This document shows, piece by piece, positions 1 through 64,000 of a stretch of DNA of 64,000 nucleotides. Both the position numbers and the translations under genes were made by a program. The first letter of the stretch is position 1. Each line of letters begins with the position of its first letter. The notes beneath the pieces were generated by a model. The model searched no databases, was not told the origin of the DNA, and saw nothing but the letters and a program-made list of their open reading frames with translations. Source of the DNA: Eledone cirrhosa. Its lineage: Eukaryota. The stretch lies in assembly GCA_964016885.1 (NCBI GenBank), contig OZ024757.1:14942001-15006000 (forward strand), read 5' to 3'.

Positions 1-3000
1 AGTGCCAGGCTAGCTAGATGACAGTTGGCTAGTGACAGGATAGCTAGATGACCGTTGGCTAGTGCCAGGCTAGCTAGTGCCAGGCTAGCTAGTGCCAGGC
101 TAGCTAGATGACTGTTGGCTAGTGCCAGGGTAGTTAGTGCCAGGCTAGCTAGATGACCGTTGGCTAGTGCCAGGCTAGCTAGATGACCGTTGGCTAGTGC
201 CAGGCTAGCTAGATGACCGTTGGCTAGTGCCAGGCTAGCTAGATGACCGTTGGCTAGTGCCAGGCTAGCTAGATGACCGTTGGCTAGTGCCAGGCTAGCT
301 AGATGACTGTTGGCTAGTGCCAGGGTAGCTAGTGCCAGGCTAGCTAGTGCCAGGCTAGCTAGATGACCGTTGGCTAGTGCCAGGCTAGCTAGATGACCGT
401 TGGCTAGTGCCAGGGTAGCTAGTGCCAGGCTAGCTAGATGACCGTTGGCTAGTGCCAGGCTAGCTAGATGACCGTTGGCTAGTGCCAGGGTAGCTAGTGC
501 CAGGCTAGCTAGATGACCGTTGGCTAGTGCCAGGCTAGCTAGATGACCGTTGGCTAGTGCCAGGCTAGCTAGATGACTGTTGGCTAGTGCCAGGGTAGCT
601 AGTGCCAGGCTAGCTAGTGCCAGGCTAGCTAGATGACCGTTGGCTAGTGCCAGGCTAGCTAGATGACCGTTGGCTAGTGCCAGGGTAGCTAGATGACCGT
701 TGGCTAGTGCCAGGCTAGCTAGATGACCGTTGGCTAGTGCCAGGCTAGCTAGATGACCGTTGGCTAGTGCCAGGCTAGCTAGATGACAGTTGGCTAGTGC
801 CAGGGTAGCTAGTGCCAGGCTAGCTAGATGACCGTTGGCTAGTGCCAGGCTAGCTAGATGACCGTTGGCTAGTGCCAGGCTAGCTAGTGCCAGGCTAGCT
901 AGATGACCGTTGGCTAGTGCCAGGCTAGCTAGATGACCGTTGGCTAGTGCCAGGGTAGCTAGTGCCAGGCTAGCTAGATGACCGTTGGCTAGTGCCAGGC
1001 TAGCTAGATGACCGTTGGCTAGTGCCAGGCTAGCTAGTGCCAGGCTAGCTAGATGACCGTTGGCTAGTGCCAGGCTAGCTAGATGACCGTTGGCTAGTGC
1101 CAGGGTAGCTAGTGCCAGGCTAGCTAGATGACCGTTGGCTAGTGCCAGGCTAGCTAGATGACCGTTGGCTAGTGCCAGGCTAGCTAGATGACCGTTGGCT
1201 AGTGCCAGGCTAGCTAGATGACAGTTGGCTAGTGCCAGGCTAGCTAGATGACCGTTGGCTAGTGCCAGGCTAGCTAGATGACCGTTGGCTAGTGCCAGGG
1301 TAGCTAGATGACAGTTGGCTAGTGCCAGGCTAGCTAGATGACCGTTGGCTAGTGCCAGGCTAGCTAGATGACCGTTGGCTAGTGCCAGGGTAGCTAGTGC
1401 CAGGCTAGCTAGATGACCGTTGGCTAGTGCCAGGCTAGCTAGATGACAGTTGGCTAGTGCCAGGCTAGCTAGATGACAGTTGGCTAGTGCCAGGCTAGCT
1501 AGATGACCGTTGGCTAGTGCCAGGCTAGCTAGATGACCGTTGGCTAGTGCCAGGCTAGCTAGATGACCGTTGGCTAGTGCCAGGGTAGCTAGTGCCAGGC
1601 TAGCTAGATGACCGTTGGCTAGTGCCAGGCTAGCTAGATGACCGTTGGCTAGTGCCAGGGTAGCTAGTGCCAGGCTAGCTAGATGACCGTTGGCTAGTGC
1701 CAGGCTAGCTAGATGACAGTTGGCTAGTGCCAGGCTAGCTAGATGACCGTTGGCTAGTGCCAGGCTAGCTAGATGACAGTTGGCTAGTGCCAGGCTAGCT
1801 AGATGACAGTTGGCTAGTGCCAGGGTAGCTAGATGACCGTTGGCTAGTGCCAGGCTAGCTAGATGACCGTTGGCTAGTGCCAGGCTAGCTAGATGACAGT
1901 TGGCTAGTGCCAGGGTAGCTAGATGACCGTTGGCTAGTGCCAGGCTAGCTAGATGACCGTTGGCTAGTGCCAGGCTAGCTAGATGACCGTTGGCTAGTGC
2001 CAGGCTAGCTAGATGACAGTTGGCTAGTGCCAGGCTAGCTAGTGCCAGGCTAGCTAGATGACCGTTGGCTAGTGCCAGGATAGCTAGATGACAGTTGGCT
2101 AGTGCCAGGCTAGCTAGATGACCGTTGGCTAGTGCCAGGCTAGCTAGATGACAGTTGGCTAGTGCCAGGCTAGCTAGTGCCAGGCTAGCTAGTTCCAGGC
2201 TAGCTAGATGACCGTTGGCTAGTGCCAGGATAGCTAGATGACCGTTGGCTAGTGCCAGGCTAGCTAGATGACAGTTGGCTAGTGCCAGGCTAGCTAGATG
2301 ACCGTTGGCTAGTGCCAGGGTAGCTAGATGACAGTTGGCTAGTGCCAGGCTAGCTAGATGACCGTTGGCTAGTGCCAGGGTAGCTAGATGACAGTTGGCT
2401 AGTGCCAGGCTAGCTAGATGACCGTTGGCTAGTGCCAGGGTAGCTAGATGACAGTTGGCTAGTGCCAGGCTAGCTAGATGACAGTTGGCTAGTGCCAGGC
2501 TAGCTAGATGACCGTTGGCTAGTGCCAGGATAGCTAGATGACAGTTGGCTAGTGCCAGGCTAGCTAGATGACCGTTGGCTAGTGCCAGGCTAGCTAGATG
2601 ACCGTTGGCTAGTGCCAGGCTAGCTAGATGACTGTTGGCTAGTGCCAGGCTAGCTAGTGCCAGGCTAGCTAGTGCCAGGCTAGCTAGATGACCGTTGGCT
2701 AGTGCCAGGATAGCTAGATGACCGTTGGCTAGTGCCAGGATAGCTAGATGACCGTTGGCTAGTGCCAGGATAGCTAGATGACCGTTGGCTAGTGCCAGGC
2801 TAGCTAGATGACTGTTGGCTAGTGCCAGGCTAGCTAGTGCCAGGCTAGCTAGATGACCGCTGGCTAGTGCCAGGATAGCTAGATGACCGTTGGCTAGTGC
2901 CAGGCTAGCTAGATGACCGTTGGCTAGTGCCAGGATAGCTAGATGACCGTTGGCTAGTGCCAGGCTAGCTAGTGCCAGGATAGCTAGATGACCGTTGGCT

Positions 3001-4402
3001 AGTGCCAGGATAGCTAGATGACCGTTGGCTAGTGCCAGGCTAGCTAGTGCCAGGCTAGCTAGATGACCGTTGGCTAGTGCCAGGATAGCTAGATGACCGT
3101 TGGCTAGTGCCAGGCTAGCTAGATGACCGTTGGCTAGTGCCAGGCTAGCTAGATGACCGTTGGCTAGTGCCAGGCTAGCTAGATGACCGTTGGCTAGTGC
3201 CAGGCTAGCTAGATGACCGTTGGCTAGTGCCAGGGTAGCTAGATGACCGTTGGCTAGTGCCAGGCTAGCTAGATGACCGTTGGCTAGTGCCAGGCTAGCT
3301 AGATGACCGTTGGCTAGTGCCAGGGTAGCTAGATGACCGTTGGCTAGTGCCAGGCTAGCTAGATGACCGTTGGCTAGTGCCAGGGTAGCTAGATGACCGT
3401 TGGCTAGTGCCAGGCTAGCTAGATGACCGTTGGCTAGTGCCAGGCTAGCTAGATGACCGTTGGCTAGTGCCAGGGTAGCTAGATGACCGTTGGCTAGTGC
3501 CAGGGTAGCTAGATGACCGTTGGCTAGTGCCAGGCTAGCTAGATGACCGTTGGCTAGTGCCAGGGTAGCTAGATGACCGTTGGCTAGTGCCAGGCTAGCT
3601 AGATGACCGTTGGCTAGTGCCAGGCTAGCTAGATGACCGTTGGCTAGTGCCAGGGTAGCTAGATGACCGTTGGCTAGTGCCAGGGTAGCTAGATGACCGT
3701 TGGCTAGTGCCAGGCTAGCTAGATGACCGTTGGCTAGTGCCAGGGTAGCTAGATGACCGTTGGCTAGTGCCAGGGTAGCTAGATGACCGTTGGCTAGTGC
3801 CAGGATAGCTAGATGACCGTTGGCTAGTGCCAGGCTAGCTAGATGACCGTTGGCTAGTGCCAGGGTAGCTAGATGACCGTTGGCTAGTGCCAGGCTAGCT
3901 AGATGACCGTTGGCTAGTGCCAGGGTAGCTAGATGACCGTTGGCTAGTGCCAGGATAGCTAGATGACCGTTGGCTAGTGCCAGGCTAGCTAGATGACCGT
4001 TGGCTAGTGCCAGGGTAGCTAGATGACCGTTGGCTAGTGCCAGGCTAGCTAGATGACCGTTGGCTAGTGCCAGGGTAGCTAGATGACCGTTGGCTAGTGC
4101 CAGGATAGCTAGATGACCGTTGGCTAGTGCCAGGCTAGCTAGATGACCGTTGGCTAGTGCCAGGGTAGCTAGATGACCGTTGGCTAGTGCCAGGGTAGCT
4201 AGATGACCGTTGGCTAGTGCCAGGCTAGCTAGATGACCGTTGGCTAGTGCCAGGCTAGCTAGATGACTGTTGGCTAGTGCCAGGCTAGCTAGATGACCGT
4301 TGGCTAGTGCCAGGCTAGCTAGATGACCGTTGGCTAGTGCCAGGGTAGCTAGATGACCGTTGGCTAGTGCCAGGATAGCTAGATGACCGTTGGCTAGTGC
4401 CA
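1..4402. repeat. Tandem minisatellite, 30-bp unit AGTGCCAGGCTAGCT-AGATGACCGTTGGCT made of two 15-bp subunits; runs off the window start
   Basis: Directly visible. Variants cagg(c/g/a)tagct and gac(c/a/t)gt occur, and extra copies of the first 15-mer are interspersed. No unique spacers. Confidence 0.98.
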
Positions 4403-4449
4403 GCCCATTTACACCGAGTTCTAAAGAATTTGTTCTGGAGTATTGTAAG

Positions 4450-4850
4450 CTCTCTCTCTCTCCTCTCACTCTATGCTCTCTCTCTACTACCTCCCCCTCA
4501 CTCTACTCTCTCTCTCCCCTCACTCTACGCTCTCTTTACTACCTCCCCCTCACTCTACTCTCTCTCTTCCCTCAGTCTATGCTCTCTCTCTACTGCCTCC
4601 CCCTCACTCTACTCTCTCCCCTCATGCTACTCTCTCTCTCTCCCCTCATGCTGTTCTTTCTCTCTCTCTCCCCTCACTCTACGCTCTCTCTCTACTACCC
4701 CCCCCCACTCTACTCTCTCCTCTCATGCTACTCTCTCTCTCCCCTCATGCTACTCTCTCTCTCCCCTCATGCTGCTCTTTCTCTCTCTCTCCCATCACTC
4801 TACTTTCTCTCTACTACCTCCCCCTCACTCTACTTACCCCCTCTCCCTCT
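4450..4850 (+). repeat. CT-rich low-complexity tract (CCCCTCACTCTACTCTCTC-like units) ending at a splice acceptor
   Basis: Pyrimidine-rich repeats end in ...ctctattccAG at 4857. Confidence 0.9.
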
Positions 4851-4857
4851 ATTCCAG

Positions 4858-4968
4858 GTACACAAGATTACAGTAATTTTCTGTCAATATTGGTCAACCT
4901 AAAATTCTGGCAAACTGTTGGAGAAGACAGAATATATTCCTACATGAGGTCCCTTACTAAACAAGCAG
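4858..4968 (+). CDS. Internal exon (phase 1-1) of a PLP-dependent aminotransferase class-V C-S lyase (hercynylcysteine sulfoxide lyase / L-cysteine desulfhydrase-like): (G)TQDYSNFLSILVNLKFWQTVGEDRIYSYMRSLTKQA
   Basis: Acceptor ttccAG and donor GTAAGA, 111 nt. The GTxDY motif is typical of the Egt2/LCD/CefD subfamily. Splices in frame with the three downstream exons. Confidence 0.88.
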
Positions 4969-5002
4969 GTAAGATCAACATGGTGGTTGAATAAGTAAGT
5001 TC

Positions 5003-5152
5003 AGTAAGGTGGTAGTATTGGTACCACGACAAAAAGCACCCAGTTCACCCAGTAAGGTGGTAGTATTGGTACCACGACAAAAAACACCCAGTTCACCCAG
5101 TAAGGTGGTAGTATTGGTACCACGACAAAAAACACCCAGTTCACCCAGTAAG
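5003..5152 (+). repeat. Three tandem copies of a 48-bp unit (intronic)
   Basis: AGTAAGGTGGTAGTATTGGTACCACGACAAAAAACACCCAGTTCACCC x3. The CACGACAAAAAACAC core resembles the RTE/SINE 3' region at ~5608. Confidence 0.9.
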
Positions 5153-5454
5153 GTTGGTGTCAATAAAATTAATCACCTCATTTACATAGACGCGAAAACC
5201 TTATATTCTCAATTGTTTTCAAGTCCAGCAGTCACAAGCGTGGGAGTGATTGTCCTAATGAGGACCAGTTAAATCTGAAATGCATCGACGATTGTCCCCC
5301 CTTGCTTCTGCTGGACATCACCAGGGGGCGTTAGCCCCAGCATTTTTTGCATAGCTACAGCTTTCTAAATGCTTGCCTGTAAACATACCATGTTTCTTTA
5401 GAAATAAGAAATTTGTATACATATCTATATACAGCTATGCCTGAAGCTAAATCC

Positions 5455-5957
5455 TAATTCTGTAAAAACCTACTACAGTCAGTAGGCATCTCTATCAAAA
5501 CACACCCCCGTCCCACCACCCTCCACCCCACCCACACCGCCCCTTTCAATGTAAAGTTATGTTGGTCCCACAACATCCAGGCCGAAACAAATGAGATCGT
5601 GTAGGTGTCACGACAAAAAACACACAGTCCACGCTGTAAATGTGGCCGTGTAGGCAACACGGTAAAAACCTCCCAGCCCCACACTGTAAATGTGGTTGGT
5701 GTTAGGAAGGGCATCCAGCTGTAGAAAACCCGCCAGACAGTCCACGCTGTAATGTGGCCGTGTAGGCAACACGGTAAAAACCTCCCAGCCCCACACTGTA
5801 AATGTGGTTGGTATTAGGAAGGGCATCCAACTGTAGAAAACCCGCCAGACAGTCCTATGCGAGCAAGACAACCACTCTTGCCTCAAGTGGGAAAACCCCC
5901 GTCCAAACCCATGCAAGCGTGGAACACGGACGCTAAACCTGATGATGATGATGATGA
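5455..5957 (+). mobile_element. RTE-type LINE 3' UTR fragment with (GAT)n tail and an internal ~120-bp tandem duplication
   Basis: Contains TTAGGAAGGGCATCCAGCTGTAGAAA and CCGTCCAAACCCATGCAAGCGTGGAA...(GAT)n. The same sequence follows an RTE C-terminal ORF at 7285-8060. Confidence 0.75.
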
Positions 5958-6378
5958 TATATATACAATGATATTAAATAAATGGAAACTATATTTATAA
6001 AACCATATTTATTCTATTATATATATTTCAAGGGTACCAAAATTTTGGTACGCTATCGTCAGATAAAATACGAAGTGTGTTTTATAAATTTTGACATAAC
6101 CAAGGAGAATATACCTTAACGGTTCAAGTTTTCCTTGTATATATATGTGTGTGTGTGCATAGAACAATAAAAAAAAACAGAAGGAGGTGTAGATAGATAG
6201 TTTGTTCATTGTTTTATGATCATTTCAGGGGGTTGATTGATCAATGGAGATCAATGTATCAAGTAGCATGGTAATAGTTAAGTTACTACCTATTTCTAGT
6301 CTTGAAATCCCTCTTCAATTGGCCATCTTGCTCAGAAACCTATATATATATATTTAAGTGTGTTTCTATGTTTTCCAG

Positions 6379-6435
6379 TTGAACTTCTCACAGAGAAATG
6401 GTCAACTTCTCCGGTTGTGCCACCTGATATGTTTG
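6379..6435 (+). CDS. Exon (phase 1-1) of the same lyase: (V)ELLTEKWSTSPVVPPDMF
   Basis: Acceptor ttttccAG and donor GTAAGT, 57 nt. Phase is compatible with both neighbouring exons. Confidence 0.88.
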
Positions 6436-6701
6436 GTAAGTGAAGATTCTTTAAAGATTCTACCTACTGCTTCTTTCTCCTTTCTTACCTCCCTTACTTA
6501 GGGTAACAGCAGCTGCTGCACCACCACCACCACCACCATCACATACAACCCTGCTCCGGGGGGAAGTGCCTAAAGATATATAAAACCTCAAGCAACTTAA
6601 GCATAAGGAGCCTGACCAAAATACCTGACCATATAAAAACAGTCTGTAAATTGAAAAATAGACCACTTCATTAGACTGAGATGGTCATTATTATTAGATG
6701 A

Positions 6702-6890
6702 GGGTGGTGGATTGGCAGTAGCGGTAGAGGGTCGGATGCCATGCTTTGCAGCAAAGAGTCACGGCCCTTTCTGGTCCAAGTTCAAATCCCGCTGAGGTTA
6801 ACTTTGCCTTTCACCCTTACGGGGTCGATAAAATAAAGTACAAGTAGTAAACTGGGGTAATTGCTGGCCTTGTGCCAAAAGAAGAAAACA
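6702..6890 (+). mobile_element. tRNA-derived SINE (MetaSINE-like central domain) with a 15-bp target-site duplication (TSD)
   Basis: A-box/B-box-like head (GTTCAAATCC), core GCCTTTCACCCTTACGGGGTCGATAAAATAAAGTAC, tail GGCCTTGTGCC...AACA(ATT)n. TSD ATTATTATTAGATGA at 6687-6701 and 6891-6905. Confidence 0.85.
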
Positions 6891-7284
6891 ATTATTATTA
6901 GATGAAATTCTTCGACTAGTCGTACAGTTTCTGAATCAGAGAATAGGTCAAACCATTCAATTGACCGATATGGTCATCATTACTAGAATCGATTCTTCTT
7001 CGGAGGAAATTCTGTTTAGTATAAGAAAAAAATACCTGTTAAGAGAGACTCTATTTCTGATCCATCCATCATAGTGTGATTAAATAAAATAATATTTACG
7101 CACGCAAGTGTGAACGAATAAACAAGAATATATTTATATAAATGGACAAAAAGACAGGACTAAAATACCTCTAGAAACAGCAGTCAATATGGTCATCTTA
7201 TCAGCTTAATGATCTCTTTTCATTGAGATGTTATTTTTATTCATGGCAAATTTTAATTGTGTATAATTAGATATATATATATAT

Positions 7285-8060
7285 CATCAGCATCATCACT
7301 GTTTAATGTCCATTATTCCATGCTGGCATGGGTTAGATGAGTTGTCCTGTTGTGAACAATGCTAGGTCATCATCATCATCATCATCGTTTAACATCCATC
7401 TTCCACGCTAGCATGGATTAGACGGTTTTGTTCCACTTGATGCGGGAATGGTCGGGAGACCATGTCTCGCTCGCACGGAAGCGTCTCTGGCAGGTTTTTT
7501 TTACAACTCGATGCCCTTCCTAACACCAACCACATTTACAGTGTGGACTGGGAGTCTTTTCACTGTGTCTCCTACATGGCCACCTTACAGTGTGGACTGT
7601 TCTGTCATCAACACAGTGGACAGAACGGGAGAGGTAGGATGGCGTAGGGTGTGGCGGTGGGGTGTACATTGGGTTAAGAGGTGCCTACTAACTGTAGGTT
7701 TGTATGCAATGGCAGTTGGGTCTTCTGTACAACTGCATGGCGCCAAAGATCTCGATCATGTGTCATTGACTTAGAGAGGTGTAGATGAGCAAGGTCAGTT
7801 TTTATCACCTCGTCCCAGATTTTTTTTGGTCTACCCACTCTGTAGCTTCCATCAATTTTCATTGCCCTGCACTTTTTTATACAGCTGTCATCCTTCATAT
7901 GCATCACATGTCCATACTAACGCAATCTCCTCTCCAGAACACAACATTCTTATGCTTAGTCTCTCTCTCAATTCATTTATGCTTTGCCTTTAGCGCACAT
8001 TACTATTACACATCCATCGGAGCATGCAAGTTTCATTTCTTTCTAATCTATGCAGGTCTT
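7285..8060 (-). mobile_element. 5'-truncated RTE-clade LINE (end of ORF plus 3' UTR and (GAT)n tail)
   Basis: Minus-strand peptide ...CIKKCRAMKIDGSYRVGRPKKIWDEVIKTDL... carries the RTE GRP..W motif. (CAT)n at the left end. Confidence 0.8.
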
Positions 8061-8083
8061 CAGCACGCAATGCCCAAGTCTCA

Positions 8084-8121
<38 letters not shown>

Positions 8122-8125
<4 letters not shown>

Positions 8126-8546
8126 TCATCACCGTTTTACGTCTGTTCTTCCACGCTAGCATGGGTTAGACGGGTTGTCCTATTGTTGGCAGTGTCCGGT
8201 CTTGCTCATACGGGAACTGATTCTGGCTTGATTTCTACAGCTGAATGCCCTTCCTAACACCAACCTCATTTACAATGAGTGCTGGGTGCTTTTTTTTTGC
8301 CATGGCACCTCCACGACCACTTTACAGTGTGGGCTGGGTGCTGTTTTACCGTGGCACCTCCACGACCACTTTGCAGTGGAATGATAGCGACACCAGTCCT
8401 ATCTTCTGATTTCTACAGCTGAATAAACTGGAGCAATGTGAAATAAAGTGTCTTGCTCAAGGAAACAACACATCACCCGGTTCGAGAATTGAACTCACAA
8501 CCTTTTGATTGAAAGCCCAATGCTCTAACCACTAAGCCATGCGCCT
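8122..8546 (-). mobile_element. tRNA-headed CORE-like SINE with RTE-type 3' tail
   Basis: Minus strand reads GGCGCATGGCTTAGTGGTTAGAG (A box), GAGTTCAATTC (B box), CCTTGAGCAAGACACTT (CORE-like), then the RTE tail and (GAT)n. Confidence 0.8.
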
Positions 8547-8778
8547 TATATATATATATACATATATTTCTACATATACTAACTAATAATTAATAATAAA
8601 ACTGAAATAAAAATCGAACAGTTCTTATGTTTTTATTAGCAATATTGGTAACATGCCCCCCCCCCTCCAATATAACAATATCTGTTTCAACACGATTTCA
8701 CATCAAGAATCTTGCAAAATGTATTTATTTATTTATATTTGTTTTTGTTTTTTGTTTTTGTAAAAAATGATTACATAG

Positions 8779-8900
8779 GTTCCATGGCCCTTGTTCCGCT
8801 ACCAGATTCTATACATCCTTCTCCACCCCCATCGACAAAAGTGGATGTGCCGTGTGCAAGATTGATCCAAAATGAACTCTTCCATAACTATGATATTGAG
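8779..8900 (+). CDS. Exon (phase 1-0) of the same lyase: (G)SMALVPLPDSIHPSPPPSTKVDVPCARLIQNELFHNYDIE
   Basis: Acceptor catAG after a T-rich tract and donor GTTTGT, 122 nt. Shows the family M-x-x-V-x-LP ... L-x-x-x-Y-x-IE pattern. Confidence 0.88.
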
Positions 8901-8924
8901 GTTTGTTTACTCATTTGTTACTAT

Positions 8925-8933
8925 ACTGAGTGT

Positions 8934-8976
<43 letters not shown>

Positions 8977-9255
8977 TGCACAATGTTTATACATACATAT
9001 ATACACACAATATGTTTATACATATATATATACATACATAGTATGTTTATATGTATACATACACTATGTTTATATATATATATACATACACAAAATGTTT
9101 ATATATATATACACGATATGCTTATACATATATATATATATATATATATACATGATATGTTTAAACATATATATATACATGATATGCTTATACATATATA
9201 TATATACATGATATGTTTATACATATATATATATATATATATACATGATATATTT

Positions 9256-9293
<38 letters not shown>

Positions 9294-9425
9294 GATATGT
9301 TTAAACATATATATATACATGATATGCTTATACATATATATATATACATGATATGTTTATACATATATATATATATATATATACATGATATGTTTATACA
9401 TATATATACACAATATGTTTATATA
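8925..9425. repeat. (TA)n-based compound microsatellite (TACATGATATGTTTATACA units)
   Basis: Directly visible. Confidence 0.9.
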
Positions 9426-9675
9426 TAAAATATGGTGGCGACCCTTAAAAGACAGAAAAAGAATCTGCCAATGACTGCTGAGGAATTGAACCCCATATCT
9501 TCCAGATAAAGTCTTTTTCCATCTTTTAAGGGTCTTCAACCTTTTTTATAAGCTATCTTTTTAGCATTTCTGTGCTTGAGCAGTTTGTGTATAATTACAT
9601 TTATACATATATTCTCAGTACTTCAAAAGCTAAAAATTCGGCTTCATACATTGTTTATATGTATGTATGTATATC

Positions 9676-10015
9676 GTCATCATCATCATCATCATTTTAC
9701 GTCCGCTTTTCCCTGCTTGCAAGGGTGGGACAGGAACTGATCCTGGCTTGATTTCTACAGCTGGATGCCCTTCCTAACACCAACCTCATTTACAGTGAGT
9801 GCTGGGTGCTTTTTTGCCGTGGCACCTCCACGACCACTTTACAGTGGGATGATAGGGACCCCATCCTCTACCATCTCATTTCTACAGCTGAGTAAACTGG
9901 AGCAATGTGAAATAAAGTGTCTTGCTCAAGGAAACAACACATCACCCGATCTGAGAATTGAACTCACAACCTTTCAATTGCAAGGCCAATGCTCTTACCA
10001 CTAAGTCATGTGCCT

Positions 10016-10017
<2 letters not shown>
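9676..10017 (-). mobile_element. Second copy of the CORE-like SINE with RTE-type tail
   Basis: Aligns by eye with 8122-8546. Confidence 0.8.
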
Positions 10018-10069
<52 letters not shown>

Positions 10070-10713
10070 AAACACTGGCACTATATCGGTTACAACAGCC
10101 TGGTTGTGAAATTAACCCAAATGTGGCTGAGCATTTCACAGATATGCTCCCCATTAACATAGTTCTCAGGGAGATTCAGTGTGACACAAGGCTGGCCTTT
10201 TGAATTACATATACAAATGATTTTGCCAGCTGAGTGGACTAAAGCAACATGAAAACATGTACTGCAGTCAATCATCATCATCATCATTTAACATCTACTT
10301 CCCCTGCTAGCAAGAGTTAAATGGGTCTACATAGACCTAGTCAGTACTGAAACAGGTTGAGGGGTCTATATCCCACTTACATATGGCCATATTGAGTGCA
10401 GAGGATAAGTTTTCATGACTTTTCACACAAACTGAAGTGTCCTTCCAACCCTTTGTTTGGCAAGCTTTGTATGGCTGGATGCCTTTCCTATCACCAACCA
10501 CATTACACTTTACAGCATGTACTGCAGGCTTTTACCATGTAGATCACCAGCACTAAATCCCTTCAGGGTATTGCCCCAGCATGGTCACATTCTTATGACT
10601 AAATAAAAGAATAAAAGGTTTTAGAAATAAAATGACCTACCTTACAAAAGGTGTATTTACCAATGAGCAGACAATTCTGGTAAATAAAAGAATAAGATGT
10701 TTTTCTTTTGTAG

Positions 10714-10854
10714 GTTCCAGTGAAGGCTTTAGAGGGTCGTCTTTATTTGAGAATATCTTGCCACATTTATAACGAACTCAGTGACTACAACAAACTGGCG
10801 GAGGCTATTTTGGAGATTGCTGCTGCCTGGAAGAAAAAGGAACAGCTGGAATAA
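10714..10854 (+). CDS. Terminal coding exon of the same lyase: VPVKALEGRLYLRISCHIYNELSDYNKLAEAILEIAAAWKKKEQLE*
   Basis: Acceptor ttttcttttgtAG. Carries the R-I-S-x-x-I-Y-N-x-x-x-D C-terminal signature of class-V PLP enzymes. TAA stop at 10852-10854. Confidence 0.9.
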   Translation, partial: VPVKALEGRLYLRISCHIYNELSDYNKLAEAILEIAAAWKKKEQLE

Positions 10855-11013
10855 TTAGAGAGTGGAGGAGAGATATACATGGATGCATATACACAAGATG
10901 CATATACACAAGATGCATATACACAAGATGCATATACACAAGCACATAAACACATACACAAGCACATATATATATATACATATATATATACACATACACT
11001 CACACATATATAT

Positions 11014-11509
11014 GAATAATAATAATAATTGTTTCTACTTTAGGCACAAGGCCAGCAGTTATCCAGCATTACTGGTACTTTATTTTATCGACCCCGTAAG
11101 GATGAAAGGCAAAGTTAACCTCGGTGGGATTTGAACTCAGAACCCAAAGGGACGTAACTATGCTGGGAAGCATGGCATCCGACCCTCTACCGATACTGCC
11201 AATCCGCCGCCTTATAATATTAATAATAATAATAATAATAGTTTCTTATATAGGCACAGGGCCAGCAATTTGGGGAGAGGGGAAAGTCAATTAAATTGCC
11301 CCCAGTGCATTACTGGCGCTTTATTTTATGAACCCCGTAAGGTTGAAAGGCAAAGCTAATCTTGGCAGAACATAAAGGGCTATAACTATATGCCACAAAG
11401 CATAGTGTATGACGCTCTACCGATACTGTCAATCCACCGCCCTAATAATAATAATGGTTTCATTTATTGACCACAAGGGCCGCCATAATAATAATAATAA
11501 TAATAATAA
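11014..11509 (-). mobile_element. Head-to-tail cluster: two Meta-like SINEs plus a ~30-bp Tx1 3'-end stub, joined by (AAT)n tracts
   Basis: SINE bodies at ~11028-11212 and ~11240-11442. The stub at ~11455-11483 reads CGGCCCTTGTGGTCAATAAATGAAACC(ATT)n on the minus strand and matches 46057-46090. Confidence 0.82.
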
Positions 11510-11574
11510 ACAAAAAATCTGATGCAATTTGAGCTTGTAAACATTTTTCTATAACAACCTAACATATCTTAATG

Positions 11575-11760
11575 GCAGGGAATTGGCAGTATCGGTAGAG
11601 TATTGAACACCATGCTTTCGAGCATAGTTACGTCCCTTTGCAATCTGAGTTCAAATCTTGCCGAGGTCAACTGTGCCTTTCATCCTTACGGAGTCGATAA
11701 AATAAAGTACCAGTAATGCACTGGGTAATTGCTGGCCTTGTGCCACAAGTAGAAACAATT
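11575..11760 (+). mobile_element. Meta-like SINE with a 12-bp TSD (ATATCTTAATGG)
   Basis: Same head, core and tail as 6702-6890, with flanking direct repeats. Confidence 0.82.
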
Positions 11761-11940
11761 ATATCTTAATGGATAGTATGGACATAATAGAGATGATATA
11801 CTTCATGATCTGGTAACTAAGAACAATCAAACTATATGATCCTGCTGAGGGTGAAAGCAGAAATTCATTGCTTAATCTTTTAATCTGTGCCAATTTCCGA
11901 TTCCGCCCCGTCCCTTCAATCTTTCTAATTTCTCATTCTT

Positions 11941-11976
11941 TCTTCTGATGAAGGACTAGCGTCCGAAACGTTAAGA
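11941..11976 (+). ncRNA. Minimal type-I hammerhead ribozyme (PLE pseudo-LTR-type)
   Basis: TCTT-CTGATGA-a-GGAC(tagc)GTCC-GAAA-cg-TT-AAGA: both core boxes, stem II, stem I, and a palindromic AACGTT stem III. Confidence 0.7.
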
Positions 11977-12254
11977 CCCTCTACCTGCTATATCAAGCAT
12001 TAACCTTATATATACCTTCCATATACTGTACCGATTGTGTTGTTATTTCTGTTTACCTTTTACATACACACAGACACATATATATATATATATTATTTAT
12101 ATACATATACATCTATACCTACATAAATACGTGTGTATATATATGTATGTATATATACACACGTATTTATGTAGGTATAGATGTATGTGTATATATACAT
12201 AATATATATACACACACAAACACATATATATATATATACACTCATATAAATATA

Positions 12255-12286
<32 letters not shown>

Positions 12287-12289
<3 letters not shown>

Positions 12290-13105
12290 TAGCAGCAGTG
12301 GGTAGGTAAAATAATATCTGCTTTGATGAAAAGGTGTTGATCTTAGCGACTGCTTCTCGATGACTCATCTATGGCCACACACAGGCTATGCGGTGGAGGG
12401 GGGTGATGACCTCTATCACTGAGAAACGCGGAACACTGACGAAGGGGCATGCTGGGGGAGGGAGGTAATGACCTCTAACACTAAGCCATTTCCTCACGCT
12501 ACTTGATTGGAAACCGATGAATTCTCAAATACACAACTAAAAGCTCAGACGACGTCAGTGGCCATCGTTTTGCCTTTGACCATCTATAAGATGTGCAATG
12601 ATAGGTTTTATCGTAGTATAAAAGTTGAACCAAATAAATTGATTTATGTGTGAGGTGGAGCCGAAGTTTCGAATTTGAACGAAATCGGTTGATTAATGTG
12701 GGAGCTAGAGCCGAAAAAGTGGAAATTTGAGTCCAAAAGTGGTATTTTTGAATATTTAAGCGGCTGCCACGCCGTCCCTGAATAACAAATGCAAAATATA
12801 AAGCCATTACAGGATGTGCAATGATAAATTCTATTTTGCTTTAAAATTTGAACTAAATCGGTGGCAAAATGTGGGAGCTAGAGCCAAAAATCTTATTTTT
12901 AGATACCTAAAAAAGGGTGACCCCCCCTATCGATTTTTATCTGCAGAATGACCCCCGGAATAAAAAAAAAAGATACCCTGATATATAGAAAACACTCCCC
13001 GATGACCAATCTATGAGCCTGTAAAGTTTCATGAAAATCGGTCGTAAGATGTAGGCCCCTATAGGTAATACACAGACACACACTTAATTTTATATATATA
13101 CAGAT
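12287..13105 (+). mobile_element. Non-autonomous DNA element in (TA)n, possibly Helitron/Helentron-associated
   Basis: Starts TACTAGCAG and ends ...ACACAGACACACTTAATTTTATATATATACAGAT. Internal repeats AAATCGGT...ATGTGGGAGCTAGAGCC. No ORF, and the classification is tentative. Confidence 0.4.
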
Positions 13106-13192
13106 ATATATATATACTTAAGGTAAATATTGATGCAATTCAAATCAAGAACTCAACGTTCTTTTCCCACATACGAATGACGGAGTATATTT

Positions 13193-13584
13193 AGAATAAG
13201 AAAATGCGTAGTAGTTTCAGATGTTAAACCTCTTTATTGATAATGCTGTGATACGTATTTCAATGACTCCAGTAGCCACATGATTCCGTGTACCCAGTGC
13301 CGTGACATCATCAGACAGCTTCTTATGTAATAAGGTTACATTCCCGAGGCAATCCAAAAAGAAACGACAAGGGAACGATTCAAGAACACACGCCTTGTCC
13401 GTTCCCTTGTCGTTTCTGTTTGGATTGCCTCGGGAACATAACCTTATTACATAAGAAGCTGTCTGATGATGTGACGGCACTGGGTACACAGAATCATGTG
13501 GCCACTGTCGTCATTGAAATACGTATCACAGCATTATCAATAAAGGACTTTAACATCTGAAACTACTTCGCATTTTCTCATTCT
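13193..13584. repeat. Inverted repeat with ~185-bp arms and a short loop (inverted PLE pseudo-LTR-like pair)
   Basis: The arms are reverse complements with scattered mismatches, and each carries a hammerhead core. Confidence 0.92.
13458..13532 (+). ncRNA. Type-I hammerhead ribozyme with extended stem II
   Basis: GCTGT-CTGATGA-t-GTGACGGCA...TGTCGTCAT-t-GAAA-tacgta-TC-ACAGC: stem I GCTGT/ACAGC, palindromic stem III, AUC cleavage triplet. Confidence 0.75.
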
Positions 13585-13777
13585 CTCTCTCTATATATAT
13601 ATAACCGGATTTTTTAAATAAATTGAACTGAAAGCCAAAGGGTGCGTGTGTTTTCATTAGCATTATGACACTCCCTCCCACCAAAGTATAACAATATATA
13701 TATATAGTCGCAGTGTGTATATATATATAGACACACAACTACAAAAATGGTACATTACATATATACCTAGGTATGTA

Positions 13778-13827
<50 letters not shown>

Positions 13828-13867
13828 ACTACAAAAATGGTACATTACATATATACCTAGGTATGTA

Positions 13868-13909
<42 letters not shown>

Positions 13910-14061
13910 GACAAAAATGGTATGTGCAAGCGATATGTGGTCCTATGAGCTCTCAAGCAAGGCAAGTGATGCTGAACAATAATTGAATGGAGCCGTGACT
14001 ATTGCATTAGTCCATGCTAGCTCGGGAAGCAGACATATTAATAATAATACGTGGCCACCAA

Positions 14062-14171
14062 TAATAATAATAATTGTGTCTACGTTAGGCACAAGGCCAG
14101 CAATACCCAGTGTATTACTGGTACTTTATTTTATCGACCCCGTAAGGATGAAAGGCAAAGTTAACCTCGGC
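14062..14171 (-). mobile_element. 5'-truncated Meta-like SINE in an (AAT)n context
   Basis: The core TTTATCGACCCCGTAAGGATGAAAGGCAAAGTTAACCTCGG and the GGCACAAGGCCAGC tail match the other copies. Confidence 0.75.
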
Positions 14172-14685
14172 AATAATGAGACAGAGAGAGACGCTGTGAG
14201 AAAAACGAACTGAAAAAGCCCTTAATGGGACGTTGAAAAGAATATTTCTAAGGGAGATAACTCCCAAGAAAATATAAAACAAGGTTTTAAAAAATTAATA
14301 AGGGAGGTAACTAATAGATATTTTTAAGACAATGAGAATATTCTCCCTTAATAATACGGGTTTTATTTTAAATTCGTAGGAATTATTTTAGAGGAGATTC
14401 GTACGAACATATATGTGTATATGTGTGTGTAGACGTAAATATGTCAACCGAATTTCCCCCCTTTTTTAAATTTTTCTTACTTAACAAATGTTCTTATAAA
14501 TTTATGACGAAAGATTTGTATACAAAAGCGAATGAAATGTAATCTGAAAAAAGAGAAAGGTTGGAATAAAAATATGCATCCATAGTAACAACAATAACAT
14601 CTATTCACTAAGCATTGGTCAACTTGCGATAGTAAAATAGATGTATGTATGTGTATTTATATATATAGGTCTCTCTCTCTCTCTC

Positions 14686-14721
<36 letters not shown>

Positions 14722-14730
14722 TATTATTAC

Positions 14731-14930
14731 AATGTAAGCTATCGCCGTATTTTGACTAAAGAAATTATTTAGCCTGATAGTGGGGTTAAGAACCCTCGGA
14801 GAAATGGAAAAAGATGAGTATTGAGGTACATGTACGTCAATACTCATCTTTTTCCATTTCTCCGAGGGTTCTTAACCCCACTATCAGGCTAAATAATTTC
14901 TTTAGTCAAAATACGGCGATAGCTTACATT
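14731..14930. repeat. 200-bp near-perfect spacerless palindrome
   Basis: 100-bp arms centred on TACA|TGTA. One mismatch seen (14825/14836). Confidence 0.95.
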
Positions 14931-14974
14931 TCTAATAATTTCAAACCCACTCGCTGTTTCGAAAATATTCTTAC

Positions 14975-16957
<1,983 letters not shown>

Positions 16958-17186
16958 AAGCATATAAATAAATTTACAGTAGAATAACATAACAAATATG
17001 TTTTAAATATATACGTAAATAACATTACAAATGCTTCGATAACATCATAAATAGCTCGCGATGCATTCAGAAAGATATATTCTTTTTATGTTGCAATATT
17101 AAAGAGAATGTAAAGCAAGGGGTGAATAAGGGAGCCAACAGCAGAGCAAAAGACAGCAACGTCGCGAGGAGTACTGGGCAACCTCT

Positions 17187-17465
17187 CTAATGATTTTTGA
17201 AGCAAGCCAGCACACTCACAGCGTTGCCTCGGGTGATGGCGAGGCTAATGCGCTGGAACAGCCAACCGCCCTCGCGAGATTCGCCAGTTACCTCTATTAG
17301 GCGAGCCGCCAGTGAAGAGAGGAACCTCGGAGTCAGCGGTCCGACTCCCCCAAACGTCTCGAAAGCCACAGGCTGAAAAATGTAGCTGGCCGGCAGATCA
17401 GAGTATTTGAGGGTCTTACTCGATTCGGCTGCGGAAGCTGTGGCTCTCGTCCTAACCGCAGAATT
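17187..17465 (-). mobile_element. 3' fragment of a CRE-like non-LTR element (restriction-like endonuclease C-terminus)
   Basis: Peptide AAESSKTLKYSDL...FQPVAFETFGGVG...LFQRISLAITRGNA. Confidence 0.78.
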
Positions 17466-17580
17466 CAGGTGTTCCTCCAAAATGTATACACACGTTAACA
17501 GCATTCTAATATATATTGCCTGTACAGGTATTCAAAGTATGTATACAGTTTTGGGGGACACCCTGTTTATATATAGATAC

Positions 17581-17613
<33 letters not shown>

Positions 17614-18218
17614 AAGAGATTTATTAAAATAACAGATTTGCTCTACGGTTCTTATATATTTGATATATATTTATCCTTATCGAGCCCTCTTTGGATTTTA
17701 GTCTTCAAATTTATTATTATTACTATATATATATATATTTATATATTCGTGGGGTTACGTTCCTAGAGCACCTACGAAGAGTGAAAAACCGCGAATATTG
17801 GACGTATAAATACGAATATTGGACCATAAAAATGCCTATAAACGTCAAAATATAAAATAAAATATAATAAAAAAGAGGGAGCGTCTTATGCGAACAGGAC
17901 GTCCAATAGGCCGGCAAATACGGTATATTGTTATTAATAATTTAGCGTTAAAAAAGCATAAAAATAATCGTAGAAGATATTTACATTTCCACGAACAATT
18001 ATTAGTTAGCTTCTAAGGAAAGTCCTGCGAATAACTGGGACCGCCAATATATATATATTTATATATACACACTCTATTATATATAAGCAAGCTCACGTTG
18101 TCGTTTCGTTCTGCAGTCCTTGGAAACTGTGTCACCGCCGGTGATTATTCAGTAATGTCCCTCTTCAAAAAAGTATTCCTTTGGATATGTGTATATACAT
18201 ATACACACTCACTCACAA

Positions 18219-18907
18219 GTGACCTTTCAATTCAAATAAATTCTTGATGATGAGTGAACTCGCATCGGAGTAGCCCAACGCCTTGGCCTCCGCGTGTGTG
18301 AGCCACATAAATGCTCTCAACGACATAATGAGAAGAAGCCTGGACGCAGCTGACTTTCCATCTCAACAGGAGCCAGCAGGCTTAGGCCGCGGAGATGGCA
18401 AGCACCCCGAGGGAATCACCCTCTTCCCATTCGAAGGAGGTAGATCCACAAACCCCGGCATCGCTGCCCGTCTCGCAGGAGAACATAAAATAAACAAATT
18501 CCGGGGTTTGTCCTGGCGCTTCTTCATCGCATCAGCCGCCGTCGAGACCCCAGGCCTACTTGGACCCATTACAGCCGAGCTCCTCCGCAACATCGGAGTG
18601 TCTGTGGCCCGTCTGAGGATGGAGTCCCACGAGGTTGGATGGCTGTTGAAGCAGGTGTCACTGCCCTTACATATATATACGTAAATGTTCCCTTGACTGC
18701 TATTTCTAGCATATATTAATAGACACTTTCGAAACAGCAGCTAAAAATCAGGAAACAACAGTGTGTGTCTGTATATATATACACAGAGAGAAAAAGAGAG
18801 AGAGAGATAGAGAGAGAGCAGCCAAAGACACACACACGCACACACACATACACATAGGTGTATGTCTGCGTGGATGTATATATATGTGTGTCTGCGTTCT
18901 CTCTCTG

Positions 18908-18930
<23 letters not shown>
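18219..18930 (+). mobile_element. Composite repeat carrying a CRE-like endonuclease fragment (copy 1)
   Basis: Peptide NALNDIMRRSL...EPAGLGRGDGKHPEGITLFPF...AVETPGLLG, which is RPDG-like. Near-identical copy at 28485-29172. Confidence 0.78.
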
Positions 18931-18956
<26 letters not shown>

Positions 18957-19132
18957 TAAAATAACAGATTAAAGTTTAAGCAAAGAATCGCTGCTTTCAC
19001 CCTTAACGGGATCTTCTGAAACTAACAAAGTCAATCTGTAAACGCAGAACTGGATATTTCAAAAAACGTTGCAACCGGAGGAAGACAGGAAGACGATACT
19101 TTTGTTCATGGTGTCATGGTGACGTTCGCTGG

Positions 19133-19178
<46 letters not shown>

Positions 19179-19202
19179 TTATATATATATTTATATTTAT
19201 AT

Positions 19203-19951
19203 CAGTGATCCCCAACCTTTAATTAAACAAACCTGCGATGAAGCGATGATCAAAATAAATACCAAAATGTAAACAAACAGCGCATAGGTGCTGCCGGAAA
19301 CACGATAACATGTGTAGACGAAGTAAAACTTTTATTACAGTAATATAAAGTAGAAACCCTTTATTTCAACAAAGCTGCGATGCAACGGTGATCAAAACAA
19401 ACTTCATAATGTAAACAAACTTCTCGTAGGTGCTGCCAGATACACGATAATATGTGTAGACGAAGTGTAACGGGGAGTTGGGTCGTATTATATCACTTTC
19501 AAATTGACCCCTATTATATTCAAATTGTCCCCCGTGGGGCGTGCACCCCACGTTGAGAATCCCTCATAAATAAATATATGTGAGTGTGTTGCTATGACTG
19601 CTATTTCTAGCATGTTTACTGCAGTCCTGTAGACGCACACCAAAAACCGGAAGTGGCAGCCATTAAAAAACTTTGGCTTAAAATCAGGCAAAAGTTTTTT
19701 AACAATAGAAAATTTCATGTAAGTAAACAAACCAGGGTGTTTTTGCCAAGAAAGATAACTCTTGTCTTACTTAATCGCAAAACTCGAGGCAAAAAAATGT
19801 TGCGGGTGTGCAGTTTGTTTGGTCGTATTTGCTGGTATTTGACTGCTATTTCTAGCATGTATGGACGCTTTAGAAATAGCAGCGAAAAACGGAAAACAGA
19901 AGAAAGAAGGACACACACCTATATATATATGTATATATATATATATATATG

Positions 19952-20016
<65 letters not shown>

Positions 20017-20861
20017 TTAAGGATATTTGTCTGTTTGTTTATATGTATATATACATATGTATGTATATTTTTATATATATATATATATATATCTACGTAT
20101 AGGTGTGTGCGCGCGCGTGTATATATATATATAAATGTATATATATCTGTGCATATATATATATGACCCTCCCAAAGTATAACAATATATATATATATAT
20201 TCGTGTGTGTCCTTCTTTCTGATGTTTCCTGTGTTTCGCCGCTATTTCTAGTGTCCATATATGCTAGAAATAGCAGTCAAATACACCAAACAAACTGCAC
20301 ACACGCAAAATTTTTGCCTCGATTTTTGCGATTAAGTAAGACAAGAGTTATCTTTCTTGGCAAAAACACCCTGGTTTGTTTACTTACATGAAATTTTCTA
20401 TTGTTAAAAAACTTTTGCCTGATTTTAAGCCAGTTTTTTAATGGCTGCCACTTCCGGTTTTTAGTGTGCGTCTACAGGACTGCAGTAAACATGCTAGAAA
20501 TAGCAGTCATAGCAACTCACTCACATATATTTATTTGTGAGGGATTCTCAACGTGGGGTGCACGCCCCACGGGGGACAATTTGAATATAATAGGGGTCAA
20601 TTTGAAAGTGATATAATACGACCGAACTCCCTGTTACACATGTTATCGTGTATCTGGCAGCACCTGCGAGAAGTTTGTTTACATTTTGGGGTCTGCTTTG
20701 ATCATCGCTGCATTGCAGCTTTCTTTAAATAAAGGCTTTCTACTTTATATTACAGTAATAACACTTTTACAAGACTCGGATTGTTTTTATATTAAAGGGG
20801 GGTATAAACATATTTTAAATGTCGAGGTGGGGCATGGTGCAGAGAAGGTTTTAAACCACTG
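19203..20861. mobile_element. Fold-back structure: inverted duplication (~570-bp core arms) containing hAT-like MITE ends around a microsatellite spacer
   Basis: ~19345-19920 is the reverse complement of ~20200-20750. hAT-like termini CAGTGATCCCCAACCT / AGGTTTTAAACCACTG and internal GTTGAGAATCCCTC / GAGGGATTCTCAAC. Confidence 0.75.
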
Positions 20862-23023
20862 ATATATATTTATTCATGCCCTTCTTTCTGTTGTTTATTA
20901 AACTCTGAACTCACCATTTTTCTGTTGTTCTCCGGGATTCTAGCAAAGTATAACAATATATATATATATATATCTGGCAGTCAACCTCAGACTCGAAAAA
21001 GCCGCCGCTAATCGTGATCGCTGGGGTTATAATTAAACTAAAGTGCTTCCACTGGGCACCATTAGCTGGTTGTGATCATTGGAGAATTCTTTCTGCGCTG
21101 AAAGAGCCTAGGACTAAAAGATATATTATATAGATGTCGAAACGGCAGTAGCACAGCCGTTGGGGTCCTGAATATTTTCACATCTATATATGTGTGTGTA
21201 TTCTGCGACATTTATAATTACATAAGTAAGCATATTTGAATAACAAAATTTGAGGTTTAAATACTTTATTTTTTAACAATAACATACAGAAAGGCATGAA
21301 CAACACCACATGTTAATTACTTTAATATTGAAAGTAGGCTTATAAATATTTAATTCAGCAGATTTTTGTTGTCTTTATGGTGGTCTGGTGGGTGATACCA
21401 GAGATAGTAGAGATCCTGGTTTGGGGTTCAATCCTGGTCTGGATTACATATATGGTTTCATGCTTTTTTTTTTTTTCTCTCCTTCACTTTTCTTCTAATC
21501 TCTAGATATATACATAATGTAATTTGGTAGAATTGTTAGAACATCAGATAGAATTCTTTGCAGTATTTTTCCAGTTCTTTACTCTGAGTTCAACTTTACC
21601 TTTCTTCCATTCGGTGTCGATAAGTCTTGAATATGTCTAACGTAGCAATAACTGGAGCTACTTAACCAAGTTTTCCCAACCTAGTTGATATCACCTACTG
21701 GTTGGCGATTTAAACTGTTGGCTGGGACAATGACCAACTAATCAGTCAGATTCGAACTCACTATGTCTGGCATATATTTTATACTTTATATTTGAATGAA
21801 GTTCTGTAAGTAACCTGGTGGCTTAGATGGCAATACTGCTCGAATAGATGGCTTCTATTATGAAGTTATAAATTCATTCCCTATCCAGGATTGTAGAATT
21901 AATTTTATTTAGTTATTATTTAATCAATTGTTTTAACAAACAAATTATATCTATAAAACGCCAAATATAGTGAGTTCAAATCTGACTGACATGCATGGTA
22001 TATATTTATGTTTCATTATACAGCGACACAATACACAGGAACTTATAAAGATATGTATATATTGTCCAGGAGTTTCGAGTTTAGTGGGAATTGGTACAAC
22101 TCTCAATTGGAGCTAGTCCCTGCAAGATCAGCATAAATAATGTTATACCTTTTCATGAAATCTTGCACACCCGATATTTTATACATGATTATTTAAAGGT
22201 GAACAAAAACCAAAGAACATTGAGCAGCATTTCTCAACCTTTCTACCCATGTTGATCTCTTGAAATAGTTTTTATGTCTCAGGGAAGCCCTGCATAAAAT
22301 ATACTTTTTCTATCTCTAGAGCAGTGGTTCCCAAATTGTGTGCTGCGAGATGAAACTAGATGAGCTGCAAAAGACTAAGATTAAGTTTTAAGATGTGAAA
22401 AATATAAAACTGAAATTTCATATAAAAGTTCAAATATAGCTACAGCCACAAACCTAGGCTCCACACCCCGCAACGCAGAGGAGAGTAAGATAGTACCGAG
22501 GCCTGACTCACCTCTTCCACTCCATTGAGACCTCTGCCATACTTGGTCCCCGTACTGCTGATTTCCTCCATAAAGTCGGGAGGAAAGACGGCAGGAGCCT
22601 CGTGTGGAGGGGCGACTATTGTAGCAGTTGTCTCTGGCCTTGCTCCGAGGTAACGCTGTTACGTTTCTTCCACGGGTTGCGGCTGAGGGACCACTTAGAT
22701 TGGGGTGAAGTGTCTCTCCCTCCCCCGACTTCTTTTTTTTCTCCTTTTCATTTTCTTTCCTCTTCTTGCTTATCTCTGCTATACCACAGCATCAAAAACA
22801 TATATGATATATGTATGTATGGTATAGGTGTATTTATATTTAGGATAGTTATCAAAGGTAAATAGACTGGTTGGAGCAATAACAGTCTTGTTTATGTATA
22901 TACATATATATATATATATGTTTATTCTTGTATTTCCATAGAAAAGGTAAAGAAAAGAAGAATGCTCTATGTATTGTACAGAGCTATTTAATTACATAAT
23001 AAACAACAGAATATAATTATTCC

Positions 23024-25399
23024 ATGCAAATAGACTTAGAATGGAAAACATTCAGACAGAGAAGAATGGATAATGAGCGTCGTAAGAGAAATTGGCCAAC
23101 AATTAATATTAATGGAAATGTAGAAGAATTTCATATTAGTGATATGAATGTTTCGTGTGATCACTGTGGAGCTTTGAAATTTAGAAATGAAAATTGTAAC
23201 TGTTGTAATAAAGGAAAGGTTGTGTTGCCTCCATTGCAAATATACCCTGAGAGACTGAGAAATCTCTTTGAAAGAGGCCAGGAAGCAGTTGATTTCACAG
23301 AAACATCTGCAATTAAAACTACATTTATTTCACTTCATTTGGTGTTAAACTTGCCTTACCACCTGGCTGAGGCCCGTATAGCTTTCATATTCAGGGTCAA
23401 ACATATCACTACACCTCCACCTCTGTAACCTGCAGAAAATACACCACAATATGGCCAGTTATATATTATTGATGGGAATGAAGGTGTGTAGCACAGATTG
23501 GAAGTACGACCAAATAATTGTTTCTGGCACAAGGCCACCAATTACTGGTACTTTATTCCATCGACCTCATAAGGATGAAAACAAAGTCAACCTTGGACTT
23601 GGAGGGATTTGAACCCAGAACGTAAAGGGCCATAACCCTATGCTGCAAAGCATGGTGTCTGATGCTCTACCGATACTGCCAATCCACCGCCCTAGTACCA
23701 ACAAATAATGACTGCTCACCACAAAAAATGGCTATGATAAGAGAGGTGTTGCATGAATGTAATCCATATGTCGAAGTGTACAATACAATGCATGGCATCA
23801 AACAGCAAAGTGCAAGAAGAGAAAATTGTCGTGTACAGAACTGTGAATTAAGATTTAGAAGAGGATCAGATATAAGCTGCTATAATTTACCAACTAGTAA
23901 TGATAGCTGTTGTTTTGTGGGGGATTGAGGACACACCACCTGTACAAAGAGATATTATCATCTTTCCTAAAGACCATCCTCCTCAGAAAATACCACATAA
24001 TTCATGCCACTTGGACCTCATGACCGACCGATAATGGTGAATTTTGGTGGCATAGTGACATGGAGAGGAATGCAGGACCTGTGTTTGCAATAGACTGACA
24101 ATGCAGGAGTATTACATATACTGTATAGCATATAGAGGAGGATTTAGTGCGGTATATAGGGCAGGTAAATTATTTTAGCAGTATTTAGTGGAAGCCTATA
24201 TGAAAGTAGAGGGATGCAGGCTTCAATATTTGAGGAACAATCAAGCCCAATTGTGAGTGGATGAGTATAATGGTTTAATGAATTATCTAAACAAATGATA
24301 ACACTGAGCCTTAAGAAATGAAGACAAGATAAGAAACAGAGGAGACATTGACAGAATCGTGTCAACAGAAATACCTGCATTGGAAGATGATTCAGTACTA
24401 CATGAGCAGGTTTAAAAGTTTACGATCCACGGGCCATGTGGTTCTGGAAACCCTTTTCCCCCATTTATACAAAATGGATTTTTCAAAAAACTATCCAAAA
24501 ACCTACAGAAGGGAAACATTATTGAACCTAAATGGATACCCAGAGTACAGGAGGTGCAAGACAGGAACTGCAGTGTAAATTGGATGACATTCAGTAGATA
24601 ACAGGAATGTTGTGCCATTTAATGCCTTTTTGCTTAAGAAATATTGTGCACATATTAATGTTGAAGTTTGCCCTTCTGTAAAAAGTGTCAAGTACCTCTT
24701 TAAGGTTACATGGGGCATGATTGTACATCTATATAAGTAACGAATAATGCATTACCTAATGAGGCTCAGAACCAACACAACCATGATGAAATAAGAACCT
24801 ATCTTTGTTGCAGGTATGTGTCTCAGCCAGAAGCAGTGTCGTGTCTCTCGGAATTTAAGCTTCATGGTACATCACATACAGTATACAGGCTAGCCACACA
24901 CCTGGAGAACAAACAGAGTTTACTTTCAAAGAGGCAATGCTCAGGTTGCAGTAGAAATGCAGGGACCCTTGCTGCCTGGTTCAAGCTAAATGAACTTCTG
25001 AACTTGCTTACACCTTCTGGGATGCCGCCTCACAAACTCCAATTAAAAGCAGGATCAATAATAATGCTTCTATGGAATATTTCAATCCAGAACAGATTAT
25101 GTAATGGCACAAGATTAGAAGTAGTGGAACTGCATAAACATTTTATCGAAGCTTCTCATATCTATGGTCGTTTGATGGGCAGGTGTGTTTTGATCCCAAG
25201 ACTGAAGTTATCCCCCAGTGGTGCCAACATCCCTTTTACTTTGGAAAGACCCCAGTTTCCATTAAGACTGTCATATGCCATGACAATCAACAAGAACCAT
25301 GGTCAAATACATGATAAAGTGGGTCTGTTCCTCCCTGAGCAAGTATTTAACCCTGGACAATTGTATGTTGCTTTTTCAAGAGTTCACAGACAGATGTAA
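23024..25399 (+). pseudogene. Decayed Helitron RepHel (Zn finger, Rep remnants, Pif1 helicase C-terminus)
   Basis: Motifs CDHCGALKF..CC..GKVVLP, YGQLYIID, YPEYRR, AHINVEVC.SVKSVKYLFK, PSGMPPHKL.LK.G...CNGTRL, QFPLRLSYAMTINK..GQ and GQLYVAFSRV. Many stops, frameshifts and large deletions. Confidence 0.9.
23512..23692 (-). mobile_element. Meta-like SINE inserted in the Helitron, with a ~16-bp imperfect TSD ending in AAATAAT
   Basis: Flanked by AGTACGACCAAATAAT and AGTACCAACAAATAAT. Core and tail match the other copies. Confidence 0.75.
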
Positions 25400-25489
25400 A
25401 AATTAATCCTACCAACCCCAGCACTCCTACAACTGTTATCCCACCCCCAGCACCACCCAACCTCCGTTCTAGTCCCACCGTTAGAACCA

Positions 25490-27292
25490 ATGCTTGTTGG
25501 AGATAAATATGTCCGGAATGATGCTGGTGTACTCAGTGTCAATAATGATCAGAAAAAGGAGGCCTGGAAATGCCATTATGAGAGGCTGATGAATGTGGAG
25601 AATGAATGGGAGAGAGAGAAACTACCCACATTTGACCCAACAGCTATTGAGATTGATGACTATAGGGTCAAAGAGGCAATTAAAGAAAGGAAAAATGGTA
25701 AGGCAGCTGGACCATCAGGGATAGTTGCTGAGATGCTGAAGGCATGAGGAGAAGTAGGTACTAAACTGGTTGCAAGCATAATCAATCAAGCTATATATGG
25801 CGGAGTCATACCCAAAGATTGGTGTTGCAGTATTCTCATAAATTGCTACAAAGGTAAAGGGGGATGCTCTGGAGAGGATCAATTATAGAGGCATAAAACT
25901 GATGGATCAGGTTATGAAAGTGGCAGAAAGGATATTAGAGCAACTAATTAGAGAAAGAGTCAAACTAGATGAGATGCAGTTTGGTTTTGTGCCTGGGAAA
26001 AGTACAACCGATGCCATATTCTTAGTGAGACAACTACAAGAGAGGTTCTTAGAGAAGAATAAGCCATTGTACTTAGCTTTTGTTGACCTAGAGAAAGCCT
26101 TTGATAGTGTACCCCAATCTGTCATCTGGTGATCCCTAAGGAAACTAGGTGATGAGGAATGGCTTGTGAGGACAGTGCAAGCTTTGTACAGAGGTGCTGT
26201 CTGTAAAGTGAGGGTAGGAATGGAGTTTAGTGAGGAATTCCAGATACAAGGAGGAGTCCATCAGAGTTCGGTCCTCAGCCCGCTCTTGTTCATTATAGTC
26301 CTCTAAGCCATAACAGAGGAGTTTAAGACTAGCTGCCCATGGGAATTTCTCTATACTGACAATCTGGTTTTTATAGCAGAATCAGTAGAGGAGCTAGAGA
26401 ATAAATTCTGGCTATGGAAACAGCAGTTGGAATTAAGAGGACTGAGAGTGAACCTAGCTAAAACAAAAGTGTTGATAAGTAGGAAAAAGGACAAAACTCT
26501 GATGGCCATGTTCGATATGCAGAAAAGGAACTGGCATACATTCTATAAAATGTACACAATGCAGATCTTGGGAACACACGAGATGTAGTGGGATAGCAGG
26601 CAAACTAACAGGTAGGGAAAACTACGTATGCAGTAGATGTACAGGGAAATTTGACAGTAGAAGTCGCATTGATAGACACATTTTTCAAATGCAAGTAGGT
26701 TCTATAAAAGTGGTTGATAGCTTCAGTACCTACGTGATCAGATTAGTATGGGAGGGGGGTTTTCCCAGGCCATAGTATCTAGAATAAGGACGGGCTGGAA
26801 GAAGTTTAGGGAGCTGCCTCTTCTGGTGACAAAGAAGGGTTTCTCCCTGCATACAAAAGGTTGGTTGTTTGATGCCTGTGTGAGATGCACAATGTTGCAT
26901 GGTAGTGAGACATGGGCAGCAACTGCAGAGGATATGCGAAGGCTGGAGAGAAATGAAGCAAGCATGCTCCATTGGATGTGCAATGTCAATGTGCGTGAAA
27001 GACCAAGCATGGACGAGTTGAGAGTGAAACTCTATAAGAAGGATAAACTGTAGTGTGTGGGAGAGAAGACTGCGTTGGTATGGCCATGTGATGCGTATGC
27101 AGGATTACCGCAGGGTGAAGAAGTGCCAAGTAATCCCAGTGGGAGGAAGACGCAGTAGAGGAAGACCAAGGAAGATATGGGCAGAGGTAGTGAGAGCTGA
27201 CCTCAGAGGAGATGATGAAGGAGAGATGTTATGCTGAAGAGGATCTGTCCCACCCTTATAAGCAGGGAAAAGTGGATGTATAATGATGATGA
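25490..27292 (+). mobile_element. Degenerate RTE-clade LINE (RT domain, Cys-rich insertion, C-terminus)
   Basis: Motifs KAAGPSGI, QFGFVPGKSTTDAIF, AFVDLEKAFD, LHGSETW and RRLRWYGHVMR...RGRPRKIW. Internal stops. (GAT)n at the end. Confidence 0.9.
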
Positions 27293-28484
27293 TATATATA
27301 TATATATATATCCCACCCTTGCAAACAGAAAAAAGCAAACGTAAAATGAAAATGATGATATATATAGATAGATAGATAGATAGATAGATATGTATATATA
27401 TATATATATTTATACTTATACGTCATGGTGGCTACAGGTGCCAAGAGGAAGAAGCCGGACAATCCTTTGATATTTGTTTATCTTCCTTTCCTTCGTGGGC
27501 CGCGGTACCCGGGTTTGTGGTCGAAGCGACCAAGTTGAAATCGGCCACCGGTGGTTGATATCACCAGGTTAGGAAACCCTGGTTTAGTAGCTCCAGTTAT
27601 TACTTCGTTAGATATAGTCAGTAATTGAAATTAAAGCCACAAACGTTTTTCTATCTATGAATTATTAGTGGTGTAAACAGATGAATTAAAGTCAAAGCTA
27701 ATAAATATATCACCAAGAAGAATATCTAAGGATTTCCAAAGTGTAAAGTCAGCTCAAGCCTGGAGACTTATCAAGCAGGTGCCTGTCCCAGTTCCTGTGG
27801 CGTAAAGGGACTGAGAGTACATGACTTCCCCCTGGACATGATGTTAAACCCCCACCTATGTGAAAGGAAGTTTTTGCTCAAGTCCACAACTAAGAACACA
27901 GTCCAGGAATCTAATACACATATGATCGTAAGACCAACACACTTACCACAAGACCACGGGCCTCCACTATCGAAGGATCTACCCTTCATTAAAGAATAAA
28001 TTAGACTTATGCTTACGTCGCCGACATAATTATGGTCGGAAAGGACATTACTGAAAATAAGGAATGAACAACTAAAAGAAGACAACAGAAACGGTCCCTC
28101 CTATCTGAAATATTAAGGAATCTACACAGGAGGGCCCATCTTCCTACCAAAAGAATTATTTTAACAAGCCTACATCCTACTGAGCCCAAGAAAGGGACAT
28201 CATAACTAGAACAGGCCTCATTTGTCCTAAATACAGAGCTGACTTTACATGTAATTATATATATGTATATATATAGATATAGTATGTGTGTGTGTATGAA
28301 GATGTATGACCCCTAGCAAGCCAAACTGCAGTTACTCCCAACATGGACAGCAAATTAAAACATTACCTATTAGAGACGAACGTGAAATGATTTGTTAGTG
28401 AACTACCGGTGTAACAGTAATTATGTTACCGGTGTAACTATTTCTGTTTACCTTATTTTTAAATCACACTCCTATATTAGTTTA

Positions 28485-29172
28485 GTGACCTTTCAATTCA
28501 AATAAATTCTTGATGATGAGTGAACTCGCATCGGAGTATCCCAACGCCTTGGCCTCCGCGTGTGTGAGCCACATAAATGCTCTCAACGACATAGTGAGAA
28601 GAAGCCTGGACGCAGCTGACTTTCCATCTCAACAGGAGCCAGCAGGCTGAGGCCGCGGAGATGGCAAGCATCCCGAGAGAATCACCCTCTTCCCATTCGA
28701 AGGAGGTAGATCCACAAACCCCGGCATCGCTGCCCGTCTCGCAGAAGAACATAAAATAAACAAATTCCGGGGTTTGTCCTGGCGCTTCTTCATCGCATCA
28801 GCCGCCGTCGAGACCCCAGGCCTACTTGGACCCATTACAGCCGAGCTCCTCCGCAACATCGGAGTGTCTGTGGCCCGTCTGAGGATGGAGTCCCACGAGG
28901 TTGGATGGCTGTTGAAGCAGGTGTCACTGCCCTTACATATATATACGTAAATGTTCCCTTGACTGCTATTTCTAGCATATATTAATAGACACTTTCGAAA
29001 CAGCAGCTAAAAATCAGGAAACAACAGTGTGTGTCTGTATATATATACACAGAGAGAAAAAGAGAGAGAGAGATAGAGAGAGAGCAGCCAAAGACACACA
29101 CACATACACCTAGGTGTATGTCTGTGTGTATGTATATATATTTGTGTGTCTTTGCGTTCTCTCTCTCTCTAT
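28485..29172 (+). mobile_element. Composite repeat carrying a CRE-like endonuclease fragment (copy 2)
   Basis: Collinear and near-identical to 18219-18930. Confidence 0.8.
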
Positions 29173-29446
29173 ATATATTATAGTTACACATAACACAGAC
29201 ACACCCACAAGTATGTTATATATTTTATTTAGTCATTTTCAAATTTTCTTCTCAAAGTTTAGTGTTTATTCGAAATCACAACACCGTACTTGGCTGTACT
29301 GCACTAATGTATTAAATTAAATTTACCATGGGTCATTGATGTGTGTGTGTGTGATACGTGTCGATATCTATCAAAGTTACGCATAGCACACACACACACA
29401 TTGTATGTGTATATATATATAAAACTCGTAGAGCAAATGAATATCA

Positions 29447-29571
29447 GTACAGATTAAAGTTTAAGCAAAGAATGACTGCTTTCACCCTTTTACAGGATCT
29501 TCTGAAACAGTTTCAGAAGATCCCGTAAAATGGAGAAAGCAACGATTCTTTGCTTAAACTTTAATCTGTAC
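29447..29571. repeat. ~125-bp imperfect palindrome; one arm recurs at ~18963-19021
   Basis: GTACAGATTAAAGTTTAAGCAAAGAAT...GAAACAGTTTC...ATTCTTTGCTTAAACTTTAATCTGTAC. Confidence 0.88.
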
Positions 29572-29586
29572 AAATAATGAATATAT

Positions 29587-29636
<50 letters not shown>

Positions 29637-29829
29637 GAGTTTTTTTTTCCAAAGTGAAAAAAAAAAAGACATGTCCTACACGAGTGAAAGTATAATGAAA
29701 AAAGATGAAATCGAAAATGCAGCTGGAGTCTTTTTAAGAATATTTATTGGGTTCCTTTACAGGTTTTGCAGTTCTTATGCTTTTCAAAAGTAGAATGGAG
29801 ATGGAAGGCTTGTGGTTTTTCTCATATTA

Positions 29830-29862
<33 letters not shown>

Positions 29863-30059
29863 AAAGAATAGTAAAAATGAAAAAAACAGTAGAAAATACT
29901 AAAGGGATATTCTCTTAGAATAACATCAAAACATTTATTTACAAAATAGGAATTCCGCATTTAATTTCTGCATTTAATTATACCGGTTTCAGTTTATACG
30001 CTTTTCCAACGACGGAAGTGTTTAATGTAATTAAATTGCTTAATAAATTAATGTTCAGA

Positions 30060-30558
30060 GCCATCCTCAGCATTCTTGTGTAACACCTATCAACCATCTG
30101 ACTCGGTCTCTTGTTCAGTGCCCAAGTTTCAGACCCGTACAGCATCACAGACTCCACTGTAGCGATCTTTACAAAGGTCCGACTGTGTTCCCAATCTTTG
30201 CTCCCAGATACCGGAATTCCTCACAAAATTCTAGCGGCTTCCTGTCTACTTTCATAATTTTCTCTGGCTTCTTAATGTTCTCTACTAGATACTTCGTCTT
30301 ACTCTCATTCATTCTCAGCTCCACAATCATCGACACAGTCTCCACCTCCTGTATCCATCACTGTCTTTGTCACCAGAACTATGTTGTCAGAAAATTCAGC
30401 ATGTAATATATTTTTAGCCATAACACTCCTGCTCTGAGCCAGTGCTACAGTAAAGCCAGATTCCTGGTGTTTCTCCAGTGCCAGGCGCATACAGTAATCT
30501 ACTGCCACAACAAACAGGTCGGGAGCCAATGTATCTCCCCGGAGCACTCCAGCCAGTA

Positions 30559-30560
<2 letters not shown>
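30060..30560 (-). mobile_element. Degenerate RTE-like RT fragment
   Basis: Peptides GVLRGDTLAPDLF, EFSDNIVL (degenerate FADD) and VESVMLYGSETW. Confidence 0.65.
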
Positions 30561-30602
<42 letters not shown>

Positions 30603-31075
30603 CTGAATAAATGTACTAAAAAAGTTTGTGTGTGTAGATAAGTGTACAAACAAAAATAAAACAAGATTGCTTACTAAAGAAAGTATTAAACTATATATAT
30701 ATAGACACACACACATATATATATATATATACATATATAGAGACACACACATATATGTGTGTGTGTATTTTTGAGTGTATGTAAGTTTGTGTGCGTGTTT
30801 GAGTATGCCTGTGTTGTATTGGGTAAGGTGATAGCGGTGATTCTTAAGATGGCAATATTCGGAATGTTGGTGATTTTGGTGGCTTAGTTGACAGTGATGA
30901 TAATGGAGTTGATGAAGGGTTTGATGGGGTCAGTCTTTAAAAAAAAGAGGGCTCATTAGGTTCTTTTGTACTCCTTCACCGTATAAAGCAACACCTCCTT
31001 AGTGACTTAATTAAATCAAAGTCAGCCCTAGCTTGGAAAATAACCCCTTTAATCTCATCAATCCAACCAAATATT

Positions 31076-31458
<383 letters not shown>

Positions 31459-31749
31459 AAATATGAGAATAAACGTGCTGCATGGTTGCTAATGGGTTAC
31501 ATATGAATAAAGTTAGTCTTTCATCAGTGATCTTCCAACCATCATTGGTATTTCATCGCTTTAAAGACCATATACCTCCGGTTGGTGCGAGCAACGGCTA
31601 AAAAAAGTCGTTGGGACACGTAATTTACTGATGAAGGACTAACTTTATTCATATATATATATATATATACGTATATTTATATATATATAAGAGAGTATTG
31701 AAGTTTGCTTGAAGCATTGTGGAACAATAAGTAAATATCTTTAAATCAT

Positions 31750-34511
31750 TTGGAAGCCTCGACAATGCAAATGGGTAAATCTCCGGGTAACAAGGTCCGG
31801 TGGTGGAGAGAGAGATGTAAGTGGGTGTACGTTGAGATGCGTGGTGTGTATAATATGTTTGAGATGTGTAGAATGAAGGGAAGAGTATAAAGGATAAAAT
31901 AAAAACACAAGAGAGAGTTACCTTGGGAGAGATTTAATAGTCCCTATATATTTCGGATTCACATCCATCAACTGGGGTTTTTTCCGGGGTGGGGGAAAAG
32001 GTTGTTTGTCGGACAACTCGGAACACGTCTTTCGCTGTTTGTTGATTTGAATATCTGAGGTATTCGGCAGAGCGCGCGTGCGCGTGAAATGGGGTCGGTC
32101 GTACAGAGGTCAGCGGCCGAATGAGGGAGTGGGATGGCGCTAGCTGTCAGTCCATTCTCTGCCTGTTTGTTAAATGTTACTGCGTGTGTGTGTGCGTGTG
32201 TAGTTGTCTCGCTTGAGTGTGTGTGTGTGTGTGTTGTTGCATTGTTCATCTGTATTGGCAGTGTAGTATGTTCGTATGGTGGAACGCTACTGTGTGTGTG
32301 TGTAGGTGTCTCGTTTGCGTGTGTTGTGTGTTGTTGTATCGCTTGTTAACTTAAACCAGCCATTTCATTTCGCTTCTCTCTGATCGGTTGTTTATTTGCG
32401 GTTGCAGTCGTTTGATAAGATGCCCTTCCTTGATACGTAACGTGCCGACGTTTCTTTCAGTCGCTAGAATTGTGACAATGGGCCTTCCGTCTTTGTTTCC
32501 GCATTTGTCTATGTGTTTCCGGAAAGACGAGGCCCTGGTTTTAGTGTGTTCCTTGATCCGGATGTGCAAAGGTCGAATTGTGCTACCTATGTAGTATTGG
32601 TTGCACCTGTCACATTCTATCTTATACACGACGTATGTGCGTAGGCAACAGTTAGCATGGCGTATCGGGCAGTCTCTGAGGGAGCATGCGTCAGTAGATT
32701 TTTCGGGTTTCCTGGAGAGGCATCTTCGCGGGGAGGGGCCCGAGTGGGCCAGGTGGATGTCGAGGCCCTCCCTCCGTATAGCCTTGCGGATAGCGTTGGT
32801 GGTTTTCTCGCCCAGGTGTGGCATTTTAAGGAAGCACTTGCCTTGGGTGCTTCTCTGTCTCTTGCGTCTGGTGTCTCCTATTCTGTCAGTGATCGAGGTA
32901 GGGTACCCGTTCTTCTCCAGCACCTCGAGGAATTGCTTGGTATGAGTGACACCACTCGTGGGATCGCTGCATCTGTTTTTGATTCGTGCGATCTCGTTCG
33001 TGATGTATCCTCTTTTGGCACTGTTAGGGAGGGCGGACTTGTAGTGAACGAATAGGTCTTCGTTGGGGTGTTCAACACTGAAGTCAATGTTCTCGTCCGT
33101 GTTGTTGAACGTCTCATAGATTCTGTTCGCCGTGTCTTGGGAAGATGTGAGGATGAGGATATCGTCCACGTATCTTCAGAAAAAGGCTACGGCGTTGGGG
33201 TGGCAGGCGTTGAATGCCTTGCGTTCGAGGTTCTCCATGTAGGAGATCGCTAGCACACCTGATAGGCTTGATCCCATGGGCAATCCCGAGGTTTGTTGGT
33301 ATATTTGGTCAAGGAATCCGAAGTAGGTGTTGTCGACGACGATGGATAGGAGTTGGTGGATGTCAGTGGTGGTGAGCCCGAAGCAGTGTAGGTCGGTGGA
33401 TTGGACGCGTTCCATTAGTATATTGACGGCCGGGAGTGCCGGGACCGAGGTGTAGAGAGCGACTACATCAAGGCTGAAGGCGTATCTGTTATTCCTTCTG
33501 GTGTCGGGATCCATTTGATGCAGGCGCTTCAAAACCTCCTCGGAGCTGTCAACGTGTCCCGGCAAGGTGTCTAAGATGGGTTTGAGTATTCTGGCTAGGA
33601 GCCATGAAATTTTGTAGAGTGGTCCCTCCACGCTCGATACAATGGGCCTGATTTTCAGGTCGGGTCCCTGTTTGTGTGTTTTCACGAGGTGGTAGAAGGC
33701 GGGTAGTCTGCTGTTCCTCGTGAGGAGGTTGTAGCTCAGCTTCTTCGGGAGCTTCCGTCGGTCACAGATGTTGGTCCAGGCGGAGTTGATGTGTTCTTCT
33801 ATCTGCGCGGGAGTGATTCCCGTGACCTTGGAGTAGAGGTTGTCATCGTCAAGGTGTTGGAGGGCCAGAGTGTTGTAGGCCTCTCTGCTGATGACGCAGA
33901 ATTCTTTTCCCTTGTCGGAGGGGAGATAGATGAGGTTCTTCGATTTTAGGTTGGAGAGAGTGGTGAGTTGAGATTTGGTGAGGTTATGTGTTGTGCGTGT
34001 GAAGTATATACGAGATTGAGTGTTTTAGCCTGATGAGTTTAGTGTCGAGTTCGTGGTTGGTGGGTGGAGTGGTAAGTGGGGAACTTGGGGTGGGTTGTGT
34101 CGGCGCTGTTGATAGCGGTCACCCATTTAAGTTGGTAAGCGGCTCGACAAAAGTTGGCCTCGATGTTGAGTTTGATTCTGTCGTCGAGACGTTGTGTGAC
34201 GATGAACTTAGGTCCGAGGTGTAGGAGTTTCAGCTCGTCGCTCGTGAGAGTGCCGGTTAGGTCGGTGACCAGGTGCGTCGCATCATTGAGGATGGATGTG
34301 AATCCGAAATATATAGGGACTATTAAATCTCTCCCAAGGTAACTCTCTCTTGTGTTTTTATTTTATCCTTTATACTCTTCCCTTCATTCTACACATCTCA
34401 CACATATTATACACACCACGCATCTCAACGTACACCCACTTACATCTCTCACTCCACCACCAGACCTTGTTACCCGGAGATTTACCCATTTGCATTGTCG
34501 AGGCTTCCAAA
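31750..34511 (-). mobile_element. Penelope-like element (RT plus C-terminal GIY-YIG) with ~220-bp pseudo-LTRs in inverted orientation
   Basis: Motifs SDKG, RPIVS, SLDVVALYTSVP, GLPMGS.LS, RYVDD, a Cys linker and VVYKIEC..C..YYIGST.R.L..RIKEH. 31750-31969 is the reverse complement of 34291-34511. One in-frame TGA and an apparent thumb deletion. Confidence 0.92.
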
Positions 34512-34542
34512 CGACTATTTACATATATATATATATATATAT

Positions 34543-34730
34543 ATATAGATGAGATTCTACAGGACTAGAACCGTTTCATTCTTTAGAAATCATCAGGATT
34601 CCTGATGATTTCTAAAGAATGAAACAGTTCTAGTCCTGTAGAATCTCATCTATATTAAAACTTTTATACTCTGCAATGTATTGAGTACCTTACTTACTGT
34701 GGTTACCTCCGATTCAACCTGGAATAACGT
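34543..34730 (+). ncRNA. PLE pseudo-LTR fragment: type-I hammerhead (34597-34645) folded back as a ~110-bp palindrome
   Basis: GATTC-CTGATGA-tTTC(taaa)GAAt-GAAA-CAG(ttctagtc)CTG-TA-GAATC, with a mirror copy at 34543-34598. The downstream part is homologous to 61700-61775. Confidence 0.8.
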
Positions 34731-34974
34731 ATATATATATGCATGTGTATATATACATGTATATACGTATGTATATATATATATACATGCACACACACAT
34801 GTATGTATATGCAAGCATACATATATGTATATATATATATCTATATAAACAGGCACATATATATATAAAGGGAATGCAATTAGTTACCACAAGGCATTTT
34901 GTTTGACACGCTACCGATGTGGCCAGGTTCCATGACCTCAATAGCGAAAAGAATAACAAACACACACATACTAT

Positions 34975-35445
34975 ATCATCATCATCATCATCATCATCGT
35001 TTAACGTCCATCTTCCACGCTTGCATGGGTTTGGACGGGAATTTTCCCACTTGAGGCAAGATTGATTGTCTTGCTCGTATAGGACTGTCTGGTGGGTTTT
35101 CTATGGCTGGATGCCCTTCCTAACACCAACCACGTTTACAGTGTGGATTGGGAGGTTTTTACCGTGTTACCTACACGGCCACATTACAGCGTGGACTGTG
35201 TGTTTTTTTTGTCGTGACACCTACACGACCTCATTTGTTTCGGACTGGATGTTGTGGTACCAACATAACTTTACATCGAAAGGGGTGGTGTGGGCAGGGT
35301 GGGGGTGGTGGGACGGGGGTGTATTTTTGTTAGAGGTACCTACTTACTGTAGGTTTCGCTTTGTACTTAGGCAAGGCAAGTCTTCTGTATTACTGTGTAG
35401 CACCAAAGATCTCGGTCCAGTGACATTGTCTTGGAGAGGTGTAAG
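34975..35445 (-). mobile_element. RTE-type LINE 3' end with (GAT)n tail
   Basis: Reverse-complement homolog of 5455-5957. Confidence 0.78.
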
Positions 35446-36016
35446 AGTGTGTATATATATATATATATAATATATTAACAAATGGAAACTATATTTATAA
35501 AACCATATTTATTTCATTATACATATTTCAAGGACACCAAAGCAAATTATGGTGCACTTTCATCAGATAAAATATAGATCAGTTTTATAAACAAATATTG
35601 ACATACCCTTAAAGAATGCGACCATGTCCGTTGGAAGCTCCCGGATAGTGAGGTTACTAATTTTATTATTGGTCTATTATGCAAATTAGTGTCGGAGAGG
35701 TTTAAATCCCAGTACATTTAAATTAAGCCGTTGGAATAGGGAAAAAAGAAAGAGAAAGAGTAAGAGAGAAAACCCTAAGTGAGTGTTGTATTAACGTAAT
35801 TTATGAGATGATGAAACGAAAAAATAAATATATAGTGGATGAATTACGCAGAGTAAATAAATAAATAATAATAACCGGAGAATTTTATCTAATGTTTAAA
35901 TTTGATTAAATGTTTAATTTATCAATTAAATATGTCAGTTAAATTATTGAGATCTATATATTATTAAAAGAATATATATACATATATATATATATATATA
36001 TTTATTGTATAGAAGG

Positions 36017-36067
36017 AGCTTCTACAGGACTAGTACTGTTTCATTCAGATGAAATCTTCAGGAAGCT
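36017..36067 (-). ncRNA. Type-I hammerhead ribozyme in a PLE 3' pseudo-LTR
   Basis: AGCTTC-CTGAAGA-tTTC(atct)GAAt-GAAA-CAG(tactagtc)CTG-TA-GAAGCT: 6-bp stem I and GUA cleavage site. Confidence 0.82.
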
Positions 36068-36753
36068 GGGTGTCATATTAAGTTCTGGTATTTATACATT
36101 TAGGTAGTGGTAAGGGAGGGGTGGTATTTAGATACACAGGACCACAACAAGGCACAGACCATTTTTTTCTTTGGGGAGTGGTCAATTAGCCAGAGTGCTT
36201 TTGTAAAATAAAAGGAAAAGAAGAAGAAAAAGTAAGTAAATAAATAAATAAATAAATGAATAAATAGATAAATGAACAAATAAATAAAAATAAATAAAAA
36301 CCCCAAGAATAGTAATTCAACAGATGTATAGTAGGGAAATTTTTTTAGGTGGGTTGGTATTAGAAGATAAACAAGGCCGAATCATGGCACAGTCCATTGT
36401 TCTGATGTGAGTGGTCAAGCTAACATACAAGCTACAGGTGGCCAGAGTGTTTTTGTAGAATGGAAAGAATAAAATATATTTACATACTCACAACCACATA
36501 CATAGACACTTACATACACATATACATACATATATATATATATACACACACACACAAAAAAGCACATACACACACACGCATACACACTTATATACATATC
36601 TACATATATATATGTATATATAAAGGAGAAAATTGAGAGTGTGTAACACTCAACTTATCAGATAGGCAGTATATGGTTAGCTCAATGTCTGAAGACAGAG
36701 CCGTAATACAATTAACAACAAAGAGCGCTTAGAACATAGGTATATCTTTAATT

Positions 36754-36797
36754 GCTGACAATGTTTCGTCCACACTAAAAGTGGAACTCTTCAGAGC
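36754..36797 (-). ncRNA. Type-I hammerhead ribozyme (probable 3' pseudo-LTR of the PLE split by the Tx1 pair)
   Basis: GCT-CTGAAGA-GtTCCAC(ttttagt)GTGGAC-GAAA-CA(t)TG-TC-AGC, with a GUC site. Confidence 0.72.
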
Positions 36798-38596
36798 TTA
36801 AAGAGTAGATACAGAGTATAGAAGCATTAACAAATCCAAAACAGAAGAATATAATGTGGGGATATCATAAGGTGGGAGGAATTTAAAGTATTGTTCATGT
36901 ACAAGATAAGGATTAACGAATAAAAAAAAATAAATAAATAAAAAAAATAAAATAAAAAATAAAAAAAAATAAAAAACAAAAATAAAAAATAAAAAATAAA
37001 AAATAAAAAATAAAAAATAAAAAATAAATAAAAAATAAAAAATAAAATCAAGCAAAAGATAGTGAATATGAGGAATATACTAATACTAATAAGGATACGG
37101 ATCTAAAATGTTATCACTCACAGTTGGGTAGGGTTATATTATGACCGGCAATCATGGAAGCAATGATGTGATTGGTTAACACACAGCTACGTATGCATAC
37201 ACTCACATAAAAGTATACGTATAAGCATGAGCACCCGCATGCACCTACACGCAAGCACCCATATGCAATACAGAAAGTATACACTAATACAAATAACATA
37301 TCAAAAACGGATGGGTACATACTCCATACTGTGACAAAATATAGCAATAACAGTAGAAACGATGACATATAACATGGAGGAGTACAATATAAAGAAATAT
37401 AATAAATTATAAAAACGTATAAAAATATGGGAACATAAGGACATATAACGGAAGGAACATACATGGTAGGAAACACGTAAGGAGTACACCGTAATAGATG
37501 AGAAATAAACAATAAAGGAATAAGAATATAAAAAGTATAAAATGCATGGTAAAAAAATTTTTTTTTTTAAAAGAAGTTAAGAGATAAAAATAGATAAAAA
37601 CTAGATAAAAAATAAAGTAAAATATACGCCATAAAGGAAGGTGTGAATAAAGATGAAACTGGCAAAGGTATAAGTTATCAAGCTATGTGCAACAAGTGAT
37701 ATACGTAAAATATATAAAATATATAAAGGAACATATATATAAGGATATATATATATATATATCAGTCAAAATAATACATATTTATAAAAATAACTGGGGG
37801 TAAATAAGGTAATAAGGATAATAAGGATGATAATGAAGGCATGTAATAATAATAGTAGTATAGGTGCTAGTTTCCTAATATTGGAAATAATGTCAGTAAA
37901 TTGAGTTAATAAAATAAAAATAAAAATTTTGTTAAATACTAATATAAAGTACTCATAATGTTTTAAGAAAATTTAGAAATTATAAGGTGATACTAATATT
38001 GATTCATGGTGATATAAGGAATATATCAGGAATACAAGAAAATTTTAGGTGTTGCAATTAGCAGCAGTCCAACAATAGAGTGAGACCTTTATAAACAGAT
38101 GCGATGTCCACACTAGATGAGTGGACTATTACAATATAATGGAAACATCCTAGGTTAGACAATCCCAAAAGTTCATACTTCAAAGTTCAATCCGCAGATG
38201 TGCATTCATAAAGTTAAGCACTCAGGCAAAAATTATTGGTTGACAAGATGTATCCATAAACATATCTCAAGCAGGAACATATGCTGGGAAGGTTGCAGGC
38301 AAATTCTTATATAGCAATGCGAACATCAAAAGGCAAACAATTGAGGTGCATAGTGAATAAAAGCAGGCAAAAGCAGATGGTTCAATACGGTGAGGTGAAG
38401 CAGGTTATTATTATGCATACCACTTAATATAAAATACTAAATACAAAATACAAGTGGGAAATTTAACACTCAACAACGTGCATAGCAAATAGCTTTCAAA
38501 GCCGATAACCTCTCAAAATCACAACACTGAGTAACGTCGCTGGCATCACAAGAATATAGATAGAAGGCACGCAACAATAGGGTTAGCCCAGAGACA

Positions 38597-38651
<55 letters not shown>

Positions 38652-39565
38652 CATACACATACACACACATACACACATAACAGCGGTCACCCAAATTTAC
38701 GCGGATATAGTGCACAAAGTGTCTTACCCAGCTATCAAAAGTCATAAACCCATAACAGGTGTTTTCACTGGTCACAGATAATATAGTTTCACAGTAATAG
38801 AGGAACAACAACCAATAGGAGTAATTAACCAGAGTAATCACGATTAAACTTAAAATTAAACCCTATGAGAAGATAAGTATTCACACGTGTAGTCACCAGA
38901 TTCAAGTATAAACAAACCGTTAATAAATACGGAAGGTTATCAGGGCCAAGACGTTATTATTGGGAGAATACACACAGAGCGTCAATCTACGGAAGGCTAA
39001 CTGTGCCAAAAACACAACACCAGGCAAAAACACCACAAAATCAGCATGTAAACTGTGGACCGCAGAGTAGGAGGGTAACACATACATGTACACCATAACT
39101 ACTGCCCACGGCGAGATGGCACAGGTCAGCCCACAGTGACTGGCTAAATCACCGTCCAATATGGGCACAGGCCCATTGGTTTACTCAGAGTCAACAAAAG
39201 TAATTTAAATAAAAGGTGAGGGGCTGGCCAAATATAATCAAATGTGCATCTTATAACGCAGTACACACTTTACATAGATGTAATACATCACAACTCATGA
39301 GTATATAAAGGTACAAATCAACTCAATACACGTTCGGATAGACCCCCAGTGCACAACACACACACTGTGGCTGGGCAAGTATGGATGGGTCACATCCACT
39401 GGACCGAACAGGGCTGCTTATCAACATATACACCAACTCCCATATACCCCTCGATATCAAAATTCCATATTCCCATGCAGGCATACATATACACACAGAT
39501 TCATACACAAACAAACAATATGAGACAATTACACTAGATTACCCAACTGGAGAATTCTGAAAGTG

Positions 39566-40343
39566 TTAGCTAATAGGCTTAAAATAAAAGAAAGAGCTTA
39601 ATATCTGTTGGGGGCAAGAAGAAAATATTTCTGACTTTCTATTAAGCAGGGAGCACTTGGCGAATATAATAGAGTGGGATTCCATAAGGCAAAGGTTACA
39701 TACTCTATTATGAGGAGTATAGGGATGGGATTTAGCAACTTGCCGCCAAGTGAGGGTGTACTGTGTTCGTGCATTTTTTAAATTGTGGACGTGCGCTGCC
39801 AAGGAAGTAGAATTCTTAAGTTTATTATGTCTAAATGTACACTGGTGAGAGTTGAATCTGGTTTTAAAAGGTGGAAGTTGATCCAATATAAGTTTTAGTG
39901 GATGCAGTAGTTACCACATCACACGCATAAACTATGTTTCTAGTAAGGCAGAAACCATTCAGGGGGCAGCTTGAAGCCCTTCTACAGTTACAGTTTCTGG
40001 TGATGCTATTATCTAAATGATAACTAGCTTGCTGACTACGGGTATTCAAGCTATCACTGCCGACGTCAGTGCTTTCTCCTAGGCGTAAGGTGTCCAGGCC
40101 TTCCTTAATTTTCTTATTATTAGTATTGGCTAGATGAGAGGCCAGATTTTGGGTTGTAGAATACGAAAGTTTAACCACATTCATATTAAGGATAGAATGG
40201 TACTTATTACCAGGAGGGAAGTTCCTTTCCAACATAGAGAAGAAGGCCCTAGGAATATTCGTAGCTACTTCAGAGTTAAATGGGGGGTTAAAATATGTAT
40301 TCAATCTTCTATTCTTTTTATTTTTATTATTATTATTATTATT
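39566..40343 (-). mobile_element. Penelope-like element, C-terminal half (linker, CxC Zn finger, GIY-YIG endonuclease), frameshifted
   Basis: Peptide YFNPPF...KLSYSTT...CNC...CPLNGFCL..NIVY...YIGST..FKTRFNSH...CNLCLME. Confidence 0.88.
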
Positions 40344-40555
40344 GACGAAAGTGGATGTACGTTTTTTGAAGCTCCGTGAGTAAGCAATTTTTTGAGGATT
40401 AATTGTGGAGAATTGTTTATTTTTTTGTACCGCTGAAGCATTATAAGACATTCATTTGTATCCTGTGAAGGAATAACTCATAATATTTGGACCTTTTGGC
40501 CCAAATATTTGAACTTTATTTTGGAAAAATAATAATTTTTTTTTCTCAAAAAAAC

Positions 40556-42439
40556 ATGGCGGAGCCACGCCCCCTAGAGGCGGGTCTGCTGTCGTGCAAC
40601 GGCGACTTGAGCGTTGAGAGGAGAGGTGGGGCGAGGAGCGCCACCAGCACGAGTGTGAGCAGCGACAGTGCCAGCACCAACGGGCCGAGCGGCGCGGAAG
40701 GTGGTAACAGCGACAACACCAACACCAACAAGCCGAACAGCGCAGAAGGTGGTAATAGCGAGAGCACCAACAAAACGAACATCACAGAGAGTAATAGTAG
40801 CGACAGCAGCAGCACCAACAAGGCCAACAGCACAGAGGGTAACCACGACACAGGGGAGAACAACAACAGCAATAGCAGCAGCAACACCAACAAGAACACC
40901 TTCGCTGCTGTGGCAGCGGCTAAAAGGAGACCATGCTACAGCATCGACTTAACCAACAGAGAGGAAAAGTTGGCCCAGGCCTGGAAAATCATAAATCAAG
41001 AGCAGACCTGGGCAAACTTAACTGTCCCGGCAGAAGCCATTGAGGCAGTGGAAAAAAGAACGGTGCATTTCAGATGCATCTCAGTAGAGACAAAGAGGGC
41101 AGCGATAATCGCCCAAGCTGATATAGAAGCCGCACTGAAATACATCAGAGAGGACACAGACTTCATAGAGAGGGGCAGGCAATACGGCACCGTTTCGGTG
41201 CTGTTCAAGTCTGAAGCCCTCGCTGTGAAGCATTCAATGACCCCTTGCAAAACCAGCAAGGTCATAATGTACCCTTCCCACATGGGAAAACGAATAGCAC
41301 GTGTGCGCATTCCCAGGATTCCACCAGGACTTGATATGTGGTGGCTCCTGGGTTGCGTAATCGTGGAAGGAACGGATACAGTCCCGGTAGAGGCAACGAG
41401 AACTGCCAGGGACGACTGGTCCGGGGTTGATCTGGAGATACTGCTCCAAATCAGACCCGAAAACATAAAAGCAATCCCGGACCACATCCGCCTCCAAAAC
41501 GGGAGGGTGTTGCATATAATGACTGAGGGCAAAAGGCCGCATTGTTTCCTTTGTGGGGAAACGACACACTTGCGAGCCTTCTGCCCTCAACTGCCGAAAA
41601 GCGCAAGGGGTCGAAAGATTCCACTGCTGGCGACGCCGGGACAAGGACCACCAGCAACACCATCAACAATGGAACCACCAAAATTGCACACCCAGGGGGG
41701 AAACGAGGAAAGCTCTCCCATTCCCCCTCCCCCCCAAAATACACACACGAACAAGAACATAAACACTCACTCAGACACAAACACGCTCACAGCCACAAAC
41801 CCCTCATCCTCCAGCAGTGAAGATGAGGGAAAACCAAAGTCCCCCAAAATACAAAAAACAAAACACAAAAAAAAAAGAAATCCACAAAGCACAAACACCC
41901 CCACAAAAAAAAATACACACACCACCCACACAAACATTTTCCCCACAGCATCACCAACACAACCACCAAAATCCCCCAAACGCAAACAAGCTAAACAGAC
42001 ACAAGAACAAATAGACACACAAACATCAGAAACTACAGACACCCCACTCACAACAAACGCAGACACAATAGAAACAACACTAACAAAGCTATCACCACCA
42101 CAATCACACGAACAAATAAAACCCGAGCAACAAAACATTAAAAACTTCGTGCTTGCCAGAAGGGCCAACAAGGAATTGATGGCCCATGTAGCACGAAGCA
42201 CAAACATCGAAAAAGAGGGGGAAACATTTGAAGCGAGCACATTTCGCGTACCAGATAATTTGCTTCTGATGCGAATGTCGCTCGCTTCATACAAAGAAAT
42301 TCGAAAGAGCTTTCCTCGGGATGTGGGAACCCCGAACGTAAAACCCACTTCAAGACTATTAAAGGGGTTCCCAAAAGAAACCCCACAAACCATGGAGGTC
42401 GAACCACCCGGCCTTCACAAGACCCCGGAAGGTAAGTAA
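40556..42439 (+). CDS. Tx1 element A ORF1p (intact, 627 aa; CCHC zinc knuckle, low-complexity flanks)
   Basis: First ATG at 40556. Knuckle CFLCGETTHLRAFC. Homologous to element B ORF1 (RGRQYGTVSVLF vs RGQKYGTVDVFF). Confidence 0.85.
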   Translation: MAEPRPLEAGLLSCNGDLSVERRGGARSATSTSVSSDSASTNGPSGAEGGNSDNTNTNKPNSAEGGNSESTNKTNITESNSSDSSSTNKANSTEGNHDTGENNNSNSSSNTNKNTFAAVAAAKRRPCYSIDLTNREEKLAQAWKIINQEQTWANLTVPAEAIEAVEKRTVHFRCISVETKRAAIIAQADIEAALKYIREDTDFIERGRQYGTVSVLFKSEALAVKHSMTPCKTSKVIMYPSHMGKRIARVRIPRIPPGLDMWWLLGCVIVEGTDTVPVEATRTARDDWSGVDLEILLQIRPENIKAIPDHIRLQNGRVLHIMTEGKRPHCFLCGETTHLRAFCPQLPKSARGRKIPLLATPGQGPPATPSTMEPPKLHTQGGNEESSPIPPPPQNTHTNKNINTHSDTNTLTATNPSSSSSEDEGKPKSPKIQKTKHKKKRNPQSTNTPTKKNTHTTHTNIFPTASPTQPPKSPKRKQAKQTQEQIDTQTSETTDTPLTTNADTIETTLTKLSPPQSHEQIKPEQQNIKNFVLARRANKELMAHVARSTNIEKEGETFEASTFRVPDNLLLMRMSLASYKEIRKSFPRDVGTPNVKPTSRLLKGFPKETPQTMEVEPPGLHKTPEGK

Positions 42440-42468
42440 ACCTTTCCTCTCCCATTCATCCTGCCAGC

Positions 42469-45400
42469 ATGGCCATAAGAGTAGGAAGTTTAAATGTTCG
42501 TGGCCTGGGGTCGCCCTGGAAGCAAGGTCACTTGCTCAACGACCTCAGGTCACTAGGAATGGATGTAATTGCCATCAGCGAGACCAGAATTTCCGACGAT
42601 TATCAGATCTTTGCATCTGTTAGTCGGCCGGGAATGGGAGGTGGAGTGGCTGTGCTGTTTAGGAAATGTCTGGATCTCGAGGTAAGGTCAATCTTCCGGG
42701 ATCCTGACGGAAAGTTGGTGGTCCTGGACGTGAGCAATAGCGAAGGTGGTGCCTTTAGACTGGTGGCCGTCTACGCCCCTACTGGGGCCGGTCGGCCGGA
42801 CTTCTTTAGGCGCCTGGAAAGCTTTCTGCTTACGTCTCGCCCTTTACTGTTAATAGGGGATTGGAATGGCATCTTAGAAGCACGCTGGGATTGTGTGGGA
42901 GTATCTGATAGGAGCGGGGAGTGCAAAAGCCTCAAGTACCTGATCAGCCAGTTTCAACTGTCTGACAGGTACCGACTAGATTTCCCTAATGCGCCAGTAT
43001 GGACCTGGACCAATCGCATAGGGTCATCTAGATCGTACATAGATAGGATTTTCATTAGGAAAAGAGATAGAAATAGTGTAGGATGTCCACATTTTAAAAT
43101 GGTTGCCTATTCAGATCACAAGCTTGTGATCTGTATGGTCGACCTAGATAAGACACGTAGGTTAGGACCTAGCTACTGGAAGCTAAACATGTCGTTTCCG
43201 GCACGTAAAGCTTACAGGGACCGGGTCAACAACTTAGTTAAGCAAAAGTTGACAGGGGGGGGTTGTCAACAACAGGTGGTGGGGGGCTCTCAAAAGAGAG
43301 ATTAGAGCAACCTCGATAGGATTTAGCAAAGAAGTAGCAATAGAGAAAAATAGAAAGGAGGAGGGGCTGATAGCTAAGTTAGACGAGGCTATTTGTAGTG
43401 GCATTGCAACAGACGTGCTAGCGGCGAGAATGGCACTAGACCATTTCTTCAATGCGAAACACGAAGGTTGCATTGTCAGAGCTAAGGCGCGTGCTCTGAG
43501 GAACGAGGGAACCAAAGCTGCCCGATGGGCTCGCTTTGCAGAGACGCAGCGTGGAAATAAAACCACAATTCGGTCTTTGACGGATCGAGATGGACACGAA
43601 CTGAGCGATTCCAAGCAGATGTGTGAGGCCTTTCGCCAGCACTTTGCTCGATTGTTCGGGAGGATGGGTGAGTCGGAGACGGCGGCGGACTTCAGTCCCT
43701 ACCTCGACGGCTTGCCACGCCTCTCGATGGCCGACGCTGAGCGCTGCGAAGAGCCGATAACATCAGTCGAAATTTAGGACGCCCTTGTCGGCTGCTCGAG
43801 TCGCAAGTCACCCGGTTTGGATGGTCTGCCCTACGAGCTTTACGTAAATATGCCAGACTTGTTCTCCGATCTCCCCGGAGCGCTCTACTGCAACTGGCAG
43901 CAGAACGGGAGCATTCCCAGTTCTGTGAGCCGTGGCGTAGTGACGCTGATAAGGAAAGACGAGAACAAGAGGGACACACTAGATAATTTCAGGCCCATAA
44001 CCCTGCTCAACACAGAGTTTAAGATTTTGGCCAAGGTGTTAGCGAAAAGGTTGGCGCTTGTCGTCAAAGATTTGGTTGGGGAGGCGCAAACTTGCGCAAT
44101 CCCGACCAGGTCCATACACGACAACCTCCACCTCATGCGATACATCATAGAGAGGGTTGGGTGCAAACCTGGCTTCGGTGGGGCTCTGATCAATTTAGAT
44201 CAATCGAAAGCATTCGATAGGATCGACCATCGGTACTTGGAGGCTGTCCTCGAGGCGGCTGGCTTCGGCCCCGTCTTCAGAAGCTGGATCGCTGCAATGT
44301 ACAGCGGCATCTGCTCGGTGATCAAAGTTAATGGCCACCTCTCGGAACCGTTTCAGATCTCTCGATCGGTCCGTCAAGGGTGCCCTCTCTCCTCACTTCT
44401 GTACGTATTGACTCTTGAGCCTCTACTGCAGAAGCTGGAGTTGTTGCAGGGCATCCCGCTCGAACCGGGACGTAGAAAGGCTGCGTCCGCTTATGCGGAC
44501 GACATCACCGTGATGGTGTCGGACACCTCGGAAATCGAGGTGATCCGCACCCATTTGGAGGAATATGAAAGGTTGACGGGAGCAAAACTTAACCCGGAAA
44601 AGTCGGTGGGCTTGCAGCTCGGCACCTGGAGAGGCAAGTCCATGCCGTCCAACAGCGTCGTTGGGCGCTGGACAGACGGACCGGTAAAGTTGCTCGGGGT
44701 TTGGTTCGGACCAGACCTCCAGGTGGATAAGAATTGGGACGAGGTGACGAGCAGGATAGCCAACCTCACCCAGAAATGGGCTGAGAGAAAGCTATCACTG
44801 AAAGGGCGGGCGGAGGTGGCGAACGCGTACATCGCGTCCGTCATCTACTACCGCCTGACCGTCGTGCCTTGCCCCCGTCCACGCCTCGCCAATTTGGAAC
44901 GGCTCCTTTTCAAATTTTTGTGGAGGGGACGGGTCCCGTTGGTGAGGCGGTCCATCTGCTGCCAGCACCCTCTTCGTGGAGGGCTGGGCATGCCGTGGCT
45001 AATGATGCGCAGACATGCGCTGAGGCTGCGACATCTCCAGATATTTTGCCTAAACGGTGAACAGGTGTGGTCGCCGTTTGTTAGACGGGCCTTTCCGCAG
45101 CTCATCTCTTTGACTGAGCTGCAGTCCTGGGTCAAGAAGAGACCGAGACTGGGCGACTGGTATCTGGAATGTTGCCAGGCGCTTACTGCACTCTGATTTC
45201 AAGATTTCTATAGAGGATTAGTGGAGGGCAAGTACGATGACGTACTAGAAGAGGCTCTAGGCGTCAACGAAGTAGAACTGACCAGTATGTTCCGGAGGAC
45301 TTTCGAGCCGGGGACGATGGATAACTTCCAGAAATCCCTCGCTTGGCAGTGCTACTGGGGGGCGCTGCCGGTTCAGGATAAACTCTACAGGCACGGAAGT

Positions 45401-45832
45401 GCTGTCAGACGGACCTGCCCGAGATGCGCGCAGAGCGACGAAACCGTTCTGCACGCACTCGTCCAGTGTCCGTGCATTGCTGACTTGTGGGGTTATGTCG
45501 AACAGCTATTGTCGCGTGTAGAACGGATCCGGCTATCGTCCGAGTCCATAGTGAAGATTGACCCGCCGCCTTCTTTTGGTCAGGAAGGGCAGGCAATTTT
45601 CCTCTGCCTGGTGGCAGTAGTGAAAGAGGTTGCATGGTGGACCAGGTTGAAAGGACTGAAGACAGACACTTTTCTCTTCGGCCAATCCCTCATCAACTTC
45701 TTCAAGTTTCACTTGGAAAGGAAGGTGAGGGTGGAGAGAGAAGTGCTGCCCCCCAGTACATTTACTGAAAGGTGGGTGAATGTGGCGAAAATGGCCCGCG
45801 TGAGTGGACCTACTCTGATCATGCGCCTGTAG
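42469..45832 (+). pseudogene. Tx1 element A ORF2 (APE endonuclease-RT-Zn finger), disrupted
   Basis: Motifs SLNVRGL, SETR, GDWN, SDH, RPITLLN, DQSKAFD, RQGCPLS, YADD and CPRC...HALVQC. Frameshift in the G-run at ~43260, stop at 43775, lesion at ~45195. Confidence 0.92.
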
Positions 45833-46081
45833 GCTGGTGAATTCGAGAAGGAGAGGGGTGCCCTTCCAGGGTGCCCTAGGAGCGTCGGGTGGCTCAGGAC
45901 TGGTGGGGTGCTTGAGTCAACCCTGGGTGGTGATCCCTCTTATTGGGGAACTTTCATTGTTGTATTTTTATTGTTATTTTGTTTTTGTTATTTATACTTA
46001 CTCGATCTCTATGTAAACCCCCACTGTCCCTGTCTATTGTGTTGTCCCCTATATGTCGGCCCTTGTGGCCAATAAATGAAA

Positions 46082-46116
<35 letters not shown>

Positions 46117-46311
46117 GGAAATCGTATTATCGTGAGCTCCGCAAAGGTTTGTTATTTCCGTTTGTTTAAAAATTGCCATTTATGGAAAATTTTATTGTTA
46201 ACTGTTTATAAGCACACATACATTGTTTTCCGAAAAGGACACCTAAAAAGATTGGGGCCTTGTGCCCAAAATTTTAACTTTTATTATTATCAAAAATTTC
46301 TTTGAAAAAAA

Positions 46312-48291
46312 ATGGCTACTTCACCTCTGCACGAAGCAGCTGAAAGCCTTCCTCACAAAATAACACCTCACACCGACACCACCATTGTAAATGTTACTAC
46401 GTTTGCCAACACAAAAAAAAATATAAGCAGTAGCAATATTTTAAATTTGTCTCAGGCAGACATTCATTTCCCGCCATTACCAATGACTGCAGGTGTTAAA
46501 GCCTCCACCACCACCACCACCACCGCGACAACCACCACCACCACCACCACCACCGCGACAACAGAAACAAAAGAAGAAAAAAATAAATTAACTCGTGATG
46601 TCGAAATGAAATCAAGCAAAATGGACTCTTCCCCACCAAAAACGACTGACGTCACCACCACCACAACTGAAAATAAAATTAATATTAACGATAGCAACAA
46701 CAACAACAATGACATTATAAACCCCCCCCTCAGTTTCGCCAGAGTAGCAAAACAATTCGAAGCATTTACCGTAACTCAAGAAGATTTAGAAAATGCCAAA
46801 TAAATGGTAAAGAAAGATGGGTACAGGGTCAGCCTCACCCCCCCCCCACCTAATAAAATGGAGCATCGGCGCCTATGCACCGTGTCGTATAGAACAATAA
46901 ATGTAAAATCGCGCCGAGTGGAACGGGCATCCGAGTCCCAAACCCAAAAAGCTTTGGGACATGTGTGGGCAAGAAAAACCCACATCAGACGTGGGCAAAA
47001 GTATGGAACCGTGGATGTGTTCTTTGAAACACCAGAGGAGGCTAGAGAACACTCCATGGCCCCATTAAAAAGTGACGACTTCACACTCGTCCCAAGCTAT
47101 TGTGGCCAGAGACTCGTAAAGATCAGGGTGACCCACGTTCCACCGGCCATCGAAATTCCCTGACTAATAGCGGCTGTCCTCGCCGGCATCGAGGCCAACA
47201 CGAAAATAATAACAATAGCAAAAGAAAAGCAGGAAAACTGGTCTGGATCTGGGATGGAGCTCCTGATCCAAGCGGACCAAAAAAGCATTGAGGAGATCCC
47301 AGAGGTAATAGACCTCACTGACGGCAGCCACCTCACGGTAATTGTCAAGGGCAGAAGACCTAGGTGTGTCGTTTGTGGTGAAGGAACCCACCTAAGGGCT
47401 TTCTGCCCTCAGGCTAAAAGGTTGAGGCCACGTCTCCTACCCACCCCAGTGACACAACCATCAACACCACCAGTAGCAGAGATGGCAGCAACAACAGAAG
47501 CAACTATAACAGCAACAACCCCAGCAACAGTAGCAAAACCAACACCACTACCACCACCAGCAAAACCAACACCACCACCACCCAACGCTTCAGAACTAGC
47601 ACCAGCGCCTACACCATCCACCACACCACAACCAAAACAAACGGCTGTGGAGGATTTTCCACTCCCCGGCCTATCACAACTGGAGACAGATTGTGACGAC
47701 GAGGAGTGGGAAACGATATCCGGAAAAAAAAAAAGAAACCAAAAAAGAAAAAATTCTCTTCCTTCCCCCTCCAAAAACAAAATACAGAGGGAAACAAATA
47801 AACTAAGAAACAAAAAAGTTAGGACAGATATGCCACCATCCACACCAGCATCACCAACCCCATCAACCCAAACACCAACACCATCACCATCATTAACTCC
47901 AACACCACCATCACCTACACCACAAAAGTCACCAAAATGCGAAACAGAAACAAACCCACAACAAACGCAAACAAAACAAAACAACCAAAACGATACACAC
48001 TACACAGCATTAAATTTGAACAACAAGCAATTATTGCACTACATCCAACACAACACCAGCATCACAGAAAAAGACTACACAACAACTCCAAAATTCACAC
48101 CACCTCCACACATACAAATCACTCGCATCACACAGAAAACGTACATGACACTAAAACAAAAATTCCCCAAAGACATCGGAGACTTCCGACAAGACCTCTC
48201 CAGGAGGATTTATAAGGACATCCTTCCTGAGGAGGCCACAAGCAGTGAAAAGGATGGAAAAACCGTCCTTCCCCTACGAGAAGTAAGGTAA
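46312..48291 (+). pseudogene. Tx1 element B ORF1, with two in-frame stops (46801, 47161)
   Basis: Three collinear same-frame ORF pieces. Knuckle CVVCGEGTHLRAFC. Confidence 0.85.
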
Positions 48292-48316
48292 GTGGTCTTT
48301 CCCACTCCTTTTCAAC

Positions 48317-51300
48317 ATGACCTCACTCAGAATAGGCAGCATAAATGCGCGTGGCTTGGGGTCGTCATGGAAGCAGGGCCACCTGCTCAACGACCTCAGG
48401 TCACTAAACATAGATGTAGTGGCCATCAGTGAGACCAGAATCTCCGAAGCACAGGCTTTCGCACCGATCTTCGGCGGCTACGATGTGTACGCATCTCCCA
48501 GCCGTCCGGGATCGGGGGGAGGAGTTGCTGTGCTTTTTCGGAGAGGTTTGGATCTTGCCATACGGGCCATCTTCCTGGACCCAGAAGGTAAGTTGGTGGT
48601 GCTGGACGTGACCAGCGGAGACGGGCAAGCTTTCAGGCTAGTGGCCGTCTATGCCCCGACAGGAGCAGGGTGGCCTGATTTCTTCCGGCGTCTGGAGACC
48701 TTTCTTGGAACGTCCCGCTCTTTAGTGTTAGTGGGCGACTGGAACGGGATCTTAGATGCACGCTGGGATTGTGTGGGATTAGTGGATAGGGAAGGAAGGT
48801 GCAAGAGTCTCACCAACCTGCTCAGACGTTTTGAACTGTCTGACAGGTACCGAATGGATTTCCCGAATGTACCAATGTGGACTTGGACAAATCGCATAGG
48901 GTCATCCAGATCATATCTAGATAGAGTATTTTGTAGGGAAATAGATAGGTCTAGCATAGGCTGTCCACAATTCAAGATAGTCAGCTACACGGACCACAAA
49001 TTCGTGATCTGTGTGCTTGACTTAGATAGGCTTCACAGACGAGGACCCGGCTACTGGAAGCTAAACGCGTCCTTACCAGCGCGCAAGGCCTACAGAGACC
49101 GGATTAGCGAACTAGTTAAGCGGGCGTTGACGGGGGCCATCGTCAACAACAAGTGGTGGTTTGCTCTGAAAAGAGCAATTAGAATAGAGTCCATTAGGTT
49201 TAGTAAGACTTTAGCAATAGAGAAAAATAGAGCAGAGGGAGAATTAGTTAGAAAATTAGATGAGGCGCTTAGCAAAGGCATCGCGACCGACGTACTTGCG
49301 GCGAAATTGGCCCTTGACCAATTCTTCAATGCAAAGCACGAAGGCTGCGTTGTCAGAGCTAGGGTGCGTGCTCTCAGACACGAGGGGACGAAAGCCGTTC
49401 AATGGGCCCGAGTGGCGGAGGCGCGTCGTGGCAACAAAGCCACGATCCGGTCTTTGGTGGACCACGACGGGCGCATGCTACTCGATCCCGGGCAAATGTG
49501 TGAAGCTTTTCAGCGACACTTCGCTCAACTGTTCGGGGGCAGTGGCGGGCCGGATCGAGGGATGGACTTTAGTGTCTACCTCGACGGACTGCCGCGGCTC
49601 TCGGCCACTGAGGCGGAGTGTTGCGAAAAGCCGATAACAACCGCTGAAGTACGGGATGCAATGACTAGTTGCACAAGGGGTAAATCGCCTGGTTTGGATG
49701 GTCTGCCCTATGAACTTTACGTACAAATGCCAAACTTGTTCGGAGGCCTCTTGGCGGACGTCTACTGCAACTGGCAACAGAAAGGGGAGAATTCCCAGCT
49801 CTGTGAGCCGAGGAGCGGTGGCGCTGCTGAGAAAGGATCCGAACAAGGGGGATAACATAGATAATTTTAGGCCCATAACTCTGCTAAACACAGAGTTCAA
49901 GATTTTGGCCAAGGTGCTAGCAAAGAGGTTGGCGCTTGTCGTTGGTGGTCTGGTGGGAGAGGCACAGACATGCGCCATTCCCGACAGATCCATCCACCTC
50001 ATGCGATACATCGTAGAGAGGGTAGCTAGGGAACCTGGCACGGGTGGGTCTTTGATCAATTTAGATCAGTCGAAAGCCTTCGATAGGGTCGACAATCGTT
50101 ACCTAACGGCAGTCCTGAGGGCGGCTGGCTTTGGGCCCGTCTTCAGAGGCTGGATCGCTGCCATGCACAGCGACATCTGCTCTGTAGTGAGAGTGAACGG
50201 TCACCTTTCGGAACCGTTCAACATCATGCGCTCGGTCCGCCAAGGATGTCCCCTCTCGTCCCTATTGTACGTATTGACTCTCGAGCCATTACTGCACAAA
50301 CTGGAGACGTTGAGGGGGGTCCCGCGCGAACTAGGATGCGGAAGATCCGTGTCAGCATATGCCGACGATGTCACCGTAGTGGTGTCGAACGTCAAACACA
50401 TCGAGGCGATCGGCACTACACTAAGAGAATACGAAGCGGTGACAGGAGCAATGATCAACCAGGAAAAGTCAGTGGGCCTGCAGCTCGGCACCTGGAGGCA
50501 GGTCCATGCCGTCCAACAGCGTCGTCGGGCGCTGGACGGACGGACCGGTTAAATTGCTAGGGGTCTGGTTCGGTCCAGACCTCCAGACGGACAAAAACTG
50601 GGACGAGGTGACGAGCAGGGTGGCTTCTCTCACCCAGAAATGGGCCGAGAGGAAGCTATCCCTGAAAGGTCGAGCGGAGGTGGCGAATGCGTACATCGCA
50701 TCCGTCATCTACTACCGCCTGACCGTCGTACCTTGTCCTAAGCCCCGCCTGACTGCGCTGGAGCGTTTGCTCTTTCGCTTCTTGTGGAAGGGACGCGCTC
50801 CGATGGTCAGGCGGTCCATCTGCTGTCAACACCCGCTACGTGGAGGGCTGGGCATGCCGTGGCTGATGATGCGCAGACACGCGCTCAGGCTACGACATCT
50901 CCACCTCTTCCTCGACGGTGATCAGGTGTGGTCGCCGTTTGCAAGACACGTTTTTCCCCAGCTCGTCTCCTTGACGGAGCTGCAGTCCTGGGTCAAGCGA
51001 AGACCGAGAGGGAGCGCTTGGAGACTGGAATGTCTTCAGGCGCTCACAGCCCTCGACCAATCGGGCAATGTGATCGGTGGAAACTCCACCTTGGCGTTCT
51101 ATAGGGGATTAGTGGAGGGGAAGAGCGACGACGTACTTGGAGAAACTCTAGGCGTCGACGAAAATCAACTAGCCAATCTCTTCGGAAGGACTTTCGGGCC
51201 GGGGCCTATGGACAACTTCCAGAAATCCCTGGCCTGGCAGTGCTACCGAGGAGCTTTGCCAGTTCGGGATAAACTCTACAGGCATGGAGGTGCCGTCAGC

Positions 51301-51723
51301 CGGGCATGTTCGAGATGCGCGCAGGGCGACGAAACCGTCCTGCACGCACTCGTCCAGTGTCCGAGCATTGCTGACTTGTGGGTTTATGTCGAACACCTGC
51401 TGTCACGTGTAGGACGGATCCAGCTATCAGCTGAGTCCATCGTGAGGATTGCCCCTCCCCCTTCCTTTAGCCTGGAAGGGCAGGCAGTTTTTATCTGTCT
51501 GGTGGCCATGGCGAAAGAGATAGTATGGTGGACACGTTTGAAAGGGCTGAAGACGAGCACTTACCTCTTCGGTGATGCCCTGATTAACTTTTTCAAATTT
51601 CATTTGAAAAGGAAAATCAGGGTAGAGAGGGAAGTGCTCTCTTCCCAGCATTTTGTTGAAAGATGGGTGAGAGAAGCAAGTATGGCCCGAATGAATGGGC
51701 CTTCTCTGAGTATGTGTCTGTAA
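48317..51723 (+). pseudogene. Tx1 element B ORF2 (APE-RT-Zn finger), with two frameshifts (~49785, ~50500)
   Basis: Motifs SINARGL, GDWN, TDH, DQSKAFD, YADD and CSRC...HALVQC across ORFs starting at 48317, 49698 and 50506. Confidence 0.92.
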
Positions 51724-51965
51724 ATTAAAGGTGGAAAACTGGGAGAGGGCACTTGCCCTGGTGGTCAGGGCCACTGTGGTCTTTTAATGGGCTTTCTCCA
51801 CAAATGTCCCTTGGAAGTCTCCCCCCTATTGGGGAATTTTTCTTTGTTATTTTATTTCAACCTCTGTTTTTTTACACGCAGAAATGCCCATTTGTACCGT
51901 CCTGTATTGTCCTGTACTGTCCTTAATGTCTACTTTATGTGAACCCTTGTGGTTAATAAAGAAAA

Positions 51966-52008
<43 letters not shown>

Positions 52009-53165
52009 TCCATTGCTAAGGTTACTATGTTCAACTATTCCATGCGGGGAGCTATGAGGCTTACTATTACTGTTACTTAGTCCATTGGTACCCTGATGGT
52101 TCATTTTACTGGTATTCCTAACCCTCCTGCTTGAATTATCTCTAGTATCAATGGACATATTATGTGTTATAACAGCACTGGTAGAGCTACTATTTGGACT
52201 ACTATTTCCCTGGGCATAATGTAATTTGTCCCTAAATCCGGATTTAGCTAAGGCATCATTATAATAATCAGCCTGCGAGTTAAACGCCTCTTCGCTATGC
52301 GAGAGTGAACTTATTCTGTTAGAGACCCCCTTCAATATACCACTGATGACCGACTTAGGGTGGTTAGAGTTAGTATTCACATAAGTCAGCAATTCATTAG
52401 GCTTATGGTACGGTGTGTACGTATGGTTACCTAAGTCCAATGTAACATCAAGAAAGTTGACAGTTCTATCATTTATATCCATAGTAATGGACAGATTAAA
52501 GGTTTTAAAGAATTTATACAGCTTTTTCCTAATGCTCACTATATTATACTTGCTAACATCTATGGAGAGTAGGGCATCATCGCGGTACAACCCACCCCTA
52601 AGGAAGGGGAAGTTACTATGTAGTTCGGTAAAGAGGTAGAGCCCAACTAAGTCAGTGACCTGAGCAGAATCACTTGACCCCATAGTAATGTCAAAATTAT
52701 CCGGTGTGTTTTTTCTCGTCCATAAAGTATCCTCAAACATAATGATAGTCTTACGTGCAGCGAGAACGATATCTATCTGTGGCCGTGTAAGGTTCCCTTT
52801 CTGCATGGCTAGGATAAGGGCCTTATTGAGGATGATAGGAGATATAGATGTATAATAAGCATCAATATCAAATTGGATAAACCTAAGCGAGTCACACTTA
52901 CAATCCGTAGAAAACAACTTAATGACTTCACTAGTATTACCCCATAGCTCAAGGAATGTTTTTTCTTTAACTAGGGGAATTACGCTATCTAAGATTCTCT
53001 TACTTATAATCCCCAGATCAGACTTAGAGGGGCAGATAAGCCTAACTGAAGGGTTACTAATAAAGTTTTCCTTATGGTCCTTAAGGGTGAATCTAGGCTG
53101 TTTGGGGTAATATGGTTGAGTGTGTTTATCCAAACCTAATTTTACTACTATGTTATACCCCGCTA
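52009..53165 (-). mobile_element. Penelope-like element, RT half (5'-truncated), continuous with 39566-40343
   Basis: Motifs TLKDHKENF, RLICPSKS, QFDIDAYY, ITMGSSDSAQVTDLVG, LYRDDAL, NFLDVTLDL and SNHP. Runs into the poly-Asn (AAT)n tract. Confidence 0.9.
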
Positions 53166-53833
53166 GATATATATACATATACATGTATGTATGTCTCTTG
53201 GTATAAACTATACTATACATACATATACATACATATACACACACATACATACATTCACATACATACACACACACAAACACATACATACACACATATACAT
53301 ATATATATACATATATATATACATACATATACACACACACATATATATATATATATATACACACATATGCACACACACATACATACACATACACACATAC
53401 AAATACATACACATAAACACATATACACATACACGCACTCGTTCACACACATATACATGTATCTATATATATATATATATATTTTGAAAAAGTAGTGGGA
53501 CAAATTATAAACTGAGCCTGATAGAAGATTAAAATAATTATTATCACTACTAAATTATTAATATTATCATCAAGTAATTAATTATTCATTATTTACCATT
53601 CACTATTCATTACCTATCCTTTATCTTTCATCCATTCGTTACTTAATCATTCACTTATTAATTAATAAATAAATGAATTAACTAACAAACAAACGCAAGA
53701 AACCAGCCTCTGTACCACACCATTGTTTGTGCTACATCAAAAATAAACGTATATTTCCTCTCTAATTTCTGCTGTTGAAATCATTATTATGTCACTCGTA
53801 TCTCGATAACATCTATAACTAATACTGCTAAAG

Positions 53834-53848
53834 TGGTGACCCCGACGT
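53834..53848 (+). promoter_or_regulatory. Primer-binding site complementary to the tRNA-Trp 3' end
   Basis: TGGTGACCCCGACGT directly after the 5' LTR. Confidence 0.85.
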
Positions 53849-55125
53849 AAGAATTTAACGCAGCCCTTCTTTTTCATTCAGTTGAACTTTTATTGCCATG
53901 TTGCCGGCTTTTTCGCAACTTGCGAAGATACAATATATTCCTTTCAGAGTTTTTTTTGAAAAATTAGTATTTCAAAAACTTTTTGCTACACTCGGCAACA
54001 ACAACGACAGCAGCGACAACATTGTTTAACCACTGACCAAAACAGGGAATAGTGAGTGGCAGCTTCATAGCCTTACCGACGCAAACCACCACACATCGGA
54101 AATATCAAAACGATTCATTCGTGTAAATAATTTAGAGCAGCCTTTTTGATTTACTTGAATATTTCATTGCCGTTGCCAACTTTTTCGCAACTTACAAAAA
54201 AAAAAAAGAAAAAAAAGAGTATTTTTCCAAGGTGACGTTGCGTTCCTTCCCAGTTTTGTAATTTCCCGACGAACACATTTTTTGAATTGCGTGTGTGTTC
54301 CATTGTAGCAGTGAATAAAATGTATTTTCCTTCTGCGGAGGAATGGTGTTACGGAGGTAAGTTGGCTGAAGTGTGAGCCAATCAAAACCTTCGGCGCACT
54401 AATTCGACTGTCCAGAACTACGTCACCAGCGTGAGCGGAGGTGACCAAGAGAGTCATTAGTCTACACGCACCTCTCTTATTGACAAGACCAGGCTACACT
54501 CATCGCTGCTAACAACATCTCCATCTTGCAATGAAGCGGACCAAGCTACATCCTACACATGTAGATACGACCTGTACCTAATGTATCCGTTCAACATGTA
54601 CGACTAATAAATAGAGTTACAACATCGATAATGGATTTAGTCAATATTCTAAATGCCTTCTGATCTCTATTATGTATATTAAGAATTGACCCTAAAACCC
54701 GTTATACCATGACTGATCAAGAGAGAAGAGAAGAAACTTTTTTTTGTGAACATTACTGCTCCGCATGGGGATATACATGCCTTACCTTTTTCTAAGGGAT
54801 TTTTAGCCACTCGCTACCTTTGTTGATATCCAACATGGATATATTTTAAAAAACAAACATTTTTTTTTTCTCCTCTTTTTTACCTTATTTGATTTGGCTG
54901 GTTCGTTGAAGCAACGCGAGGGGACAGACGTTGAAGGAAAATTTTTTTTTAAAAGATATATGTATTTTATGTATTTTTCATATTTCCTAATGTTTTGAAT
55001 GTCTGTTTCTTTTTGCCCTTTAACTTTTTCTCAATATTGGCTGTTCTCTTTTTATTGTACAAGGGTACATTAATTGCTGTTTAGATATATATGTATATAT
55101 ATTTTTTTAAATTTTAAAAGTTAAC

Positions 55126-55906
55126 ATGAATGTGCCACATTTGCCCGCCTTTACTGGAAAACCAAAGATGTGGTTTGCCCAGTTACAGGCGTATTTTATG
55201 GTCTGTAAGACCGAATCTGACCAGCGCCTCGCTGTACTGATTAGCGGCCTTCCCCCTAATCTAGCAGATTCGGCCCAAGACCTAATTACATACCCCCCCC
55301 CCTCTGACTTGACGTATGAGTCTTTGAAGGGGCGAGATTTTGAGGAGGAATTGTAAGTCGGTAGAGAGTCGTTTTCGGTCATTGATCGAGGACGAACGAT
55401 TAGGTGACAGGACCCCTACCGCTTTTCTCCGGCATTTGCGGGATTTGAGCGATTCCCAAGATCAGGATAGCCCTTTCCTGAAGCAATTGTTCTTCTCTCG
55501 CCTACCTCAAGAGGTACAGGCGATCCTAGCCCATATGCTAGAGGTGAATACCCTGGATCACATTGCTGTCTCTGCTGACAAAATTGTAGAGGTGACGAAG
55601 AGAGACACTTCGAAGCCAAAGTACGTTGCTTCCTCTTCTCTTCCTCAATCACGCTCATCAGCGTCTGATGACAAATTAATCACCACAATGGAAGCCATGA
55701 CTCGTCAAATGGCGGAGTTGTGCAAGGAATTCAGGTCCTTTGGACGGCAGAGGAGCCGCTCACAACGTTATTCAACTTCTCGCCACCGTAGCCCTTCCAA
55801 CACACCAGAATCACCATATTGTTATTACCATGACAGATATGGTAAAAAAGCCGCCCGTTGTAGGCCTCCTTGTGCTTACGAGGGAAAAGACGACCAGAGT
55901 CACTAA
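55126..55906 (+). pseudogene. gag: Gypsy gag (one frameshift near 55335)
   Basis: Motifs LPAF...PKMWFAQLQAYF, LGDRTPTAFLRHLR and C-terminal CYYHDRYGKKAARCRPPC (CHCC). Confidence 0.85.
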
Positions 55907-58900
55907 CGGCGGATAGTGCGCTCTGCGAAACAACATCTAACCGCCACTTTTTCATTGAGGACCTGCTGTCAGGTAGAGCTTTTCTGGTTGACACAGGTGC
56001 AGTTTGTTCCGTATGGCCTGTGTGTTGTATGAAGGAGACTCCCCCTGAGACGCCTATTGAGTTGCAGGCAGTAAATTGTTCGCCGATTCGAACTTTCGGA
56101 CAAATCTCTTTACCTTTGCAGTTTCGTAATCTGCGGCGCGAGTTTAAATGGATATTTACTGTCGCTGCCTTGCCGTATCCGATTCTAGGCGCGGATTTTC
56201 TCCACCATTTTTCATTGACGGTGGACCTTCGTCGTAAACGCCTAATTAATGGCATCACGGGATTAACTGTTGTTGGCAAGGCAGCAGGAGTTCCAACGGT
56301 TAGCCCGACATTTTTTCTTGCTAACACCGGTGATCCTTTCCATGCGTTGTTGAACTCGTTCCCGCAACTGACTCGGGGAAATTTTCGAGTTGATGAACCA
56401 ACTCATACCACGGAGCACTTCATATCTACAACTGGTGCTCCCGTTTTTTCTCGTCCTCGTCGCTTGCCTCTGGACAAACTCAAAGCAGCACGATCAGAGT
56501 TTGATCATATGCTGTAAATGGGGATTATTCGTTCGTCCACGAGCCCGTGGGCGTCCCCATTACACATGGTACCGAAAGCGAATGGCGATTGGAGACCTAC
56601 TGGAGATTATCGACGCCTGAATTCGATAACGGTACCGGACCGTTATCCTATCCCTCATCTGCAAGACTTTGCGTCTTCGTTGCAGGGATGCAAGATATTC
56701 TCCAAACTGGATTTAATTCGTGCGTACCATCAAATTCCTGTCCATAAAAATGACATTCCAAAAACGGCTATAGTTACGCCATTTGGGTCTTTCGAGTTTT
56801 TGACTATGCCGTTCGGATTAAGGAATGCCGCTAGTACTTTTCAGCGGTTTATGGATGAGGTTACTCGCGGCCTCGATTTCGTCTATACCTATATTGACGA
56901 TCTGCTCATTGCTAGTTCTTCTCCAGAGCAGCATACGCACCATTTGAATCTTCTTTTCCGCCGATTGAAGGCGTATAACGTGCAGCTTAATGCACCCAAA
57001 TGTGTTTTTGGTGCTGAGTCACTGACTTTCTTGGGTCACGTCATCGATGCTGATGGTATTCGACCCCGGCCTGAGCGAGTTAAGGTCATAGAGGATTTGC
57101 CTCCACCGACCTCACTACGTCAGTTACGCCAGTTCTTAGGTCTGGTTAACTTTTATAGGCGTTTCGTGCGAAATTGTGCAAAATTGCTTTTCTCCCTGAC
57201 AGAAATTTTGAAAAATTGTCGGAGGAAGAACAAAGATATTTCTTTGACAGACACTCAACTTGCTGATTTTCAGCACACCAAAACTGTTTTGGCTAATGCT
57301 TCGTTACTGACTCACCCGGTACCCGGTGCAAAGCTAACGCTTTGTGTTGATGCATCGGATATCGCTGTGGGCGCAGTACTACAGCAAAACATCAATGGTT
57401 ACCAGCAACCGCTGGAGTTTTTTTCCAAAAAGCTAAATCCTGCTGAGACGCGCTACAGCACCTTTGGAAGAGAGCTTTTAGCCATCTATTTGGCAGTGAA
57501 ACATTTTTCACATGTGCTAGAGGGTAGACAATTTACTATCCTCACTGACCATAAACCATTGACTTTTGCTTTGAGAGCGAAGGCTGATAAATACTCGCCC
57601 AGAGAGACGAGACACCTTGATTTCATCTCGCAATATACGAGTGATATCCAGCACATTCCGGGTTCACTAAATACAGCAGCCGATACTTTGTCCTGCTTAC
57701 CCGTGACAGCGATCTCGTCATCCTCTGACATAGATCTGACTCGTTTGGCTGCGGATCAGCCTCCCCTTGAGTCATTGGATGTCACATCGCCTGAGTTTGC
57801 GAATTGCGAGATGAAATACTTGCCTCTGTCGACTGCAGTTGGCCAAATTCTCTGCGACGTCTCTTTGGACGTGCCTAGGCCCTTCGTTCCAGAGAATCAT
57901 CATCGGACCGTGTTTCTGGGATTACATAGTATCTCGCATCCAGGATCTTCTGCCACAGCAAAGCTCATATCAGCTAGATTTTTCTGGCCAAATATGAGGC
58001 GTGAAATTGCTGCTTGGTGCCGTTCCTGCGTCGCTTGCCAGAGATCAAAGGTCCATCGACACGTCAAGACTCCCCTGGGTACCTTTGCTAATCCAGATGC
58101 GCGTTTTTCACATATTCATATTGACATAGTGGGACCTTGGCCTGTCAGCGATGGTTTTTCTTATCTGCTGACCGTCATTGACCATTTTTCGAGATGGCCT
58201 GAGGCCATCCCCTTGAAAAACATCACCGCGGAGACAACAGCACGTGCTCTGGTGTCTGGATGGATCTCTCGATATGGAGTTCCATCCACAATAACTACCG
58301 ACCGTGGACGACAGTTCGAGTCGAACCTTTTCCTGGAGCTGTCAAAACTAATTGGTGCTAAACGCATTAGAACTACGGCGTACCATCCCGCTTCGAATGG
58401 TATGGTGGAGCGTTTTCACCGCCAACTGAAGGCCTCCTTAATGGCCGCAATGGACTCGGCGCATTGGAGCGAGTACCTCCCTATTGTGCTACTAGGGATT
58501 CGGTCAACGGTGAAGGTCGACTTTGGATTTTCACCGGCCGAAGTACTGTACAGTGCCCCTCTGACGTTGCCCGGGCAAATGCTTGCCCCTATTGATCTTG
58601 ATGCCCAAGATCACGCTTCCTACGTGTCCCGTTTGCGCTCCTATTTCCACGATTTTCCGCCAATGGACACTAGGAAACAAACTGTCAAGACTGCTGTCCC
58701 GAGGGATATTGCCTCGTGGGCGCATGTCTTTGTAAGGAAAGATTCTGTGAAGCCCCCGCTCACACAGCCTTACACTGGACCTTACCGTGTCTTAGCGCGC
58801 TCGGCTAAGCATTTCACGTTAGATATTAAGGGGTCCAGGGAGACAGTTACGTATTTGCCGGTTGAGCGAACGCCTGTTCCTGAACCACCATCATCGCCTG

Positions 58901-58998
58901 TCCCTACACCACCACCATCGCCACGTTACAAGACCATGACCCGTTCAGGTCGTAGGGTCCACTGGCCCAAAAAATTTTGCAGCACCGTCTATATTTAG
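55882..58998 (+). pseudogene. pol: Gypsy pol (PR-RT-RNaseH-IN) in the -1 frame; one in-frame TAA at 56515
   Basis: Motifs FLVDTGA, YIDD, DAS...RELLA...TDH, HHCC and D,D35E. Slippery heptamer G GGA AAA at 55882-55888. Confidence 0.92.
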
Positions 58999-59629
58999 AC
59001 TATGTTAGCTGCACCTTTTTTTGCCTCTGTGTTTCTGCTTTTTCTTTGCCTTGTTTTTTTTATGCATGCATGTTGTTTTTTTTGTTTTTTTTAAACATTT
59101 TTCAAATCCTTATTCTGGATTCGATTTTTGGTAGAGCGAATAGCTCCCCCTTGTTGCTTTGTTCGCCATCTTACTCCACATTTGAGTAATGACATCGATT
59201 TTCGATAATTTGAAAATCTGGCTCAGGTACTGTAGTAAGACGCCTCACGCCCCTTGATAGAACAACGCCGGTTGAGAACGCGAGAAAGAAAAGACAGACA
59301 GCCACTGGAAAGCCGACTGATCACATGCAAGAAACCAGCCTCTGTACCACACCATTGTTTGTGCTACATCAAAAATAAACGTATATTTCCTCTCTAATTT
59401 CTGCTGTTGAAATCATTATTATGTCACTCGTATCTCGATAACATCTATAACTAATACTGCTAAACCTATCCTTTATCTTTCATCCATTCGTTACTTAATC
59501 ATTCACTTATTAATTAATAAATAAATGAATTAACTAACAAACAAACAAACGAACAGATAAACAAATAAACAAATAAATAAACAAATAAATAAATAAATAA
59601 ATAAATAGATAAATAAATAAATAAAATAA

Positions 59630-61774
59630 CTAAATAAATAAATCTCGAACGTGTGCGTGCAGCAGTTCATAACTGCACGTATGCAAACATGAGCAGATAT
59701 ATACGTGAATTTGTGTGTGCGGCCACGGAACCTTACTCAGGGGCATACAACACAATATAAGACCTGGAGGGGAGGAAAGAAGGTAATAATGAGAGATGGA
59801 GGGACGGAATTGGGATGGGGTACGGGGTGGGGTGGTCAATCGGGGGGCCGGGTGGGTCTGTAGTTTTTGTAATTTGCATAGTTCTTGTGCATGCAATTAG
59901 GGGAGTGTTCCGAGATCTTGTTGAGGAGAGGGCTTTGGCGAATAGAATCTCATAGCTCTCGGAGATACAGAGGTCACAGCAATTATGGCCTCCCGTGTAA
60001 GATCGCGCTCTCTGGAGTAGTCTCCATTGGGTCTTGAAGGGGATGGAGTTCCTTTTAATGTGCCAGATGTGGGCGGCGAGTGTTGTTTGGTTAGATTTGT
60101 CTGGGCGCCGGAACGAATGTGTGTGGGCATACCAGCGAGTCTTAAAACTGTTAGAAGTCATCCCGATGTACGAGTTTCTTTTTTCATCGGGGCCTGAGAG
60201 TACATCGCATATATAGACGAGATCTTTTTTTAGACAGTTGTTGTTGAGGGGGCAGGTAGTCTTATCAGGGCAATTGCAATTGCCATCGGTTGCTGGATGG
60301 GCTTCGGAAAAGGTAGACTTATTTAGCTTCTTGACGTTATTGTTGGCTAAGTTCCTAGCTAGATTAGGTGTGGTAGAGTAGGAGAGTCTGATGGTATTCT
60401 TATTAAGGATTGTATAGTACCTATGGCAGGGAACGTACCTCTCGATGGTCGACTGTGGACCAGGTCGAATGGCGATATGGAGGGAGATGAAGACTGGAAC
60501 GGCCGAGGAAATCGTGCGGACGTTGAGAGAGGTGTTCTTGGAGCGGGGCCCTGTGGATGAACTGCTGGACAACAGCGCAGCGTTCTGCTCGGAGGCACTG
60601 AGGGAGATGCTCGATGGATGGAAGGTGGACCGTTTCTTCAGAGCGGCGCACAGGCTGAGCGGGAATGGAATCGTGGAGCAACACCACTGGACGATCAAGG
60701 CAATGGCGGAGCGGGGCCATATCTCACCAATGGAGGCAGTGTTCTGGTATAATATGTCCCCTCGGGTTGGACAGGTCGAGGAATCGGTGCCACACAGAGC
60801 AGTATTCAAATACGAGTGGCGGCACCCGTGCACGCCACCACAACGGCCAGTGGGGAGAGAGAGTGCATTCGTGCAGGTGGGCGAAGAAGTCTGGGTTAAG
60901 CCCCCAGATGCACGGTGCACATCTCAATGGGGAAGAGGAACGGTGACGGCCGTAAATTCAAAGAACAATGTGTCCGTGGACGGGGTACCACGTAATGTCC
61001 TGGATGTAAGAAGAATCACTGTGTCGACGGACTCCGAGGAAGAGGAAACCCAGAGCCCTGCCCCATTACTACGAAGATCGCAACGAAGTCGTAGACCACC
61101 GACCTGGACGGCAGACTTTCATATGCAGAGGGACGAGGGGGAAATTGATCCTTGAGATCAGGGGGGCGTGTGGGTATGGTGTGGTGTGCGGTGGGGGGGG
61201 GGAGTGCTCGACCGGAAGAGTCTGATGGTATTCTTATTAAGGATTGTATAGTACCTATGTTGGGTGGGGAAGTGTTTTTGTAAGAGAGTGAAGAAAATTT
61301 TAGCTACAGGTGTTGAAACTTCGCGGTTGAAGGGGGGGGGGCTTGTACCAGCTAATGTGCCTTCGCCTATTCTTCCTGGGTGGGCGTGGGGCTATACTAA
61401 GGTAGGTGATCTTATCTCTAAAGCTGCTGCGGGCCAGGGCCTCGTTGTAATAGGGGGCTGCTGCTCGGCGAGGCTAGATATCCTAATGGAGACACTTTTC
61501 ACTAGGTTGTCTAATATATTTTTGGGGTGGTTAGAATTAACGTCTATATATCTAAGGGATTCATTAGGTTTGTGGTACGGGTAGTAAAGGGAAGTTTCTA
61601 AGTCGAGGGTAACGTCTAGGAAGTTAGCTTTAGTTAAGTTTTCCTGAAGATTTCATCTGAATGAAACAGTACTAGTCCTGTAGAAGCTCCTTCTATACAA
61701 TAAATATATTTTACTCTGCCATGTATTGAGTACCTTACTTACTGTGGTTATCCCCGACTCAACCCGGGACCTAC

Positions 61775-61775
<1 letters not shown>
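59630..61775 (-). mobile_element. 5'-truncated Penelope-like element (thumb to GIY-YIG) with an inverted hammerhead-bearing pseudo-LTR at 61641-61775; interrupted at 60426-61216
   Basis: Peptides NFLDVTLDL...YHKPNE...SNHP (61500-61640) and RLSYSTT...CNCPDKTTCPLNNNCL...YIGMTSNSFKTRW...CDLCISE. 61641-61709 is the reverse complement of 35996-36064. Confidence 0.85.
60426..61216 (+). mobile_element. Gypsy integrase core, polypurine tract (PPT) and LTR-start fragment, flanked by a 43-bp direct duplication
   Basis: Peptide VDCGP...DNSAAF...NGIVE, homologous to 62817-63625. Duplication at 60383-60425 and 61217-61259. Confidence 0.88.
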
Positions 61776-61814
<39 letters not shown>

Positions 61815-62399
61815 TCAGGTTATCAATAATGTAGTGATAATATATCGTTACGTTAGAGATGAACAGCGTACGATATAATAGCCCCCCATATTCCCACGGA
61901 CAGGAATTTTGTAAATTATGTAATATGGAATTATTTTGTATTATGAAATCCAAAAACATTTTATTAAATAACAGAATAGAGCGATCGTTATACTGTAACC
62001 ATCGCTTAAAATCTACATTTTCATATTATAAATACCACCAGGATTGAACGCCTGTCTCTATCTCCGTTTGATTGTCAAAATAGATATTAACATTCTCTAT
62101 TAGTCTTAATTCTATCAACTCTTCTATTATTTACCATTTAATATAAACTGCTATAGATAAAATGAGATTTCTGATTTCTTAATTCAATTCCCTAATGCAT
62201 ATACCAGCTGGCTACTAGCATTGATGTTATTCAGTAGCAATCGAAATCTCCTCCCCAATTGACACTTTATAATTAATACTACTACACCAAATGACCAGCC
62301 CTGTCCACTGTCCAATTGGTCAAGTATAGATTAAAATTGGCACTCCCAAAAATTCTTATTTAGATAAAATAAACCATTTACTCATGGTATTCTCATTAG

Positions 62400-63830
62400 A
62401 AACCCGGCGGAGATGCTGATAAAGCGCCGCCTGGGAACGTTAGGAGAGCTGGCCACCGAGTTCGACCTGAAGCTGAGCGTAGTGTTCGTGCCCTCAGAGA
62501 AAAATAGGGCGGACATCTTAACTAGAGTGAAGAAAGCCTGAATGGAAGCGCCGGAGGAGGTAGAGGATGAGATAGCTGCCGTGTGTCGGTTGACCGAGTT
62601 AGACCTGAAGGGGTTACATGACATGCACCACATGGGGGTGGATAGGAGCCTGTTCCTAGCCAGGAGAATCGACTCGGACGTTAGCAGACACAGGGGGGTG
62701 GTTAGAGGCTGCGTCCGATGTCAGTCCATTGATCCCGCCCCGGGTGTACACGAAACGGGAAGCCTCCCGGTGGATCGCGACTGGAAGCGATTAGCGGTGG
62801 ATGTGACGCACTACCAGCAGGGAACGTACCTCTAGATGGTCGACTGTGGACCAGGTCGAATGGCGATATGGAGGGAGATGAAGACTGGAACGGCCGAGGA
62901 AATCGTGCAGACATTGAGAGGTGTTCTTGGAGCGGGGCCCTGTGGATGAACTGCTGATGGACAACAGCGCAGCGTTCCGCTCGGAGGCACTGAGGGAGAT
63001 GCTCGATGGATGGAAGGTGGACCGTTTCTTCAGAGCGGCGCACAGGCCGAGCGGGAATGGAATCGTGGAGCGACACCACCGGACGATCAAGGCAATGGCG
63101 GAGCGGGCCATATCTCACCAATGGAGGCAGTGTTCTGGTATAATATGTCCCCTCGGGTTGGACAGGTCGAGGAATCGGTGCCACACAGAGCAGTATTCAA
63201 ATACGAGTGGCGGCACCCGTGCACGCCACCACAACGGCCAGTGGGGAGAGAGAGTGCATTCGTGCAGGTGGGCGAAGAAGTCTGGGTTAAGCCCCCCAGA
63301 TGTACGGTGCACATCTCAATGGGGAAGGGGAACGGTGACGGCCGTAAATTCAAAGAACAATGTGTCCGTGGACGGGGTACCACGTCATGTCCTGGATGTA
63401 AGAAGAATCACTGTGTCAACGGACTCCGAGGAAGAGGAAACCCAAGATGAGGTGGAAACCCAGAGCCCTGCCCCAATACTACGAAGATCGCAACGAAGTC
63501 GTAGACCACCGACCTGGACGGCAGACTTTCATATGCAGAGGGACGAGGGGGAATTTGATCCTTGAGATCAGGGGGGCGTGTGGGTATGGTGTGGTGTGCG
63601 GTGGCCGGGGGAGTGCTCGACCGGAAGGTGTTTTTGAGTGCTCGACCGGAAGGGGTCTTTGACCGGAAGGATGCTCGACCGGAAGGGCCAGGAGAGGGCC
63701 TCTCTAGTGGTGACCAGCATACGGTGAGGACGCGTTTTGGGCAGTTCCCGGTGTTAAGCAGTCGGACGCACGTGGAAGAGGAGTACCTGCAGTGGAATTT
63801 AGCGGCGCCTGTGAAAAGCGGTAAGTGAGA
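62400..63830 (+). mobile_element. Degenerate Gypsy-like fragment: RNaseH end, integrase, PPT and partial 3' LTR (from ~63579)
   Basis: Motifs VPSEKNRADILTR, HDMHHMGV...CVRC and DN..F...NGIVERHHRTIK. AGGGGGGCG|TG junction and GACCGGAAGG repeats in the LTR. Confidence 0.82.
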
Positions 63831-63849
63831 TAGCTTTTTCTAACCACAA

Positions 63850-64000
63850 TTACTATGGGTTCTAATGATTCGGCGGAAGTAACAGATCTTGTGGGAATTT
63901 ATATCACCCACAGACTACAAGGAAAATTCAAGGATCTCCACGGTGATGATGCGCTCCTATTAGTTAAGCATATGAACAACCAGAATTTAGAAAGGATGCG
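63850..64000 (+). mobile_element. Penelope-like RT fragment running off the window end
   Basis: Peptide ITMGSNDSAEVTDLVGIY...DDALL, homologous to 52560-52690. Confidence 0.75.

Follow-up and report, generated by a model that had tools for sequence, protein, structure and literature searches.

The locus lies in a 64,000-nt stretch of genomic DNA (hereafter, the window), in which two LINEs, A and B, are inserted head to tail and antisense within the reading frame of a Penelope-like element [Table 1]. The arrangement (ATT)6-A-(ATT)11-B-(ATT)14, put forward in a first-pass annotation of this DNA, was confirmed, with zero extra bases at every junction and 31 ATT units summed over the chain. Usable ATT is directly seen on both sides of each insertion.

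Table 1 Positions of the retroelements, ATT tracts and host segments in the window
Feature	Position	Strand	Remarks
Solo SINE, exact 14-nt target duplication starting (ATT)3	6687..6904	+	no net tail
Two tandem SINE copies after the LINE stub, ATT tracts between and after	11015..11443	-	second, independent chain
31-nt 5′-truncated A-like LINE 3′ end (stub)	11456..11486	-	matches A at 28/30 nt; preceded by (ATT)7, followed by (ATT)4
Solo SINE, exception: site without ATT, 10-nt duplication ATATCTTAAT	11564..11770	+	one ATT unit added
5′-truncated SINE	14060..14177	-	preceded by (ATT)2, followed by (ATT)5; 3 units gained net
Solo SINE, target duplication of 16 nt with 2 mismatches, beginning with (ATT)2	23503..23709	-	no net tail
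Penelope-like host, C-terminal part (..YFNPPF, CxC..CP, KTYIGST)	39566..40325	-	frameshift near 39867
(ATT)6, 5′ flank of A	40326..40343	+	likely left copy of duplicated target
LINE A, 5740 nt	40344..46083	+	ORF1 40556-42439 (627 aa, CCHC); ORF2 42469-45832 (APE, RT, zf-RVT; broken)
A 3′ hairpin GGCC-CTTGT-GGCC, then AATAAA	46058..46076	+	
(ATT)11, A/B junction	46084..46116	+	
LINE B, 5850 nt	46117..51966	+	ORF1 46312-48291 (two stops); ORF2 48317-51723 (two frameshifts)
B 3′ hairpin AACC-CTTGT-GGTT, then AATAAA	51942..51960	+	compensatory changes relative to A
(ATT)14, 3′ of B	51967..52008	+	
Penelope-like host, RT part, 384 aa, 5′-truncated	52009..53160	-	ends in long Ser/Asn-rich linker

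In both A and B, ORF1 carries a CCHC knuckle, a typical Tx1 feature, whose sequence is CFLCGETTHLRAFC in A and CVVCGEGTHLRAFC in B, and ORF2 carries Exo_endo_phos, RVT_1 and zf-RVT domains (Pfam). The two elements thus display the layout of the L1 group, in which ORF1 is accompanied by an ORF2 that has an APE at its N-terminus, an RT and a Cys/His domain at its C-terminus. Look-alikes in the Atlas carried zf-CCHC, one of them with a ZCCHC3-type RBD that provides a lead. Although the two elements are full-length and diverged, as originally described, both are broken: A by one frameshift and two stops in ORF2, B by two stops in ORF1 and two frameshifts in ORF2. Compared with other copies, B also lacks a stretch of 13 nt immediately inside the 5′ end. 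A and B share 75.7% nucleotide identity over ORF2 (3418 columns) and 32% amino acid identity over ORF1; with A and B only 76% identical, a tandem duplication of one element was ruled out. Assignment to Dong/R4 was also ruled out, the APE standing at the N-terminus of ORF2 where Dong/R4 has a C-terminal restriction-like endonuclease and no APE. The best solved relative was human L1 ORF2p (137 bits; R2, 72 bits), and the RT of A scored 246-294 bits with six U2-associated elements, compared to 234 bits with a 5S-flanked element and 137 with human L1. From the Tx1 passages of PMC4494074, we infer that the U2-associated loci are Keno-like. In a tree of 81 sequences and 425 columns, which contains neither named Tx1 references nor an L1 outgroup, the group formed by A, B and P0001 and its sister clade were supported at 1.0, and deeper nodes at 0.2-0.4. 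A metagenome scan yielded 80 loci, all at most 44% identical, which serve as tree context only; a repeat scan revealed no ATT-ended element among them, and a search of viral contigs returned no match. Compared to contigs from run X6, A differed at 18/2392 and B at 16/1199 positions (P 0.10; based on three pieces per element, after removal of a highly diverged piece from A and from B), a weak hint that B inserted before A.

The host, which we take to be Penelope-like from its layout (RT then GIY-YIG), is itself 5′-truncated and frameshifted. In-script excision of A and B left one open reading frame on the minus strand (538-552 aa). Its alignment to relatives whose ORF is not split (P0218, residues 3-543, 41%, E 8e-129) continued through the join, and it was colinear with them over 540 aa. 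Relevant Pfam matches were absent from the host pieces in the window; those of the uninterrupted relatives (P0218, P0341) were below the Pfam cut-off (GIY-YIG, E 0.002-0.012; RVT_1, E 0.019). The LINEs had been thought to split this ORF in its poly-Asn codons. Their removal does restore the frame, but the frame is equally open with any number of ATT units, including zero, and its restoration was thus rejected as proof of a pre-existing poly-Asn. Linker Asn runs of at least four residues occurred in 0/94 and 2/46 distant relatives, and the octopod relatives P0221 and P0296 harbor long Asn/Ser-rich linkers with no poly-Asn. The empty site was not seen among the protein relatives, the closest of which, at most 55% identical to the host, are uninformative in this respect.

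Elsewhere in the window lie a 31-nt LINE stub and several SINE copies [Table 1]. At least two ATT units were present upstream of 8/9 element 5′ junctions (5/6 independent sites) in the window, against a background of 1.1%; SINE-like matches at 21586 and 34918, short and without ends, were excluded from this count. ATT preceded three of the four solo SINEs (P 6e-6), each time with only 2-3 units, and the fourth site had none. At 3/3 solo ATT sites, the ATT is preceded by a C residue; as this C is not part of the pairing region, it hints at read-out by a protein. ATT, and never poly-A, follows the 3′ end of all nine elements in the window, and 8/9 ATT-class tracts of at least 12 nt adjoin these LINEs and SINEs. 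Since the stub is 5′-truncated and yet preceded by (ATT)7, its upstream ATT is incompatible with a leader belonging to the element. The net ATT gain over the duplicated target at the four solo SINE sites was 0, 0, 1 and 3 units. No unique-sequence duplication was found flanking either the A-B chain or the stub/SINE chain; as solo SINEs have duplications of 6-16 nt, the duplication in both chains appears to be located inside ATT.

The SINE may resemble the Octopus OR type of CORE-SINE, a class with a tRNA-derived head and a CORE domain. Octopus OR2 is classed as a CORE SINE in the portion of PMC4758252 that deals with it; an Rfam search with the window SINEs returned no match. A 3′ hairpin with loop CUUGU is common to A, B, the SINE and the sister lineage and shows covariation among them, with 94.6% of 56 cells paired, seven two-sided changes and 0/500 shuffles as high; only about 30 nt are shared, and the structure, having been drawn from the tested sequences, is favored over slid controls. 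The SINE and A/B have in common a 3′ stem-loop with compensatory changes, the feature expected of a stringent SINE-LINE pair.

Beyond the window, 76 raw reads from organism A reaching B-family 5′ ends yielded a consensus of (ATT)5+GGCGACCTACGTAGT before the B 5′ end with an agreement of 0.92, compared to 0.36-0.41 for four chimeric loose ends used as controls in the same table. These reads stem from one reduced-representation run and give a consensus and an agreement value, not a per-locus count; at nearby variants, reads started at 44-46 places. Random window flanks matched (ATT)5 at 13/15 or more positions in 0.02% of 5000 draws. As a rough bound from the consensus, 53-80% of B-family reads are ATT-flanked, which places family B above the 20% of flanks that defines a target in the corresponding passage of PMC4494074. 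All five ATT units were also spanned by a single contig from organism B, at depth 160, and by a single contig from organism D. Of the 14 contigs in run X1, half carried at most 13 loose letters, so that the flank was hardly reached. Two large AT-rich loose ends, from reads aligned across 13.3 kb, were rejected as truncation points: they coincide with AATT sites and probably represent chimeras of the library. The evidence for family A is confined to the 31-nt stub and to A itself. The (ATT)n specificity initially proposed thus holds as a preference, in light of the B-family consensus, the (ATT)7 upstream of the stub and the SINE duplications starting with ATT, but it has exceptions, at the very least in the SINE.

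A sister lineage (49% RT identity) forms head-to-tail arrays of up to 13 copies, and neither ATT nor poly-A was present at any of its 50 3′ ends. Its copies end in AATAAA followed by a 16-18 nt spacer, which recurs before the first copy at 2/6 array starts. Each array consists of one subfamily (RT region 99.65-100% identical within arrays and 93-99% between them), and each subfamily has one distinct spacer. The flank upstream of the first copy matched the spacer at 8/10 first nucleotides in one array, and an identical 3131-nt truncated copy was present twice in one array. Two contigs carry one and the same spacer, and in one case the first copy starts within its spacer, indicating that junction sequence can travel with the element; the ATT at the 5′ end of B could in part be such a travelling tag. 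Because the sister lineage stacks without ATT, ATT is unnecessary for stacking and the landing pad is likely regenerated by target-site duplication.

Altogether, A and B are decayed LINE copies, probably of Tx1 type, in tandem in one ATT tract; their lineage probably prefers (ATT)n and probably acquires ATT on both sides mainly through target duplication, such that the same site would be hit again. ORF2p would bind the 3′ stem-loop (loop CUUGU) of an RNA whose 3′ end would lie a short way past AAUAAA, within a few AUU units transcribed by read-through into the flank of the parent copy. The APE domain would nick the (AAT)n strand, often at the edge between C and ATT, and the freed 3′ end would pair with the AUU units and prime reverse transcription, such that no poly-A would be copied. 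A second nick about 10-16 nt away, as seen at the SINE sites and presumed for the LINEs, would duplicate the target, and in tracts of at least five units the duplication would be entirely ATT. As seen here, the ATT tracts persist at both junctions and receive additional LINE or SINE copies; each event would add little net ATT (0-3 units), to which slippage likely contributes further units.

It was originally proposed that an (ATT)n tail makes each insertion a new landing pad and seeds microsatellites. ATT is indeed left on both sides, the 3′ ends in the window and the tracts adjoining them are what a true tail deposited at new sites would produce, and so are the gains of one and three units at two SINE sites and the 31 units of the A-B chain. 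The two cleanest duplications, in contrast, show zero net gain, the association of tracts with elements is equally expected from targeting, and the sister lineage stacks without a tail repeat. We thus regard a tail as the cause of the landing pads as very unlikely, and the seeding of new microsatellites fares poorly too, given that the non-ATT site gained a single unit. Hardly credible is the absence of any real targeting, whereby the 5′ ATT would be a co-transcribed leader, recombination or template jumping would have produced the tandem copies, and their location would be incidental. The sister spacers that appear to travel as 5′ tags and the host frame, intact with zero ATT units, would fit this scenario, but A and B belong to different families and hence did not arise by duplication, the stub has ATT upstream without a 5′ end, ATT lies within unique-sequence duplications at two SINE sites, and neither chain has an outer duplication.

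An alternative account of specificity is that the RNA programs the target: the transcript would read 10-20 nt past AAUAAA into the parent's duplicated target and this stretch would pick the next site by pairing, allowing the lineage to switch targets without a change of endonuclease. We consider this unlikely. Its stricter form, which we hold to be distinctly unlikely, posits a loose endonuclease, with the target set by pairing of nicked DNA to these 10-20 nt of RNA; that a master copy landed in ATT and locked its descendants to it, the sister subfamilies homing to their own spacers, seems just as doubtful. Such homing differs from target duplication at a preferred ATT tract solely in what sets specificity. 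The single-subfamily sister arrays, each subfamily with its own spacer, the flank/spacer match before one array's first copy and the fact that two to three units suffice at SINE sites argue for it. Against it, unequal crossing-over or template jumping also yields homogeneous arrays, as the truncated copy found twice in one of them illustrates; target choice is mainly endonuclease-set according to the relevant section of PMC4494074; and the C before ATT lies outside the pairing region. If the RNA does program the target, one ancestral machine would account for both the tail-less self-stacking sister arrays and the ATT-locked octopod families, and target switching would be evolutionarily cheap and programmable in the laboratory. 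The contrast with the tail-less sister arrays makes endonuclease read-out versus RNA 3′-end pairing testable within one lineage.

The covarying hairpin names the likely LINE partner of an abundant SINE, and the almost constant position of ATT tracts at retroelement ends in the window is explained, which is relevant to microsatellite markers and repeat annotation. To our knowledge, no LINE of the UnaL2 or I factor type displays long-tract specificity. In these elements, the 3′ repeats, (TGTAA)n in UnaL2 and (TAA)n in the I factor, are implicated in starting reverse transcription in the part of PMC3747384 that treats them, and a 3′ stem-loop with short terminal repeats is common to the partner SINE, as it is here; they belong to other clades, however, whereas the terminal repeat of A and B is the target and seems mostly target-derived. 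The poly(A) tail of L1/Alu also pairs with the nicked target, and these elements give rise to microsatellites (PMC3812793, passages on microsatellite origin), features reminiscent of A/B and the SINE; L1/Alu nevertheless have a weak TTAAAA preference and long non-target tails, as opposed to the little net tail of the A/B lineage and its SINE.

Dong of B. mori, A. gambiae and B. glabrata targets TAA microsatellites (PMC3812793, same passages), a target of the same repeat class as that of A and B. Dong-R4 elements are described as abundant and recently active in O. vulgaris in Table 1 of PMC13282606. The placement of Dong in R4, a clade with a restriction-like endonuclease (PMC4640811, in the extract on R4), follows the label Dong-R4. 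A and B differ by their N-terminal APE and CCHC ORF1. SINEU/Tx1-Mar of crocodilians comprises a Tx1 family and a SINE whose common target is a Mariner transposon (PMC4494074, main-text account): as here, LINE and SINE share a target preference, and sequential tandem insertions sandwich the target duplication. A, B and their SINE differ by a microsatellite target and a covarying 3′ hairpin in common. No ATT-targeting or cephalopod Tx1 case was found in the literature covered, Repbase and the supplements of PMC4494074, whose further Tx1 targets may bear on novelty, lying outside its scope. Kibi on (TC)n and Koshi on (TTC)n in teleosts and the crocodilian Tx1 families on (TTCC)n/(TTTC)n (PMC4494074, same account) are, like A and B, two-ORF APE-RT Tx1-type LINEs preferring a microsatellite. 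By description rather than sequence, A and B are set apart by their ATT target and likely octopod host. What is new is likely ATT as a repeat target for a known class of microsatellite-targeting Tx1 elements, the list of which gains ATT and, likely, octopods.

Two decayed Tx1-type LINEs, A and B, were found in tandem between ATT tracts inside a Penelope-like ORF [Table]. The (ATT)6-A-(ATT)11-B-(ATT)14 coordinates proposed by the first-pass annotation were borne out, with no extra bases at any junction between elements and ATT tracts. Both elements are full-length and both are broken; in each, ORF1 carries a single CCHC knuckle and ORF2 encodes APE, RT and zf-RVT domains. Because identity between them is 75.7% for ORF2 and 32% for the ORF1 core, A and B represent two families, and a duplication of one element was ruled out. 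The ORF that they split is a minus-strand frame of the RT-then-GIY-YIG type, with named relatives in Octopus bimaculoides (55%) and Argonauta, which makes an octopod the likely host. When rejoined by script, it was open over 538-552 aa and aligned over the join to uninterrupted relatives (protein P0218, residues 3-543, E 8e-129). The frame stays open whatever the number of ATT units, including zero; the earlier claim that removing A and B restores it thus held as evidence of clean insertion, but not of a pre-existing poly-Asn tract.

Table. Positions of elements, ATT tracts and other features (window coordinates unless a locus is named)
Feature	Position	Details
Minisatellite, 4.3 kb	135-4403	30-nt unit, about 142 copies; one open minus-strand frame
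Solo SINE	6701	14-nt duplication, (ATT)3 at start on both sides; net gain 0
Second chain	11015-11507	(ATT)7-stub-(ATT)4-SINE-(ATT)6..-SINE-(ATT)5
Solo SINE	11574	target without ATT, one unit added; net gain 1
11-nt GGTGGCCACGT	14049-14059, minus strand	follows a SINE, with an ATT tract on either side
Solo SINE	14171	ATT units: 2 before, 5 after; net gain 3
Solo SINE	23693	16-nt duplication, (ATT)2 at start on both sides; net gain 0
Pif1 helicase fragment	24737-25399	Helitron-like
RT fragment	25857-26333	
Penelope-like element	32351-34024	GIY-YIG match
(ATT)6	40326-40343	
Element A	40344-46083	
AAGGTAAGT, A	about 42428-42437	
ORF2 start with ORF2 stop, A	42430-42500 with 45800-45870	-54.6 kcal/mol
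(ATT)11	46084-46116	between A and B
Element B	46117-51966	
ORF2 start with ORF2 stop, B	48275-48345 with 51690-51760	-55.6 kcal/mol
AAGGTAAGT, B	about 48285-48294	
(ATT)14	51967-52008	3' of B
Gypsy-type LTR element	55328-58998	gag-like, protease-like and 826-aa RT-RNaseH-integrase frames
Second Penelope-like copy	59733-61700	short linker; apparently split by LTR-type integrase pieces
Further RT fragment	63849-63965	other strand from the 59733-61700 copy
AAGGTAAGT, sister element	L084, about 8362-8371	

The last ~30 nt of A and B are common to a SINE family in the window. Junctions were counted for A, B, a 31-nt 5'-truncated A-like LINE end (the stub) and the six SINE copies that have ends; two short hits lacking ends were excluded. 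At least two ATT units were present within 25 nt upstream at 8/9 of these 5' junctions (background, 1.1%), and at five of the six independent sites in the window, one of which is the second chain. The stub, identical to the end of A at 28/30 nt, has no 5' region, and the ATT before it must thus be target. Eight of nine ATT-class tracts of at least 12 nt adjoin A/B, the stub or SINE copies, as do 10/16 tracts of at least three units; four of the latter are free, one lies 11 nt from an element-adjoining tract and one is inside A. The GGTGGCCACGT piece is possibly another tiny insertion.

Families A and B are both high-copy in four sequencing runs. Alignment of four runs to window positions 46102-46221 showed that the window's B, relative to other copies, is missing a 13-nt stretch close to the 5' terminus, and reads from those copies therefore appear as loose ends carrying flank. 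Raw-read run X24, with 739 reads aligned, had 76 loose-end reads at the B 5' end; these yielded the consensus (ATT)5 followed by GGCGACCTACGTAGT, with an agreement of 0.92 and a median length of 25 among the loose ends listed. Agreement was 0.36-0.41 for four chimeric loose ends that lie at AATT sites and served as controls in that table. Under several read-length assumptions, about 53-80% of X24 B reads are ATT-flanked, a bound from the consensus and not a count of loci. Fourteen contigs of run X1 gave the same (ATT)5 plus GGCGACCTACGTAGT consensus, half of them barely extending into the flank, and seven more carried a decayed ATT flank (0.86). Organism B (run X4) and organism D (run X7) each contributed one aligned contig, which covers all five ATT units. 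Of the (ATT)n specificity put forward earlier, a preference is supported for family B and likely for family A, read flanks having been examined for B. As summed depth, which is not copy number, the families look reversed between organisms, the B 5' region far exceeding A in X1 and A far exceeding B in X4.

Four solo SINEs were used to separate tail-derived from target-derived ATT [Table]. No unique-sequence duplication was found at the outer edges of either chain. The duplicated stretch is therefore placed within ATT, and by implication the Penelope copy would have held some four or five units when the first element inserted. AATAAA lies 6-7 nt upstream of ATT in A, B and the stub, and poly-A is absent from every element copy in the window set. 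The proposed regeneration of the landing pad is real in effect, but its cause, given the SINE net gains, is likely target duplication rather than a special tail; that the tail seeds new microsatellites found no support beyond these small gains.

A four-pair hairpin with the loop CUUGU or CUCGU is common to A and B, the stub and the SINE, and the elements of a sister lineage. Its stem is GGCC/GGCC for A, AACC/GGTT for B and (A/T)GGC/GCC(T/A) for both the SINE and the sister elements. Pairing holds in 94.6% of 56 cells, with two-sided changes in seven, and in 91.7% for the window-only set. None of 500 shuffles reached 94.6%; the shuffle outcome is not a probability, since the sequences are related and were the source of the structure. 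Separately, ORF2-start RNA is complementary to ORF2-stop RNA in both A and B; cross pairs are weaker (-44 and -46) and 0/100 dinucleotide shuffles matched, and the corresponding windows of one sister copy did not show the pairing (-33.8, 31/100 shuffles). A splice-donor-like AAGGTAAGT occurs at the ORF1 end in A, B and a sister element.

The arrangement, the SINE-site duplications and the B flanks are direct observations; each molecular step of the most likely mechanism is inferred. ORF2p would bind the 3' hairpin of an RNA ending a few AUU units beyond AAUAAA; APE would nick the (AAT)n strand, and the freed DNA end would pair with AUU and prime reverse transcription. A second nick would leave 10-16 nt duplicated; where the tract is long, the two junctions so formed would be pure ATT, open to renewed hits by A, B or the SINE. 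A C immediately precedes the ATT run at 3/3 solo ATT target sites (window 6687, 23709 and 14177). The LINEs, A and B as well as the stub, also read C|ATTATT at their 3' ends, such that the LINE end mimics the preferred target edge. That the RNA end, rather than the endonuclease, sets target specificity strikes us as unlikely.

Scanning prokaryote genomes gave 43 loci, of which 37 are on record CAXXMW01 and encode an element with 49% RT-region identity to A. The contigs of this record have abundant (TA)n and LINE arrays and are evidently animal DNA within a bacterial genome bin; the bin (loci L081-L116 and L123-L145) holds many such contigs and is thus contaminated. ORF2 identity is 90-97% to proteins from the sister clade of A, B and protein P0001 (support 1.0). 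These sister arrays are head-to-tail with a period of 6.4-6.9 kb, long and homogeneous, each made up of one subfamily; among the 40 of 72 candidates scored, the longest has at least 13 consecutive 3' ends within a single contig. None of 50 sister 3' ends, a few clipped by the locus edge, carried (ATT)3, (AAT)3 or A10 after AATAAA, nor did a further set of such ends. Stacking at one site thus needs no microsatellite tail in this lineage. A subfamily-specific spacer of 16-18 nt follows AATAAA instead; it recurs before the first copy at 2/6 array starts, with partial likeness at three, and one first copy begins within it. It may be duplicated target, a travelling tag or both. One array carries a truncated copy in duplicate, which points to recombination also being at work.

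A and B were provisionally assigned to Tx1 from architecture and scores (246-294 bits against U2-associated elements, 137 against human L1) rather than from a tree with named references. Sequence of U2 snRNA or 5S rRNA accompanies seven distant relatives (L001, L005, L006, L010, L012, L014 and L017), and in some of them a U2-like stretch lies within the 5' part. The sections covered of the O. vulgaris repeat paper report 80 L1-Tx1 and 51 Dong-R4 families, and the word "target" had no match in the portions searched of its text or supplement (PMC13282606). No ATT-targeting Tx1 is named in passages of PMC8967140, PMC11203168, PMC4758252, PMC4640811 and PMC2881922, nor was one found for cephalopods or elsewhere in the full-text literature, mostly titles and abstract starts, outside Repbase Reports, Dfam and subscription journals. 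Excerpts of earlier work describe TAA repeats as the target of Dong (PMC3812793) and review LINEs with terminal repeats and a stem-loop (PMC3747384). In passages of PMC4494074, SINEU copies form tandem stacks around the duplicated target of their Tx1 partner; there, the targets are (TC)n for Kibi, (TTC)n for Koshi and (TTCC)n/(TTTC)n for Tx1 families of crocodilians, whereas the A/B lineage lies at ATT.
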